A stretch of 64,000 nt of DNA, taken from Alphaproteobacteria bacterium. Lineage in GTDB: Bacteria > Pseudomonadota > Alphaproteobacteria > RF32 > CAG-239. This document shows, piece after piece, positions 1-64,000 of this stretch. Position 1 is the first letter of the stretch. Each line of letters opens with the position of its first letter. The stretch lies in the NCBI GenBank assembly GCA_016283295.1, contig JAEEMQ010000049.1:1811-65810 (forward strand), in the 5' to 3' direction. The translations under genes were made by a program, and so were the position numbers. Under the pieces are notes generated by a model. That model saw nothing but the letters and a program-made list of their open reading frames with translations, ran no database searches and was not told the origin of the DNA.

Positions 1-23
1 TAGAAACATCTCCGAAAACAGGA

Positions 24-60
24 CTCGTCATTACAAGGAACATAGCGACGTGGTAATCTC
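24..60 (+). repeat. Short dispersed repeat unit, pattern CTCGTCATTACRAGGAA-(spacer)-GACGTGGTAATCTCA
   Basis: The left arm matches 45349..45391 at 16 of 17 nt. The 15-nt right arm GACGTGGTAATCTCA is identical in both copies. Confidence 0.6.
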
Positions 61-218
61 AATACATCGCTTTGCGTCCTCGGTATTTATAGTCATCCCT
101 TGCGGTGTGCGGCGCATCACCGTATCAAAGGATCTTATCTTTGCGGAGCGCAAATTATAATAGGAAGTGGCACTGCGTGCCAAAAGTCAAGATACCTTGA
201 CGCACGGACACATGGTGC

Positions 219-330
219 CGTGCGAGGTATGACGATAATACTTATTACACGGCGACGTGTGAGATTGCTCCTGTTCCATTCAGAACGGCGGATAGAGTGA
301 GATTACTTCGCTACGCTTCGTTCTCCTTAT
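219..330. repeat. Cluster of degenerate fragments of the same repeat family, in mixed orientation
   Basis: Fragments CGAGGTATGACGA, GACGTGTGAGATTGC and GAGATTACTTCGCTACGCTTCG resemble the arms of the 24..60 unit in both orientations. The region is non-coding. Confidence 0.35.
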
Positions 331-429
331 TCGTTCGCTGTCGCTCACCGGCGTACTCCCATCCGCCTTTCATTCGTCGTCGAACCACTTCCCCGTGAGT
401 TCTCATCTTCTCATCCGCTTATTTACGGC

Positions 430-451
430 AAAACCCTCCGCTAGGGAGGGC
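430..451 (-). terminator. Rho-independent terminator downstream of tRNA-Ser
   Basis: Hairpin CCCTCC-GCTA-GGGAGG. On the minus strand it is followed by TTTT. Confidence 0.6.
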
Positions 452-462
452 TTTATCGTAAA

Positions 463-553
463 TGGCGGATAGAGAGGGATTCGAACCCTCGGTACCCTTT
501 GGAGGTACACACGATTTCCAATCGTGCGCCTTCGACCACTCGGCCATCTATCC
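463..553 (-). tRNA. tRNA-Ser (anticodon GGA), type II with long variable arm and encoded CCA
   Basis: The reverse complement gives acceptor GGATAGA/TCTATCC and anticodon stem CACGA/TCGTG with loop TTGGAAA (anticodon GGA). It also has a variable arm GTACC..GGTAC, T-arm GAGGG-TTCGAAT-CCCTC, discriminator G and CCA. Length is 91 nt. Confidence 0.9.
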
Positions 554-631
554 ATTCAAATCTACACCTGTATAAACCGATATTTTTATTTTCGCAAGCT
601 TTTTTTATAAAATTGTGTATTTAAAAATATC

Positions 632-660
632 TTGACACCTCTCCCCCATTTAAATACTAT
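632..660 (+). promoter_or_regulatory. Near-consensus sigma70 promoter
   Basis: TTGACA (632..637), a 17-nt spacer, then TACTAT (655..660). It is divergent from the tRNA-Ser gene. Confidence 0.55.
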
Positions 661-666
661 ATCATT

Positions 667-924
667 GTTCGGATTAATCCGAAAAGTGCCTGAAAAGGTG
701 CGGAGCCGTCAGAAGCTCTTACTCACAGCGGTGTCGGATATACACCGTCAGAAAATTACCTTGTCTATAAGGTAATTATGCTTATATCCCCCGATTGAAA
801 CTCTCGTTTTGGTCGGGGAGCTTATAGCGTATGTTCAGGTTTTGCCAAAGGCTATAAGATCATTTCTGTGAGTATGATTTCTGAACTCCCCGATCACCTT
901 TTTTCAGGGTGATTTTTTTATTTT
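667..924 (+). ncRNA. Candidate structured RNA: a riboswitch-like attenuating leader of the 940..1536 gene, or a small RNA. Class not recognised.
   Basis: Bounded by the promoter at 632..660 and the terminator at 892..924. Hairpins at 668..683, 729..747, 754..777 (9 bp), 789..828 and 831..858. Long-range pairs 720..728/866..874 (9 bp) and 710..714/879..883. Alternative 8-bp pairing 823..830 with 886..893 abuts the terminator arm. Confidence 0.4.
892..924 (+). terminator. Intrinsic terminator inside the 5' leader, 16 nt before the ATG at 940
   Basis: Stem ATCACC (893..898) pairs with GGTGAT (908..913), followed by TTTTTTTATTTT. Confidence 0.6.
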
Positions 925-939
925 GAACGGAGAGTTTTT

Positions 940-1536
940 ATGAAGAAAATACTTTTTATATTGCCGCTTTTATTGACTGCCTGCGGAACAATTTTCAGCG
1001 GCTCTACTCAAACAATAAGTTTTGATTCCAATGTAAAAGATGTTAAAATATATGTAAACGGACAACAAGTTTGCACTCAAGTTCCTTGTTCCATAGACGT
1101 TGACAGAGAATCGTCCCCGCTTATTGTTATGGCAAAGCGCGACGGATATAAAGACGGAATGGCAAATATTAAATCAAAAATAAATCCGACAGCTTGGTTC
1201 AATGTTTTATGGTTATACGGCTCGTTCAGTGCCGCGACAACCGATTATGCTATGGGTGGATTATGGAAATACACGCAAGATGGAGTTTACATCAACATGG
1301 AGCTGGAAAATATGAAACATGCAGAATTGCAAAAATTCCGCAAAAACTCACAAATCCGTGCTTTTAGTTTGTTTAATTATAAAGATTTACAAATGGAAGC
1401 TGCCCTGCATCAAAATGGTGAATACACCAAAGCCTTATCCGAATTAACAGGGTTAAGTGCCAAAGAATTGCATCCGACTATTATAGAGTCACGAACAGAA
1501 GTTTCGCTGGCACATAATCTAACCGGATTAAATTAA
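940..1536 (+). CDS. Lipoprotein, PEGA-like N-terminal domain
   Basis: Signal peptide with lipobox LLTAC. SD GGAGAG lies 6 nt upstream. The segment ISFDSNVKDVKIYVNGQQV..PCSIDV resembles a PEGA domain. Confidence 0.65.
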   Translation: MKKILFILPLLLTACGTIFSGSTQTISFDSNVKDVKIYVNGQQVCTQVPCSIDVDRESSPLIVMAKRDGYKDGMANIKSKINPTAWFNVLWLYGSFSAATTDYAMGGLWKYTQDGVYINMELENMKHAELQKFRKNSQIRAFSLFNYKDLQMEAALHQNGEYTKALSELTGLSAKELHPTIIESRTEVSLAHNLTGLN

Positions 1537-1543
1537 GCAAACC

Positions 1544-1576
1544 AAAAACCGCCGAGCCAATAACTCAGCGGTTTTT
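1544..1576. terminator. Bidirectional terminator between convergent genes
   Basis: AAAAACCGCCGAG - loop - CTCAGCGGTTTTT, with an A-run on the left and a T-run on the right. Confidence 0.7.
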
Positions 1577-1603
1577 CTTTCCCGAAATATTATTCAAAAA
1601 TTA

Positions 1604-2059
1604 TCAATAATACGGGATAATTCTTGAAGTCGCACCGTTAATCAGCATACATCTCTGACCGGCCGAAAGCAACGTATCCGTACCTTGGGTTACGCTGTAA
1701 ATTTGGCCGCTGTCGGTACGAACCACATATTCGTAACCGCCCTGGCTCATAATCTGATCTTGAGCCAAAGCACCGACCGCCATACCGGCCAAAGCACCGC
1801 CGATTGCGCCCAATGTGTGAGCACTGCTGCCGTGACCGATGGTTGAACCGGCAACACCGCCGGCAACACCGCCGAGTACACCGCCGGTAGAGTTATCACT
1901 GCTGCTGACATTTACCTGACGTACCGACATAACCGTGCACGGAAAACCGTTGCTGGCCTGGCGAACCGAGTCATAATCATAATCGTTACTGCCGATGCGC
2001 GGGGTGCAGGCGGCAACAGCCAAAATAACCGGAACGGCGAATAATATTGCTTTTTTCAT
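1604..2059 (-). CDS. Glycine-zipper outer membrane lipoprotein (SlyB/Pcp, 17-kDa antigen-like)
   Basis: Lipobox LAVAAC. Gly-zipper tract GGVLGGVAGGVAGSTIGHGSSAHTLGAIGGALAGMAVGA. Confidence 0.75.
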   Translation of the reverse strand: MKKAILFAVPVILAVAACTPRIGSNDYDYDSVRQASNGFPCTVMSVRQVNVSSSDNSTGGVLGGVAGGVAGSTIGHGSSAHTLGAIGGALAGMAVGALAQDQIMSQGGYEYVVRTDSGQIYSVTQGTDTLLSAGQRCMLINGATSRIIPYY

Positions 2060-2188
2060 TGCGTATCTCCTAAATATTAACTATATACATAATTATCCAT
2101 AACTTTTTTGTTGTCAAGACTAGACAATTAAATATCAATGTTATATAGTGCATAAAATTTTGATTTTTAAAACTTATCAGAGGGAAAA

Positions 2189-3577
2189 ATGTTAAAAAGA
2201 ACTAAAATAAAAAAATTATTGGCTTCCGAGCAGACTATTGCCGAAGTTTTGGTAAAAGGTTGGGTTAAAACAAAACGCGACTCCAAGGATTTTTCGTTTA
2301 TTGAAGTGAACGACGGTTCGTGTTTGAAAAATATACAGGTTATCGCCAATAATACCCTCAATAATTATGATGAAGTTAAAAAGCTGACCACCGGCTCGTC
2401 GATTGCGGTTAAGGGTGCGCTTATCGAATCCGCCGGCGGCAAACAAAAATACGAAATCAAGGCCGAAAATATCGAAATTTACGGTATTGCGCCGGACGAT
2501 TATCCGCTGCAAAAAAAGGGGATGAGCGACGAATTTTTGCGTTCGATTGCCCACTTGCGCCCGCGTACCAATAAATACGGCGCGGCTTTCCGCGTTCGTT
2601 CGCGGCTTTCGTATGCAATTCACCAGTTTTTCCAAAACCGCGGCTTTGTGTATGTTCACACTCCGCTGATTACGGCTTCCGACTGCGAAGGCGCCGGAGA
2701 AATGTTCCAGGTTACAACGCTCGATTTGAAGAATCCGCCGCTGTTACCGAACGGTGAAGTTGATTACGGCAAAGATTTCTTCGGCAAAAAGTCGAGTTTG
2801 ACCGTTTCCGGCCAGCTCAACGGCGAAATGTATGCCTGCGCTTTGGGCGATATTTATACCTTCGGACCGACCTTCCGCGCCGAAAACTCCAACACCCCGC
2901 GCCATGCCGCCGAGTTCTGGATGATTGAGCCGGAAATGGCTTTTGCCGACCTCAATGACGATATGGATTTGGCCGAAGATATGGTGCGCTATCTGGTTAA
3001 GGATATTATGGAAAACTGCGCCGATGATTTGGATTTGTTTGAAAAATTCATTGACCCGACCTTGAAGCAAACGCTGACGAATATTGTTGAAAACGGCTTT
3101 GCCCGCATTACTTACACCGAAGCTATCGAAATTATGAAAAAATCGGGCAAGAATTTTGAATATACGCCGGAATACGGTATCGATTTACAAACCGAGCACG
3201 AGCGCTATCTGGCGGAAGAACACTTTAAGCGTCCGGTGATTGTGCGCGATTATCCGAAAGAAATCAAAGCGTTTTATATGCGCCTTAACGAAGACGGCAA
3301 AACCGTGGCGGCGATGGATGTGTTGGTACCGAGAATCGGCGAGCTTATCGGCGGTTCGCAACGTGAAGACCGCTATGATGTTCTGGTGCAAAAAATCAAA
3401 GATTTGGGTATGGATATCAAAAATTATGAATGGTATCTCGACTCGCGCAAATACGGCACGGTGCCGCATGCCGGCTTCGGTTTGGGCTTTGAGCGCATGA
3501 TGATGCTGGTTACCGGCATTACCAACATTCGCGACACCATCCCGTTCCCGCGTACTCCGAAATCGGTGGCATTTTAA
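2189..3577 (+). CDS. asnS: Asparagine--tRNA ligase
   Basis: Class II motifs [24 protein letters not shown] and [10 protein letters not shown]. Length 462 aa. Confidence 0.95.
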
Positions 3578-3586
3578 GGATAAACG

Positions 3587-4228
3587 ATGAAAAAATTTCT
3601 GACGGCATTTATTTTTTGTTTCGGTTCTCTGATTTTTGCGGCAACGGCGCAAGAAACGGCTGAAAATACCGAAACCGCGCTTCAATCCGACGCCGCGGAA
3701 AACATGCCGGCGGAAAACATTGAGCCGCAAGCGGATGAGCTGATTGACGATACGTCCGTTAAACCGCTGGAAACGCACTTGTCCGAATCCGAAAAAATGC
3801 AGGAAGAGAGTTCCGATTTAAACTATATTGCCGACGAAACGCCGCGGCCGGATTTGTTGTGCGAAGATGAAAACTTGTTCAAGCAAATAAAAGATTTTAT
3901 CTTTGCTTCCGAACAGGAAAAGCCGACAAATTCCGTACACGAAAAGCGTTCACGCATTTTGCTGGTTAACAACCTGCATCCATTTGCAGAAGTAACTCAA
4001 GACGCTTTGCGCGGCAATTTTGAGGCATCGGCCGCTTTGGCTAATCTCAGAATCAACGAAAATCGCGAAATTCATCGTATTTGCGCCAGTTATGATAACC
4101 AGTCCAAAAAATTTAAGGATACTTATGTCATTATTTATCCTTATCTCGACCGCTACAAAGTCGTTGTTACCAACATTATGCTGTTGCCGGAAAAAATGGA
4201 CGATGCAACTTTTATTTTTAAGCGGTAG
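3587..4228 (+). CDS. Secreted hypothetical protein
   Basis: Signal peptide MKKFLTAFIFCFGSLIFAATAQ followed by an acidic N-terminal tract. SD AAGGA. No recognisable domain. Confidence 0.55.
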   Translation: MKKFLTAFIFCFGSLIFAATAQETAENTETALQSDAAENMPAENIEPQADELIDDTSVKPLETHLSESEKMQEESSDLNYIADETPRPDLLCEDENLFKQIKDFIFASEQEKPTNSVHEKRSRILLVNNLHPFAEVTQDALRGNFEASAALANLRINENREIHRICASYDNQSKKFKDTYVIIYPYLDRYKVVVTNIMLLPEKMDDATFIFKR

Positions 4229-4234
4229 GTTTTA

Positions 4235-5137
4235 ATGAGTAACAGCACAGACCTTGTCGTATACGAAAATAAATCCAATCTGCCGGTCGTTATCGATGAT
4301 GACGGATTGCATCGCTATTTGCAACAAATAAAGCAATTTCCGGTATTGAGTCCGGAAGAAGAAATTGATTTGGTGCGCCAATTCAAAGAAAAAGGTGACT
4401 TGCAAGCGGCACAAAAACTCATTACTTCGCATTTACGTTTAGCGGTTAAAATTGCGCTGACTTATCGCCACTACGGGTTACCGACGGCGGACTTGATTTC
4501 CGAAGCCAACATCGGTTTAATGCAGGCGGTTAAAAAATTTGACATCAACAAAAATGTTCGCCTCTCCACTTATGCCATGCTGTGGATTAAGGCCGCACTC
4601 AACGATTTTGTTTTGCGCTCGTGGTCGCTTGTTAAAATCGGCACGGTGGCGGCGCAGAAAAAACTTTTTTATAATTTAGGCAGAATCAAGGCGCGCCTGG
4701 GGCTTTACGACAACAAAGAACTGGCACCGAGCGAAGTCAAACAAATTGCCCATGAGCTGGTGGTTGATGAAAGAGATGTGGTGGAAATGAATCGTCGCAT
4801 CGGCGGCGACAGTTCGCTCAATGTTGCGGTCGGGCACGATGATGACGCAGTTGAAGCCATTGATTTGCTCGCCGATAAATCGCAAAATATCGAAGGCAGT
4901 TACGCCCGCCGCGAGGAAGCAGAGTTAAAGCGTCGTATTCTGTTTCAGGCACTTTCAAAACTCAACGACCGCGAACAATATATTGTCAAAAATCGTATGC
5001 TGACCGAAACGCCGGAAACTTTGGATGAAATCGGCGAAAGATTCCAGATCAGCCGCGAAAGAGTGCGCCAAATCGAAAAACGCGCCTTTGAAAAACTCTC
5101 GGACGAAGTTAAACAATCCATGGCCGCCGCGGAATGA
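4235..5137 (+). CDS. rpoH: RNA polymerase sigma-32 (heat-shock sigma factor)
   Basis: Sigma70 regions 2-4 are present. RpoH-box-like AQKKLFYNLGRIK. Length 300 aa. Confidence 0.9.
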   Translation: MSNSTDLVVYENKSNLPVVIDDDGLHRYLQQIKQFPVLSPEEEIDLVRQFKEKGDLQAAQKLITSHLRLAVKIALTYRHYGLPTADLISEANIGLMQAVKKFDINKNVRLSTYAMLWIKAALNDFVLRSWSLVKIGTVAAQKKLFYNLGRIKARLGLYDNKELAPSEVKQIAHELVVDERDVVEMNRRIGGDSSLNVAVGHDDDAVEAIDLLADKSQNIEGSYARREEAELKRRILFQALSKLNDREQYIVKNRMLTETPETLDEIGERFQISRERVRQIEKRAFEKLSDEVKQSMAAAE

Positions 5138-5979
5138 GCACCTTTTTTGAACAAATCGTTGCCGAATTAGCCGCCGCCGGTATTCCCGGTCCGCGTTTGG
5201 AAACTCGTTTGCTGATTGCCGCGGTACTCAAAATCGAACCGTCGGCGGTGTTTACCGATGTAGCACCGAACGCGGCACAAACGGCAGAAATTCGCCGCCT
5301 GCTTGCACAAAGATTACAACATAAACCTCTCGATAAAATTTTGGGTCACCGCGAGTTTTATAAGTTTGATTTTTTGGTTGACGAGAATGTGTTGTCGCCG
5401 CGAGCAGACACCGAAATTTTGGTAGAAGAAGCCCTGCGCCTGCCGTTGGCGGAAAAAGCCCGCATATTGGATTTAGGCACCGGTAGCGGCTGCATTATCG
5501 AAACATTGTTGGCGGAAAAACCGGCGATGTCGGGAGTGGCGGTCGATATATCCGCCGAAAGTTTGCAAGTGGCGCAAAAAAATGCCGAAAAGCTGGGAGT
5601 GGATAAGCATTTGCAATTTATGCAAGCCGATTGGTTTGCCGCTGACTTTTGCGAGCGAATCGGCGAAAAATTCGATATGATTACGGCCAATCCGCCGTAT
5701 ATTCCGACGGCCGATATTGCTACCCTTGAGCCGGAAGTGAAAAATTATGACCCGCCGGCGGCACTGAGTGGAGGTACGGACGGCTTTGACAGCTATCGCC
5801 GAATTGCCGTCGTGGCGCCGGAGTTGTTAAAAGACGGGGCTTATATTTTGCTTGAGGCCGGCATCGGTCAGGCCGCCGAAATTGCTGCCTTATTTATGCG
5901 ACAAGGGCTGAAACATCTCCGCACCCTCGCCGATTTGAGCGGCATCGACCGCTGTGTCGTTTTGCAAAAAGGCAAATAA
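5134..5979 (+). CDS. prmC: Release factor glutamine N5-methyltransferase
   Basis: SAM-binding LDLGTGSGCI and catalytic NPPY (ITANPPYIP). Overlaps the rpoH stop by 4 nt. Confidence 0.9.
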   Translation: MSTFFEQIVAELAAAGIPGPRLETRLLIAAVLKIEPSAVFTDVAPNAAQTAEIRRLLAQRLQHKPLDKILGHREFYKFDFLVDENVLSPRADTEILVEEALRLPLAEKARILDLGTGSGCIIETLLAEKPAMSGVAVDISAESLQVAQKNAEKLGVDKHLQFMQADWFAADFCERIGEKFDMITANPPYIPTADIATLEPEVKNYDPPAALSGGTDGFDSYRRIAVVAPELLKDGAYILLEAGIGQAAEIAALFMRQGLKHLRTLADLSGIDRCVVLQKGK

Positions 5980-6037
5980 GTCCGCCTTAAAGAAAAAGTT
6001 TAGTTTTCAAAATTCGCCGATAATTTGCAAAAAGCTG

Positions 6038-6066
6038 TTGCCAAAAGCAAAAAAAGTTAGTATATA
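6038..6066 (+). promoter_or_regulatory. Candidate sigma70 promoter of the DUF4167 gene
   Basis: TTGCCA, a 17-nt spacer, then TATATA (TATAAT two nt further downstream). Confidence 0.4.
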
Positions 6067-6134
6067 ATTGACCTAGGGCATTTTTGGTCGCCCGTTTAAG
6101 ATAAAAAATTAGCTGAAATATTGAATGGATTTAC

Positions 6135-6686
6135 ATGAAAAAAATCAATAATAATAAATTTCGCGGCAATGCCGTATATTCTTTGAATTATAAATTTGAC
6201 AGTGTCAGCCCGGCCGGCAAATGCAGCGGAACGGCACTTGATTTGATTAAACGCTATAACGAATTGGCTAAAGAAGCCCAAAACAACGGCGATTATGTCG
6301 GTATGGAAGTATTCCGCCAATATGCCGAGCATTATCGCAAAATCGTAACCGAAATCAACGAGCGCAAATATCAGGCGCGCGATAATCAAAACGGCGGCAA
6401 CAATACGGAGGCCGCAGCCGAAAATAATTCCGGCGAATCGGTAAATAACGGTCTGGTAGAAACACAAAGTGCCGAGCCGGCACCGGCGGCAAGCGAAACT
6501 CCGACGCAAACGACAGAACCGGCGCGTAAACCGCGTAGAACCCGGGCATTTACGGTTATCGATGCCAGCAATTCCGCCGAACCGGCTGCCGAAACAACTT
6601 CTTTAGAAACCGAGGCCGAAGCTAAACCGCAACGCCGTCACTATACGCGCAAACCGAAAGTTCTTACCAAAACTGCCGATGAATAA
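6135..6686 (+). CDS. DUF4167 domain protein (alphaproteobacterial family)
   Basis: The segment FDSVSPAGKCSGTALDLIKRYNELAKEAQNNGDYVGMEVFRQYAEHYRKI matches my recollection of the DUF4167 core. The tail is disordered and Pro/Glu/Thr-rich. Confidence 0.65.
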   Translation: MKKINNNKFRGNAVYSLNYKFDSVSPAGKCSGTALDLIKRYNELAKEAQNNGDYVGMEVFRQYAEHYRKIVTEINERKYQARDNQNGGNNTEAAAENNSGESVNNGLVETQSAEPAPAASETPTQTTEPARKPRRTRAFTVIDASNSAEPAAETTSLETEAEAKPQRRHYTRKPKVLTKTADE

Positions 6687-6716
6687 ACATCTTATGTGCT
6701 TATAAAGGTGAAATAC

Positions 6717-7142
6717 ATGGATAAGTTGGCTTTGGCTCGGCAAATTGCCGCAAACGAAGACGTATCTACTCCGCCGGACAGCGTGGTGTTATACAGTATC
6801 AGCTATCAACCGACCGACGAAAACAAGCGCAGGGCCTTGCGTTTTTTGGCCGAACACCCGGGGTTTTATACCTTGGATGATACGGTTTGCGGCCAAAAAC
6901 TGATGGCACTCGGTTTGGAAACCGGCAACGATAAACCAGACCCCGAATTGCTGAAAATCTGGGCAACCGCGTCGCGCCGTTTTATTTTGGCGGCGGCGGG
7001 CAACGTTACCGCATTTGTTGATAATGCCGATAAGCGCAGCACTTTTGTTTCGGTCGAGTTGCCGCTGATTTTGCAAAACGCGGAGATAAAAAACATCAAC
7101 GGGCAGGATAAATTTGTTTTTGCCGCGCAATTTCAGGAATAG
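6717..7142 (+). CDS. Hypothetical protein
   Basis: ATG at 6717 with AAGGTG 8 nt upstream (the ORF track starts at GTG 6696). No recognised domain. Confidence 0.5.
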   Translation: MDKLALARQIAANEDVSTPPDSVVLYSISYQPTDENKRRALRFLAEHPGFYTLDDTVCGQKLMALGLETGNDKPDPELLKIWATASRRFILAAAGNVTAFVDNADKRSTFVSVELPLILQNAEIKNINGQDKFVFAAQFQE

Positions 7143-7147
7143 CCTTA

Positions 7148-7651
7148 ATGCCAGCTTATCTTATCATCGGCAATATTTTTTCTTTGTTATCCGCAATTTG
7201 CATCGCCGTATCGGTCATCAAAAAAAACAAAAACGACTTGATTTGGTGGCAAATATTGGACGTGATTTTTTGCATTTTATCCAACATCGCGCTATATACT
7301 TACGCGGCCTTAACCACCAACAGCGTGGCACTTATTCGCAACATTTTGGCCTATAAAAACAAGCTGACCGAAAAACTGACGTTTGTTTTGATGATTTTGT
7401 GCATTGTTGCCGGACTGTGGGCCAATAACCGCGGCATAATCGGGCTGTTTCCGATTGTTGCTTCGGCGAGCTACACCGTGTTGATGTACACTACCCGTAA
7501 CGACCAGCAAATGCGTTATGCGCTGATTTCCAATCTGTTGCTGTGGTTTGTGCACGATTTTTATGTTCAGGCCTATCCTTCGGCGCTGACCGATGCGGCG
7601 CTGAGTGTATGGACAGCGGTGCAAATTATTCGCCACCGCCAAGCGGCATAG
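7148..7651 (+). CDS. YgjV-like inner membrane protein
   Basis: About 5 TM segments. Size and spacing resemble E. coli YgjV. Confidence 0.5.
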   Translation: MPAYLIIGNIFSLLSAICIAVSVIKKNKNDLIWWQILDVIFCILSNIALYTYAALTTNSVALIRNILAYKNKLTEKLTFVLMILCIVAGLWANNRGIIGLFPIVASASYTVLMYTTRNDQQMRYALISNLLLWFVHDFYVQAYPSALTDAALSVWTAVQIIRHRQAA

Positions 7652-7656
7652 CTTTA

Positions 7657-7872
7657 CTAAGCATTATCCGCCGGCACATTTTCATCCATAATCGAAATAG
7701 CGCCCACGGGGCAGGAACTAACCGCCTCCTCCACTTTATCTTGCATCCCCTCCGGCGTTTCGGCATAAACTTCGGAGATTCCGTCGGCATTAATCCGAAA
7801 AACTTCCGGCGCCGTACTGACGCAAAGTCCGCAACCGATACACAAATCCGGATTTACATACGCTCTTTTCAT
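7657..7872 (-). CDS. Small ferredoxin (single Fe-S cluster type)
   Basis: CIGCGLC...CP motif. Length 71 aa. Confidence 0.85.
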   Translation of the reverse strand: MKRAYVNPDLCIGCGLCVSTAPEVFRINADGISEVYAETPEGMQDKVEEAVSSCPVGAISIMDENVPADNA

Positions 7873-7940
7873 AACAACTCCTTTCCGTTAAACATTGGCA
7901 ACGGAAAATATATGCTGATTCGGGAAATTTTCAATATACA

Positions 7941-9566
7941 CTATCTGCCGCGTGAACCGGTACGGATACGAACCATCGGCCGCACCTGTGTCTGCATCGT
8001 ATCGGCAAAATTTTTGCCGGCGGTAACGCTGTTTACCGTATCGCAAACCGTTTTGGCATTATTCAAATCTTCAATTTTCAGGGCATAACTGGCGCCGATA
8101 TGAATATCTTCCAAATTAATTGAATTTTCGCCGTTGCCGTTAAGTTCGATTTCACCCAAAAACACCATGGCGCGGATATTGGCACGCTTTTGCAAAGCCG
8201 GAACTTCCTTGCCGCGCGAGTGAATATATGATGCAAGCCGCGTGGCAACACGCTCTCTGGCTTCCGGTGTTTTGGTCAGGGCATAAGCATTAAGCTCGTA
8301 TCCCAAATTTGAGAGCACCGGTTTTTTCGGCGAATCGCTGCTTTTTCTGACCAACACATCTTTAGGAAGAACTTTACTGATAGAATCTCTTTCGGCTTTG
8401 TTCAAGAAATACAATGACGGAACAACCTTATTTTCAAAATGCTTGCCCTGATATGTGACGCTGTCGTTTTTGTGCGCCAGCAACTCGCTGACCTTTTGCT
8501 GTTGAGCCGGGTTTAAGAGGTACCATGCCGGAACGCCGGAGAGCGTATAATCATTTTCGGCAACATATCCGGAGTAGCGAATCGTGCTGTCGTTAACCTG
8601 TTTCATATTCCATTTTTCCGGCATCAGCTGAACGGCATAAGGTGCAGACGAACTCTCTTTGAGCGCCTTTTGTCGCAGCAGCATATCGCAAATATCCCGG
8701 CGTTGTTCTTCATTGCAGATAGACCATTTTTCCTCGTATTCCGGATTTGATTTATAACCTTTGGTCAGGCAGTTGTTGTTATACAACGAAGTTAACGCCG
8801 TCCGACACGCAACTCCCAAATTGTGCCACTCCGGCAAACTGCTCAAACTGTAAGTTCGGTTCTGATAAACAACGCTTTGATTTTGTTGCGCTAATTTGTT
8901 GGCAACCTCTTGCCGCTGTCTTTCACTCAGCTGCATAAATTTAGCGTCATATTCTTTTTTGTTGGAGAGAACTCCCTGCCCGCTGCCGGCATTCCAAAAC
9001 ATATCAACCAGCGCTATCTTTTGTTGTTTGTCCAGCAAAAACCATGTAGGCAGATATTTGGCTATACTCGGCACAATATGCTGCCGGAAATAGTCTCTGA
9101 AATAAAACATCAGCTCGGCTTCATCTTTTATCCGATCGCCGCAACGCACCGGTTTGCCGTTAGGGTGTTTGATATTGCCGAAACCGATGGTCCACTTTCG
9201 GGCAACCCTGTCCCAATAAGCGTTCATCTTGATATTTTCAAAATGAGCGATAAAACGTACCGCATCGTGCTCTATCTCGGCAATCGATTGATAAATTTTT
9301 TCCTGCAGAACACTGTCATTTTGCGTTGCGGTAGCCTGCACCGCTTTAAGCGCTTCGAGATAGGCCACATCTTTTTCGGTAACAATATGATTTGATACCA
9401 TATCTTCCGCCGGCACATATTCGGCCGCGGCTTTATACGACGAATCCGTCACCTGTGCCTTTTCTTTATTAAGCTCAGGCGAATCCGGCTGTGCCTTGGC
9501 CTTGAGAGTGGCGGCAACAGCTAACGTTACGGCAATATATTTGGCATATCCGAAATCCATATCCAT
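7941..9566 (-). CDS. Secreted GH24-type lysozyme with C-terminal repeat modules
   Basis: Signal-like MDMDFGYAKYIAVTLAVAATLKAKAQ. Catalytic pattern FEN..AYWDRVARKWTIGFGN (E-D-T) and IALVDMFWNAGSG. Three related C-terminal modules are present. Start chosen at Met23 of the tracked ORF. Confidence 0.7.
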   Translation of the reverse strand: MDMDFGYAKYIAVTLAVAATLKAKAQPDSPELNKEKAQVTDSSYKAAAEYVPAEDMVSNHIVTEKDVAYLEALKAVQATATQNDSVLQEKIYQSIAEIEHDAVRFIAHFENIKMNAYWDRVARKWTIGFGNIKHPNGKPVRCGDRIKDEAELMFYFRDYFRQHIVPSIAKYLPTWFLLDKQQKIALVDMFWNAGSGQGVLSNKKEYDAKFMQLSERQRQEVANKLAQQNQSVVYQNRTYSLSSLPEWHNLGVACRTALTSLYNNNCLTKGYKSNPEYEEKWSICNEEQRRDICDMLLRQKALKESSSAPYAVQLMPEKWNMKQVNDSTIRYSGYVAENDYTLSGVPAWYLLNPAQQQKVSELLAHKNDSVTYQGKHFENKVVPSLYFLNKAERDSISKVLPKDVLVRKSSDSPKKPVLSNLGYELNAYALTKTPEARERVATRLASYIHSRGKEVPALQKRANIRAMVFLGEIELNGNGENSINLEDIHIGASYALKIEDLNNAKTVCDTVNSVTAGKNFADTMQTQVRPMVRIRTGSRGR

Positions 9567-9705
9567 CCCCTTTTTGTCAAAAATAGCACATCCAACAATT
9601 AAAAGCAAGTTTTTTTCATTACAAACCTGCAAAAAAATATCCGCTTGAATTTTTCCGCAAATGTTTTATAAACAATTTGTATTCAACATAGCGGAGAAAG
9701 CAAAA

Positions 9706-10230
9706 ATGAGTTTAACCGATATTGAAAAATCCATTCGCAATATTCCGGATTATCCGAAGCCGGGAGTGCAATTCAAAGACATTACCACCGCGATGAAAAA
9801 TCCACAGGTTTTTAAGGAAATCATCGATATGATGGCGGCGCACTTCGCCGACAAAAAGATTGATTATGTGGTCGGAATTGATGCCCGCGGGTTTATTTTC
9901 GGCGCGGTATTAGCATATCAACTCGGTTGCGGTTTTATACCGGTGCGCAAACCGGGCAAACTGCCGGCGGATACAATCGCCGAAGAATATGCTTTGGAAT
10001 ACGGCACGGATAAACTCGAAATTCATAAAGACGCATTAAAGAACGGCGACCGAGTGGTAATTGTCGACGATTTGGTTGCCATCGGCGGTACGGCCGAAGC
10101 CGCGGCAAAATTGGTTAAGCGCCTCGGTGCCGACATTGTATCTTTTGCTTTTGCAATTGAATTGGTCGCGCTCAAAGGGCGGGATAAATTGTTGCCTTTT
10201 GCCGATGTTTATTCGCTGGTTAAATTCTAA
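9706..10230 (+). CDS. apt: Adenine phosphoribosyltransferase
   Basis: DYPKPGVQFKDIT and PRPP motif VVIVDDLVAIGGTAEA. Start chosen at Met16 of the tracked ORF. Confidence 0.9.
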   Translation: MSLTDIEKSIRNIPDYPKPGVQFKDITTAMKNPQVFKEIIDMMAAHFADKKIDYVVGIDARGFIFGAVLAYQLGCGFIPVRKPGKLPADTIAEEYALEYGTDKLEIHKDALKNGDRVVIVDDLVAIGGTAEAAAKLVKRLGADIVSFAFAIELVALKGRDKLLPFADVYSLVKF

Positions 10231-12260
10231 ATCATACCGGTTTTGAACAAATTATAATATTTATACACCGAGCCGCCGTCACAGGACCAGCTGAAGTCGT
10301 CTTTCATGGCTTGCTGTTGCATTTTATGCATAATTTCCGGCGCCGTATAATAACAGCGAATCGCCTTATCCAACACATCTTCATAAGCGTTTAAGTTATT
10401 TTGCAAACGTTGCGCCGCCGCGTTGCTGCCGTAGATTTTTTCTTTGCCGGCAAAAAATGCTTCGGTGCGAAAACCGTCAACTCCGTCATTTATGGTATCG
10501 ACCAAACCGCCGGTAGAAGTGGCAATCGGCAGAGTACCTTTGGCCATCGCCTCCATCTGAGTCAATCCGCACGGCTCGAAATACGACGGCATCATATAAA
10601 AATCGGCCGCCAACTGCACCGAATAAGCAAACTCGTCTTTATAACCGCGAAACACGAAAATACGCTTGGCAAAATCGCGGAACATTTGTTTGGCGTTGTC
10701 TTTGAGCATCATCAAATCGCTGTATAAATCCTTGTTGCCGGCGCCGCCCAAAATGAAAATCGGGAAATTATCCGGCGAATTTTTATAACGATCAATAATG
10801 TGCAAAATCGCGTGAATGGCCATATCGTAGCCCTTTTGCTCCACCATACGGCTGGTCATGCAGATAATCGGAATTTTATCCACCTCGCCGCTCAGCGAAG
10901 CAATATCGTCAAACTTATACAAATCAACCAGCGGAATCGTCTTATCTTTGTATTCGGCATCGGTAGCCAGACGCGAAAGCAGTTTCATACATTCGCGCTT
11001 GTTATGCAATTTAACGTTCAGACTTTTTTCATCATAAAACTTAAAATCGGTAATTTTGAAAAAGTCGTTTATTTCGCTGATTTTTTGTTTGTTCGGCGAA
11101 ATCAGGCGTTTTTCATAACCGTTGACAATCCCGAAAAACGTACGGTAATTTTTGCGAATCTTCAAAATATCGCGAAAATCGAAACCGAAACTTTTTTCAT
11201 TGGAAACTTCTTCCATATAATTTTTGGAAACCGTGATAATGCGGTCGGCCAAATGCATATTGCCGGAGGCCTGATTATATGTATCGCTGACAATCAGGGT
11301 GTTTTGCGTGCGCGCGTTGCTGTTTTTGACCGCCTTGGCATTTTTCAAAACCAAGGTCGCCAAATCTTCATACAGCGAATTAAGTATGCGCGAAGTATTG
11401 TCATAATCCCAACCCTGATAGCCCATGTGGTGCGCAATGTGAATAATCGGAATATCTTTGATTTTATCGGCATTTTCACGCGTCATTTTGCCGATAAACA
11501 CTTTGGCTAGAGTCAAATATTTGGTTAAGCCGGAAAGTGCGCCGCTGTGCCAGTCGTTGGCTATTAAGATGTTAGGCAAAACCCACTCTTTGTTTTTGGC
11601 GGATAAGGCCGTTTCCAACATGGTATACACTACCTTGGAAAAGAAGGCGAAACGCTCAACCTCGTCGACGTTATCGGCATTCAACACATAACATCCGGTT
11701 TGCCCCGAAGGATTTTTCGGCGCCGGATTAATCCCGAAGAATCTGTCGTTGCGCAAAAAGTAATAGGTTACGCCGTTGAATTTGCCTTCGTATATTTCAA
11801 CATCAAAACTGCGCAATTTGTATTTGCCGGCAAACAGCATTTTTATGGTTTTAATCAGCTTAACCGGCACCGATTTACCCTCGGCACCGTAATACACGCC
11901 GTCGATCAACTCGGCTTTTTTCTTGCCGGTATCACCCAAATACATCGGAGTAATAATGCTGATGGAATGCCCTTCTTTGCCGAATACGGTATTAAAATTT
12001 TCCGGCAGTTCGGAGGCCACCATTCCCAACCCGCCGCACTTCATAAACGTTGCGGTTTCGGCGCTTATCATCCAAGCGTTGATTTTATCTATCCGCGGCC
12101 ATTCGGTGTTGTTCAAACACTGTTTTTTTGCCATATTTTGGATTTCTGCAAGAATGTCGTTTTTCGGGACACCGTAATTTATTATATATTTTTTCTTATT
12201 AAAATTCGTCGGTAAAAACTCAAAAACTTTACGTCCCGAACCGATAACAACTGCACACAT
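10227..12260 (-). CDS. glgA: Glycogen/starch synthase-like GT5 glycosyltransferase, unusually long
   Basis: K-x-GGL motif (FMKCGGLGMV) and C-terminal PSYFEPCGLTQMEAM. Start is uncertain: candidates at 12332 (TTG), 12260 and 12164. Confidence 0.7.
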   Translation of the reverse strand: MCAVVIGSGRKVFEFLPTNFNKKKYIINYGVPKNDILAEIQNMAKKQCLNNTEWPRIDKINAWMISAETATFMKCGGLGMVASELPENFNTVFGKEGHSISIITPMYLGDTGKKKAELIDGVYYGAEGKSVPVKLIKTIKMLFAGKYKLRSFDVEIYEGKFNGVTYYFLRNDRFFGINPAPKNPSGQTGCYVLNADNVDEVERFAFFSKVVYTMLETALSAKNKEWVLPNILIANDWHSGALSGLTKYLTLAKVFIGKMTRENADKIKDIPIIHIAHHMGYQGWDYDNTSRILNSLYEDLATLVLKNAKAVKNSNARTQNTLIVSDTYNQASGNMHLADRIITVSKNYMEEVSNEKSFGFDFRDILKIRKNYRTFFGIVNGYEKRLISPNKQKISEINDFFKITDFKFYDEKSLNVKLHNKRECMKLLSRLATDAEYKDKTIPLVDLYKFDDIASLSGEVDKIPIICMTSRMVEQKGYDMAIHAILHIIDRYKNSPDNFPIFILGGAGNKDLYSDLMMLKDNAKQMFRDFAKRIFVFRGYKDEFAYSVQLAADFYMMPSYFEPCGLTQMEAMAKGTLPIATSTGGLVDTINDGVDGFRTEAFFAGKEKIYGSNAAAQRLQNNLNAYEDVLDKAIRCYYTAPEIMHKMQQQAMKDDFSWSCDGGSVYKYYNLFKTGMI

Positions 12261-12343
12261 ATCCTGCCTTTCCACATCCAAAATGATATTATTGCGAATC
12301 AATATATACCTTTTCTTTATAACCTTCAACAAAAAAAACGGCT

Positions 12344-12372
12344 CTTGACTTATGAAATATTAACCACTAAGT
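12344..12372 (+). promoter_or_regulatory. Candidate sigma-32 (RpoH) promoter of grpE
   Basis: CTTGAC, about 15 nt, then CCACTAAGT. The E. coli-type consensus is CTTGAA-N13-15-CCCCATnT. Confidence 0.35.
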
Positions 12373-12413
12373 TTTATAATATATGATATGATGTTTTTAT
12401 ACAGAGGGAAATC

Positions 12414-12983
12414 ATGACTAAAGATAAAAAATTCAAACAGCCGGAAGTTGAAGACGAGGAGCCGAATATCGAACCGGAACAGGTAGAGGAAAACACCGAG
12501 GAAACCGAACAGCCGGAAGATGAACTGGCCGTTTTGGCTGCGGAAAATGCCAAGCTTAAAGATGCCTATTTGCGCGCTTGTGCCGAATCCGAAAACGTGA
12601 AAAAACGTTGCCAGCAGGAAATTGAAAAAAATACCAAATTCGCCCTGTCCGCGTTTGCCAAAGATTTGTTGACCGTTGCCGATAATCTGCATCGGGCAAT
12701 TACTTCCGTCAATAACGAACAAAAAGAACAGTGCCGTCCGTTGTTGGAAGGCGTGGAAATGACGCAAAGCGAGCTTTCCAAAATTTTTGCCAAGTTCGGA
12801 ATTAAAAAAATCGATAGTTTGGATAAAGTTTTTGACCCTAACTTTGAACAGGTGGTGCAGGAAATCGAGGACCCTTCAAAGCCGGCGGGAACGGTTATTG
12901 CCGAGCTGCAATCGGGATATTTGCTGAACGACCGTATTTTGCGCGAAGCCATGGTAATCGTCACCAAGGGCGGGAAAAAATAA
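12414..12983 (+). CDS. grpE: Nucleotide exchange factor GrpE
   Basis: Acidic N-terminus, coiled coil, and C-terminal GYLLNDRILREAMVIV. Confidence 0.9.
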   Translation: MTKDKKFKQPEVEDEEPNIEPEQVEENTEETEQPEDELAVLAAENAKLKDAYLRACAESENVKKRCQQEIEKNTKFALSAFAKDLLTVADNLHRAITSVNNEQKEQCRPLLEGVEMTQSELSKIFAKFGIKKIDSLDKVFDPNFEQVVQEIEDPSKPAGTVIAELQSGYLLNDRILREAMVIVTKGGKK

Positions 12984-13093
12984 TTTTCGGGCCTTTTTCT
13001 CAATAAAGTACGGCGGTTTTTGCGCTCATTTTACGTGGTATATCTTGCAAATATTTATTTTATTCTGCAAAATATACCGCTATAATCGCGCCT

Positions 13094-14227
13094 ATGAGAA
13101 TATTAAACAGATATATCGCCAAACAAATCATTGTCGGCTTTTTGCTGATTGCTTTGTCGCTTTTGGCCATGTTGTGGCTGACGCAATCGCTCCGGTTTGT
13201 GGAAATGGTTACGCGCCAAGGGCTTCCGGTTTATTTGTTTGTGCAAATGACTTCGCTTTTAATGCCGCGCATTTTCAACGTGTTGTCGCCGATTGCGCTG
13301 TTTGTCGCCGTTTTGTTTGTGTATAATCGGATGATTGCCGACCGCGAATTGGTAGTTATGCAATCTTCCGGCATCAGCCCGTGGAAAAACGCGCAGGCTC
13401 CGCTCGTGGTGGGTTTGTTGCTGTCTTTGTTCGGGATTTATGTGATGAATGTCGGTATTCCGCAAGCCGAACAAAAGTTTCGCGAATTGGAGTGGCGGGT
13501 CAAAAACAATCTGACGCAGGCGGTGTTCCGTGAAGGCGAGTTTACGACTCTCAGCAACGGCATTACGGTTTTTATCGATAAGCACGAAAACGACGGTTCG
13601 GTTACCGGCATTTTTGTCAGCGACGAAAGCAAGCCGGATATCAAAGTTACGTTGACGGCGGAAAAAGGCCGCATGATTCAAACCAAGAAAGGACCGCGAA
13701 TTTTATTTATTAACGGCGTACGCCAGGAGATGAACAAAAAAACCTTTAAGTTCAACATGTTGTCGTTCTCGCGCTATTCGGCGGATTTTAACAGCGGCAG
13801 CGGGGCCAAACGCAAAGAGCAGACCGTGCGCGAAAAAAGTTTTTCCGAATTGATAAATGCCGCCGACGATAAAACTTTGTCGCCGCAAGATGTACGCAAA
13901 TATGTGGTTGAGGGACATCGCCGGGTTTTGTATCCGTTTTTCAATATGGTTTTGGCGCTGATTGCCTGTACCGGTCTTTTAATCAGCAACTTCAACCGGC
14001 GCGGACAAACCAAAATTATTGCCGTTGAAATCGTTTGTATGATTTTGGTGGTCGGCAACGATTTGGCACTTACCAACCTGGCCGGGCGCTCGCTTTATTT
14101 TGTGCCGGCCCTTTACGCCAACTGTATTTTGCCGTTTTTGATTTGTCTTTATCTGTTGTTGTTTTATAACCCTTTCTACTTCTATCGCCGCGGTGCTGGT
14201 AAGGATTTGAAATATGCGGATAAATAA
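13094..14227 (+). CDS. lptF: LPS export ABC permease, LptF/LptG family (more LptF-like)
   Basis: Six-TM YjgP/YjgQ architecture with a periplasmic beta-jellyroll segment (GEFTTLSNGITVFIDK..). Lies immediately upstream of lptD. The F versus G assignment is uncertain. Confidence 0.7.
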   Translation: MRILNRYIAKQIIVGFLLIALSLLAMLWLTQSLRFVEMVTRQGLPVYLFVQMTSLLMPRIFNVLSPIALFVAVLFVYNRMIADRELVVMQSSGISPWKNAQAPLVVGLLLSLFGIYVMNVGIPQAEQKFRELEWRVKNNLTQAVFREGEFTTLSNGITVFIDKHENDGSVTGIFVSDESKPDIKVTLTAEKGRMIQTKKGPRILFINGVRQEMNKKTFKFNMLSFSRYSADFNSGSGAKRKEQTVREKSFSELINAADDKTLSPQDVRKYVVEGHRRVLYPFFNMVLALIACTGLLISNFNRRGQTKIIAVEIVCMILVVGNDLALTNLAGRSLYFVPALYANCILPFLICLYLLLFYNPFYFYRRGAGKDLKYADK

Positions 14228-16517
14228 ACTTGAATTTATGATGGTTTTAGCAATTTTACTGCTGTCGGGGCTGCCGGCATCGGCCGTAACCGAGGCGGGA
14301 GAAGTTATGCGGCAGGAAAAGAAAAATCCCGGCGCCACGTTATTTGTCACCAACGATATTACGAATATCGGCTCGATTACCGCCGACGAAACTTCGTCCG
14401 ACGAGGGTGATGAAGCCATAGATTTTTCCGCCAATGAAATGATTAATGACGACGAAACGCAAATCATCACCGCGCGCGGTAATGTCGAGGTTTTATATAA
14501 CGGTATGCGGATGACCACCGACAAAATCGTTTATGATCAAAATGCCGACACGCTGACGGCAATCGGTAACGTCAAAATGTATACGGCCGACGGTGCCGTA
14601 ATCGACAGCGACCTCGTTTCCTTATCGGATAATATGTCGGTCGGCGCCATGAATAACGTCAAGGTTTTGATGCGGGATAAATCGCACGTCACGGCCGATT
14701 ATTTCGTGAAAAAGAACAATCATACCAAAGTTATGCGTAATGCCACCTACACGGCTTGCGACATCTGCGAGGGGAAAAGTCCGTTATGGCATATCAGCGC
14801 CAAAAAAGTGCAGCATCAGGAAGACGATAAAAACGTGTATTATAATCACGCTCTGGTTTATTTTAAGTATGTTCCGTTCTTTTATACGCCGTTTTTGACT
14901 CACCCTGACCCTACGGTAAAGCGCCGCTCCGGTTTGTTAGCGCCGACCATCGGCAGTTCCAACTATTTGGGTGCTTATTTCCAACCGCGTTTCTTCTGGG
15001 CCGTAGATGATCAGACCAATGTTTTGTTTGCGCCTATTTATTCCTCCAAAAAAGATTTTGTGTGGGCCGGCAGTTTTTCGCATTATTTTTATAACTCATT
15101 CATAAATGTCAGCGGCTCATATTTGGAGGATAAATCCGGCAAAAACGACAGCCTTTCCAAACATCGCCCGAAACACCGCGGAAATATTTTTGCCGACGGT
15201 TTGACCGACATCAACGAAAATTGGCGCGTTCTGTATAATCTGAAATATGTTTCCGATTACATTTATCTCAAAGATATGGATTTGCAATATCAGGACGATG
15301 CGTGGCTTGTTTCCGATGTTAAGTTCGAGCGCTTTTCGGGGCGGGACTATGCTTCGATAGAGGCCTATTATTACAAAATTCTCAGTTATAACCTGCACCA
15401 ACGCAACGTACGGCAATTTGATGCGCTCGATAAGCGCAAGCCGATTGTCGCTCCGTTGATTGAAGCGGAATTTTATTCCGACCCGCTGCAATGGGGTTCT
15501 TATTTGAAAAACGACTTCAGTACCGCCTCGGTTTATCATCAAAACGGAGCGCAGACGCAACGAGTAACTTCCATCAACGCCTGGGAGCTGCCGCTTACCA
15601 CTTCCTTTGGCGATAAATATCGTTTCGTTACCTCGCTCAAATCGGATGCATACTATGTCAATCGCTACCAATACAGCAATCCGCAGACCTATACCGGCAC
15701 CACAGCGCGGTTCTTCCCGCAGGCCGGAGTGGAATGGCATTTGCCTTTTGTGCGGGCAACCTCAACTTCGCGACAGATTGTTGAGCCGGTAATCGTCGGC
15801 GTGGTTTCTCCGGACGGCGGCAATAAAGTCGAGAAAATCCCGAATGAAGACAGCGAAAACGTTTATTTGGATGATACCAACGTTTTGGATTTGGACCGCT
15901 ATGCCGGCTACGACCGCAACGATACGGGAAGCCGCGTAAGCTACGGTTTGCGTTGGAACTCTTACGGTAATTTCTTCGGCCGTACCTCCGCCTTTATTGC
16001 CCAAAGCTTTGAACGCAACCGCAACGCCAGTTTTATTCAGGGCCTGGATAATCAGGATGCAACGCATTTCAGCGATTTGGTCGGGCGCATCAATGCATCT
16101 CCGAACAAATATTTGGATTTAAACTATCGCTTCCGTCTTGATAAAAATAATTTAAACGCTAAATACAGCGAATTGGGGGCAAACATCGGTCCGGCGCTGT
16201 TAAAGCTCAACGTTTCGTACATCTTTTTGCAGGGCAATACTCACTACATCGACAGATATTCGGAACGTAAAGAGCTCTATACTTCGCTCAGTTCCGAAAT
16301 TACGGAAAATTGGAAAGTTTCCATCTATAATTTGGAGGATTTAACCAAACAACGCCGCGGGCGTTTGGAACACGGCGGCTCGGTCACTTATGACGACGAG
16401 TGTTTTACTTGGGATTTAACCTTCAGAAAATTAAATACGAGTAACCCGAACTTGGATAATGATTATGAGTTCGGTCTGACATTTTACCTGAAAACCGTGG
16501 GCGGTTTCGGTTCATAA
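14214..16517 (+). CDS. lptD: LPS assembly outer membrane protein LptD
   Basis: Signal peptide, an OstA-like N-terminal domain (YDQNADTLTAIGNVKM) and a large C-terminal barrel. Synteny with surA and rsmA. Confidence 0.9.
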   Translation: MRINKLEFMMVLAILLLSGLPASAVTEAGEVMRQEKKNPGATLFVTNDITNIGSITADETSSDEGDEAIDFSANEMINDDETQIITARGNVEVLYNGMRMTTDKIVYDQNADTLTAIGNVKMYTADGAVIDSDLVSLSDNMSVGAMNNVKVLMRDKSHVTADYFVKKNNHTKVMRNATYTACDICEGKSPLWHISAKKVQHQEDDKNVYYNHALVYFKYVPFFYTPFLTHPDPTVKRRSGLLAPTIGSSNYLGAYFQPRFFWAVDDQTNVLFAPIYSSKKDFVWAGSFSHYFYNSFINVSGSYLEDKSGKNDSLSKHRPKHRGNIFADGLTDINENWRVLYNLKYVSDYIYLKDMDLQYQDDAWLVSDVKFERFSGRDYASIEAYYYKILSYNLHQRNVRQFDALDKRKPIVAPLIEAEFYSDPLQWGSYLKNDFSTASVYHQNGAQTQRVTSINAWELPLTTSFGDKYRFVTSLKSDAYYVNRYQYSNPQTYTGTTARFFPQAGVEWHLPFVRATSTSRQIVEPVIVGVVSPDGGNKVEKIPNEDSENVYLDDTNVLDLDRYAGYDRNDTGSRVSYGLRWNSYGNFFGRTSAFIAQSFERNRNASFIQGLDNQDATHFSDLVGRINASPNKYLDLNYRFRLDKNNLNAKYSELGANIGPALLKLNVSYIFLQGNTHYIDRYSERKELYTSLSSEITENWKVSIYNLEDLTKQRRGRLEHGGSVTYDDECFTWDLTFRKLNTSNPNLDNDYEFGLTFYLKTVGGFGS

Positions 16518-16531
16518 AAATAGGAGAGAAA

Positions 16532-17731
16532 ATGAAAAAAACAATTATCTTTTTTGCAGTATTTTTTACCTGTATTTCCGTAGCGAAAGCAGAAGATGTC
16601 AACTTAAAAGAAATCGATGCGGAATCGCGGGCATCGCAACCGAGCACCAATTCCATCATGTTCCGCCGCAATGCCGAACAATATAATATGATGTCCGACG
16701 AGCAAAAAGAAGAAATAGACAAGCAGCGCGAGATTATGCGGCAGCGGACCGAAGAATATATCAAGCAACAGGAAGAAGCGGCCCGGCGCCAAGCGCAATA
16801 CGAAGCGCAAATGCGCGCGGCAGAAGAAGCGGAACGCCGCCGTCAACAGGCTCTGCGGCCGATTACCCTCTACGGCAACAAGCTCAAAATATTCGCGCTC
16901 GTGAACGGCGAAGTTATCTCGAGCAACGATATGCAAAGCCGCATCAATGCTTTTATTCTGACCACCGGCATTCCGTATAATGCCCAAACCAAAAAAATGA
17001 TTACCGACCGCGTTTTGCAGGGGGCGATTGATGAAAAAATCAAACTACAGGAAGCTAAAAAGAATAAAATCCGCGTAACTACGCACGAAATCAATAAAGC
17101 GATTGAGGCTTTTGAACAAGGTAACGGTCTGCCGGCCGGCGAGCTGCGTAAAATTTTGGCCGAAGCCAACGTCAGTATGAAGGTGTGGGCAACGCAAATC
17201 GAAGCCGATATTGCTTGGAAAAAACTCATCAACAGCAAGGCATACAGCTACGTTTCCGTCAGCGAATCCGAAATAAATCGCGCCATCGACGAGGTTAAAA
17301 AAGATATGTCGCAACACAAGAAAATGGTTTCGGAAATCGTCATCAGCAAAAAAGATGCCAAAGAAATCAACTCTTTGGTGGCAACGCTGCGCCAAGATCC
17401 GCGTTTTGAACTTTACGCTTCGCAATTTTCGCAAAGCCCGAGTGCGGCCAACGGCGGACGTTTGGGCTGGGTTACCAAAGGCAAATTGCCGGATGTTTTT
17501 GAAAAAGCGCTGGATAAAATGAAGGAAGGCGACGTTTCCAACCCGATTGCTTACGGCAACGATTATTATATTCTGAAACTCGATAAAATTTTTGACCCGC
17601 AACGCGACGCCAAATCTTTCCCGAGCAAAAAAGAAATCCGCGCCTATCTGCAAAATAAAAAGCTGGAAGAATTCTCCATAAAATATTTGCGTGATTTGCG
17701 CAACAAAGCCCTGATTGAAAAGAAGATATGA
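16532..17731 (+). CDS. surA: SurA-like periplasmic chaperone / parvulin PPIase
   Basis: Signal peptide and a parvulin segment (ANGGRLGWVTKGKLPDVFEKAL). Sits between lptD and rsmA. Confidence 0.8.
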   Translation: MKKTIIFFAVFFTCISVAKAEDVNLKEIDAESRASQPSTNSIMFRRNAEQYNMMSDEQKEEIDKQREIMRQRTEEYIKQQEEAARRQAQYEAQMRAAEEAERRRQQALRPITLYGNKLKIFALVNGEVISSNDMQSRINAFILTTGIPYNAQTKKMITDRVLQGAIDEKIKLQEAKKNKIRVTTHEINKAIEAFEQGNGLPAGELRKILAEANVSMKVWATQIEADIAWKKLINSKAYSYVSVSESEINRAIDEVKKDMSQHKKMVSEIVISKKDAKEINSLVATLRQDPRFELYASQFSQSPSAANGGRLGWVTKGKLPDVFEKALDKMKEGDVSNPIAYGNDYYILKLDKIFDPQRDAKSFPSKKEIRAYLQNKKLEEFSIKYLRDLRNKALIEKKI

Positions 17732-18561
17732 TAAACGAACTGCCAAGTCTGCGCGATACGGTCGAGCAATACGGTTTGATGGCTAAAAAATCTCTCGGCC
17801 AAAACTTTTTGCTGGATATGAACATTACCGACAAGATTATTCGTTGCTCGTTGGAAGCGCAGGGCAAAGCAGATTTTAAAAACGAAAATGTTTACGAAAT
17901 CGGGCCGGGGCCGGGCGGACTTACCCGCGCTATTTTGAAAGCGAATCCGCAAAAACTGACGGTTATCGAAATGGACAGCCGATGCATTGAAATTATGCAC
18001 GACATAAAAAAAATTGTCGGAGAGCAGTTGCAAATCGTGGAAGGCGATGCGTTGCAATATGACTTTACCGCCGACCGGAGCGCCGTTAAAAACATTGTCA
18101 GCAACCTGCCCTACAATATTTCCGTGCCGTTGTTGCTGAATTGGCTGAAAAATATGCAAAATTTTGCCAGCTTAACTCTGATGTTTCAAAAGGAAGTTGC
18201 CGAGCGCATCACGGCCGAGCCGAATAATAAAACTTATGGCCGGATATCGGTGATGGCGCAACTTACCTGCAAAATCAAAACGCTGTTCAATCTTAATCCG
18301 AATTGTTTTGTGCCGGCACCGAAAATATGGTCAACCGTGCTTTTGTTTGAGCCGTTGGCGACAATTCCTCCGGCTGACATATTGCAAAAAGTGGAAAAAC
18401 TGACCGAAGCGGCCTTCAATCAGCGGCGTAAAATGCTACGGCAGAGTTTGAAGTCCGTAGCGAATCTGCAACAAATTTGCGAACAGGCAAACATAGACCC
18501 GACCGTGCGCGCCGAAAATTTATCGCCGCAACAATATCTCAAATTAGCAGAATTGATCTAA
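17728..18561 (+). CDS. rsmA: 16S rRNA (adenine1518/1519-N6)-dimethyltransferase
   Basis: SLGQNFL and EIGPGPGGLT motifs. Confidence 0.92.
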   Translation: MINELPSLRDTVEQYGLMAKKSLGQNFLLDMNITDKIIRCSLEAQGKADFKNENVYEIGPGPGGLTRAILKANPQKLTVIEMDSRCIEIMHDIKKIVGEQLQIVEGDALQYDFTADRSAVKNIVSNLPYNISVPLLLNWLKNMQNFASLTLMFQKEVAERITAEPNNKTYGRISVMAQLTCKIKTLFNLNPNCFVPAPKIWSTVLLFEPLATIPPADILQKVEKLTEAAFNQRRKMLRQSLKSVANLQQICEQANIDPTVRAENLSPQQYLKLAELI

Positions 18562-18565
18562 TTTA

Positions 18566-19144
18566 TTACCAAATGTGGCACAAAAAGACGGCCCACATTC
18601 CGCACCAAAAGGCAAACATAAAGCACATAAAGGCACGGCTGTCCAAATTGCTGTCGGCGGCTTCATCGACAACATCGCCGTATTTGTTGGCCTCGGTAAC
18701 ACCGCGACCGCACAAAATCCAGCATAAAAACGAATAGTATACCAGGGAAGCAAACAACAAATAAAGCAATCCCGCGGTATGACCGAAATCCCATAAACCC
18801 AGCACCAGCAAAGCCAGTACCACCGCCGGCAAACACCACCATCCGGACAAAGATATGTCATGCAAACGGCGCACCGTTGCCGCGGTTGCCGGAAACAGGA
18901 AATACAGCGCGAAAATGTTGATGACTATTTTGGTGGCGTCAAAAAAGTTACCGCATAAAACCATCAACAAAAATATGATTAAGCTGACCGCTTGAAAAGC
19001 CCAAAAATCGTAGCGCGAAGCCCGACCTTTAAGCACAAACATCTGCATCATGGCGTTGTTCCAACGAGCAAAAATACCGGCTGACGCTTTTGCGGCCACC
19101 GCTTCCTGCTCCGTATTTTCCGTTGTATTTTCCATCTCAATCAT
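18566..19144 (-). CDS. DUF805 family membrane protein
   Basis: GRASRYDFW and the RRLHD motif with flanking TM helices. Confidence 0.75.
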   Translation of the reverse strand: MIEMENTTENTEQEAVAAKASAGIFARWNNAMMQMFVLKGRASRYDFWAFQAVSLIIFLLMVLCGNFFDATKIVINIFALYFLFPATAATVRRLHDISLSGWWCLPAVVLALLVLGLWDFGHTAGLLYLLFASLVYYSFLCWILCGRGVTEANKYGDVVDEAADSNLDSRAFMCFMFAFWCGMWAVFLCHIW

Positions 19145-19150
19145 ATCCGT

Positions 19151-19186
19151 AAAAAAAAACGCGATGCCTCCCGCTGTCGAGAGGCA
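19151..19186 (-). terminator. Probable terminator after tsf
   Basis: Stem TGCCTC/GAGGCA. A T9 run on the minus strand lies 5 nt after the stem. Confidence 0.45.
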
Positions 19187-19198
19187 CCGTTATCTTGA

Positions 19199-20122
19199 TT
19201 ATTTTGCCAACTGAGCCTGAACTTCGGCAGCAAAATCTTCTTCTTTTTTCTGTAAGCCGTCGCCGAGCTTAAAGAATACATAGTCCGTCAACTTAATGTC
19301 GGCGCCGCATTCTTTGGCCTTATCGGCAATAACGTCTTTAACTTTCTTATCCGGGTCCATAATGTAGTTTTGTTCTTCCAAAACAACTTCTTCATAGAAC
19401 TTGCGGATACGGCCGTCCACCATTTTTTCAATGATGGCTGCCGGTTTGCCGGAAGCAGCGGCCTGCTCGGCAAAAATAGATTTTTCGTGTTCTACCGCAG
19501 CCGGATCAACGCTTGCTACGTTCAAGGCAATCGGCTGAGCAGCGGCAACGTGCATTGCGATATGCTTACCCAAATCAGCCAACTGGGCTTTATCTGCCGT
19601 AGATTCCAATGCAACCAGTACCCCGATTTTACCCAAACCGGCGCGTGCCGCATTGTGAATGTAAGAGCAAACCAAACCGTTATTAACGCTGACAACTTTG
19701 GCGCGACGCAAATTCATGTTTTCGCCGATGCGGGCAACCATATCGGTCAAGCGCTCACCAAAAGTTTTACCGCTGGCATCGGCGGCATTTTTCATTGCTT
19801 CAACATCGCCGTTGTTAGCCAAGGCAACTTTGGCGGCATCTTCAACATAAGCCTGAAAGATATCGTTTTTGGCAACGAAGTCGGTTTCGGAGTTAACTTC
19901 AACCGCGGCACCTCTGTTGCCTTCAACATAAACCGCAACCAAACCTTCAGCGGCAATGCGGCTGGACTTTTTGGCGGCCGAGGCCAAACCTTTTTTGCGC
20001 AACCAATCAACGGCCGTTTCCATATTTCCGTTTGCTTCAACCAAAGCCTTTTTGCAATCAAGCATACCGGCGCCGGTTGTTTCTCTCAATTCTTTTACCA
20101 TAGCGGCTGTAATATCTGCCAT
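19199..20122 (-). CDS. tsf: Elongation factor Ts
   Basis: N-terminal [24 protein letters not shown]. Lies downstream of rpsB. Confidence 0.95.
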
Positions 20123-20164
20123 TATTTTAATTCCTTATTTTTAAAATTTCAACTTTTCAAATAC

Positions 20165-20193
20165 GGCGCGGCAATCGGATTAACCGCCGCGCC
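20165..20193 (-). promoter_or_regulatory. GC-rich hairpin in the rpsB-tsf intergenic region (possible attenuator)
   Basis: 8-bp stem GGCGCGGC/GCCGCGCC. No clean T-run follows. Confidence 0.4.
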
Positions 20194-20222
20194 ATTCAAT
20201 CCATACCAAATCGGCTTAATGC

Positions 20223-21032
20223 TTATTCGGCAGAAGCTTCGGCGCTTGCGGCAGCCTTGGTTTTGCGCGGTGCACGCTTTTTCGGAGCAGCTTTTTCTTC
20301 TGCTACTTCAGCGTTTTCCACATCCAAACCTTTGGCGGCGATTTCGGCCGAAACACCATCCAAAATAGCGCCGGAGATTAAGTCGCAATAAAATTGAATT
20401 GCTCTTAATGCATCGTCGTTACCCGGCACCGGATAGTCAACTTCATTCGGGTTAGCGTTCGTATCAACAATGCCGACAACCGGGATACCCAGTTTTTTGG
20501 CTTCTTTAACCGCCAAAGCTTCTTTCGGCGTATCGATTACGAACAGCAAATCCGGCTGACCGCCCATATCCTTGATACCGTTCAAAACAACCGCCAATTT
20601 TTCGCGTTCTTTTTTCAGGTTCAAGATTTCCTTTTTGGTGTAGCCTTCATAAGCGTTCTTTTCTTCCATTTCGTTAAGCTTGTTCAGACGCGTAATTGAT
20701 TTATAAACGGTCTTCCAGTTGGTCAGCATACCGCCGAGCCAGCGATAGTTAACATAGTATTGTCCGCATCTTTCGGCGCTTTCCTTAACGATTTCCTGCG
20801 CTTGTCTTTTGGTAGCCACAAACAAAACCTTACCGCCCTGAGCAGCCACATCGCGGGTTGCGTTCAATGCGTTGTAAAGCATCGGATAAGTTTTTTGCAA
20901 GTCGATAATGTGAACATTATCTTTTTTGCCGTAAATATACGGTGCCATTTGCGGATTCCAACGACGAGCGTGGTGTCCGAAGTGTACGCCAGCTTCAACC
21001 ATCTGACGTAATGTAAATGTAGGAATTGTCAT
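20223..21032 (-). CDS. rpsB: 30S ribosomal protein S2
   Basis: MVEAGVHFGHHARRWNP. C-terminal Ala/Lys-rich tail. Confidence 0.95.
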   Translation of the reverse strand: MTIPTFTLRQMVEAGVHFGHHARRWNPQMAPYIYGKKDNVHIIDLQKTYPMLYNALNATRDVAAQGGKVLFVATKRQAQEIVKESAERCGQYYVNYRWLGGMLTNWKTVYKSITRLNKLNEMEEKNAYEGYTKKEILNLKKEREKLAVVLNGIKDMGGQPDLLFVIDTPKEALAVKEAKKLGIPVVGIVDTNANPNEVDYPVPGNDDALRAIQFYCDLISGAILDGVSAEIAAKGLDVENAEVAEEKAAPKKRAPRKTKAAASAEASAE

Positions 21033-21165
21033 TTTATATATATCCTTTTTTCCGGTTAAACCTCCGCAGACTCTTGGCTTTTTACAGCACCGGAGCGAAG
21101 ATGACGAGCGTCATTCCGCCTGTCTGCGTGTGTATTGTTATAAAGCCGCACCATTGCGGCTTCGG
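21033..21165 (-). promoter_or_regulatory. Structured 5' leader of rpsB-tsf
   Basis: Hairpin 21143..21162 (AAGCCGCA/TGCGGCTT). 7-bp long-range stem 21065..21071/21122..21128 encloses hairpin 21101..21114. Confidence 0.4.
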
Positions 21166-21284
21166 GCTATTTCTACCACATTTTTTTGATTTTTCAAGTG
21201 TTTTTTTAAAGACTTGAATAAAAAATATTCGTCAGCCGGATATTTTAGAATTCAAGCCCGGAAAACCCATCGAATATACCGCGG

Positions 21285-22823
21285 TTACGGCTGCAAATCG
21301 TCGCCGTTTTGCAGCTTGTTCATCATATCTTCGATTTTAGCCTGTTTTTCCCGGTCTTCCTGCTGTTTTTCCAAATACATTTTTTTGAAGTCCAACTTTA
21401 CCGGATCGGCAATTCTGACATTGTTTTTGAACACACCCTGCTCGGTATATTTATAAACGGTTTCCGAATCGTTTTTGGTGATATCGATTACGTTTTTCAA
21501 TTCCGAAAAAATTATATTGTTACAATCCGGAATCTTATCGGCCTGCGGGTTATTCACGCATTGTTTTTGCTCCGGGAAAATGCCGTATAAATTGTTGACT
21601 TTGATTTTTCCCGCGCCGTACAGATAACCGTTTTTGTCTTCCAACACCCAAATTCCGCTGATATCGCCGGCGGCAAATTTAACCTCGGCATTGGCTGTCA
21701 GTTTAATTTTTTGGGCAATTTTATCGAAGATTTCGGCGGCCTTTTCATCATTTTTTTCTTTTTCCTCATCCGTTAAACCGTCTTCGTCCGGAATTTCGCT
21801 CAGAGCAATAACATCGGCGGCCGCAATGTTTTTGATGGAATATTTCAACTCTATTTGCTTAGGTTGAATGTTCGGACTTATAAAACTATCCAAGAATCCG
21901 CCGTCGATTTTTATATCATTGAACGTTGTTTGCCCCAAAATATAAAAATATTCTTCATTCTCGCGTTGTATGGTGTTTTTAATTTCGGCATCAAAACCCA
22001 AATTAAAGCCGAACATATCCACCCCGATTTTAACATCATCGACCAGCGCGGAAGATTTTGCCGCGGATAAAAACGGAACATTATCAACCATTTGCTGATA
22101 GTTAAACGCAGTGTCTGCCGGCATTTCATAAGTAATTTCCGAACGATGTTTTTCGCTTTTGATGTGCAACGAAAATATCGGAAACGCCAAATTAAGCGAA
22201 TCCATAGACATCTCAGCGCTGTTTTTTACCAGATTATTTTCTTCGGTGACCTGTTGTTGCGAATCAAGGGCAGCGAGATTACCGATTTCACTCTTAAGAC
22301 CGGTTGTTTCGTCTTTTTTGATGTATGACAAATCGCTGACATGCAGATTGCTGTAACTGACCACACCGATTTCCGGCACCATTTTTATTTCTTCTTTATA
22401 AGAGCCGGCGGTCAAATCTTTTACAAATGCAAAATTGAAATTGTTGTAAACCTGCGCCAAAAATTTATGCAAAGAGTTTACGGAAACCTCGTATTGCGCA
22501 TAAGATTTGAAATCCTCAATTCTTTTGCATTCGGCCGTGGTTGCCGGTATGATATATTCGGAGGTTTTGTCGGTTGACGGCGTTGGTGTAGGCGCGGCCG
22601 CTCCCAAACCCGGCATGGCCAACTTGGAAAAATCCATTGCATCTTCTTTGACCGTTGTTGCCGGATAATTGACCGAACATTTCCCCTCATCGGCCTCTAC
22701 TTTTACCTCAGCCCCGTAAGAGGATGTCAAGATTTCTGCCATTTGTTCGGCCACCGGTGCGGCGGCAAACGATGCTGTGCCGTAAATAAAAGAAATTGCC
22801 AACGTCAACAAAACTTTTTTCAT
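21285..22823 (-). CDS. Secreted hypothetical protein (512 aa)
   Basis: Signal peptide MKKVLLTLAISFIYGTASFAAAP. Host-type codon usage. No recognised domain. Confidence 0.6.
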   Translation of the reverse strand: MKKVLLTLAISFIYGTASFAAAPVAEQMAEILTSSYGAEVKVEADEGKCSVNYPATTVKEDAMDFSKLAMPGLGAAAPTPTPSTDKTSEYIIPATTAECKRIEDFKSYAQYEVSVNSLHKFLAQVYNNFNFAFVKDLTAGSYKEEIKMVPEIGVVSYSNLHVSDLSYIKKDETTGLKSEIGNLAALDSQQQVTEENNLVKNSAEMSMDSLNLAFPIFSLHIKSEKHRSEITYEMPADTAFNYQQMVDNVPFLSAAKSSALVDDVKIGVDMFGFNLGFDAEIKNTIQRENEEYFYILGQTTFNDIKIDGGFLDSFISPNIQPKQIELKYSIKNIAAADVIALSEIPDEDGLTDEEKEKNDEKAAEIFDKIAQKIKLTANAEVKFAAGDISGIWVLEDKNGYLYGAGKIKVNNLYGIFPEQKQCVNNPQADKIPDCNNIIFSELKNVIDITKNDSETVYKYTEQGVFKNNVRIADPVKLDFKKMYLEKQQEDREKQAKIEDMMNKLQNGDDLQP

Positions 22824-22963
22824 AATTCATACTCCGATAAAAATTAACAATATCGGTTATTATAATCACTTTGTTATGATGTGCAACCTTTTTGTGATAC
22901 TGTGCAAAATTTGCAATCGCGCAAAAAAATCTCTCGCGGTTCAACACGAGAGATTTTAAGCAC

Positions 22964-23644
22964 TTAATCGTAATCCGAATGATTACTTTTAATATGTTTC
23001 ATCAACTGCGAGGCCATTTCTTTTTGTGCCTTTGTTGATACATCAAAGCGCGAATTCATGCGGTCTTTTATCATCTGCGACACATCTTCGTCCTCGTTTT
23101 GCCAGGTTCTGATTCCTTTACTTTCCGAAGGAATTTCGCTGCCGTCAATGGCAAAACCGTTATGCTCCACTCCCGGCTCGTCATCATATTGCGGAGAAGC
23201 GCCGGTCAAGGTATATTGCGGAATATCGCCTTCTTTGAGCGTTCCCTGGCGTTCGCCCATCTGCACTCCCTTCAGCGCCCGACCGGTTCCGGCGTCGCCG
23301 TGCGTATATTCGCCGGCACGGATTCTTTCAAATTCTTCTTCGGCCTCACGCTCGGCTTTTTGTTCCGGCGTTTCCGGATTTTCATTCGGGTCGCTGTAAC
23401 CGAACGGATATGCGGTTTTACCGTCGTCTTGCGGCGCGGCGCTCGGTACCGGTATTTCCTTGGCATTCGGCTTTGGCTCGGCATTGTTCTTACCTTCGCT
23501 CGAGTTCACGCCGTTCAGGCTCAATGCCGCGGCCACCGTTGCGCCGGCAACAACCACGCCGGTCATAATTCTGGAGCGCAATCTGCGGATGCGTTCGCTG
23601 TTGTTTTCGGCTTCTTGCAAATATTCCTTATTCGGCTTTACCAT
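22964..23644 (-). CDS. Membrane-anchored hypothetical protein
   Basis: ATG at 23644 with GGGAGA SD. One TM segment (MTGVVVAGATVAAALSL). The remainder is Pro/Glu-rich. Confidence 0.55.
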   Translation of the reverse strand: MVKPNKEYLQEAENNSERIRRLRSRIMTGVVVAGATVAAALSLNGVNSSEGKNNAEPKPNAKEIPVPSAAPQDDGKTAYPFGYSDPNENPETPEQKAEREAEEEFERIRAGEYTHGDAGTGRALKGVQMGERQGTLKEGDIPQYTLTGASPQYDDEPGVEHNGFAIDGSEIPSESKGIRTWQNEDEDVSQMIKDRMNSRFDVSTKAQKEMASQLMKHIKSNHSDYD

Positions 23645-23821
23645 TTTATTTTCTCCCAATGTTGTACATCGCAAATCATAGCCTTATTATAGCTTATTTC
23701 GATTTTTTTGTCAATATATATATTATCATTGCATATTTTTGTTTATGAATTTGGGTTTTTGCTTGAATTTATCGCATTAATCGGCTACTTTTGCGATAAT
23801 TTGAGAGTTTTTGAGGGAAAA

Positions 23822-25819
23822 ATGTCCGATTTATTTGAAACAAATACATCATCAACACAAAGCAAAGCCGAATATACCGCCACCGACATCGAAGTATTGG
23901 AGGGTTTGGAACCGGTGCGTCATCGCCCGGGAATGTATATCGGCGGCACCGATATTCAGGCAATGCACCACTTGGTTGCCGAGATTTTGGACAACTCCAT
24001 GGACGAAGCGGTTGCCGGTTTTGCCAATCATATTGATGTTACCATGAACGCGGACGGAACCGTAACCATTACCGACAACGGCCGCGGCATTCCGGTTGAT
24101 GAGCACCCGAAATATCCGGGAGTATCGGCACTTGAAGTTATTTTGACCACGTTGCACTCCGGCGGCAAATTCGGCGGCGGAGCTTATAAAGTTTCCGGCG
24201 GCTTGCACGGCGTGGGCTTATCGGTGGTTAATGCTTTGGCGGAAACGCTGACGGTGGAAGTGGCACGCGACAAAAAACTCTGGCGGCAGGAATATTCGCG
24301 CGGCAAACCGCTGACACCGCTTGAGCTGGTCGGTAACTGCCCGAATCGGCGCGGCACTTCGATAACTTTCAAGCCGGATGCCGAAATTTTTGAGGGCAAT
24401 AATCAGTTTATCGCCAACCGGGTTTATCGGATGGCGCGCTCTAAAGCTTTTTTGTTCAAAGGCGTTTTGATTAATTGGAAATGTGCGCCCGAGCTGATTA
24501 CCGAAGGCGATACCACGCCGCTTGAGGCCGAACTGCATTACCCGAACGGTTTATCAGACTTTTTAAATATTCAAATCGGCGAACGCGCCACCGTTAATCG
24601 TACCGCGTTTGTCGGCGAATCGGAACTTGCCAACAATGAGGGCCGTGTTGAATGGGCAGTAACGTGGCCGCTTGATGAAAAAGGTTTTTCTTATTCTTAT
24701 TGCAACACGGTTATCACTCCCGAAGGCGGAACACACGAAACCGGCTTTCGTTCGGCTTTATCGCGTAGTCTCAGAGAATACGGAGAAATGGCGAATTATA
24801 AAAAAATATCCGCCATTACGCCCGATGATTTATTAAGCGATGCCTGTCTGATGCTTTCGGTGTTTATTACCGACCCGCAATTTCAGGGACAAACCAAAGA
24901 TAAACTAACCTCAACCAAAGCGATTCATCTGGTGGAAACCGCCGTAAAAGATTCATTTGACCATTGGTTGTCATCAGATGTGGAAAATGCCAAAGCGCTG
25001 ATAGAATATGTTTTGGAGCGCGCCGAAGCCCGCCGCAAAAAGAAAGAAGAAAAAGCCCAAGCACGTAAAGCTCCGACCAAAAAATTGCGCTTGCCGGGCA
25101 AATTGGCCGATTGTTCGCAGGCAGCGGCCGAAAATACCGAAATTTTCATTGTTGAGGGTGATTCCGCCGGCGGTTCGGCCAAACAGGGACGCGACCGAGT
25201 TACTCAGGCTATTCTGCCTCTGCGCGGCAAAATCTTGAACGTTGCCAGCGCTTCGGTGGAGCGAATCGGGCAAAACCAGGAAATCAAGGATATGATAGAA
25301 GCGCTCGGTTGCGGTGTTAAAGATAATTATAACGAAGATAATCTGCGTTATGAAAAAATCATTATCATGACCGATGCCGATGTGGACGGGGCGCACATCA
25401 CTTCGCTGTTGATGACGTTTTTCTATCAGCACATGCCGAAGTTGATTGAAAACGGGCATTTGTTTATTGCCACCCCGCCGCTGTATAAAATCGTGGCCGG
25501 CGGCAAAAACTACTATGCGCTTGATGATGAGGAAAAAGACAAGATTTTGAAAAAAGTCGTCAAGGGCAACATCAAGCCGGATATCAGCCGCTTCAAAGGT
25601 TTGGGCGAAATGAGCCCGGCGCAGCTCAAAGAAACCACCATGGATAAAAATAACCGCGTACTGCTACGAGTGATGATTCCGAGTACCGATACCGAAGAAG
25701 GTCGTGCCGAAGACTTTGAGACGCGTCGGCAGGTTGAGCGCCTGATGGGTAAAGATCCGGAGCCGCGTTTCCGCTTTATTATCGAGCGCGCCAAATTCGT
25801 CGACAATCTGGACATTTAG
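23822..25819 (+). CDS. parE: DNA topoisomerase IV subunit B
   Basis: [40 protein letters not shown] and [12 protein letters not shown]. At 665 aa it lacks the long GyrB insertion. ATG at 23822 has a GAGGGA SD. Confidence 0.9.
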   Translation: MSDLFETNTSSTQSKAEYTATDIEVLEGLEPVRHRPGMYIGGTDIQAMHHLVAEILDNSMDEAVAGFANHIDVTMNADGTVTITDNGRGIPVDEHPKYPGVSALEVILTTLHSGGKFGGGAYKVSGGLHGVGLSVVNALAETLTVEVARDKKLWRQEYSRGKPLTPLELVGNCPNRRGTSITFKPDAEIFEGNNQFIANRVYRMARSKAFLFKGVLINWKCAPELITEGDTTPLEAELHYPNGLSDFLNIQIGERATVNRTAFVGESELANNEGRVEWAVTWPLDEKGFSYSYCNTVITPEGGTHETGFRSALSRSLREYGEMANYKKISAITPDDLLSDACLMLSVFITDPQFQGQTKDKLTSTKAIHLVETAVKDSFDHWLSSDVENAKALIEYVLERAEARRKKKEEKAQARKAPTKKLRLPGKLADCSQAAAENTEIFIVEGDSAGGSAKQGRDRVTQAILPLRGKILNVASASVERIGQNQEIKDMIEALGCGVKDNYNEDNLRYEKIIIMTDADVDGAHITSLLMTFFYQHMPKLIENGHLFIATPPLYKIVAGGKNYYALDDEEKDKILKKVVKGNIKPDISRFKGLGEMSPAQLKETTMDKNNRVLLRVMIPSTDTEEGRAEDFETRRQVERLMGKDPEPRFRFIIERAKFVDNLDI

Positions 25820-25822
25820 CCG

Positions 25823-26248
25823 ATGATATGGGGGCTGAAAACCGAGGCGGCATTTGATGTTTGGTCAATCGAGCATCTGATTATGGGTGTTACGGTCGGC
25901 TGTTTTTCGATGTGGGCGGCCCAAAAAATCATCAAAGACGAAAAAATTTCCGACGGCCTGCGCCTGAAAATCAGCTTTATCATTACCCTGTTGGTGGCCT
26001 ATATGTGGGAAACGCTGGAGCATTATCTTGAGGAGGGCCTGACCGGGCACGCCGTCGAATATTGGTTGCAAGGGGTGGAGCATTGGAGCAACCGGCTGTT
26101 TTGCGATAATCTGATGGTTATCAGCGGTTGGTGGATTTATCAGCAAAAAAATCGTGTTGTGTGGTTTGCCCGTGTGTTTTCCGTAGTCTGGCTGTTTGTG
26201 CACATCGTGATTTTTCCGCACAGCATGTTTTTGCACGAGTTATTTTAG
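25823..26248 (+). CDS. Hypothetical membrane protein (141 aa)
   Basis: About four hydrophobic segments. No SD. Confidence 0.45.
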   Translation: MIWGLKTEAAFDVWSIEHLIMGVTVGCFSMWAAQKIIKDEKISDGLRLKISFIITLLVAYMWETLEHYLEEGLTGHAVEYWLQGVEHWSNRLFCDNLMVISGWWIYQQKNRVVWFARVFSVVWLFVHIVIFPHSMFLHELF

Positions 26249-26890
26249 GCCGCGCAGAAGAAGTGCCTGTCTTTTAACTTCCGGCTCCACGCGAAATGAT
26301 TCGTTGATTTTGCGAATGGTCATCTTGAAGGTGGTCGCATCTAAATTATTCGACCCGCGCAAATATTGCAGACACTTTTCCGGATACTTGGCACAAAGCG
26401 TCGCCAAAGCCCAAGCAACGCCCATTTGCGCATAATATTTTTCGGTATAAAGCGAATCCAAAACCGCCATCACCCTATCGATATATTCGTCATTCAAATA
26501 ATGGCTGAGCAACACCACCGCCACAATCCGCACCGCAAATTCCTGCCGCGAATTACGATATTGCATCACAAAATCCCATACCGGTTCGGGATAACATCGC
26601 GCCGCCGTAAAACCCTGACACAGCGCATCGCACACCGCCCAATCGTCGACATACGGCACAAAACGAGCAAAACAATCGAGTAAATGCGGCAAATCATCGC
26701 GGGCATAACCCAACATTAACGCATTCAACAACCGCAACTCAAAAGTTTCAAGCCGAGAGTTATCAAGCAAAATCCGATAATCGTCACGCGCAATACGCCG
26801 TGCGGTTTGTCGCAGAGCCGGCACCGATATACCGAAAGTTGTCCGCGGCAATCGCGCCAATTCGCTCACAATATCTTCAATGTTTGTCAT
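26240..26890 (-). CDS. DNA alkylation repair protein (AlkD-like HEAT-repeat family)
   Basis: Helical-repeat protein. The segment VPYVDDWAVCDALCQGF resembles the DNA alkylation repair enzyme family as I recall it. Confidence 0.6.
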   Translation of the reverse strand: MTNIEDIVSELARLPRTTFGISVPALRQTARRIARDDYRILLDNSRLETFELRLLNALMLGYARDDLPHLLDCFARFVPYVDDWAVCDALCQGFTAARCYPEPVWDFVMQYRNSRQEFAVRIVAVVLLSHYLNDEYIDRVMAVLDSLYTEKYYAQMGVAWALATLCAKYPEKCLQYLRGSNNLDATTFKMTIRKINESFRVEPEVKRQALLLRGLK

Positions 26891-27008
26891 ACGGCTCCCC
26901 TTTACCTATTGTTATTGTATTTTTTATCGGTAATCTGCCCGCCGCTGTCAAGGAAAAAATATTTTTGATAAAAAACTTGACAAAATTTATATATTTGCTA
27001 TACTCAGA

Positions 27009-27329
27009 ATGAATTTATATTATCAAAAAATTATTTGCCCTATGAGTAGTACATGTTCAACAAATTGGAAGAGGATATCCAGGAGCTGTACATCATTCTT
27101 GATATCCTTTGCCTTAGGTGCATTTGCGGTAATTTTACTGGGCCATGCGTTTCGGGGAGATCCCTGCGCCATCGCCTTACTGCTGATGGAAATAGTGCTT
27201 TTCGCCTTACCGTTTTTGGTTGACGAGAGTAAGATGCCGAGGTGGCTTTCGAGTTTATGGATTACGAGTGCCGAGCTGTGGTTTCCGTTGACGGGACTCT
27301 GGCTGCTGCATCTGATGAGCATCATTTAG
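27009..27329 (+). CDS. Small membrane protein with atypical codon usage
   Basis: Three hydrophobic segments. Has its own TTGACA-16-TATACT promoter (26977..27004) and terminator. The true start may be Met12 at 27042. Confidence 0.4.
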   Translation: MNLYYQKIICPMSSTCSTNWKRISRSCTSFLISFALGAFAVILLGHAFRGDPCAIALLLMEIVLFALPFLVDESKMPRWLSSLWITSAELWFPLTGLWLLHLMSII

Positions 27330-27352
27330 GGAAGAAGTACTCTTTTAGAAAG

Positions 27353-27385
27353 ACGCGTTATGCCTGACCGCATAGCGCGTTTTTT
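27353..27385 (+). terminator. Intrinsic terminator
   Basis: ACGCGTTATGC - CTGACC - GCATAGCGCGT followed by TTTTT. Confidence 0.7.
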
Positions 27386-27488
27386 GCTGCGCGCCTCTCC
27401 AGGAATACGGCATAAAACATCTTGACAACAGAATGTACTTTAATATAGTGAATCATATTTTATAAAGTATCTGCCGAAGGAAGTTATA

Positions 27489-29717
27489 ATGAAAAAAGAT
27501 ATGGCTACGTCTAAACCGAAAGTTTCTGTTGTTTTGGCGATTTATAATATGCAAGAATATCTGCCGAAATGCTTGAAATCTTTGATTAATCAGTCTCTCA
27601 AAGATATAGAAATTATCTGCGTTAATGACGGTTCTACCGATGATTGCTCAGCCATTTTAGAGTGTTTTGCCCGCAAAGATAAACGCATAAAAATCTTTAA
27701 CCAGGAAAACTGCGGGCCGGGTGTGGCGCGCAACAACGGTATAAGTAAAGCGACCGGTGAATACATCGGCTTTGTTGACCCTGACGATACAATCAAAGCA
27801 GATATGTATGAAAAAATGTATAATCAGGCGCAAAAACTGAATTCGGATATTGTGATTTGTGATTATGTACGTTATCAAACCTGGTCCGGCCACATAATTG
27901 CGCATAATGCTTTTGAAAAAGCGGTTAAATACATCAAAGCGGTGCCGCTCAATATTCCCGAAGGCGAAAACATTGACCGCGAAACTTTGTTGGATACGCT
28001 TCTGGTTTCGCCGTGTTATTCCGTAAACAGAATATACAGACGCTCGCTTTTGCAAAAAAACAACATCCGGTTTTCCGACAATATGTGTTATGAAGATTGC
28101 CCGCTTGTTTTGCAAAGCCATCTGTCGGCCAAAAACGTTTCTTTTTTGAATTATGCCGGCTATAATTACTTTTTGCGTAAGCAATCCATTGTACGCGCCT
28201 ATACCAAAAAATATCTGGACTTTTTTGAAATCACCGAAAAACTCAAGCATATTCTTGCCGAACACGGTCTTAGTGACAGAATGGCTCTGAACTTGCATTA
28301 TTTCAAAACCATGAATATGGCTTGGATCTACGACGGCCTTCCGGCTTCTGAGAAAAAATCGTTTATGAAATCGGCACGTAAATTTTTGACCGCTAAAGAA
28401 TTGTACGAAATGAAAAGACAATGCAAACTTCGGTTTAAAGATACGTTAAAGAGATTATTCGGCAAATGCGTTACGGTTACAAAAGCACCGCGGCACGATA
28501 TAGTCAAAATATTCAATATTACTTTTAAGATAAAACGCCGTTGCGGTCGCTTGGGAGCCGAACAGCATTATATTAACCTGGTGCGCAAAAATTATAAAAA
28601 GTACCCGAAAGACACATATTTGTTGTTTGACTGTTTGCATGATGCAACGGTAGAAGCAATCGACGCTTATTCTTTGTTTGAGAAAATGCGGGAAAAAGGG
28701 CTTCGTGCCTATTATGTGGTGCTTAAAAAAACCGCGCTTTATCAAAAATTGGCGGCCGAAAATAAGCTGGAAAATGTAATTGCTTTGAGTTTTTCCAGCC
28801 GCACTCATCCGAATGAATTTATGCAGAAAGTTCATGAAATTTTACTGCGTACAAAATACATCTTAACCTCGTTCGGCGAAAATTCCGGTACGACCGAAAT
28901 GTTTTTCCGCCGTCATCCGTCTTGGCAATATATCTTCTTACAACACGGACCGACTTATATGAAAGAAAGCGTATTGTACAACGGCTATTTGTATCCGGAA
29001 AAATATGATAAATTTTTGGTATGTTCCGACCGCGAAGAAGACCTTTGGTTAACATATAATTTTCCGCGAGAGAAGTTGCTCAAGGTCGGTTTGCCGCGTT
29101 GGGACTTATTAAAAAATCAGCCGAAACAAAAAGAGAAAAGCATTCTGTTGATGCTGACTTTCCGCCACCTCAATGCCGTTACCTTTGAGAGCTCACTTTA
29201 TAAAAAGAATCTGTTACGGTTGTTGCATAATCAAAAGTTGGCCGATTATCTGCAAAAAAATAAAATCACATTATATTTTGCGCCGCATCACGCCTTGATA
29301 AGTGAGATGAATATTGATTTTGATTTATCAAACGAAACCAACATCAAGATTGTTGAAAGCGACAAGATTTCACAATGCATCAGAAAATGCTCTTGTCTGA
29401 TAACCGATTTTTCTTCGGTGGCGTTTGATTTTATGTTTCAATATAAGCCGGTGGTATTTTATATGTTGGATAAGGGTGATCCTATATTGGAAAGTTATGA
29501 TGCTACCGACCTTGCCAGGTTTGATTATAAGCAATATATATTGCCTGATGTATTTTTTGACGAAGATGCTGCCGTCGAGCGGGTTATCGAATATTGCAAA
29601 AACAATTTCCAAACCGATGAGGTTACCCGCAAAATATACGATTCATTCTTCTATACCAAAGAAAATATCCGCGAGCTGCTGATTGAAAAATTGGAAGAAT
29701 CATACCCTAACAAGTAA
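27489..29717 (+). CDS. Fusion of a GT2 glycosyltransferase and a TagF-like CDP-glycerol glycerophosphotransferase
   Basis: N-terminus: VVLAIYNMQEYLPKCLKSLINQS, NDGSTDD and FVDPDD. C-terminus: LITDFSSVAFDFMFQYKPVVFYMLD, typical of the TagF/TagB family. Confidence 0.8.
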   Translation: MKKDMATSKPKVSVVLAIYNMQEYLPKCLKSLINQSLKDIEIICVNDGSTDDCSAILECFARKDKRIKIFNQENCGPGVARNNGISKATGEYIGFVDPDDTIKADMYEKMYNQAQKLNSDIVICDYVRYQTWSGHIIAHNAFEKAVKYIKAVPLNIPEGENIDRETLLDTLLVSPCYSVNRIYRRSLLQKNNIRFSDNMCYEDCPLVLQSHLSAKNVSFLNYAGYNYFLRKQSIVRAYTKKYLDFFEITEKLKHILAEHGLSDRMALNLHYFKTMNMAWIYDGLPASEKKSFMKSARKFLTAKELYEMKRQCKLRFKDTLKRLFGKCVTVTKAPRHDIVKIFNITFKIKRRCGRLGAEQHYINLVRKNYKKYPKDTYLLFDCLHDATVEAIDAYSLFEKMREKGLRAYYVVLKKTALYQKLAAENKLENVIALSFSSRTHPNEFMQKVHEILLRTKYILTSFGENSGTTEMFFRRHPSWQYIFLQHGPTYMKESVLYNGYLYPEKYDKFLVCSDREEDLWLTYNFPREKLLKVGLPRWDLLKNQPKQKEKSILLMLTFRHLNAVTFESSLYKKNLLRLLHNQKLADYLQKNKITLYFAPHHALISEMNIDFDLSNETNIKIVESDKISQCIRKCSCLITDFSSVAFDFMFQYKPVVFYMLDKGDPILESYDATDLARFDYKQYILPDVFFDEDAAVERVIEYCKNNFQTDEVTRKIYDSFFYTKENIRELLIEKLEESYPNK

Positions 29718-29831
29718 AGATTTAAGAAGTATCATATAAACCGTTCGATTTTATCTCATTGTTTCAGATTAAAACCGATTACGTCTCCGTATCTTACGGT
29801 GTGATTAAAAAATAAATACTGATAACATAAC

Positions 29832-29866
29832 AAAAACAGCCGGGTTAAACCGGCCGTTTTTATTTT
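29832..29866. terminator. Bidirectional terminator between the GT2-TagF gene and prfA
   Basis: AAAAA-CAGCCGG-GTTAAA-CCGGCCG-TTTTTATTTT. Confidence 0.6.
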
Positions 29867-29880
29867 ACCCAGCTGTAGTT

Positions 29881-30951
29881 TTAATCCATCTCGGCAAGTC
29901 TGGCGGCTTGGTCTTCGGCAATCAGCGCGTCGATGATTTCATTCAGCGCCTCGCCCGAAACCACTTCTTCCAGCTTATACAGGGTCAGATTTATCCGATG
30001 GTCGGTAACGCGGCCCTGCGGATAGTTATAAGTACGAATGCGCTCGCTGCGGTCGCCGCTGCCGACTTGCAACTTGCGCTTTTCCGAATAGTTGGCGTCG
30101 ATTTTGGCCTTCTGCTCGTCATAAAGTTTGGCGCGCAAGTGGTTCATCGCCTTTTCTTTGTTTTTAAACTGCGAGCGGTCATCCTGACATTGTACCACTA
30201 CACCGGTCGGAATATGGGTAATACGCACCGCTGACTCGGTACGGTTAACGTGCTGACCGCCGGCACCCGACGCGCGATACACATCGATTTTCAAATCAGC
30301 CGGATTAATATATAAATCAACTTCTTCAATTTCCGGCAAAACCGCCACCGTGGCCGCCGAAGTGTGTACCCTGCCCTGCGACTCGGTTACCGGAACGCGC
30401 TGTACGCGATGCGCACCCGATTCAAACTTGAGCTTGGCAAACACATCTTTACCGGTAATGCGCGCCGAGGCCTCTTTATAGCCGCCGATACCGTTTTCGT
30501 TAGAATCGAGAATTTCGAACTGCCAGCCCTGTTTTTGCGCATAGCGCTGATACATCTCAAACAGCACCGCGGCAAACAACGCGGCTTCATCGCCGCCGGT
30601 GCCTGCCCGCACTTCCAAAATGGCGTTTTTCTCATCGTCGCTGTCTTTCGGCAACAACATTACTTTGATTTCCTTTTCCAAAAGCGGCAACTGCTCTTTG
30701 GCCTCATAATATTCGGCTTCAGCCATTTCGCGCATTTCTTTATCGAGCGTTGCGTCTTCCATCATCGCCTTGTCGTCGGCCATCATTTGTTGATGATGCT
30801 GGTATTTATGGATTACCTCAACCACCGGCTCTAAGGTTGAAAGTTCCTTATTGAGCTTTACCAATTCCTCGGTCGAAACGTCAGAAGCGAGCAAAGCCTG
30901 CACTTCTTCAAAACGATTAACCACATTTGCCAGTTTTTCATCTAAATTCAT
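29881..30951 (-). CDS. prfA: Peptide chain release factor 1
   Basis: GGQ motif (SGAGGQHVN) and the RF1-type P-V-T tripeptide. Confidence 0.95.
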
Positions 30952-32186
30952 TATTGCAATTCCTCAACCAATTTTGCCAAAGCCACCGTCTTTTGGTCGC
31001 CGCTGTCCAAATCTTTAATGGTTACCGTCTTATCCGCCAGTTCGTCCGAACCGATAATCACGGCCTTGCAGGCATTAACCTTATTGGCTTTCATCATGCG
31101 TTTTTTCATATTGCCGCTGTAACTCTGTTCCACCGAAAAACCGGCCAAACGTAACTCGTGAGCAATTTTGAGCGCGGCCTCGGCAGTGTCGTCTCCCACC
31201 GGGATTACCGCAATCGGCCGCGGCAAAGATACGTTTTTTTCCAACAGCATGGCCAAACGTTCAACCCCGCCGGCCCAACCGATACCGGCAACTTCGCCGC
31301 CGCCCATCTGCGCCACCAGCCCGTTATAGCGGCCGCCGGCCAAAACCGTACCCTGCGCCCCGAGCTTGTCGGTAGTGAGCTCAAATACCGTGTGCGAATA
31401 ATAATCCAAACCGCGCACCAACCGGTTGTTAATGCGATATTTGATACCGAGCATATCCAGCCCTTTCAGCACCGCGGCAAAAAATTGCTTTGAAGCTTCG
31501 TTTAAGCTGTCGGCATACAGCGGCGCGTTTTCCACCACCGCTTTATCACATTCTTCTTTAGAATCGAGCACCCGCAACGGATTTTTTTCCAAACGGTTTT
31601 TACTGTCTTCGGAAAGCTCATTATAATGCTTTTGCAAATACGCCACCAATTTTTCGCGATATGCGGCACGACTTTCGGCATCTCCCAAGGAGTTGATTTC
31701 TACCGTAACCTGTCCGCTTAAGCCGAGTTTTTCCAAAAACTCATAAGCCATGGCAATAACTTCAATATCGGCTTGCGGCGTTTCCACTCCGAGCAGTTCA
31801 ACTCCGAATTGAGTAAATTGGCGCTGACGTCCTTTTTGCGGACGTTCATAGCGAAACATCGGACCGGTATAATAAAACTTGACCGGCAGATTTTGCTGCA
31901 TTCCGTTAGAAACAAACGCACGCACCACGCCGGCCGTGCCCTCCGGACGCAGAGTGAGACTTTCGCCGCCCTTATCTTCAAAGCAATACATTTCTTTGGT
32001 GACAATATCCGAGGTATCGCCCAAATTGCGGGCAAACACTTCCGTAAATTCGAAAATCGGCGTTTCGATTTCCTCAAAGCCGTATTTTTCCACCACCTCT
32101 GAGCCGACGCTCACGACTTTTTTCATTTTTCGCTTGGCGGCACCGTATAAATCATAAGTGCCGCGCACACATTGTACCTTTTCCAT
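30951..32186 (-). CDS. hisS: Histidine--tRNA ligase
   Basis: [27 protein letters not shown] and [12 protein letters not shown]. Confidence 0.92.
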
Positions 32187-32194
32187 ATAATCCT

Positions 32195-33127
32195 CTAGTT
32201 ATTTGTTTTTATCAAAAAGCTGTCCAAACTGACGCGTTTATTGTTCAATACCGATACTACCTTAACCGGCTTATCATCAACATAAAAAGTTGCGCTGCGC
32301 GGTCTGCCTACGGTAATGGTCAGGCCTTCTTCCTGCGGAATATTATAGCTGAAACCTCTTTTATATACCGAGCCGCGAAGCACGGTTTTGTCGCCTTTTT
32401 TGATTTCCACCCAGGACGGGCCGCTCAAAACCATCCGCATTTGATGGAATTTACTTACCGGTGCCGCTTCGGCCTCCGTTTCTTCGGCGCTTTCTTCTAC
32501 GGTTTCCTCAACCTCCGCTTCCGGTTCGTCATCCTCTATTTCGGAAACAATGTCTTGCAAGGTTGCCGCCGGTTGCTCATCGTCCGGCTCAATAGCTTCT
32601 TCCGTATTTTCGATTTCTTCCGGCTCTTCCGCGGTTGCGATTTCATCTTCATCCGTTGCATTTTCTTCAGCCACTATTACCGGCTCCGGAATAACATCGG
32701 CCGCATCTTCCTGAAAATCCTCCACCGGTTCGCTCAACGGCAAAACCGACCATATAACAAACAACACTGCCAAGCCGCAAATACCGAAAAATATATGCTT
32801 CAAACGCGGTTTGGAAGAAGCGGTATGGGCAACTTTTTCGCTGATTCTTTCTTCTTTATTTTCGTGAAAAGATTGCTGATAAGAAGATACGATACGGTCG
32901 CTGTTCAAGCCCACCGTTTCGGCATAAGCGCGGATAAATCCGATTCCGAACGGACGCGGCGGAATGTTGGCAAAATCCATTTCTTCGATGGCCGTAACAT
33001 AAGCTTTGCGAATACACAATTCTTCGGCAATATCGGCTTCGCTTTTACCTGCTTTCAAACGCGCCTCGCGCAGCATTGCGCCCACGGTTTGGATTTCTTC
33101 CTGTTGTTGTTCTGTTTCTTTTGTCAC
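32195..33127 (-). CDS. rodZ: RodZ-like protein (HTH, TM segment, DUF4115)
   Basis: XRE-type HTH (VGAMLREARLKAGKSEADIAEEL), one TM segment, an acidic linker and a C-terminal DUF4115-like beta domain. Confidence 0.7.
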   Translation of the reverse strand: MTKETEQQQEEIQTVGAMLREARLKAGKSEADIAEELCIRKAYVTAIEEMDFANIPPRPFGIGFIRAYAETVGLNSDRIVSSYQQSFHENKEERISEKVAHTASSKPRLKHIFFGICGLAVLFVIWSVLPLSEPVEDFQEDAADVIPEPVIVAEENATDEDEIATAEEPEEIENTEEAIEPDDEQPAATLQDIVSEIEDDEPEAEVEETVEESAEETEAEAAPVSKFHQMRMVLSGPSWVEIKKGDKTVLRGSVYKRGFSYNIPQEEGLTITVGRPRSATFYVDDKPVKVVSVLNNKRVSLDSFLIKTNN

Positions 33128-33166
33128 GTTTTTTCTCCTGTTGTTGTGCGGCTTATATCATAAAAA

Positions 33167-35401
33167 TTATTCAATTGCAATAGCGTGATCGTAGGCATAC
33201 GCCGTTAATTGCGGCCGAATACTGGTTTTCGGAGATTTCATCAGGGTTTTGATATAATCTTCGACATCTTCGGTGTTCATGGAACGTATCATATTTTTGA
33301 TTTGGGCAAAACGCGCTCCGGAGACCGATAAATTGCGATATCCCAAACCGATAAGCGCCATCGCTTCCAACGGGTTGCTGGCCATTTCACCGCAAACCGA
33401 ACAATGCACCCGGTATTGCATGGCCTTATCCACGATTTTTTTCATTAACTTCAAGAACGGCGCCGAAAGCACGTCATAACGGTTGGACAGCCGCGGATTG
33501 CCGCGGTCGCAGGCAAACACAAACTGATACAAATCGTTGGTGCCGACCGAGATAAAATCAACTTCTTGCAACAACTCGTCAAGCTGGAACAACACCGACG
33601 GAACCTCAATCATTATACCGACTTTCACTTCGCGTGCCGTCGGTTTTTTACGCTGTTGCTCGCGTTCGTATTCCAACATCAGCGTTTCTTTGGCTTCCAA
33701 AAATTCCTGCAGCGAAGAAACCATCGGAAACATCACGTTCAGCTCTTTGCCGGCGGCGGCACGGAGCATGGCGCGAATCTGCTGACGCAACAGGGCGCGC
33801 CGGTCCAACGTAATGCGAATCGAACGCCAACCGAGCGCCGGATTTTCCTCTTTCATTTCGCCCCAATACGGCAAAAATTTATCCGAGCCGACATCCAAGC
33901 TGCGGAAAAATATCTTTTTGCTGCCCATGGCATCAAACAATTTTTTGTATTGCTTTTCCTGGCTTTCCACATCCGGCATTTTATCGGCCGACATAAAAGT
34001 AATTTCGGTACGATACAGCCCGATACCGTCGCAATTTGTCGGTTTGAGATATTCATAATCCAAGTCCAAGCCGTAATTCATCGCCAAACTGATTTTTATA
34101 TTATCCAAAGTTACCGTCGGTTTGTTCTTGAGTTTTTCGAGTTCGGCAAAAACTTTGTGCAAACGCACCGATTTTTTCTGGTATTCGGTAATCTGTTTTT
34201 CGCTCGGGTGCGTATATACCATGGCCTCGCTGCCGTTAACGGCGATGACCTCTCCGACCTTGATTTCTTTCAAAATCCCGTGAATCTTGGCAATTACCGG
34301 AATATTCAGCGCTTTGGCCACAATCACCACGTGCATGGTCGGAGTACAATCTTCAATTATAAGACCGCGGATGTTTTCGTATTTATAGTCCATCAAATCC
34401 GACGGGCCCATGGTTTGGGCAATAATCACTATATCTTCATCCGGCGCTATTTGTGCCGCGGATTGATTATCGCCGGCGATAAACGCCCGCAACCGGTCGG
34501 AAACATCGCGCAAATCATAAAGTCTTTCTTTAAGATAAGGGTCATTGGTGGCGGAAAGTTTGTTCCACATATCTTCATAAACATGCTCCACCGCCGCCTC
34601 GGCCGTATAGCCTTTTTCAATATCGTTGTTGATTTTTTTATACCACCCCTTATCCTGGGCAAACATCCGATATGCTTCCATAATTTCGGTAGTGTTGCCG
34701 ATATAGTTGCCGGCCTGGTCGATTTTATCGTTGAAATAATCAACCATACGTTGCCGCCCTTCCTCAAGCTTGGATTTTTCCAGCTCGATGTTGTCGGTAA
34801 AGATGTTGACCAGTTCGCGATGACGGTGATGCAACACCGCTTTGCCGACGCCGTAACCCTTATTGAGACTCGTACCGTGCAAAGCATCTCGCACCACAAT
34901 ACCTTTTTCACGAATAATTTGATTACGAAATTCCAAAAATTCTCTGTGACCGAACAAATCCGGCAATGCCAACGCCAGAGTTTCGGCTTTTTCCACCTCG
35001 GCATCGTCAAACGCGTCAGCTCCCGACTTTGTAAGCACCAAAGCGCCGATAGTCAGGTTCATACGGGTTACCGGAATGCTGAGCAACGTAATATTCTGCG
35101 CCTGCAGAGTTTCGCGAATGGTGCGCTTGCTGGCGGCGCTGCGACCGATACAGTCTTCATTGTAGCGGATATTGGATTTATAATTCTGTGCCTTCCACTC
35201 GCCCACCAATTCCAGATAATTTTCATCAACGGTGGCATACAGTAAAGCCGAATCAGCCTTAGTCGAATCGACAAAGGCTTTAAGTATTTTATTTAGCTTT
35301 TCCGGCATAGTCCTGGATTTAAGCAATTCGGTACTGATTAAACGCTGAATTGCCAATGCCTCGCTGATTGCCGCCGATATTTGCATCTGAATACCTGTCA
35401 A
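33167..35401 (-). CDS. ptsP: PEP-protein phosphotransferase EI-Ntr (GAF domain plus enzyme I)
   Basis: N-terminal GAF-like domain, phospho-His region (PTMHVVIVAKAL) and C-terminal GTNDLYQF. Start is either TTG at 35401 or ATG at 35386. Confidence 0.88.
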   Translation of the reverse strand: MTGIQMQISAAISEALAIQRLISTELLKSRTMPEKLNKILKAFVDSTKADSALLYATVDENYLELVGEWKAQNYKSNIRYNEDCIGRSAASKRTIRETLQAQNITLLSIPVTRMNLTIGALVLTKSGADAFDDAEVEKAETLALALPDLFGHREFLEFRNQIIREKGIVVRDALHGTSLNKGYGVGKAVLHHRHRELVNIFTDNIELEKSKLEEGRQRMVDYFNDKIDQAGNYIGNTTEIMEAYRMFAQDKGWYKKINNDIEKGYTAEAAVEHVYEDMWNKLSATNDPYLKERLYDLRDVSDRLRAFIAGDNQSAAQIAPDEDIVIIAQTMGPSDLMDYKYENIRGLIIEDCTPTMHVVIVAKALNIPVIAKIHGILKEIKVGEVIAVNGSEAMVYTHPSEKQITEYQKKSVRLHKVFAELEKLKNKPTVTLDNIKISLAMNYGLDLDYEYLKPTNCDGIGLYRTEITFMSADKMPDVESQEKQYKKLFDAMGSKKIFFRSLDVGSDKFLPYWGEMKEENPALGWRSIRITLDRRALLRQQIRAMLRAAAGKELNVMFPMVSSLQEFLEAKETLMLEYEREQQRKKPTAREVKVGIMIEVPSVLFQLDELLQEVDFISVGTNDLYQFVFACDRGNPRLSNRYDVLSAPFLKLMKKIVDKAMQYRVHCSVCGEMASNPLEAMALIGLGYRNLSVSGARFAQIKNMIRSMNTEDVEDYIKTLMKSPKTSIRPQLTAYAYDHAIAIE

Positions 35402-35472
35402 ATTATTGTTGCAACATTTGTTTTATTGTTATACTAGATTTTTACTGATGTAAACTAAAAAAGGAGTTAAAA

Positions 35473-35838
35473 ATGGCGAATAATTATGCACGCGGACAAC
35501 ATGATGTCCGTCCGTGGGGAACCTGGGAAGTTATCGATTGCGGCAACGGCTTTTGTGTTAAGCACATTACGGTTAATGCCGGCGGAATTCTCTCATTGCA
35601 ACTGCACCATCACCGGGCGGAACATTGGATTATGGTTAACGGCACTGCCACTGTTACGCTCGGCGAGCAACAAATCGAGAAAAAGGCCGGCGAATCGGTG
35701 TTTATTGGTGTGGAAACAAAACATCGCATTCAAAACAATACAACTCAACCGTTGGAATTTATCGAAGTGCAGGTCGGCGAAAATTTGGATGAAAACGATA
35801 TTGTGCGTTTAGAAGACAAATACGGCCGTATCGGCTGA
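35473..35838 (+). CDS. Stand-alone cupin, resembling the C-terminal domain of type II mannose-6-phosphate isomerase
   Basis: RPWGTWEVI...VKHITVNAGGILSLQLHHHRAEHWIMVNGTA. AAGGAG SD. Confidence 0.7.
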   Translation: MANNYARGQHDVRPWGTWEVIDCGNGFCVKHITVNAGGILSLQLHHHRAEHWIMVNGTATVTLGEQQIEKKAGESVFIGVETKHRIQNNTTQPLEFIEVQVGENLDENDIVRLEDKYGRIG

Positions 35839-35936
35839 CCTTATTATCTGTGCATAACTTTATGCATAACTGCAGAATCCCCTTGAACTTTTTTAAAGGT
35901 TAATGAATCCTTAAGCAAGTTTTGGGGGATTTTTAT

Positions 35937-36353
35937 ATGTCTGACAGCGATAATTTTGATTTCAGTGTTGTGCAAACCGGCGATGTAATGGTGTCGGCTT
36001 ATCCGGAGCAACTGGACTGCGACGACAGCAGACGCGAGCTGTGGGCCTATTGCCTCAGAATAGAAAACAATTCCAACCAGCGTATTCGCTTGTTAAGGCG
36101 TAATTTTTGCATTACCGACAGTTTCGGGCAAAATCATTATGACTTAAGCGAAGGCTTTGACGGCGAAATTCCGGATTTGGAGCCGGGAGAATGTTTTGAA
36201 TTTGAGGACACCGCAGTTATTGACGGTCGCGCCGCCGTACTCTACGGCAGTTGTGTTGCCGCCAAAGACGACGGTACGGTTTTCAACATAGATATTCCGC
36301 TGATGCAACTCAGTACGGCGAATCCGTTGCCGAGCAAATTTTTGATTAACTGA
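35937..36353 (+). CDS. apaG: ApaG (DUF525) protein
   Basis: GEIPDLEPGECFEFEDTAVI pattern. About 138 aa from the ATG at 35937. Confidence 0.75.
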   Translation: MSDSDNFDFSVVQTGDVMVSAYPEQLDCDDSRRELWAYCLRIENNSNQRIRLLRRNFCITDSFGQNHYDLSEGFDGEIPDLEPGECFEFEDTAVIDGRAAVLYGSCVAAKDDGTVFNIDIPLMQLSTANPLPSKFLIN

Positions 36354-36387
36354 AAAACGCCGGAAAAATCCGGCGTTTTATTTTTTA
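36354..36387. terminator. Bidirectional terminator
   Basis: AACGCCGGA-AAAA-TCCGGCGTT flanked by A- and T-runs. Confidence 0.75.
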
Positions 36388-38271
36388 ATGCTCATTACGT
36401 TTGATTGATAAATCATCCAACGTTTTTAACAATTCTTCATCTTGCAGCTGAATAAGCTCGTTGTTCTCAATACCGTTTTCTATTTTCTGCTCTACTGCAT
36501 TTTTATCGATTGTTTCGGCATCTTCCTTAAAGACCAGAGCATGTCGCCATTGAAAAACCGCTTCGTTTTTACGGCCGCCCATCCAATAAGCATCGCCCAG
36601 GTGGTCGCTGATGGCGGCATTACCGGAATTAAGGTCTGAGGCCTGTTCCAAAAAGCGGATGGCTTTGTCGTATTGTCCGAGCTTAAAATAAACCCAACCG
36701 AGGCTGTCCATAATGTGTCCGTCATACGGATATTGCCGATATGCTTCCAAAATCATGGCAACCGCATCGTCGGGATTTTTATTTTCAACCAACCAGGAAT
36801 ATCCGAGATAATTCAACACATTCGGGTCGCGGTTGCTGAGTTCCAACGCTTTTTGCAAATTGGCTTCGGATTTATCTTTTTGATTCATCCGGTCGTACGA
36901 AATCGCCATGGCATAATAAATCGGCCAGTTGCTCGGCTGCTCCTGCTTCATACTCGCCAGCGCCTGCTGATACAGTTTCACGGCTTCGGCATCTTTGTGC
37001 TGATTACTGTTGATACCGGCCAAATCGCTCAAAAGCTGAGTGTTGTCAGGATAGCTTTGCAACAAAATTTTCAGCTGATTTTCCGCCGCATCGTATTCTT
37101 CCATCGAATTATAGTTTTCAATCATTTTCAGCCGCGCAATAAAATACGAACCGGAATCTTTGCCGATTTGCGCATAATATTTGTTGGCTTCTTTAAGCAT
37201 ACCGGATTCCTCCAATACGTTGGCCAGCGCAATTTTAGAAACTTCGTATTCCGGATTGAGGTACGACGAAGTTGCTATATAAAATTGGGCAATATCGCCG
37301 CCGTTGTGCGCAGATCTGAACAGGGTGCCGACATTAAACAGCGCTTCGGACAAACCCTTTTGCGGCGTATCAATAACCGGTGCGGTTGCGGCATTGGCAT
37401 TATCGATTTTTATTTCGATATCTTTAAGCAACATCGACAATAAACCTTCGTCGTTATAATGTCCCAAAAGCCGCAAAGCATCTTCCTTATTGCCAAGACG
37501 CACATAAAAATTGGTGATTACTTCCAAAACACGATAAGTTACGTCTTTGGGATATCTCTGCACAATCGCGGCATAGCATTCCGAGGCTTTTTCTTTGTTG
37601 CCGAGATAGTCGTAAATCATCCCCTTATGAAACAATTTCATAACATTCAGCGACGGGTCGTTGGCAATACTGTCGATGGCGGCGATTGCCTTTTCTTCAT
37701 TGTGTTCGCCGGCATAAGCCCAAGCATTAAACAGCGGATTAACCAGCCCCACATAGAGTCTGTCGTCGACCGTAGCCATAACATCGCGTGCGGCGGCATA
37801 ATTTTTATCGGCAAATTCTTTGACCGCCACCACCATCGGCGCCAGCAACTCTCTTTTTTCCGACTCCATTTCTTTGCGGGCATAAGGAACCGCCCTGTCT
37901 ATTTGCCCCAACGAAGTCAAAATAACATATACCGTACGGTTGAGCGGCACGTTGTCTTTGTCTTTATCTATGGCGATTTTATAATATTCGGCGGCATTTT
38001 CAAAATCTTGCCGCAAGTGTGCCACCCGGCCGGCCAAATAAGCGCCGTATTGCGATTTTGTGCCATAAAAAGAAATGGTTTGGTCCGGATTTTTCTTAGC
38101 GATAAAATCCTGATATTGCCAATATCCGTCGGCATCAAATTCCGGAACAATACTCACCGACGAATTCCATTTTTCCCACAGCGGCAAATCGCGAATATTC
38201 TGCCGCAACGGCCACATTGCGGCGCAGATCACGGCTATTATACATACGGTTCTTATCAACATTTTCATCAT
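36385..38271 (-). CDS. TPR-repeat protein with N-terminal membrane anchor or signal (628 aa)
   Basis: Many TPR-like A..Y..A....P repeats. Hydrophobic N-terminus. Confidence 0.75.
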   Translation of the reverse strand: MMKMLIRTVCIIAVICAAMWPLRQNIRDLPLWEKWNSSVSIVPEFDADGYWQYQDFIAKKNPDQTISFYGTKSQYGAYLAGRVAHLRQDFENAAEYYKIAIDKDKDNVPLNRTVYVILTSLGQIDRAVPYARKEMESEKRELLAPMVVAVKEFADKNYAAARDVMATVDDRLYVGLVNPLFNAWAYAGEHNEEKAIAAIDSIANDPSLNVMKLFHKGMIYDYLGNKEKASECYAAIVQRYPKDVTYRVLEVITNFYVRLGNKEDALRLLGHYNDEGLLSMLLKDIEIKIDNANAATAPVIDTPQKGLSEALFNVGTLFRSAHNGGDIAQFYIATSSYLNPEYEVSKIALANVLEESGMLKEANKYYAQIGKDSGSYFIARLKMIENYNSMEEYDAAENQLKILLQSYPDNTQLLSDLAGINSNQHKDAEAVKLYQQALASMKQEQPSNWPIYYAMAISYDRMNQKDKSEANLQKALELSNRDPNVLNYLGYSWLVENKNPDDAVAMILEAYRQYPYDGHIMDSLGWVYFKLGQYDKAIRFLEQASDLNSGNAAISDHLGDAYWMGGRKNEAVFQWRHALVFKEDAETIDKNAVEQKIENGIENNELIQLQDEELLKTLDDLSIKRNEH

Positions 38272-38432
38272 AACTCTTTACCTTAAAACCCAAATTATCG
38301 TCACTATAATATAAATTTTATTTATTAGCAATGAGTAAAAATTTATCAACAACTGTTTATATATACCGCAAAAGATATTCTTTGTATTGCAAAAAAAAAT
38401 ATTTCCGCATATATTGAAACGGTGGAGTGAAA

Positions 38433-39224
38433 ATGGACAATATCGAACAAATATTGAATTGGTATTTAACCGCCGGCGTTGATGAAATTTGCGCCGATAC
38501 GCCGTGCGATGCCCTGAAACCGGCCGTGCCGCCGCAAAACAATGTTAGCAGCAACTCTGCCGCAGTTCCGACAGCAAATGTTGCCCGACAGGCTGTTTCC
38601 GATTTGTCGCAAATAAATGTCGTTGCCTGCAAAAACGCCGAGGAAATCTGCCAAAAGGCGCAAACGCTCGATGATTTGCGTGCCATGACGGAAGATTTTG
38701 ACGGTTGTTCTTTGAAGTTTTCGGCCAACTCCACCGTGTTCGGTTACGGCAATCCGCAGGCGGAAGTAATGCTTATCGGCGAAGCACCGGGAGCGGATGA
38801 AGACCGCTTGGGCGAACCTTTTGTCGGGCGCAGCGGCCATCTTTTAGATAAAATGCTGGCGGCGATTGAGCTTAAACGCGAAGATTGCTACATTACCAAC
38901 ATTTTGCCGTGGCGGCCGCCGGGGAACCGCACTCCGACCTCGGAAGAAGTGGCGGTTTGTCTGCCGTTTTTGAAGCGGCAAATTGAGTTAATAAAGCCGA
39001 AAATAATCTTCATTCTCGGACGCAGCGCAGCCAATGCCCTGTTGGATAATGCCGACAGCATCTCGTCTTTGCGCGGGCACTTTATTGACTACACTTCGGC
39101 TCAGGGGACGGTTATTCCCACTCTGTCGAGTTTTCACCCGGCGTATTTGTTACGCACCGCGTCGCAAAAAAGCAAATCGTGGGCGGATTTGTTGCGCCTG
39201 AAACATAAATTGAGCGAGCTTTAG
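38433..39224 (+). CDS. Uracil-DNA glycosylase, family 4, with N-terminal extension
   Basis: GEAPGADEDRLGEPFVGRSGHLL and HPAYLLR motifs. Confidence 0.85.
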   Translation: MDNIEQILNWYLTAGVDEICADTPCDALKPAVPPQNNVSSNSAAVPTANVARQAVSDLSQINVVACKNAEEICQKAQTLDDLRAMTEDFDGCSLKFSANSTVFGYGNPQAEVMLIGEAPGADEDRLGEPFVGRSGHLLDKMLAAIELKREDCYITNILPWRPPGNRTPTSEEVAVCLPFLKRQIELIKPKIIFILGRSAANALLDNADSISSLRGHFIDYTSAQGTVIPTLSSFHPAYLLRTASQKSKSWADLLRLKHKLSEL

Positions 39225-39301
39225 TTTTTTTATAAAATTTAGGAAAAATTAAAGAATAATTGTGTATGATATGGTCAGATTTAATACTTTGGAGTAGAAA
39301 A

Positions 39302-40111
39302 ATGAGTTTGATTAAAAAAATTACATTCGGTTTAACTTTCGGTATGGCCCTGTGCTTAGCGGCTGCGTCTTATGCCGATGAACCGCAGAAAAAAGAATTT
39401 GAAAAAACTTCTGATGCCGATGCCATTTTGTTCCGTATCGAAAATATTAAACCTTTAACCAACGAAGAAGGTTTGACCGACAGATGTTCTTTTTTGGTAA
39501 CCGTATACAACCGTATGGAAAAGAAGGTTGAAAAAATCAATATGGACTTCCGTTGGCAAGATGCCATCGCCAAAAAATATCAGATTGTTGATGACAGCGT
39601 AGAGCCGGTTGATGATCCGAAAGATGCCATCACTTATATTATGAAGCATATTGAGTTGGAAGACATTTTCCCGCATCAGCAAAAGAGTTTTGAAGAAATC
39701 GTTACCACCGACAAGTGCTTCTTGTTGCTTGACCAGCTGGAATACAAAGTAAACGATTGTATTGCCGAAGGCGATAAAATTACGGTAAAGAACAACCAGC
39801 AAACCAATCGCGGCAGCTGTCTTGACCGCTTCAACTACATCAACTCAAAGAATCCGGAATACTATTCGGAATTTAAGGATACTCCGGACAGCGTATTGGA
39901 GCAGCAGGCAGAAGAAGCTAAGGCTCACGAGTTGGCCGGCGTTGAAGAAGTTTATAAAAAGTCTTTAGCCGATTTGGAAGAAGTTTCGCTCGAATTGGAT
40001 AAAATCATAACGAGAGAAGCAGCTGCCGAAAAAGATAAAAAAGTCGAAGGCGAAGATAAAGATAAGAAAGACGAAAGTAAAGACGAGGCTGAGGCCGGAG
40101 ATAAAGAATAA
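39302..40111 (+). CDS. Secreted Cys-patterned protein, paralogue A, with Lys/Glu/Asp-rich tail
   Basis: Signal peptide ending ASYA. Shares the RC-x-[FM]-x-[VI]-x-V-x-N-x-M...W and CF...VN-x-C pattern with the next gene. Confidence 0.6.
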   Translation: MSLIKKITFGLTFGMALCLAAASYADEPQKKEFEKTSDADAILFRIENIKPLTNEEGLTDRCSFLVTVYNRMEKKVEKINMDFRWQDAIAKKYQIVDDSVEPVDDPKDAITYIMKHIELEDIFPHQQKSFEEIVTTDKCFLLLDQLEYKVNDCIAEGDKITVKNNQQTNRGSCLDRFNYINSKNPEYYSEFKDTPDSVLEQQAEEAKAHELAGVEEVYKKSLADLEEVSLELDKIITREAAAEKDKKVEGEDKDKKDESKDEAEAGDKE

Positions 40112-40132
40112 TCGGCTTTGAAAGGTTTGACA

Positions 40133-40822
40133 ATGCGTTTGATTTGTTATCTTGTATTAGTTGCCGCTTGCTCGGTGTTTAATGCTTCCGCGCAATCTTT
40201 TTCCAGCGGTTCGGGTATTGCGAGCGGTTCGGATAAAGCAACCGCGGCAACCGCAGACACCGCCGATACGGCGGCGGCCGACGCTGCAGCAGATGCCGCA
40301 AAGCCGAAGGATGCACCGATAATCGGCATTCCGGCCTATACCGAATCCAATGATGTTGCCTCCAAACCTGATGTGGTGGTAAACATCAGCGGTGACGAGC
40401 AAAAGGTGCAAGAACCGGTATATGATAACAGCGAGGGCAAAGTTGTCAGTTTCAAGATTGTCAACGGCAAGCTCGTGCACGATGACGAACGCAAAATTCT
40501 GGTTTCGTATGACGATTTTTCGGTCAGCCGCGGTATGGATAATCTGGTTCGTTGCAAAATGCGTATTTACGTATTGAACGATATGACCGAACGTCTCAAC
40601 AGTTTCGGCATCAAGCTGATATGGCCGGAAATCACCACCGCCATCAACCTGGTGAAGGTTAATCCGGGAGTTAGAACCTATCGCGACGTTATGCTTTTGG
40701 GCGACGGTTGTTTCTCGATGGATAAAAATCCGACGATTGAGGTTAATCGTTGCCGAGTTAAAGGCAAAACCGAAGAACAATGTGCCAATGCCGTCATGTG
40801 GTATAAAAAACAGGCAAAATAG
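40133..40822 (+). CDS. Secreted Cys-patterned protein, paralogue B
   Basis: Signal peptide MRLICYLVLVAACSVFNASA. Ala/Asp/Thr-rich linker. Conserved core shared with 39302..40111. Confidence 0.6.
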   Translation: MRLICYLVLVAACSVFNASAQSFSSGSGIASGSDKATAATADTADTAAADAAADAAKPKDAPIIGIPAYTESNDVASKPDVVVNISGDEQKVQEPVYDNSEGKVVSFKIVNGKLVHDDERKILVSYDDFSVSRGMDNLVRCKMRIYVLNDMTERLNSFGIKLIWPEITTAINLVKVNPGVRTYRDVMLLGDGCFSMDKNPTIEVNRCRVKGKTEEQCANAVMWYKKQAK

Positions 40823-40845
40823 ATTTTATAAATACTTTCCTCCGG

Positions 40846-40883
40846 CAAGGGCTTTCGTGAAAATCGAAGGCCCTTGTTTTTTT
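40846..40883 (+). terminator. Intrinsic terminator
   Basis: CAAGGGC - loop - GCCCTTG followed by TTTTTTT. Confidence 0.7.
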
Positions 40884-40904
40884 CTTGCCAATTTTGCAAA
40901 AAAA

Positions 40905-40920
40905 ATATATAATATAAGTG
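40905..40920 (+). repeat. Left arm of an imperfect inverted repeat bounding the islet
   Basis: ATATATAATATAAGTG equals the reverse complement of 45296..45313 except for a 2-nt TA indel. The sequence is low complexity. Confidence 0.4.
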
Positions 40921-40926
40921 TTACAA

Positions 40927-41064
40927 ATTAGGGATTTTATTTGCGATTATTAAATTATTCTTTTCATTGTTGTTATTTCTGCTTTCCGAAACTTTATGTT
41001 TTGGTTGGTTGATAATTTCAATATTTGAGGGAGTGGTTTGTTAAGCGCAAATAAATCCCTTAAA
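40927..41064. repeat. Inverted repeat pair flanking about 100 bp upstream of the 81-aa ORF
   Basis: ATTAGGGATTTTATTTGCG (40927..40945) against CGCAAATAAATCCCTTAAA (41046..41064), imperfect. Confidence 0.45.
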
Positions 41065-41075
41065 TTATTGGAACT

Positions 41076-41321
41076 ATGGCAACAATATTCTTTTTAGCCT
41101 TCGTACTCGCCTGCATTTTAGGTGTCAGATATGTTTGGCAGAATCACCGGGAAAAGCGTATAGTGAAAATACCGTTGACTATCATCGGCTTATATTTCAT
41201 ATACAAATTTCTCGTCTGGTTATCATGTATTATATCATCAATATTCGGTGGCGGAACCGTCACGGTAATTGTTATTATAATACTGGTAATTGTAGCATAC
41301 GGAATTTGGGATGATATGTAA
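41076..41321 (+). CDS. Small membrane protein (81 aa)
   Basis: Three hydrophobic segments. AT-rich, with non-host codon choices. Followed by a strong terminator. Confidence 0.5.
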   Translation: MATIFFLAFVLACILGVRYVWQNHREKRIVKIPLTIIGLYFIYKFLVWLSCIISSIFGGGTVTVIVIIILVIVAYGIWDDM

Positions 41322-41345
41322 TCATTTCAGATTTCAAAACTGCGG

Positions 41346-41389
41346 ACGTTCGGTATATGAAAGGAATTTCATAAACCGAACGTTTTTTT
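41346..41389 (+). terminator. Intrinsic terminator
   Basis: ACGTTCGGT ... ACCGAACGT with an inner TATGAAA/TTTCATA stem, followed by TTTTTTT. Confidence 0.75.
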
Positions 41390-41411
41390 ATGCAAAAAAA
41401 CACACGTATTT

Positions 41412-41456
41412 AAAAAAGCGAACAGCGTCTCTCCGGTTAGGGTAGAGGCGCTGTTC
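41412..41456 (-). terminator. Intrinsic terminator after the 302-aa gene
   Basis: GAACAGCG ... CGCTGTTC. A T6 run follows on the minus strand. Confidence 0.65.
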
Positions 41457-41476
41457 TGTATGGTGAACGTTGAGAA

Positions 41477-42385
41477 TCACTTAGAGGGGCTCTGGTAGGG
41501 CTTCATATCGTGGCGAAGGTTCCACACCTCTGCCTCGGTATTATAGCCGGCGAACTTCATGCCCGGGTGGTTATACTTCTTGTGCTTATTGAAGCGGAAG
41601 CTAACACCGGCATAAAGCTTTACCTCCTGGTAAAACTTATTGGTATTGAGCAGAATGTTCTGCTGCAAACCGTAAGATACACCAGCAAAGAGACCCCACG
41701 GTGAAAATGCCTTGTGCCAATAGGCCTCGGCAAACACGTAGCCGCCGGAAGTGAACTCGCGGATGTCCAAATCGCTCCTAGTCGTGGTATGGGTAGTCGT
41801 TGACCCATCGGGGTTCACCGTCTTACCAGACCATTCATACGTTTCGTTATCAAGGAACTGGGAGAGCTGGAAAGTTCCAGCAATACCCAACTTGATACCG
41901 GCGTGATGATTAAGGAACTGAATCGGCTTCCAGTACGCACGGAACTCCGCACGCTCCTGGAGGAATACAGACACGTCGTCGCTCGCAACATCGGGACGAG
42001 CACGCTGGAAGATAAAACGACCATCGATACCGCCACGACGAGCTTCCCATCCAGCGCCAACACCACCGCCAAGGACCTTATGGTCCGCAAACCAACCACC
42101 GACAGCAAACGCGTTGATGTCGTAGCCATGATTATCCTCCGTATAGAGGATCAACGGCTTCTGGTTGTTGCCAGCCAAGGTCTTAATCTCATCCTGGTGC
42201 GCTCCCTTATAGCGGGTAGCGTCCTCGTCGTTGAGAATTGTTACCTTGTCCTGGTTGCCGAACTCGGGGTTTGAATTGGCACTCATCTCGGGGGTAAGAC
42301 CTCCGAAATTGCTCTCGTCCCAAACCTGAGCGTTAACGGTTGCGGTTGCGCAGCACAGAGCGGCTGCTATGATAAACTTTTTCAT
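41477..42385 (-). CDS. Signal-peptide protein, probable outer membrane beta-barrel (Bacteroidota-like)
   Basis: MKKFIIAAALCCATATVNAQ signal. Alternating aromatic and Gly-rich strands (GVSYGL, LYAGVSFRF). No SD. Confidence 0.55.
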   Translation of the reverse strand: MKKFIIAAALCCATATVNAQVWDESNFGGLTPEMSANSNPEFGNQDKVTILNDEDATRYKGAHQDEIKTLAGNNQKPLILYTEDNHGYDINAFAVGGWFADHKVLGGGVGAGWEARRGGIDGRFIFQRARPDVASDDVSVFLQERAEFRAYWKPIQFLNHHAGIKLGIAGTFQLSQFLDNETYEWSGKTVNPDGSTTTHTTTRSDLDIREFTSGGYVFAEAYWHKAFSPWGLFAGVSYGLQQNILLNTNKFYQEVKLYAGVSFRFNKHKKYNHPGMKFAGYNTEAEVWNLRHDMKPYQSPSK

Positions 42386-42626
42386 TGTAGTAATTGTTTG
42401 AAAATGAATAATTTGTGTTGTCTCTCGAGGTTACCGACTCGCAAGGTCATACGGCATAGCCGCTCTATCCCCTTATATGCCGACCGGCACACTCGGAAAA
42501 TAATTATGACTTTTGCAAGAAGGCGAACCTCGAGACATCAAACACTTAAAAAAAATTACATATCAATGGGGCTGGATATGCACGGAACCCGTCCGCGCGC
42601 TTCGACCCCATTGCGGGGAAGAAGGG

Positions 42627-44912
42627 TTATTTCCAGCTACCAAGATACGACCCGGAGTAAGTGTCGGTAGCGGTTAAGCGACCGTCATTAACCTTAAGGT
42701 CGTAGCGAGAGGTCTGAGTTGAGCAATGCCCGTCAACCATATGTCCTTCGTCCCAGTTCTGAGACATTGCAATCATATAGTCTTGGTTAGCACGCTCGGT
42801 GTTGCCACGTGACCAAGTCATCTGAGTATACTGGTCAGAAGCCACAGTATTAATCCAGACCCCGTCAACGCAGGTACCTGAATTGTAGCTATGGTCTGAA
42901 GTGTACTCAAAGTACTCGAAGTTCCAATCAGGAGACGAGTACGACTGTACTACCACGGGCAGAACACCCTTCTCAAAGTGCAACGACCAGATATAAACGA
43001 AGCCGTTGTGCTTAGCGTTATTGCTAACGGTCTGCTTCACTTCAAGAAGTTTTCCCCAAGGCTTGGGGAAGAAAGTCTCTTCCTCTGGTACTACCACTTT
43101 CACCTTGATGGTTCCGGGAGCAGTGCTGGTCTTTATATTGGAACCCCAAACGTAACGGAGTACGTCGGAGTAAGAATATACAGTATATCCGTTGTTCTCC
43201 ACACCGGCCGACAGAGCGTCAGCATTCGATGCGCTAAGAGTACGCGACTCAAATGAGAACGGGTTGTCGTTGTAGATGACCTTAAAGCCATTGGCCTCAC
43301 GAGAAGTCCAATGATTCTTCTGGGTTGAACCTAACAACGTAACCACGGACTGCAAGTCGTAGTACTCACGTACCCAGCTTGCCTTTGCACCCTTCTGCTC
43401 CTCCGAGTGGTTCTCAGTATTGGAGAGAGATACAGTCACGTTAGAAGTGCTGTAAGTCTTATCCTCCTCCTCTGAAGACCAGTTGGTATCGCAGTTTAAG
43501 GAACGAGAATCCTTGAACTGGAAAGGAATGCGCTCAACATGGCCATCGGACCAGTTGATAACGTAAACCAAATTCCAGATAACCTGGTTATCATCGATAT
43601 CCTCGGTGCAGTTGGACTTATCCCAGCCCTGGGAGGTGATATGGGCGTTTTCCACCAAAAGGAACACACTTTCAGCAACGTCCTGAGCGTAGCCCAGATA
43701 CGAAGTGCCGATTGCGTTGTTCAGACGGCGAGTAGTATACCCATTTCGACCTTCTGCGTCGTTAACGATGGTGCTGCGCTCAGCAACCTCCGGAGCAATG
43801 AAATCGAAGTTAGCCTTAACACCAAACTGGTTGGAGTATTCAGCCTTCTCGTGGTAGAACTTGTAATCGGTGTCAACCGGATTCAAGTCACCGTCATTGT
43901 TCAAGCGAGCAGAGAACATGTCAGTTTTGCCACTAATGGTAAAGTTACCATCGGTGCGAACTTGAGAGGCATTGCCGTTCTGCCAGGGATTGTTATACCT
44001 CCAAGTGTAAAGAAAGTTCTTTACAATCTTGTCATATTCCTCCTTAGCAGTCCACTTGCGCTGCAGAATGGTAGACTCAGTTGAACGGTGCTTAGAACCG
44101 TCCTTCATAATCCACTCAATTTCCACATCGCAGCGCTCCTCAGTCTCGCTGATGGGGACTCTGTTCTCCGAAACCTTTTTAGCGTCAACGATATCGTTGA
44201 CGTCCATCTGATAGACACGGATGGTATCACGCAACTCAATCTCAGCCCCGTTCATCTCATAACCGATAATCTCGTAGGGTACGCCCCACACAAATTCACG
44301 ACAGACAGAATCTGCCACGAACTCGTCGCCGCGGGTACGATAATTAGTCGTGCCAGGCAAACGATTAATCGCTTTGAGATACTTCTTACCAATCTTGATG
44401 TACGGCAGTTTGTAAGTCTTACCGTTCAGCGTATACTCGATACGCTCATCGGCATTGTTTGAATAAACGATGTTGCCGTCCTCTACCTGAGAGGTGGTCT
44501 TAACAGCGTCCTCAAACACCTTACGGTTGTCCGAAGATGATTTTGTAGAAGTCACAGGGTCAGAGTGTGAAGTGCGCTCCAAAGAATAAGCAAGAGCTAC
44601 ATCTTTGGCTGCTGCGTATTTGTCATGCTCGTGAGAGCAAGACACACGCGCACTACCCTTATCGGAAAGGCCCAAATCGGAACCGTCCTTAACCACCCAA
44701 TTAATGTCAGCCTCGTTGCCGCGGTTGTCCACGGTATAGCTAAAGACATAATCAGGATTGATTTCGACGGGGTCATCCGGCTTTACGGGGCCCTCCGTAT
44801 CTTCCGACTGAGTACGGAAATCGGTTAATTTTTCGCAAGAAGCGAACCCGATGATTGCTACCAAGGCAAGCACAAAAAGGCCTGCGAGGTTTAATTTCTT
44901 ACTTCCCTTCAT
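42627..44912 (-). CDS. Large lipoprotein (761 aa), Bacteroidota-like
   Basis: MKGSKKLNLAGLFVLALVAIIGFASC lipobox. A-rich leader without SD. Periodic [VI]-x-W motif about every 190 aa. Confidence 0.65.
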   Translation of the reverse strand: MKGSKKLNLAGLFVLALVAIIGFASCEKLTDFRTQSEDTEGPVKPDDPVEINPDYVFSYTVDNRGNEADINWVVKDGSDLGLSDKGSARVSCSHEHDKYAAAKDVALAYSLERTSHSDPVTSTKSSSDNRKVFEDAVKTTSQVEDGNIVYSNNADERIEYTLNGKTYKLPYIKIGKKYLKAINRLPGTTNYRTRGDEFVADSVCREFVWGVPYEIIGYEMNGAEIELRDTIRVYQMDVNDIVDAKKVSENRVPISETEERCDVEIEWIMKDGSKHRSTESTILQRKWTAKEEYDKIVKNFLYTWRYNNPWQNGNASQVRTDGNFTISGKTDMFSARLNNDGDLNPVDTDYKFYHEKAEYSNQFGVKANFDFIAPEVAERSTIVNDAEGRNGYTTRRLNNAIGTSYLGYAQDVAESVFLLVENAHITSQGWDKSNCTEDIDDNQVIWNLVYVINWSDGHVERIPFQFKDSRSLNCDTNWSSEEEDKTYSTSNVTVSLSNTENHSEEQKGAKASWVREYYDLQSVVTLLGSTQKNHWTSREANGFKVIYNDNPFSFESRTLSASNADALSAGVENNGYTVYSYSDVLRYVWGSNIKTSTAPGTIKVKVVVPEEETFFPKPWGKLLEVKQTVSNNAKHNGFVYIWSLHFEKGVLPVVVQSYSSPDWNFEYFEYTSDHSYNSGTCVDGVWINTVASDQYTQMTWSRGNTERANQDYMIAMSQNWDEGHMVDGHCSTQTSRYDLKVNDGRLTATDTYSGSYLGSWK

Positions 44913-45295
44913 ATTTTGTAATTTTTTTTTGTTTTTGTATTCTTGAAACGGTTCATCTCACTAAAGGAACACTCAACTCGTGAGAAATTTCCTTTGTCAT
45001 CACTATGACGGAGAGCGTTTTACGTGTGTTACAGCTGAAAACCATACTGCATTACACAGGACTCCGTCATCATTAATGGCGAAGTGATATATAGAACTGT
45101 CAATTTCCATACAACAAAACCAATGAAAACGTATATTAAGTGATTTTTACGTTCTCTATAATTGTAGGTATACTAATTGACAATGATAATTCATAAGCAT
45201 TATTAACATAGCACGTTTTTTCGGGCTTTGCAACAAAAAAATGCATACTTTTGCAAAAATTTCGACAAATGGCGAAAATATTGCTGAATCGGACA

Positions 45296-45313
45296 CACTT
45301 ATATATTATATAT
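45296..45313 (-). repeat. Right arm of the imperfect inverted repeat bounding the islet
   Basis: CACTTATATATTATATAT; see 40905..40920. Confidence 0.4.
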
Positions 45314-45348
45314 GAATCTGCCGCGTTTTTTTGCGGGGAAGAACAAGC

Positions 45349-45490
45349 CTCGTCATTACGAGGAAGCCGGAACGGCTGACGTGGTAATCTCATACGACGC
45401 CGTGCAACCTCAGGCCAAACAATACTGCCGCCGCAAAGCAAGGTATTGAGATCCTCACGTCGGCACGCCGTGCCTCCTCAGGATGACGAG
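45349..45490. repeat. 142-bp composite palindrome made of two inverted copies of the dispersed repeat unit
   Basis: 45349..45391 (CTCGTCATTACGAGGAAG..GACGTGGTAATCTC) and its inverted copy 45448..45490 (GAGATCCTCACGTC..CCTCCTCAGGATGACGAG). Same family as 24..60. Confidence 0.65.
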
Positions 45491-45541
45491 TATGATTCTA
45501 TCCGGCTCGCAATGTCGCACCATTCCGCGGAGTCGCGACAC

Positions 45542-45568
45542 AAAAAAAGGAGCCCCAAAGGAGCTCCT
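45542..45568 (-). terminator. Terminator after the pilin-like gene
   Basis: AGGAGC/GCTCCT stem followed by a T7 run on the minus strand. Confidence 0.55.
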
Positions 45569-45597
45569 CAATGACTTTTTTATGCTAAGCATGCATA

Positions 45598-46272
45598 TCA
45601 GTAATATTTCCAAGCCAATTCGTTGGTGGTATCTGCAGTACAAGCGTTGGCAGCCCAAGCAACGGACATCGGCATTTTATTGAAGCAAGACAAAGCTTTA
45701 CCAGCCTCACCTTTTGATTCGCAAGCATCATATACTTGCGATTTCAAAGTTGCGGTGTTGTTGATGGAGAATGCAATCAAACCGGAACCGGAAGAAGCAT
45801 CCCAGTTTTGCGAAGCCAAGTCAACACAAGCTTCCTTCGGAATACCGCCGAATACGATGATGAATGCTTTGTGAGCTTTGGTAGCGTCGTTTTGACCGCT
45901 ACCGTTTTCAATGGCAAATCTGGAAGCGGAGTACAAATTAACAGAACCGCCGTAAGCGTTGTTCCAATCAGCCCAGGTCATATCATCACCGGCCGTACCG
46001 CCCAGCATTTCATCCGGGAAAACGTGTGCTTTATACATAAGTGCCGGAACGTTAGTGGTAGAATCCGTTGCCAAGTCCTTATAGTTCTTTTGCGAACCGA
46101 ACAGAATACGGACGTTTGCCACAATGTGGGAAACTTGGTCGATGGTTTTGTTTGCTCTGAATTTGGCCATAGCTTTTGAGTAACCGGCAATACCGCCCAC
46201 CGACAAAACGCCGATAATCGCCAACACGCCGAGCATTTCAATCATGGAACGACCTTTTTCGTTTATTTTCAT
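45598..46272 (-). CDS. Type IV pilin / pseudopilin-like protein
   Basis: Prepilin leader MKINEKG, then RSMIEMLGVLAIIGVLSVGGIAG with Glu at +5. AAGGAG SD 7 nt upstream of the ATG at 46272. Codon choices look like those of a highly expressed gene. Confidence 0.75.
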   Translation of the reverse strand: MKINEKGRSMIEMLGVLAIIGVLSVGGIAGYSKAMAKFRANKTIDQVSHIVANVRILFGSQKNYKDLATDSTTNVPALMYKAHVFPDEMLGGTAGDDMTWADWNNAYGGSVNLYSASRFAIENGSGQNDATKAHKAFIIVFGGIPKEACVDLASQNWDASSGSGLIAFSINNTATLKSQVYDACESKGEAGKALSCFNKMPMSVAWAANACTADTTNELAWKYY

Positions 46273-46404
46273 AGTTTTTCTCCTTAAAAATACGTATTTT
46301 GAGTAGTCTGCCACTGTGGCATTCTAGGCTTATTATGCCGTGCTTTTTTTAATTTTTCAAGCCCGAAAATGGATATATTACCCGCATATTACTTTAGGTA
46401 TAGA

Positions 46405-47625
46405 TTACTTCTTAATACTGTTCAGCAATTCTTCTCTAGTCAGGTTAAAGCCGCTGTCCGTCCACATCTGTTCCAACCGGTTGAGTTCCTGCCCGATTTG
46501 CCGATCGCCGGTAATCCCGCTGTTGACTATATCACGACCGCGAATCGGGAAAATCGGCACCACCGCGTTTTCTATTTCCGTCAGCAGACGATTGAGCGAC
46601 GGCGCGTCAAAATCGTATATCGCCGCCCCCATCAAGACTTTATCGATACAAAACTGCTTGCCGTAGCGATATATCAGTTTAAGACGCGGTTGCAACGGCA
46701 TTATCTGCTCCGGTCGCAAATCAATTTTAGCCCAGCGTAAGAACATCTCTTTTTGTTTTTTGGTAAAGCGCAAAGTATTGGCCATATTTTCGGCCGCCGC
46801 CGCTTTCGGTTGATACAACACAAACAGCCGACGCAAAAAATTACCCTCATACTTGATATCCGCCACCAGCTTTGCCAGTCGGTCAAGCGCGTCCAAATGC
46901 TTGGATTTAGGCAAAAAATAAGCCAAAATATCATTATCGTAAATTATTTTCATTGATACGGCGGCATTCGGAGTTACCAAAATTTTAAACAACTCGTCGC
47001 GTACCCGCTCAATGGCAATATTGCGCAAACAACCCTTATATTTTATACAGGCGTCAAGCGCTTCTTTATCCGGCGGAGTTTTGCCGAACTTAGCATAAAA
47101 ACGGAAAAAACGCAAAATACGCAAGCCGTCTTCTTCAATGCGGTCTTCCGGACTGCCGATAAAACGCACTACTCCGTTTTTCAAATCGGTAATGCCGTCA
47201 TAATAATCAAACACGTTGCCGCGCAAATCGGCATATACGGCATTGATGGTCAAGTCGCGTCGTGCCGCGTCGGCACTCCAGTCGTCGGTAAATTCAACCT
47301 CATATTTGCCCGATTCGTTTTTAACGCTGCGTCTGAGCGATGCAACTTCCAAAATCTGATTATCTATCACCACACCGACCGTGGCCTGTTTTAAGCCTAC
47401 CGGTACGGTTTTGAGCCCGTTGTTCTGACAAGCTTCAATTAACTCGTCCGGCGATAAATCGGTAGCCAAGTCCAAGTCGAATCCGCTCAATCCGGCCAGA
47501 GTATCACGCACCGCACCGCCGACAAAACGGATGGTGCCGCCGTGTTCTTCCACCGCTTGAAACAAGCTGCCGATTTTAGCCGATTTGGCGATTTTTGACA
47601 TATCCAAATATTCAGGTATGAACAT
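46405..47625 (-). CDS. cca: CCA-adding tRNA nucleotidyltransferase / poly(A) polymerase family
   Basis: GGAVRDTLAG..DLDLAT and RRDLTINA motifs. Confidence 0.85.
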   Translation of the reverse strand: MFIPEYLDMSKIAKSAKIGSLFQAVEEHGGTIRFVGGAVRDTLAGLSGFDLDLATDLSPDELIEACQNNGLKTVPVGLKQATVGVVIDNQILEVASLRRSVKNESGKYEVEFTDDWSADAARRDLTINAVYADLRGNVFDYYDGITDLKNGVVRFIGSPEDRIEEDGLRILRFFRFYAKFGKTPPDKEALDACIKYKGCLRNIAIERVRDELFKILVTPNAAVSMKIIYDNDILAYFLPKSKHLDALDRLAKLVADIKYEGNFLRRLFVLYQPKAAAAENMANTLRFTKKQKEMFLRWAKIDLRPEQIMPLQPRLKLIYRYGKQFCIDKVLMGAAIYDFDAPSLNRLLTEIENAVVPIFPIRGRDIVNSGITGDRQIGQELNRLEQMWTDSGFNLTREELLNSIKK

Positions 47626-47725
47626 AACGTAAAAAAACCCCTTGTTATTTTTAGGAAATTTTAATAGTTTATATACACTTTTTTTATATAATCACAAGCA
47701 AATTTTAATAAAAAAGGATAAATAG

Positions 47726-48235
47726 ATGTTAAAATATTTCTTAGTACTCGGCGGCTTATTGATTTCGGCGGCGGCTCAGGCAGCCAATCAGCCGCAGCTT
47801 TTGGGCGAATACGGCGATTGGACCGCATGGTCATACAGCGACCGCGGCAATATGATTTGCTACATGGCTTCCAGCCCGAAGAAAGATGAAGGCAAATACA
47901 CCAAGCGCGGTGATATTTATACGGTGGTAACTCATCGTCCGTCCGAAAAATCGTTCGACGAAGTAAGCTTTGTGGCCGGATATGTATATAATCCGAAAGC
48001 TCCGCTCGTTATCAAAATCGGCAACGAAACCTTCCGCAACACCTTTACCGAAGGCGATAAGGGTTGGATGATTAATCATGCCGAGGACCAAAAGCTGGTT
48101 ACGGCCATGAAACGCGGCGAGCGCATGATTGTCGACGGCCAATCGAGCCGCGGCACCGCCACCAAAGACACCTATTCGCTCAAAGGATTTACCAGCGCTT
48201 ATCAGGCAATTTCCGCTAAGTGCAAGAAAAAATAA
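47726..48235 (+). CDS. Periplasmic protein, possibly invasion-associated locus B (IalB) family
   Basis: Signal peptide, 169 aa, Cys pair and W/Y pattern (GDWTAWSY...ICYMAS) reminiscent of IalB. Confidence 0.5.
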   Translation: MLKYFLVLGGLLISAAAQAANQPQLLGEYGDWTAWSYSDRGNMICYMASSPKKDEGKYTKRGDIYTVVTHRPSEKSFDEVSFVAGYVYNPKAPLVIKIGNETFRNTFTEGDKGWMINHAEDQKLVTAMKRGERMIVDGQSSRGTATKDTYSLKGFTSAYQAISAKCKKK

Positions 48236-48237
48236 TC

Positions 48238-49311
48238 ATGGCTAAAACAGAACTCATCGGATTGAGTAAAGACGAATTGCAAAAGGCTTTGACCGATATC
48301 GGGGAAAAGCCTTTTCGTGCAAAACAGCTGTGGCAATGGCTGTATTATTTTGGCGCGACCGATTTTGAAAAAATGAGCAACCTGTCAAAGGTTCTGCGGG
48401 CCAAACTGGCGGAAAATTTTACGATTACGCGCCCGAAAATCGTGGCGGAACAACTTTCTTCCGATAAAACCCGCAAATGGTTGTTGGAATTTGCCGACGG
48501 CCAGCGCGTGGAGATGGTCTATATTCCGGAAGAAGACCGCGGTGCCGTATGTATTTCCACCCAAGTCGGATGTGCGGTCGGTTGCCGTTTTTGCCATACC
48601 GGGAGCCAAAAATTAACCCGCAATTTAACCGCCGGTGAGATTGTCAGCCAGTTTATGGTGGCACGCGATACTTACGGCGAATGGCCAAGCCCGACCAATG
48701 AAACCCGTTATCTTTCCAATATTGTGGTGATGGGTATGGGCGAGCCGTTGCACAACATCGAAAACACCATTAAAGCCCTGAATATTTTGACCGATGGCGA
48801 CGGTATTGCCATTTCGCGCCGCCGCGTTACCATGTCAACCTCGGGAATCGCTCCGAACATTGTACGGGCGCTCAAAGAAACCGGCGTGCGGTTGGCCGTG
48901 TCGTTGCATGCGCCGAATAACACTCTGCGCTCGCAAATTATGCCGATTAACAATCGCTATCCGTTGGAAGAAGTGCTTTCCGCCTGCCGCGAATATCAGG
49001 GCAACGACGGCAGCCGCTACATCACGTTCGAATATCTGATGCTTGACGGCATTAATGATTCGTTTGAGTGTGCGCATGAGCTGATCGCCCTGATGAAAAA
49101 ATATAATTTGCGCGCCAGTTTTAATCTGATTCCGTTTAATCCGTGGCCGGGATGCGCCTTTAAGCCGAGTTCCAACAACAAAGTTCACGCTTTTGCGCGT
49201 GAACTGGAAAAGGCCGGATTTGCCGCACCTATCAGAGTGGCGCGCGGACAAGATATTTTGGCGGCCTGCGGACAATTAAAATCCAAAAAAGACCAAGAAT
49301 CCGCTAAATAA
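48238..49311 (+). CDS. rlmN: 23S rRNA/tRNA (adenine-C2)-methyltransferase RlmN (radical SAM)
   Basis: CISTQVGCAVGCRFCHTG (CxxxCxxC) and C-terminal ACGQL. Confidence 0.92.
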   Translation: MAKTELIGLSKDELQKALTDIGEKPFRAKQLWQWLYYFGATDFEKMSNLSKVLRAKLAENFTITRPKIVAEQLSSDKTRKWLLEFADGQRVEMVYIPEEDRGAVCISTQVGCAVGCRFCHTGSQKLTRNLTAGEIVSQFMVARDTYGEWPSPTNETRYLSNIVVMGMGEPLHNIENTIKALNILTDGDGIAISRRRVTMSTSGIAPNIVRALKETGVRLAVSLHAPNNTLRSQIMPINNRYPLEEVLSACREYQGNDGSRYITFEYLMLDGINDSFECAHELIALMKKYNLRASFNLIPFNPWPGCAFKPSSNNKVHAFARELEKAGFAAPIRVARGQDILAACGQLKSKKDQESAK

Positions 49312-49930
49312 GCCCGATTTTTTGCGCCGTAATCACGGCCTGGGTGCGATTGCTGACATGAAGCGAACGCAACAGCGCGTTGATGTGCAACTTAACCGTG
49401 GATTCCGATACTCCCATATCATACGCAATCTGCTTATTGGATTTGCCCTGCGCTATCAGGTCAAGAACCTGCGATTGTCGAGTCGTCAGCGTTTTTATGC
49501 CGATATTGCGGCCGCTTAAGGCATTAAGCGGAGTATTATCCAGCAAGTTCGGCGGAACATAGCTGCCGCCTTCGATTATAAGTTTAAGCGCATTGTTAAA
49601 CACCTTGATTTCCGAACGTTTGGGAATATAGCCTTTGACTCCGGTGGCCAGAATGGTGCGAATGGTGCGGCTGTCTTCCGAGGCCGACACCACGATTATT
49701 TTGGTTTTCGGGGCCAACGTATGAATTTTTTTGAGGCTCTCCAGCCACGGCATATCCTGCATTTCAACGTCCAAAACCAACACATCAACCGCCGGCTCGG
49801 TGTTGAGAATTTTGAAAACCTGCGAATAACTCGAGGCCTGCAAAATCACGGCTTCGGGCGCAATTTCTTCCAAACGCAGAGCCAGCCCGTCGCGAAACAA
49901 CGCGTGATCGTCCGCAATCAGAATTTTCAT
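49304..49930 (-). CDS. NarL/FixJ-type response regulator with LuxR HTH
   Basis: Receiver domain (ILIADDH, DVLVLDVEM, K) plus LTTRQSQVLDLIAQGKSNKQIA. AAGGAG SD before the ATG at 49930. No adjacent kinase. Confidence 0.85.
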   Translation of the reverse strand: MKILIADDHALFRDGLALRLEEIAPEAVILQASSYSQVFKILNTEPAVDVLVLDVEMQDMPWLESLKKIHTLAPKTKIIVVSASEDSRTIRTILATGVKGYIPKRSEIKVFNNALKLIIEGGSYVPPNLLDNTPLNALSGRNIGIKTLTTRQSQVLDLIAQGKSNKQIAYDMGVSESTVKLHINALLRSLHVSNRTQAVITAQKIGLI

Positions 49931-50023
49931 AAACAATCTCCTTACAGTTTTATCAACATAATCGGTACTTTATATATTGCCGATTAAGCGTATTTAAAGA
50001 CGTGCGAGAGGATAGTCCGAAAT

Positions 50024-50485
50024 TTATTTTCTAGGCAGTTCGATGTATTTTACTCCGGCCTCGGCAAACATTTCCGCCGAATAGCGGAGTTTGTCGCGCC
50101 AGGTATTTTTCGGGTCGTTCACATCGGATTTATATTCGTAAGTGACCACTTCTTTGATACCGGCCTGGATAATGGCACGGGCACAATCGGTGCACGGGGT
50201 TAAGGTGCAAAAAATGGTGCAGCCTTTTAAGCAAGTACCGGTCAAACAAGCGTTATAGACCGCGTTGCGTTCGGCGTGTTCAAAAAAATCGTATTTGGTC
50301 GGGCGTTCCAGGCGTTCCGGCACGCCGTCGGTCACTCCGCGTACAAAGCCGTTATAGCCGGTGGCGCGAATTTCTTTATCCGGCCCCACCACAACCGCTC
50401 CGGTTTTGGTAGACGGGTCTTTTGACCAGGTGGCAATCAGTTCTGCCAGTTCCAAAAAGCGATAATTCCATTTTTCCGAAAACAT
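50024..50485 (-). CDS. dCMP deaminase (ComEB family)
   Basis: HAERNA and PCTDCA zinc motifs. Confidence 0.85.
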   Translation of the reverse strand: MFSEKWNYRFLELAELIATWSKDPSTKTGAVVVGPDKEIRATGYNGFVRGVTDGVPERLERPTKYDFFEHAERNAVYNACLTGTCLKGCTIFCTLTPCTDCARAIIQAGIKEVVTYEYKSDVNDPKNTWRDKLRYSAEMFAEAGVKYIELPRK

Positions 50486-50624
50486 TTTACGATTCCTTTT
50501 TTCTTAAACCCGAACGGATTTTAACAATAAATTCCTCGGTTTCAAACAATTATATTTAAGTTATTGACAACATTGAAGTTTCGGAGTATACCGCTGACAA
50601 ATATCAATTTTTATACCTACAATT

Positions 50625-51023
50625 ATGACCTATTTTTTAACTTTTGCAGAACTCTGTACGGTGATTGCATTTATGGTTTTCGGCACCGTTTTACGCAACA
50701 ACAATTACGAAAGCATCCCTTATAAGGTTTGTGATCGTCTGATTTGCTACGCAATGATGCTTTACGTTGCCGCCGCTTTTTTGACGGCGTTGCCTCTTGC
50801 CGGTGTGGTCTGGACCCACCAGAATGCCGCGATTATCGCCGCCCATACCGCGTATCATTTCGTAAGCGCAATGTTTCTGCTGTTTGTGCTTGTCAAGTTC
50901 GCTGACGTTCCGTTCAGCTTCGCTAAGCAGTATCTTCTGGCCCGCGGCTCGCTCTATTTTGCCTTTGTGTTTGAGGCCTTGGCGCTGTGCGCGTTTATGG
51001 TTTGCTGCGTGCTGTATTTTTAA
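50625..51023 (+). CDS. Hypothetical membrane protein (132 aa)
   Basis: Four hydrophobic segments. Upstream TTGACA-17-TATACC promoter. A terminator follows. Confidence 0.45.
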   Translation: MTYFLTFAELCTVIAFMVFGTVLRNNNYESIPYKVCDRLICYAMMLYVAAAFLTALPLAGVVWTHQNAAIIAAHTAYHFVSAMFLLFVLVKFADVPFSFAKQYLLARGSLYFAFVFEALALCAFMVCCVLYF

Positions 51024-51025
51024 GC

Positions 51026-51066
51026 AAAAAAGGTTTCGGTTAATGTGCCGAAACCTTTTTTATTTT
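51026..51066 (+). terminator. Intrinsic terminator
   Basis: AAAAAGGTTTCGG - loop - CCGAAACCTTTTT followed by a T-run. Confidence 0.75.
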
Positions 51067-51155
51067 TATAATAAAAAAAACTCAAAATTCCGTTTATAAC
51101 TTGCATTTTGTCCTTTGTAATTTTCGGGCTTTGCGCTATACTTACGGCATTGTGA

Positions 51156-53621
<2,466 letters not shown>

Positions 53622-53645
53622 TCGCTTTAAGCAGAACCATATTAA

Positions 53646-53675
53646 AGTGCGCCGGCAAAACGGCGTACTTTTTTA
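53646..53675 (+). terminator. gyrB terminator
   Basis: AGTGCGCCG-GCAAAA-CGGCGTACT followed by TTTTT. Confidence 0.7.
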
Positions 53676-53714
53676 TGTGCGCACGCAAAAGAATGACAAA
53701 ATTAACAAAACTTG

Positions 53715-53743
53715 TTGACAAATATTTAAAACCATGCTATTTT
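53715..53743 (+). promoter_or_regulatory. Sigma70-type promoter of the 53871 gene
   Basis: TTGACA, a 17-nt spacer, then TATTTT. Confidence 0.5.
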
Positions 53744-53870
53744 GCATACGAATACCAATTATTTAGATACACAGTTAACGTCGGACGCAATAATTCCGGC
53801 AAGTTTCTCGTTACGCCTCAGGCAAGTGTAACAATTATGAGATTAATGCCCAAAAACTTGTTGACCCCTA

Positions 53871-54962
53871 ATGGAAAACATTTTTTCCGTTACCACCGAC
53901 GGCAAATGGTGGAAGGGAGAGATCAGCATGCGCTACAATCTCTTGACGCTGGTCAAGATTGTCGGTGCGCTGTTGCTCCTTGCGGCAATCGGCTTCGGCC
54001 TTTATTGGTTCGGAGTCGCAGTGTTAACCCTATTGCAGGCACTCTGGTATGGCATCTGCTGGATTGCTACCGGTATTTGGAGCGGCCTTTGCTGGCTGGC
54101 TTCCGGTATCTGGAGCATTCTTTGCTGGCTTGCCTCCCAGTGGATGTGGCTGTTAGGTCTGCTCTTAGCAGCGCTTATCGGCTGGCTCTTAACCAAGGTT
54201 GACTGGAAGTCATCCGAGGCAAAGTCAGACAGCAAGCGTTCATGGAGTTGGATCTGGTGGCTGCTCGGTGCAATTTTGCTGCTCTTGCTGGCTCTTATGC
54301 TGGTGAAGGGTTGCAATAATTCAACCGAATCCGCTGCGGAACCCGCACCGATGTCTGCGCCTGTCGTGATTACGGCTGAGCAGTTTGACGAGGCTTTCGA
54401 CAAGGTGGTCATTGCCCGCGCCTATCTGGACGGTGTTCAGAACGGTGTCGGCAAAAAGGTCGCTCTTGTCGGATTGAAGTTCGTCGACGGACGCCCTGTA
54501 ACCGATATGATTTTCCAAGGCCGCACTTATGATGAGGCTAAGGAAGTCATCGCCGCCGATTGGCGCGAGCTGGTTACCGCGAACGTTCATGTTCAGCTTT
54601 CCGAGCAGGAGCTAGTGGCAATCACTTTGTATGCAATGCGCAACGGTAAGTACGGTTTCTTGAAGTCTGACTTCTTGAAGGCTGTCAACGCCGGTGATCG
54701 CAACGCTGCAATGGAATTGAACACGGCTAAGGGCACCAAGCGCCAACTCCGTGACGAGGGTAAGCAGTACCTCTGGGTACTCCGCAACCTTTGGAACGGC
54801 AACATCTCGGTTGATGACCTCATCGACATGCCAATGTTTTCTTATAAGAAAATTGCGGTAGAGCAGATGTATGACAACGGCAAGCCGGTGTTTAACAGCA
54901 CACTGTCCGAGCGTCTGAACAAGGGTGCTAACCGCACTCCGCGTGAGGCCCTCGAACTTTAG
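53871..54962 (+). CDS. Membrane-anchored lysozyme-like (GH24-fold) protein with Trp/Cys-rich repeat segment
   Basis: The C-terminal LSEQELVAITLYAMRNGKYGFLKSDFLKAVNAGDRNAA matches the GH24 helical lobe pattern. The N-terminus is multi-TM. An alternative start at 53928 has an AAGGGAGAG SD. Confidence 0.6.
   Translation: MENIFSVTTDGKWWKGEISMRYNLLTLVKIVGALLLLAAIGFGLYWFGVAVLTLLQALWYGICWIATGIWSGLCWLASGIWSILCWLASQWMWLLGLLLAALIGWLLTKVDWKSSEAKSDSKRSWSWIWWLLGAILLLLLALMLVKGCNNSTESAAEPAPMSAPVVITAEQFDEAFDKVVIARAYLDGVQNGVGKKVALVGLKFVDGRPVTDMIFQGRTYDEAKEVIAADWRELVTANVHVQLSEQELVAITLYAMRNGKYGFLKSDFLKAVNAGDRNAAMELNTAKGTKRQLRDEGKQYLWVLRNLWNGNISVDDLIDMPMFSYKKIAVEQMYDNGKPVFNSTLSERLNKGANRTPREALEL
54039..54137 (+). 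repeat. Three tandem in-frame 33-bp repeats inside the CDS
   Basis: GCACTCTGGTATGGCATCTGCTGGATTGCTACC / GGTATTTGGAGCGGCCTTTGCTGGCTGGCTTCC / GGTATCTGGAGCATTCTTTGCTGGCTTGCCTCC. These encode ALWYGICWIAT / GIWSGLCWLAS / GIWSILCWLAS. Confidence 0.8.
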
Positions 54963-54972
54963 ATAAAAATAG

Positions 54973-55004
54973 ACCCGCCGATGAATTCGGTGGGTTTATT
55001 TTTT
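54973..55004 (+). terminator. Intrinsic terminator
   Basis: ACCCGCCGA-TGAAT-TCGGTGGGT followed by TTTATTTTTT. Confidence 0.75.
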
Positions 55005-55027
55005 GTATTCCGCGTATTGATTAAAAT

Positions 55028-55064
55028 AAAAAACCCTTTGCAAATCAATGCAAAGGGTTTTTTA
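55028..55064. terminator. Bidirectional terminator
   Basis: AAAACCCTTTGCA-AATCAA-TGCAAAGGGTTTT. Serves the minus-strand ORF that ends at 55079. Confidence 0.7.
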
Positions 55065-55078
55065 TGTTGTGCGCATAA

Positions 55079-55378
55079 TCAGCCGAACAGCATATTCCAC
55101 CAGCGCCGGCCGAACCAGCAATATTTGGGATCGCGCCACTCCTCGAGATAGCATTCCACCCAAAGTTCGTCACCGGGACGCAGCCGTTTGGCCTGCCAGA
55201 ACTGCTTTTTGGCGCTCTCGTCATCCGACAGCCAGACCACGTTCATCTCTCTGCTGTGTCTGCGCTCATCCCAAGGCCTGTGCCTTTTGGTACGGAACTG
55301 CAGTTTCACATAATTTGAGTGAACTTCTTTCTTTTCGACAACTGCCCTAAAGAAGATTGCACCGTCTTGTAATTCCAT
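55079..55378 (-). CDS. Hypothetical Trp/Arg-rich small protein (99 aa)
   Basis: No SD. Shares an L-[KR]-x-GD-x-x-x-V-x-C-x-Y motif with the upstream 71-aa ORF. Confidence 0.45.
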   Translation of the reverse strand: MELQDGAIFFRAVVEKKEVHSNYVKLQFRTKRHRPWDERRHSREMNVVWLSDDESAKKQFWQAKRLRPGDELWVECYLEEWRDPKYCWFGRRWWNMLFG

Positions 55379-55408
55379 GTTTTTGTTTTTTTGAGGTTCT
55401 ACATTTCA

Positions 55409-55624
55409 CTAGCCGATATAGGCATCTCCGTCATACGGGCAGACATGCACTATGTCACCCTCTTTGAGCTGTATCGCTTCATCCTGATTAGAGAAGAAGC
55501 GAGCGATTGTTTGCCTATCCCTTTGGGTATAAGCAACTTTAGCAATCACGGTACCGTCAATTCTGCGAACCGGTTTACCGATAATCTTGGCCTTATAATA
55601 AGGCGCTCCTGCATCGTACTCCAT
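55409..55624 (-). CDS. Hypothetical small protein (71 aa)
   Basis: Preceded by a TTGACA-17-TATTTT promoter. The motif QLKEGDIVHVCPYDGD is paralogous to the 99-aa ORF. Confidence 0.45.
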   Translation of the reverse strand: MEYDAGAPYYKAKIIGKPVRRIDGTVIAKVAYTQRDRQTIARFFSNQDEAIQLKEGDIVHVCPYDGDAYIG

Positions 55625-55657
55625 AATCGTAATATAAATAGTAATAGTATGTATGAC

Positions 55658-55686
55658 AAAATAACATTAAATAAATTTTCTGTCAA
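55658..55686 (-). promoter_or_regulatory. Sigma70-type promoter of the 71-aa/99-aa pair
   Basis: Minus strand reads TTGACA, a 17-nt spacer, then TATTTT. Confidence 0.5.
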
Positions 55687-55755
55687 TATTTTTTTAAAAA
55701 ACAAATTAAAAAAGGCCGAACAAATGTCCGACCTTTTTATTTGAAAGATAAATTT

Positions 55756-56199
55756 TTATTTCTGCATAACGGAATATATCTCGTGGGCATTTTTGGCCGA
55801 GCGAATCGCACGGCAGATTGCGGCATCTTTCAACACCCGCGAAAAAATCGCCAATGTGCGTAAATGATCATCGCCGCTGTTTTCCGGAGATATCATAAAT
55901 GCCACCATATCCACCGGATTACCGTCAAGCGCATCATAGTCTATCGGGTTTTTCAATCTGGCAAACACGGCCACAACATTTTTCAAGCCCTCGAGGCGCG
56001 CGTGCGGAAAAGCAACCCCGTTGCCGTAGCCGGTAGAACCGAGATTCTCGCGTTCCAAAACTGCCTCAAACACGGAACTTTTATCCAGGCCCTTACGCTC
56101 GGCAACAAATTTTGATATTTGTTCCAGTAAATGGCGCTTACTGTCAGCAACGATTTCCGTTAAAATCATATCTTCCGATAAAACATCAGAAATACTCAT
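55756..56199 (-). CDS. ptsN: PTS IIA-Ntr nitrogen regulatory protein
   Basis: GSTGYGNGVAFPHARL phospho-His region. Synteny with hpf and lptB. Confidence 0.88.
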   Translation of the reverse strand: MSISDVLSEDMILTEIVADSKRHLLEQISKFVAERKGLDKSSVFEAVLERENLGSTGYGNGVAFPHARLEGLKNVVAVFARLKNPIDYDALDGNPVDMVAFMISPENSGDDHLRTLAIFSRVLKDAAICRAIRSAKNAHEIYSVMQK

Positions 56200-56228
56200 T
56201 GAAACAACCTTTTTACAGTTAAAACCAA

Positions 56229-56789
56229 TTATTCTGCCGGTTCAACCCAACCGATATTGCCGTCTTTGCGGCGATATACCATGCTGATGCGATTGTTGGC
56301 GCTGTTGCGGAACATCAAGGCACATTCGTCGGCCAAATCCATATACATAACGGCTTCGCTGACGGTGCATACTTTGATGTTGGCGTCGGTTTCGGCAATC
56401 GTCAACGGCGCATTTTCATCAATACTCATTTCGTCTTCGGTTTCGGTTACCGGGAACACGGCAGCGTGTGCCATTTCTACAATACCGGTCTTACCTTTAT
56501 GGTCGTTGAGTTTGTTCTTTTGACGACGCAGACGGGTAGCAATATGGGTATTAGCGTTATCAAAAGCGGAATACGGGTCGGCGGCAACGCCGGTACCCTT
56601 AAGCACGATATTTTTGGCAGGATGCACCGTTACTTCGGCGCGAAATTCTTCACCGTCCATCGAAAAATACACATTGCTGCCGATCGGCGCATTGAAGTAT
56701 TTGTTAACGGCACCTTCCAATGCTTCTTCAACGTGCTTGCGCAATCTGTCGCTGATGTCAACCTGTTTTCCTGATAATGTAATATTCAT
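56229..56789 (-). CDS. hpf: Ribosome hibernation promoting factor (long form)
   Basis: N-terminal sigma54-modulation/S30EA fold (MNITLSGKQVDISDRLRKHVE) plus a C-terminal extension. Confidence 0.88.
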   Translation of the reverse strand: MNITLSGKQVDISDRLRKHVEEALEGAVNKYFNAPIGSNVYFSMDGEEFRAEVTVHPAKNIVLKGTGVAADPYSAFDNANTHIATRLRRQKNKLNDHKGKTGIVEMAHAAVFPVTETEDEMSIDENAPLTIAETDANIKVCTVSEAVMYMDLADECALMFRNSANNRISMVYRRKDGNIGWVEPAE

Positions 56790-56891
56790 AATATACCTCT
56801 TATTGTTAATTTATTGTGGCAAAATCGCCTTGGTTAATCTTTTGTGTTATAGTATAACAACTTTTAAGCAAAAGTAAATACTTTAATACTT

Positions 56892-57638
56892 TTATAGGGA
56901 GAAATTATCGCCCAAATAAACTTTTCTGACCTCTTCGTTTTTCACAATCTCGTCCGGCGTACCTTCCATCAAAACCGAACCGCTGTGCAAAATATAAGCT
57001 CTGTCGATAATATCCAGAGTTTCGCGCACGTTGTGGTCGGTAATCAGCACGCCCAAACCGCGATTTTTAAGCTGCGACACCAGGCCGCGGATATCGTTTA
57101 CCGCAATCGGGTCAATTCCGGCCAACGGCTCGTCCAGCAAAATAAAGCGCGGGCGGCTGGCCAAAGCACGGGCAATTTCCAAACGCCGACGTTCACCGCC
57201 GGAAAGCGCCAGAGCCGGAGATTTACGCAAGTGCGCTATCGAAAACTCGTTGAGCAGTTCGTCAAGTGTGGTTTCGCGTTTACTTTCGTCTTCTTCCACC
57301 ACCTGCAAAATCGCCTTAATATTATCTTCAACGCTCAGCGTTCTGAAAATCGAAGCCTCTTGCGGCAAATAACCGATACCCATTTTGGCGCGCTTATACA
57401 TCGGCATATTGGTAATATCTTCGCCGCCGATATATATATCGCCGTAATCCGGAGTTATCAAGCCGGTAACGCAATAAAAACAGGTGGTTTTGCCGGCACC
57501 GTTAGGCCCGAGCAGACCGACGGCTTCGCCTTTGCGCACATGCAACGAAACATTGCGCAAAACCGAGCGTTTTTTATATTTTTTGCCGATGTTGAAAATT
57601 TCCAAAACATCTTGATCGTTTTTCTGTTTTACCGCCAT
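56892..57638 (-). CDS. lptB: LPS export ABC transporter ATPase
   Basis: GPNGAGKTT, LSGGERRRLEIARAL and FILLDEP. C-terminal VRKVYLGDNF. Confidence 0.95.
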   Translation of the reverse strand: MAVKQKNDQDVLEIFNIGKKYKKRSVLRNVSLHVRKGEAVGLLGPNGAGKTTCFYCVTGLITPDYGDIYIGGEDITNMPMYKRAKMGIGYLPQEASIFRTLSVEDNIKAILQVVEEDESKRETTLDELLNEFSIAHLRKSPALALSGGERRRLEIARALASRPRFILLDEPLAGIDPIAVNDIRGLVSQLKNRGLGVLITDHNVRETLDIIDRAYILHSGSVLMEGTPDEIVKNEEVRKVYLGDNFSL

Positions 57639-57641
57639 AAT

Positions 57642-59099
57642 TTATTTCCTTTTCTTATAAAAAGTACCGCGAATCCTGCCGTTGGTGGATTCATCACCTT
57701 TGATACGGCTGATTGAAGTGGCTAAATCGGTTACGGCATAAGCGCCGGTAATAAAATTGCCGTTCTGCTCCAAGCGTACGTTTTCAAACAGCTCTACCTT
57801 TTGTTCCACCGGGTTATACACGCCGCGGTCGCCCCAGGCCGAACCTTTAGGCGTAACCACCTCCACATCGCCGAATGCTTCGGCATATTTTAATTTGCGA
57901 TCCTTATCCAAGTGGGCCACAACTTTTTGTGCCCGCAAAACCTTGTCTTCTTTGTTGATAACCACCGGCTGCCGACCGCCGAATACGGTAATTTTACCGA
58001 TATTCGGTTCGTATATTCCTTTTTCGCCCGACATCTTTTCGGCGGCAGTCTGTACCGTTACATTACCCTCGGCCGTAACTTTTTGCAATTCCTTATGTTC
58101 GGTACCGCTGACATAAGCCGTAACATGGCAGGCGTTCAAATTATTTTCGCCCTGTTGCACCTTAACCAAACTTTCTTTGTTGCATTGGTTGCGGGTATGG
58201 CCGTAAACATCGATTTTGCCCTGCAATGCGTCATAATAAGCTTCGTTGCCGGTTATTATTTCTTTTGGAGTTTCCAGGCGCACCCGGCGATACGCTTCGG
58301 CCCGTTCCAATTCTTTTTTGGAGCTGGAGCCGAACCACCCGACAATTTCTTCGGCATAAAGTTTGCTGTCGTTTTGCGTAATAACCGCATCGCCGACCGC
58401 CACGCTCTTATTTTCTTCCCGATAGACCCGGGTTTCTTTTTTGGCGGTCAAAACACCTTTGTCGGTAGTAATCCGGTTGTTACCTTTGAGCACCAGAATC
58501 TGGGTAATTTTATCGTAGCTGAAGGCCTCCGCCTGCATATCGCCCCAACTGCCTTTGGCAAAAACCGGATCTTTGCCCCAACCTTTTTCCTGCTTAAAGT
58601 CATAGTTGGCTTTAAGAGTAGTTATGACCGTATCTCCTTCAACCACCGCCTTAACATTTTTTTCCAGTTCCAAAACATTATTATTCTGATTAAAGTAGCC
58701 GACGTCAGCGGTAATATCGGTATGCCCTTTATCGGTCGGAATAATCGCTTTCGGATTAATGATTTTATAAATCTGCGAACCGGCCTCGGTTTCATCAACA
58801 TTGTCCGCCACTATTTTATTGACGCGATTTTTGCTGTCGATGGTATTAAACACGGTTTGTTCCATGTGCAATTTTTCCATCTCGCCTTTTTTTGGCATGG
58901 TGATATTTTCATTCAAATCAACGCTTTTTTTGATGTTCGGCATCACGACCATCAGCCCGAGCAACGCGGCGGCAATACACGGCAAAACGATTTTGAACAG
59001 CCGCCGCCAATCAATACCCCGTTTTGGCGTACCGGAATAATCAAGGTCAAGCGAGCGACTGTTGTCAAAAAAAGAATCTAATTTGCCGGAATCAATCAT
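57642..59099 (-). CDS. Apparent LptC-LptA fusion (membrane-anchored protein with tandem OstA-like domains)
   Basis: One N-terminal TM segment (IVLPCIAAALLGLMVVM), then about 440 aa of repeated OstA/LptA-like beta-jellyroll segments (..A....Y......L.GNV..). Occupies both the lptC and lptA positions between kdsD and lptB. Confidence 0.65.
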   Translation of the reverse strand: MIDSGKLDSFFDNSRSLDLDYSGTPKRGIDWRRLFKIVLPCIAAALLGLMVVMPNIKKSVDLNENITMPKKGEMEKLHMEQTVFNTIDSKNRVNKIVADNVDETEAGSQIYKIINPKAIIPTDKGHTDITADVGYFNQNNNVLELEKNVKAVVEGDTVITTLKANYDFKQEKGWGKDPVFAKGSWGDMQAEAFSYDKITQILVLKGNNRITTDKGVLTAKKETRVYREENKSVAVGDAVITQNDSKLYAEEIVGWFGSSSKKELERAEAYRRVRLETPKEIITGNEAYYDALQGKIDVYGHTRNQCNKESLVKVQQGENNLNACHVTAYVSGTEHKELQKVTAEGNVTVQTAAEKMSGEKGIYEPNIGKITVFGGRQPVVINKEDKVLRAQKVVAHLDKDRKLKYAEAFGDVEVVTPKGSAWGDRGVYNPVEQKVELFENVRLEQNGNFITGAYAVTDLATSISRIKGDESTNGRIRGTFYKKRK

Positions 59100-59102
59100 A
59101 AA

Positions 59103-60068
59103 TCAGCTCACTCCGGCTCGCAAACAATCGTGAATATGAACGATACCTATCGGCTTTTTGCCGTCAACCACAAACATATTGGTAATGCCGCGGCCGGTAT
59201 TGTTCATAATATTTACCGCTTCGGCAATCAAAATATCGGCACTGCAGGTACGCGGATTTTTGGTCATAACTTTGGAAACTTTTTCTTCAATCAAATTCGG
59301 AGCCATCCAGCGCCGCAAATCGCCGTCGGTAATAACCCCGATTAAATCGCCGTCCTTATTCAAGATACCGACACAGCCGAGCATTTTTTCCGACATTTTT
59401 ATCAGCGCATCCTGCATAATCGCATCTTCGCCGATAAGCGGCATTTCGTCGCCGGTATGCATAATATCGGAAACGTGGCGCAAAATGGCACCGAGCTTGC
59501 CGCCCGGATGACGCAGACGGAAATCTTGTTCGGTAAAGCCCTTGCGTACCATCAACGCGGCTGCCAAAATATCACCCATAACCAAAGTGGCGGTTGTCGA
59601 TGACATCGGCGCCAACCCCAACGGACAAGCTTCGCGATTATCCGGCAAACGCAGGATAATGTCGCTGTTTTTACCGAGAGAACTGTCCGGATTTTTGGTA
59701 ATAGCAATCAGCGGTATCGAAAAACGGCGGCAATAAGTCAAAATATCCAACAATTCTTTGGATTCACCGCTGTTGGAAATCGCTATCACCGTATCATCGG
59801 ATGTAATCATTCCCAAATCGCCGTGACTGGCCTCGCTCGGGTGTAAAAAGAACGACGGAGTGCCGGTAGAGGCCATGGTTGCGGCGATTTTGCTGCCGAT
59901 ATGTCCGGATTTTCCCATACCGGTAACAATTACCCGACCTTTGGTTTTTTGCAACACATCAAGCGCCTGACCGAGCGTATCATCCAAATTATTTTCCATT
60001 GTTTTCAGGGCTTCGATTTCTCGGTCTATCGTCTGCCTTGCCACATGCAAATCCGAAATTTCAGTCAC
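59103..60068 (-). CDS. kdsD: Arabinose-5-phosphate isomerase (SIS plus two CBS domains)
   Basis: GMGKSGHIGSKIAATMASTGTP, and C-terminal CBS pairs. Confidence 0.9.
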   Translation of the reverse strand: MTEISDLHVARQTIDREIEALKTMENNLDDTLGQALDVLQKTKGRVIVTGMGKSGHIGSKIAATMASTGTPSFFLHPSEASHGDLGMITSDDTVIAISNSGESKELLDILTYCRRFSIPLIAITKNPDSSLGKNSDIILRLPDNREACPLGLAPMSSTTATLVMGDILAAALMVRKGFTEQDFRLRHPGGKLGAILRHVSDIMHTGDEMPLIGEDAIMQDALIKMSEKMLGCVGILNKDGDLIGVITDGDLRRWMAPNLIEEKVSKVMTKNPRTCSADILIAEAVNIMNNTGRGITNMFVVDGKKPIGIVHIHDCLRAGVS

Positions 60069-60155
60069 GTTATTTTCTCCTTTAACTTACCTTTATTTGA
60101 ATCATACTTTTTTTTAGCAAATACGCAAGAATAATTTATTTTTATGCCCCTTGTT

Positions 60156-60608
60156 TCAGGCTTTTTGTTCCCATTTACCGCTTTCGTTCTGTTGCCAATA
60201 GCAGACTTCCCAGCTGGCATCTTTATACAATTTCCACAAATTGCGGGCTTGCGCCAACGCCGTTTCATCGTTGCCGTCAAATATGTTAAATACCCGCTCA
60301 AACGCTTTGGCTTGTTCGCAATCGTATTCGCTGCCGTTTACCAAAAACAAAAACTCGGCAGAATTGGCATTTTCATCGCCCGGCGTAATAAAAATCGGTT
60401 GTTCGGCCGCAAAACCGTCTTTTTGCGAACCGTGCGGCAAAAAACTTTCGTCGTTGTATGTCCACAGCCAGGCACTCAGCGGCTCAACCGTATCCGGCGC
60501 GGTTTTAACCAAAGCGCGTTTGCCCGAAGCATAAGTTTTTTGCAACAAAAGCGGCAGAGTTTCTTCCAAACTCCGGCGTTTCAGATGATAAAAATCAATT
60601 CTGCTCAT
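60156..60608 (-). CDS. holC: DNA polymerase III subunit chi
   Basis: MSRIDFYHL start. About 150 aa with chi-like layout. Confidence 0.8.
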   Translation of the reverse strand: MSRIDFYHLKRRSLEETLPLLLQKTYASGKRALVKTAPDTVEPLSAWLWTYNDESFLPHGSQKDGFAAEQPIFITPGDENANSAEFLFLVNGSEYDCEQAKAFERVFNIFDGNDETALAQARNLWKLYKDASWEVCYWQQNESGKWEQKA

Positions 60609-61884
60609 TTTGTTCCTTTAACTTCAGCGTAATGACGTCAAGCATATCTTCGCCGATAAATTGCAGCGATATCTGCCCCCGCGGCATGGCTTCTTTGATT
60701 TTGATGCGCAAATCTTCCACTCCGAAAATCTTGCGACCGTCCACGGTTTTGAACTTATCGCCGACATCAATGCCTTTGGCGGCGGCATCGGAATTTTCCG
60801 CCACGTTAACAACCAAAAACTCCTGATTGATTTCGTCATAAACCGCCTTAATTCCCAGTTCCGGAAAATCGTCAGCGGTAGTTGATTCCAAAGCATCTGT
60901 TGCCGATATCTTCTCGGCTTTTTCGGTATCTTGTTTATCTTCCGTCGGCATCGGCGCGACTTTGACTTCCAAATCAAGCAATTTATCATCACGTTTTACA
61001 ATCAGCGGCAACACCGTATCGGCCGCAGTTTGTGCCACGTCGCGCGAAAAATGCCGCGGCGATTGCAACGACAATCCGTCGGCATCTTCCAAAATATCGC
61101 CGACCTGAATACCGGCAACGGCCGCCGGAGAATTTTCCGTCATTGAGGCCACAACCAGCTTATTTTTCTGTTCCGTATCGCTACTTCTGATTCTTTGTAC
61201 GCCGATACCGAGCCAACCACGCGTAACCTTACCGTTTTTCCGCAGTTGCCCGGCCACCCATTGTACCATGTTTGACGGCACGGCAAAACCGACCCCGGCA
61301 TCAATTCCGTCGGTAGAAAAAATGGCCGTACTCATGCCGATAACCTCGCCTTCCATATTGAACAGCGGGCCGCCGGAGTTGCCGCGGTTAATTGACGCAT
61401 CGGTCTGAATAAAATTATCATACGGCCCCTTTTCTATATCGCGTTCTTTAGCCGAAATAATGCCGGAAGAAACGCTGTTGCCGAGCCCGAAAGGATTACC
61501 GATGGCAAACACCGGATTACCGACGCGAATCTCGTCAGAATCGGCAAAATGAGCTGCTTTAAGCCCGAGCGGTTGCACCGCTTTAAGCAAAGCGATGTCG
61601 GTTTTTTCGTCGCTGCCGATAATCTCCGCCGCAACGGTTTCGTCCTCAAATGTTATCAACGTAATTTTTTGTGCGTCGGTCGTTACGTGTGCGTTGGTGA
61701 CGACATAACCGTCGGCACTTATCACGATGCCGGCGCCCAGCGCCTGCGAATCCGCATTTTCCGCCACAATGCTGACCACCGACGGATTAACCTCGTCAAT
61801 CACGTCCTCAAGCTTTTGCCCGTCCGCCGCCGCGATGTTGCAAACGCCGCACAGACCCAGTATAAATCCGCAAAGTTTTTTCAT
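60595..61884 (-). CDS. degP: Periplasmic serine endoprotease, DegP/HtrA family
   Basis: Catalytic triad context TNAHV, DIALLK and GNSGGPL. PDZ region(s) present. Signal peptide. Confidence 0.88.
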   Translation of the reverse strand: MKKLCGFILGLCGVCNIAAADGQKLEDVIDEVNPSVVSIVAENADSQALGAGIVISADGYVVTNAHVTTDAQKITLITFEDETVAAEIIGSDEKTDIALLKAVQPLGLKAAHFADSDEIRVGNPVFAIGNPFGLGNSVSSGIISAKERDIEKGPYDNFIQTDASINRGNSGGPLFNMEGEVIGMSTAIFSTDGIDAGVGFAVPSNMVQWVAGQLRKNGKVTRGWLGIGVQRIRSSDTEQKNKLVVASMTENSPAAVAGIQVGDILEDADGLSLQSPRHFSRDVAQTAADTVLPLIVKRDDKLLDLEVKVAPMPTEDKQDTEKAEKISATDALESTTADDFPELGIKAVYDEINQEFLVVNVAENSDAAAKGIDVGDKFKTVDGRKIFGVEDLRIKIKEAMPRGQISLQFIGEDMLDVITLKLKEQNEQN

Positions 61885-62765
61885 CAGTCGTTCCGTTTAT
61901 TCATACTTTTGTTGAAAAATTTAAAGAAGTCCGAATCCGGCGACAGCACCAGAGAAGTTTCGTTGTCCGATAACGACTTGCGATAGGCATCGAGCGAACG
62001 ATAAAAATCATAAAACTCGACATCTTGTCCCACCGTACGGTTCCACAACCGCACCGCTTCCTGATCACCCTCACCGCGTGTTATCTGCGCGTTTTTCTCG
62101 GCTTCGGCAATAATGATGGTGGCTTCCTTATCGGCGGTTGCCCGAATATTTTGCGCCTGTTGCTGACCTTTGGCACGAAATTCCTTGGCATCGCGCTGGC
62201 GCTCGGTTTTCATCCGATCGTTAATCGCCTGCATAACTTCGCGCGGCAAATCGGCGCGGCGAATTCGCACGTCGGCCACGCTGACACCGATGGCCTCAGC
62301 ATCCTTTTTCACCGTGTTGCTGATATCGCTCATTATTTGTGTGCGTTGCTCCGACAGCAGTTCGGTCAGCGTAATGCGGCCGAGCACCTTGCGCAGCGAC
62401 GAATTGACGATTTCCGCCAACTTGCTGCGTGCCTGATTTTCGGTACGCACGGTCTGATAAAACTTCAGCGGGTCAATGATTTTATAGCGGGTAAAGCTGT
62501 CAACATCCAAGCGCTTTTTATCGTTCAAAACCACCTCTTGTGCCGGCGGGTCCAAGTTGAGCAAACGTGCATCATAAAACACTACATTCTGCACAAACGG
62601 CACCTTAAATTTGAGCCCCGGCTCACGCACTACGCGAATCGGTTCACCGAATTGCAAAACAATCGCCTGTTCGGATTGATAAACAATATAGGTGGCGCTC
62701 AAAACCAAAATCAGAATTGCCACGCAAAACACACCCAAAATATGCCAAATACCTATTCTGTTCAT
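61884..62765 (-). CDS. hflC: Protease modulator HflC
   Basis: N-terminal TM segment and SPFH/band-7 domain. Follows hflK. Confidence 0.9.
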   Translation of the reverse strand: MNRIGIWHILGVFCVAILILVLSATYIVYQSEQAIVLQFGEPIRVVREPGLKFKVPFVQNVVFYDARLLNLDPPAQEVVLNDKKRLDVDSFTRYKIIDPLKFYQTVRTENQARSKLAEIVNSSLRKVLGRITLTELLSEQRTQIMSDISNTVKKDAEAIGVSVADVRIRRADLPREVMQAINDRMKTERQRDAKEFRAKGQQQAQNIRATADKEATIIIAEAEKNAQITRGEGDQEAVRLWNRTVGQDVEFYDFYRSLDAYRKSLSDNETSLVLSPDSDFFKFFNKSMNKRND

Positions 62766-62769
62766 CGCC

Positions 62770-63792
62770 CTACTCCTTTTTTGAGTTCAAAGACAACACC
62801 GGTAGCAGATTTCCTTTCTGCGACGGATCGATAATCACTTTGTGTGCCTTGGAAAGTACATCTTCCAGCGCATCCAAATACATTTTTTTAATCGTTACTT
62901 CTTTGCCGTCTTTATACGCGGCATATACCGAAGCAAAACGCTTGGCCTCACCTTCGGCCTTATTGATAACCGCCGCTTTATAAGCCTCGGCATCCTGGGT
63001 GATTTGTGCCGCCCGACCGCGCGCTTTCGGCAAAACCTCGTTGCGATAAGCCTCGGCTTCGTTTTTGAAACGCTCCATATCGGCCTTGGCACGTTGCACC
63101 TCGTTAAAAGCGTCTACCACTTCCCGCGGCGGGTCGGCTTTTTGCAACTTTACACGCACGATGGAAATACCCGACTCGAATTCATCCAACACGCGCTGCA
63201 ATTCTTCTTTGGTATCATCTTCCACCTTACCGCGGTCGCCGGTAATAATCGGCTGCATTTCCGACTGGCCGACAATTTCGCGCAACACCGATTGTGCCGC
63301 CACGCTTACCGTTTCGTCCGGGTCGCGAATACTGAACAGATAATCCTTGGCGTCTTTAATTTTCCACACCACAGTCAGGTTAATATCAACAATGTTTTCA
63401 TCGCCGGTCAGCATGTGGCTCTCGGTAAAGGCATTGTTACGATAGTCGCGGGCATCACCTGTACCCAGATTAATACTGCGTTCCTGCGTTACGTTAACTT
63501 TTATTACCGTTTCAATCGGCGCCGGTAAATGATAGTGCAAACCGGCATCGGTGGTGTCGATATATTTGCCGAAACGCAACACCACACCGGCTTCGCTCGG
63601 CTGTACCTGATAAAAACCGCTGCAAATCCACAAAACAATCAACAGCAAAATGCCGTATTTGGCATAGCCGCCCCAATTATCCTGCGAGTTGTTCGTTAAA
63701 ACCTTAAACTTGCGGGCCACGCGACCGCCGGAAGAGCTTCCCCATGCGTCGTCGTTATTATCATTATCCCAAGGATTAGTGCTTTTAACCAT
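62770..63792 (-). CDS. hflK: Protease modulator HflK
   Basis: N-terminal NPWDNDNNDDAWG tract, one TM segment and SPFH domain. Start chosen at Met22 of the tracked ORF. Confidence 0.88.
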   Translation of the reverse strand: MVKSTNPWDNDNNDDAWGSSSGGRVARKFKVLTNNSQDNWGGYAKYGILLLIVLWICSGFYQVQPSEAGVVLRFGKYIDTTDAGLHYHLPAPIETVIKVNVTQERSINLGTGDARDYRNNAFTESHMLTGDENIVDINLTVVWKIKDAKDYLFSIRDPDETVSVAAQSVLREIVGQSEMQPIITGDRGKVEDDTKEELQRVLDEFESGISIVRVKLQKADPPREVVDAFNEVQRAKADMERFKNEAEAYRNEVLPKARGRAAQITQDAEAYKAAVINKAEGEAKRFASVYAAYKDGKEVTIKKMYLDALEDVLSKAHKVIIDPSQKGNLLPVLSLNSKKE

Positions 63793-63891
63793 TTTATTTC
63801 CTTTGTAAAAATTTTTTTGTTGTTTTAAGATAATCCATCTGTTAAATAAATACAATCAACTATCCGAAATATCCACATGGGAGTTAATGTA

Positions 63892-64000
63892 ATGACGGAA
63901 GCGGAAATTTATGAAATTGCGGCCCAATACTATCCGCAGAACAATATTGCCGGCGTGAAAATCATAGGCAAACGCTTGATTATCGAATATAAAAATCTGG
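63892..64000 (+). CDS. 5' end of an ORF running off the window (unknown function)
   Basis: Open frame MTEAEIYEIAAQYYPQNNIAGVKIIGKRLIIEYKNL. Also in frame with the ATG at 63877. Truncated by the window edge. Confidence 0.3.
   Translation, partial: MTEAEIYEIAAQYYPQNNIAGVKIIGKRLIIEYKNL

Follow-up and report, generated by a model that had tools for sequence, protein, structure and literature searches.

A putative hypervariable lipoprotein and beta-barrel operon in a clade of uncultured rumen Alphaproteobacteria

The lipoprotein and barrel genes described here probably constitute a hypervariable adhesin/antigen operon of a clade of uncultured rumen Alphaproteobacteria, self-contained in ~3.9 kb and maintained by recombination. 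They lie in a stretch of 64,000 nucleotides of an alphaproteobacterial genome (contig JAEEMQ010000049.1), hereafter the window, whose own locus is indicated as W; L001, L003, L006, L007, L009, L011 and L022 are loci or contigs of relatives. The order of the elements is a sigma-70-like promoter, a ~285-nt leader, the gene for a 761-aa lipoprotein (lp761), a 241-nt intergenic RNA, the gene for a 302-aa barrel protein (bb302) and a terminator. The initial annotation, made on the sequence alone, had described an islet at 40890-45340, derived either from cross-phylum acquisition or from an assembly chimera. A discrete unit does exist; however, it extends from ~41412 to ~45313, and the stretch 40890-41076 belongs to the backbone, being 86-90% identical in relatives.

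Organization of the locus

The three ORFs initially reported were all recovered, at 41076-41321 on the forward strand and at 41477-42385 and 42627-44912 on the reverse strand, as was a host terminator on the left, at 40844-40878. As previously noted, no integrase or transposase domain was detected in the region, and the sole tRNA of the window, a tRNA-Ser at 463-553, is far from it. The forward ORF belongs to a convergent neighbour unit (40885..41383, + strand), composed of a sigma-70-like promoter serving this small ORF (TTGCCA-17-TATAAT, 40885-40913, score 11/12), a 155-nt leader, the coding sequence for an 81-aa membrane protein and a terminator hairpin formed by an inverted repeat (41346-41383, + strand). 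Promoter and leader of this unit are 86-90% identical across L001, L007 and L011; the encoded protein keeps its ends in both L011 and L007, at 91% and 30% identity, respectively.

On the reverse strand, the putative operon promoter is found at 45205..45233 (TTGCAA, 17 nt, TATGTT). Its score of 8/12 is under the cut-off of the scanner; the assignment is suggested by the -10 hexamer, which is TAnnTT in all alleles, with positions 1, 2 and 6 invariant in a block kept in six loci. Upstream lies an AT-rich conserved block (45234..45313, - strand), which holds the palindrome TTTTTGCAAAAG; its AATATTTTCGCCATTTGTC..GCATTTTTTTGTTGCAAAG part is alignable in 6/6 loci and the distal ATATATAATATATAAGTG part only in W, L001 and L007. 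Transcription would end at an intrinsic terminator (41412..41457, - strand), with a stem GAACAGCG..CGCTGTTC followed by a T-run, kept in 6/6 loci with compensatory differences. The inverted repeat described at the islet edges is present, 16-18 nt in size, with its right arm at 45296-45313 inside the upstream block; its left arm, however, is the -10 box of the conserved promoter of the neighbour unit, in backbone sequence. The palindromic repeat reported at the right border corresponds to a REP/MITE-like element (45336..45500), which borders the cassette outside the operon; the window has a single copy of it, L011 several and L001 none.

The lipoprotein and the barrel

The lp761 gene (42627..44912, - strand) encodes an all-beta, multi-domain lipoprotein with a signal peptide and the lipobox FASC; the latter, already recognized in the initial annotation, is sustained by the invariance of Cys26 in 12 homologues. 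No match was obtained for the protein in Pfam, NCBIfam and PHROG, nor for its model in the PDB (Foldseek, E<=0.001), and viral Foldseek matches have a TM of ~0.06. The model is poor overall (pLDDT 70, pTM 0.33), with residues 423-610 above 90; residues 423-605 correspond to the repeat unit of longer relatives. As for the four modules of ~190 aa that had been proposed, the I/V-x-W strands do recur, but the segments are not detectably homologous (hhalign probability <=2%). The C-terminal 160-aa module (residues 600-761) is found in 140 clusters, including crAss-like/virion proteins and LRR_5/dockerin surface proteins, one of the latter encoded on a Bacteroidota-type contig; a pattern search of IMG/VR gave no match.

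The bb302 gene (41477..42385, - strand) encodes a predicted outer-membrane protein in which a signal peptide and a disordered/helical N-terminal stretch of ~60 aa precede a small beta-barrel, followed by a short, helical C-terminal tail. In agreement with the barrel-like character first attributed to it, the protein models as an 8-stranded OmpA/OmpX/NspA-like outer-membrane barrel (AF2, pLDDT 69.5, pTM 0.60), and its Foldseek matches in the PDB are NspA (1p4t), the OmpA transmembrane domain (1bxw/1qjp), OmpW and Ail/OmpX, with probability 1.0 and TM(target) 0.57-0.72; Pfam gave no match. Alleles of bb302 are 40-94% identical.

Conservation and recombination in relatives

In at least five rumen alphaproteobacterial MAG species, each assembled independently, the lipoprotein-barrel pair adjoins a common set of core genes, in the recurrent order CCA-adding enzyme, sometimes pilin, lipoprotein, barrel and then the side with the small ORF, h229 and UDG. 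These junctions come from RUG13901, MAG-R073, ruminal_MAG_381, RGIG3536, RUG10918 and one JGI contig, produced in different studies by different groups and assemblers and including contigs of 60-126 kb. Because the same architecture recurs in independent assemblies, the suggestion that Bacteroidota and alphaproteobacterial reads had been joined in a chimera, for which nothing besides the compositional contrast speaks, is refuted and retains a practically negligible probability.

A recent cross-phylum transfer with the short inverted repeat as islet boundary would account for the atypical composition and for the existence of the repeat itself, but it is very improbable. No empty site was found: each related genome recovered carries the cassette at the same site, beside the CCA-adding enzyme gene. 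Orthologues with the same codon style occupy the locus in related Alphaproteobacteria, and neither a full-length homologue nor a barrel partner could be traced to Bacteroidota. Moreover, the -10 box that forms the left repeat arm is conserved backbone sequence, mobility genes are absent and the alleles are at saturated dS.

The backbone is much younger than the two coding sequences that it surrounds. Between W and L001 dS is 0.29-0.77 in the flanks, 2.2 in lp761 and 2.0 in bb302; between W and L007 the corresponding values are 0.44-0.74, 2.2 and 1.36. The dN/dS ratio is 0.07-0.30 throughout (0.09-0.16 for lp761), which shows purifying selection overall, the synonymous divergence of the alleles being too saturated for site tests. 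Lipoprotein and barrel alleles have also been reassorted between lineages, as shown by their discordant similarity to W: in L001 lp761 is 74% and bb302 42% identical, in L007 59% and 85%, respectively. Comparison of L003 and L009 revealed a 4.1-kb unit inverted in place between flanks that are 93% identical. In L009 the inverted cassette is bracketed by a separate inverted repeat (147 nt, 95%), and inversion between such repeats could in principle be an artefact of short-read assembly; against this, the cassette of L006 has the same orientation as the inverted one. Cassette-only contigs of ~3.7 kb end in the leader and just before the terminator, break points that are expected if several alleles co-occur and that suggest multi-allelic populations. 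The unit behaves as a discrete recombination module, which does not act via the inverted repeat originally described at its edges.

Structured leader and intergenic RNA

The non-coding parts of the cassette, differently from its coding sequences, stay backbone-like: promoter, leader, intergenic RNA and terminator together have 76-93% identity to closer relatives. The 5' leader (44913..45198, - strand) is 76-87% identical between genomes whose coding sequences are only 55-74% identical. A long hairpin (44998-45078) and the segment GAGATGAACCG (44949-44959) are conserved in it, and ATTACA stands immediately before the ATG, in an A-rich tract that lacks a Shine-Dalgarno site; in addition, a block at 45107-45132 is complementary to the start region of the barrel gene, the duplex predicted in 10 loci having an energy between -14 and -19 kcal/mol and a z between -2.6 and -6.4. 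RNAalifold predicts 34 pairs in the leader, 5 of them with compensatory changes.

The intergenic RNA (42386..42626, - strand) includes, past the stop codon of lp761, two hairpins (42580-42618), then a multi-helix junction (42429-42529) and finally the A-rich, unstructured start region of bb302 (42383-42415). Its identity is 85-93% to closer relatives and 66-68% to more distant ones. Standard pairing is found in 97.6% of the cells of the 42 predicted pairs; 13 pairs are changed on both sides, compared with 5.5 +/- 1.5 in shuffled alignments (0/500) and 0-4 in slid controls. No Rfam family was matched by either RNA.

Codon usage and origin of the cassette

The codon skew originally noticed by eye is confirmed by counting: AAG/(AAG+AAA) is 0.74 and 0.95 and the GAG share 0.76 and 0.81 in the two genes, against ~0.25 in the host, with further cassette and host shares of 0.94 vs 0.44 for CAG, 0.47 vs 0.02 for CCC and 0.46 vs 0.15 for GCT. 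The dialect consists of AAG/GAG/CAG, CCC and GCT/CGT, and the two genes, scored by log-likelihood against host usage, have z-scores of -3.95 and -3.67. The reported lack of Shine-Dalgarno sites also holds, since the anti-SD duplexes are at +2.2 and +2.4 kcal/mol, compared with a host median of -5.4, the SD core being present in ~60% of host genes.

RSCU values correlate within the family (r 0.63-0.80), less with rpsB+tsf (r 0.45) and with host bulk genes (r 0.31), and weakly with one Bacteroidota gene (r ~0.25, range 0.20-0.43). Higher correlation with rpsB+tsf than with bulk genes could indicate abundant envelope proteins that use the translationally optimal codons of the host; accordingly, GCT, GGT, TCT, CAG, AAC, ATC, TAC and TGC are increased and GCG, TCG and CGG decreased, as in rpsB+tsf relative to bulk genes. 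Nevertheless such adaptation is improbable as the explanation: the largest deviations are opposite to the highly expressed genes of the host (cassette vs rpsB+tsf: Glu GAG 0.77 vs 0.04, Lys AAG 0.80 vs 0.31, Pro CCC 0.47 vs 0.00, Val GTT 0.35 vs 0.71, Leu TTG 0.29 vs 0.64), enolase, L31 and EF-P of relatives give the same contrast, and a Shine-Dalgarno site is missing.

Somewhat unlikely, rather than improbable, is an ancient capture from a rumen Bacteroidota/crAss-like phage pool, followed by diversification inside the clade and slow erosion of a foreign composition. The contig of the module-bearing LRR_5 protein carries two TAnnTTTG promoter motifs, and the sharing of the C-terminal module of lp761 by this protein and by phage virion proteins makes an old exchange of the module across phyla plausible. 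The A-rich leaders, the acidic residues after the lipobox Cys in many family members and the L022 member, a 1711-aa protein with nearly host-like codon usage (r 0.78) that looks partly ameliorated, also fit a capture. Against it, besides the low correlation with the Bacteroidota gene and the failure to trace full-length homologues or barrel partners to that phylum, no TAnnTTTG motif was found upstream of either cassette gene, and most of the 140 module clusters are without known taxonomy. Furthermore, the dialect is undiminished (AAG ~0.8) across saturated synonymous divergence and hosts of different GC; orthologues retain it, as do paralogues of 1307 aa that occupy a different locus in hosts of lower GC and that diverge at the background rate (dS 1.17 vs 1.06-1.73). 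The near-host usage of L022 indicates that the dialect is not obligatory for the family.

Dialect and A-rich, Shine-Dalgarno-less leaders are stable traits of the family and not the fading mark of a recent import; most likely, both are held by selection on the translation of these messages or by continual exchange in a shared allele pool. In the hypervariable operon that we favour, bb302 would be the outer-membrane anchor or partner of lp761, whose C-terminal module may bind a ligand on another surface. Phages, grazers or competitors could maintain the many allelic lineages of this presumed cell-surface locus through frequency-dependent selection, with alleles passing between lineages by homologous recombination in the conserved non-coding segments and in the flanking core genes.

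Comparison with known systems

In its signal peptide and in the size and predicted fold of its core, bb302 resembles NspA, the OmpA transmembrane domain, OmpX/Ail and OmpW; however, it is only 9-14% identical to these small barrels, has no Pfam match and has an extra N-terminal region of ~60 aa, a 38-aa tail past the last strand and a predicted long, conserved, Thr-rich extracellular hairpin (NPDGSTTT.TTTRSD). The Neisseria TbpB/TbpA and HpuA/HpuB pairs and Slam-dependent lipoproteins likewise combine adjacent lipoprotein and barrel genes of a single operon, the lipoprotein being variable, all-beta and of surface type. However, bb302 models as a small barrel of 8 strands, whereas TonB-dependent transporters have 22 and Slam (DUF560) has 14, the cassette has no sequence or Pfam relationship to these systems, and gene order and regulatory RNAs are unrelated.

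Surface-exposed lipoproteins of Bacteroidota, with their lipoprotein export signal and SusD/SusC-type pairs (PMC5080379), share with lp761 acidic residues near the +1 Cys, A-rich Shine-Dalgarno-less starts and a barrel-gene partner. Conversely, the C-E-K-L-T-D of lp761 differs from the export signal C-X-K-(D/E)2, the TAnnTTTG motif is absent, bb302 is not SusC-like and the traced hosts of the pair are all Alphaproteobacteria. As for the receptor-binding and tail proteins of crAss-like phages, the lp761 module recurs 1-3 times in proteins of 1800-2250 aa that at their C-termini match tail proteins of crAss and a PHROG of virion-structural type; lp761 itself is chromosomally encoded, carries the Sec/SPII signal of a lipoprotein and has no phage genes nearby.

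Replacement-type flexible (metagenomic) genomic islands and hypervariable surface-structure loci, for example the O-antigen and glycosylation islands that conserved genes flank, provide a further parallel (concept in PMC3782348 and PMC3909814). The cassette is similar to them in its fixed chromosomal position between core genes, in divergent alleles much older than the backbone, in an atypical composition common to all alleles, in probable exchange by homologous recombination in conserved flanks, and in predicted cell-surface products under presumed phage/predator pressure. Differently from these islands, it consists of two protein genes instead of a biosynthetic cluster, and it deviates in composition through a codon dialect, its GC being close to that of the host instead of low; in addition, its putative recombination segments include internal structured RNAs, so that each coding sequence could be separately replaced.

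Genomic setting and origin of the cassette

The three ORFs described in the initial annotation were all found in place: a small ORF for an 81-aa membrane protein (41076-41321, + strand), bb302, coding for a 302-aa predicted barrel (41477-42385, - strand), and lp761, coding for a 761-aa lipoprotein (42627-44912, - strand). The last two, together with their promoter, leader, intergenic RNA and terminator, are here named the cassette. Its surroundings are ordinary alphaproteobacterial core genes, namely PtsP, a TPR protein, UDG, CCA-adding enzyme, IalB, RlmN, GyrB, LptD/F/G, SurA, RpsB and EF-Ts, and the host terminator reported at the cassette edge corresponds to a hairpin at 40844-40878 that ends the upstream host gene. 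The lack of a tRNA gene nearby also holds, since the only one of the window is tRNA-Ser at 463-553, and so does that of an integrase or transposase: the domain search of the window returned no mobility domain, and in particular no transposase or integrase domain of an insertion sequence, transposon or integrative island. Of all genes treated as host, the poorest codon fit (log-likelihood -1.219 per codon) is that of a 198-aa ORF adjoining the tRNA gene (940-1536, + strand; GC 0.375, no Pfam match). As for the small ORF, its promoter (40885-40913) and 155-nt leader are well kept in four genomes, while its product, whose ends (..GIWDD[ML]) are conserved, ranges from 91% down to 30% identity; transcription of the small ORF converges on the cassette terminator.

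Two origins had been proposed for the cassette, an assembly chimera and a cross-phylum acquisition. The lp761/bb302 pair was traced, by looking up contigs and by scanning a single genome for each GTDB species, to five species, each represented by a rumen MAG (RUG13901, MAG-R073, ruminal_MAG_381, RGIG3536 and RUG10918). The CCA-enzyme/IalB/RlmN block adjoins the pair in all five, and the block on the other side, composed of h229, h281, UDG, TPR and PtsP, also in three of them. Both junctions thus recur in independent assemblies, and a chimera is excluded. With regard to acquisition, the initial annotation had itself held that orthologues of the same codon style at this locus in related Alphaproteobacteria would refute it; such orthologues were found (AAG 0.78-0.86 and GAG 0.67-0.77, versus about 0.2 in their neighbours), with A-rich leaders too, so that a recent import from Bacteroidota is not supported. 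No empty site exists among the six related genomes, where the locus is always occupied. In the word-indexed search, the two cassette proteins have few homologue clusters (16 and 9), and the named homologues belong only to 'Alphaproteobacteria bacterium' MAGs; a cluster look-up for 10 distant ones yielded no names. On the coding strand, 44913-45345 and 42386-42626 contain no copy of the Bacteroidota -7 promoter motif TAnnTTTG; by contrast, two copies are present on the contig of the family member P0055 (L021). The inverted repeat noticed at the edges is real as sequence, but its left arm is the -10 box of the small-ORF promoter within the conserved backbone. The initial observation was largely right. 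A circular mini-element was also considered and rejected, the 3.7-kb contigs having no terminal overlap.

The lipoprotein and the predicted barrel protein

The N-terminus of lp761, MKGSKKLNLAGLFVLALVAIIGFASC, fits the pattern of SPII lipoproteins, which is a positively charged and a hydrophobic region followed by a lipobox, [LVI][ASTVI][GAS]C. The lipobox proposed earlier was confirmed, Cys26 being invariant in 12 homologues, with F, V, L or M at position -3 across the alleles. In Bacteroidota, the lipoprotein export signal is C-X-K-(D/E)2-X immediately after the +1 Cys (PMC5080379); lp761 reads C-E-K-L-T-D, with K at +3 and the acidic pair absent. Other alleles have CGDLSD, CEYFNED and CGEYRAD, and some distant members come nearer to the signal (SCDNEE, SCTTEDHE). 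The lp761 model is all-beta (pLDDT 70), with a very confident domain at 423-610. No match was found in Pfam, NCBIfam or PHROGs, nor by Foldseek against the PDB at E<=0.001; Foldseek matches to viral models reach E values down to 8e-8 but with a TM of about 0.06, and they were not counted as evidence on the fold. The four modules of about 190 aa suggested for this protein have no homology to each other detectable by hhalign.

A signal peptide is present in bb302, and its AlphaFold2 model is a small barrel (pLDDT 69.5, pTM 0.60), whose best PDB matches by Foldseek are NspA, the OmpA transmembrane domain, OmpW and Ail/OmpX (probability 1.0, TM(target) 0.57-0.72). The protein is thus predicted to be a small outer-membrane beta-barrel with eight antiparallel strands, of the OmpA-TM/OmpX/NspA/OmpW class. 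The last strand ends with ..GVSFRF at residue 264 and is followed by 38 more residues; in members of the class, an aromatic beta-signal stands at the very C-terminus. Neither Pfam (E<=0.01) nor NCBIfam (E<=0.001) gave a match, and none was found to DUF560 or TonB_dep_Rec. Taken together, lp761 and bb302 represent two protein families without annotation or solved relative.

An exhaustive profile search assigned 140 clusters to the lp761 family, and the element they have in common is the C-terminal 160 aa. This module occurs in lipoproteins of 750-1700 aa; in secreted proteins that carry BspA-type LRRs, dockerin and adhesin-like repeats, one of them on a contig bearing two Bacteroidota-type promoter motifs; and in proteins of 1800-2250 aa without signal peptides, which elsewhere in their sequence have matches to crAss-like tail proteins, to a virion-structural PHROG and to CBM5/12. 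The company that it keeps suggests a binding module, and its sharing between phage virion proteins and LRR/dockerin surface proteins may point to a role in binding cells to other cells or to glycans in the rumen. A word-indexed search with the module alignment returned 3 fragments only, and pattern scans of IMG/VR found nothing.

Codon dialect and start signals

The codon skew against the flanks, first noted by eye, is real and large. AAG/(AAG+AAA) is 0.74 in lp761 and 0.95 in bb302 (host about 0.25), and GAG is 0.76 and 0.81 (host about 0.25); in the cassette genes CAG is 0.94 (host 0.44), GCT 0.46 (0.15), CGT 0.56 (0.25) and CCC, among Pro codons, 0.47 (0.02). CCC is the rarest codon of the host and is 15-fold enriched in this dialect. 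When each codon is scored against host usage, the log-likelihood z is -3.95 for lp761 and -3.67 for bb302. The dialect differs from the high-expression style of the host: rpsB and tsf have GAG 0.04, AAG 0.31 and CCC 0.00; in the four-fold families, GCT, GGT and TCT shift in the same direction in the cassette and in rpsB/tsf.

The reported leaders without a Shine-Dalgarno site were borne out by anti-SD duplex energies of +2.2 and +2.4 kcal/mol for the cassette genes versus a host median of -5.4, values among the weakest of 55 genes; the Shine-Dalgarno core is present in about 60% of host genes. A-rich start regions without this site are kept in all alleles. Such regions are a Bacteroidota-type expression signal but are not exclusive to that phylum. 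ATTACA lies 4-9 nt 5' of the lp761 ATG (44916-44925), in the usual place of the Shine-Dalgarno site, in all alleles but that of RGIG3536, which has ATCACA; the preceding A-run is 4-9 long between alleles, and in one class of alleles the bb302 ATG follows a variant of the motif, ATTAC.

The dialect is a property of the lipoprotein family. Family lipoproteins of 1307-1311 aa occupy another locus (Suf/L31/EF-P) in alphaproteobacterial MAGs of lower GC and have AAG 0.85, GAG 0.75 and CAG 0.93, a GC3 of 0.59 versus 0.3-0.45 around them, and leaders that by eye are A-rich and Shine-Dalgarno-free. The divergence between two of these orthologues is that of the background (dS 1.17 versus 1.06-1.73); they look vertically inherited but have not ameliorated. 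RSCU correlations are 0.63-0.80 within the family across hosts and 0.31 to the host; those to the single Bacteroidota gene at hand are 0.20-0.43. A Bacteroidota-style codon usage (r about 0.25) thus obtains no support, with a reference of one gene that is too small to settle the matter. A 1711-aa member is nearly host-like (r 0.78), which indicates that the dialect can erode. Nevertheless, alleles with saturated synonymous divergence have it in common; therefore, either selection maintains it or the alleles reside mostly in an unsampled reservoir, two possibilities that are inseparable here. We regard as rather improbable a further proposal, in which a dialect kept by active selection, the SD-free leaders and the complementarity between the leader and the bb302 start would constitute a dedicated translational control layer of a hypervariable surface operon; its expression would depend on specific tRNA isoacceptors or on the modification state of tRNAs, by analogy with bldA/TTA control in Streptomyces. 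A signature usually read as recent horizontal transfer is in this case stable over saturating divergence, and this calls for caution with island-detection methods.

Elsewhere in the window, a gene at 53871-54962 (+ strand) also has the dialect (AAG 0.87, GAG 0.67; z -4.85; RSCU correlation to lp761 0.66) and lacks a Shine-Dalgarno site. Its 363-aa product has several transmembrane segments and matches Phage_lysozyme weakly. Just before this gene, at about 53672, the colinearity with RUG13901 stops.

Predicted promoter and candidate RNA elements

All alleles share a predicted sigma-70-like promoter, TTGCAA-N17-TAnnTT (45233-45205, - strand); upstream of it lies an AT-rich block, also conserved, that contains the palindrome TTTTTGCAAAAG. 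The leader that follows, about 285 nt long, contains a conserved long hairpin (44998-45078, - strand) with 34 predicted pairs, 5 of them with compensatory changes. One leader block (45107-45132, - strand) is complementary to the bb302 start region 2.7 kb downstream: the duplex has -14 to -19 kcal/mol, with z -2.6 to -6.4 versus shuffles, in 10/10 loci, and no such complementarity to the start of lp761 itself was found in the 10 loci. By eye, a comparable block is present in a very distant pair (L020). Between the two genes, the predicted fold consists of two hairpins and a multi-helix junction (42429-42529, - strand); 97.6% of cells are paired and thirteen pairs change on both sides, versus 5.5 +/- 1.5 in shuffles (0/500) and 0-4 in slid controls. 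A conserved hairpin terminator (41412-41457, - strand) closes the operon. Neither the leader nor the intergenic RNA is matched by a covariance model of Rfam 15; the sole match at E<=1 in 40700-45700 is a sub-threshold sRNA on the h229 terminator. The two are candidate new structured RNA elements, one with solid covariation. A pattern scan with leader DNA retrieved one JGI metagenome contig, which bears an lp761 homologue (P0008).

The 10-nt palindrome TTTTGCAAAA occurs five times in the window (5960, 7069, 28048, 40892 and 45249), and its 9-mer has 16 strand matches versus 4.8 +/- 2.6 expected. Two sites lie at the two ends of the cassette region, one per promoter region; three are at unrelated places, and no claim of a cassette-specific operator is made. 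An anti-start-region sequence in the small-ORF leader (40961-40977) was dropped, as it is not kept in relatives.

Allelic divergence, reassortment and inversion

Compared with RUG13901, the flanks are 81-99% identical at the amino acid level (dS 0.29-0.77), lp761 74% (dS 2.2) and bb302 42% (dS 2.0); compared with MAG-R073, the flanks are 90-97% identical (dS 0.44-0.74), lp761 59% (dS 2.2) and bb302 85% (dS 1.36). The synonymous sites of the two genes have 3-7 times the divergence of the backbone, dN/dS is 0.07-0.30, and the identity patterns across the two relatives reveal discordant histories. From these comparisons, lp761 and bb302 are old, reassorted allelic lineages and not simply fast-evolving proteins. 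The non-coding parts, unlike the coding sequences, track the backbone, with a 241-nt spacer 85-93% and a leader 76-87% identical to closer relatives; this is a clean natural case of coding-sequence exchange inside conserved RNA segments. Three features that define a replacement-type hypervariable surface locus were all found: a fixed site between conserved genes, alleles with more synonymous divergence than their flanks, and recombination of a mosaic kind.

Several short-read contigs of 3.7-3.9 kb, non-circular, hold the two genes alone; one break falls within the conserved leader, the other immediately ahead of the conserved terminator. A de Bruijn graph breaks in this way when several alleles share their surroundings in one sample, which is indirect evidence that alleles may co-exist in one natural population. 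RGIG3536 and RUG10918 have colinear flanks that are 93% identical, but the 4.1-kb unit that these enclose, leader and terminator included, is inverted in place in RUG10918. There a 147-nt, 95% inverted repeat lies on both sides of the unit (9331-9477 and 13547-13693 of the RUG10918 contig), and the ruminal_MAG_381 cassette has the orientation seen in RUG10918. This repeat is distinct from a palindromic REP/MITE-like repeat of the window (45336-45500), located between the pilin terminator and the cassette, which is absent in RUG13901 and has several copies in a JGI contig (L011; 3082-3152, 7624-7709 and 8655-8723).

The adjoining type IV pilin gene (45598-46272, - strand; bundlin/PilS-like) is hypervariable, with 93%, 62% and 42% amino acid identity in relatives and a dS to MAG-R073 of 1.2 versus about 0.5 in the flanks, and in some relatives it is placed elsewhere in the locus. 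Another small variable spot of the backbone lies at 50625-51023 (+ strand), where a gene that lacks a Shine-Dalgarno site encodes a 132-aa membrane protein, only 55-73% identical in relatives in which neighbouring genes are 92-99%. In RGIG3536 (13964-19328) and RUG10918 (3794-9110) the cassette abuts two genes with host-type codons, which adjoin the Suf operon and whose products have no Pfam match: a protein of 1390-1407 aa that begins like a pilin, and its partner of 368 aa.

Comparison with known systems

Uncultured rumen Alphaproteobacteria are, to our knowledge, almost unstudied, and the locus offers for them a candidate major surface adhesin or antigen. It is probably a new form of hypervariable surface-protein locus, with unannotated protein families, candidate new RNA elements and a stable codon dialect. 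Proteobacterial lipoprotein-receptor pairs and Bacteroidota SusD/C-type pairs are alike in layout only, since the barrel predicted for bb302 is of the small 8-stranded class, unlike the partners in those pairs. Similarly, Slam/TbpB-type systems need Slam (DUF560, 14-stranded) or a TonB-dependent 22-stranded partner, whereas bb302 is a 302-aa protein with a predicted small barrel. The behaviour of the locus is instead like that of replacement-type flexible islands for surface structures, which are considered targets of phages (PMC3782348, PMC3909814); in the present locus, however, the exchanged unit consists of two protein genes and the RNA segments inside it are conserved.
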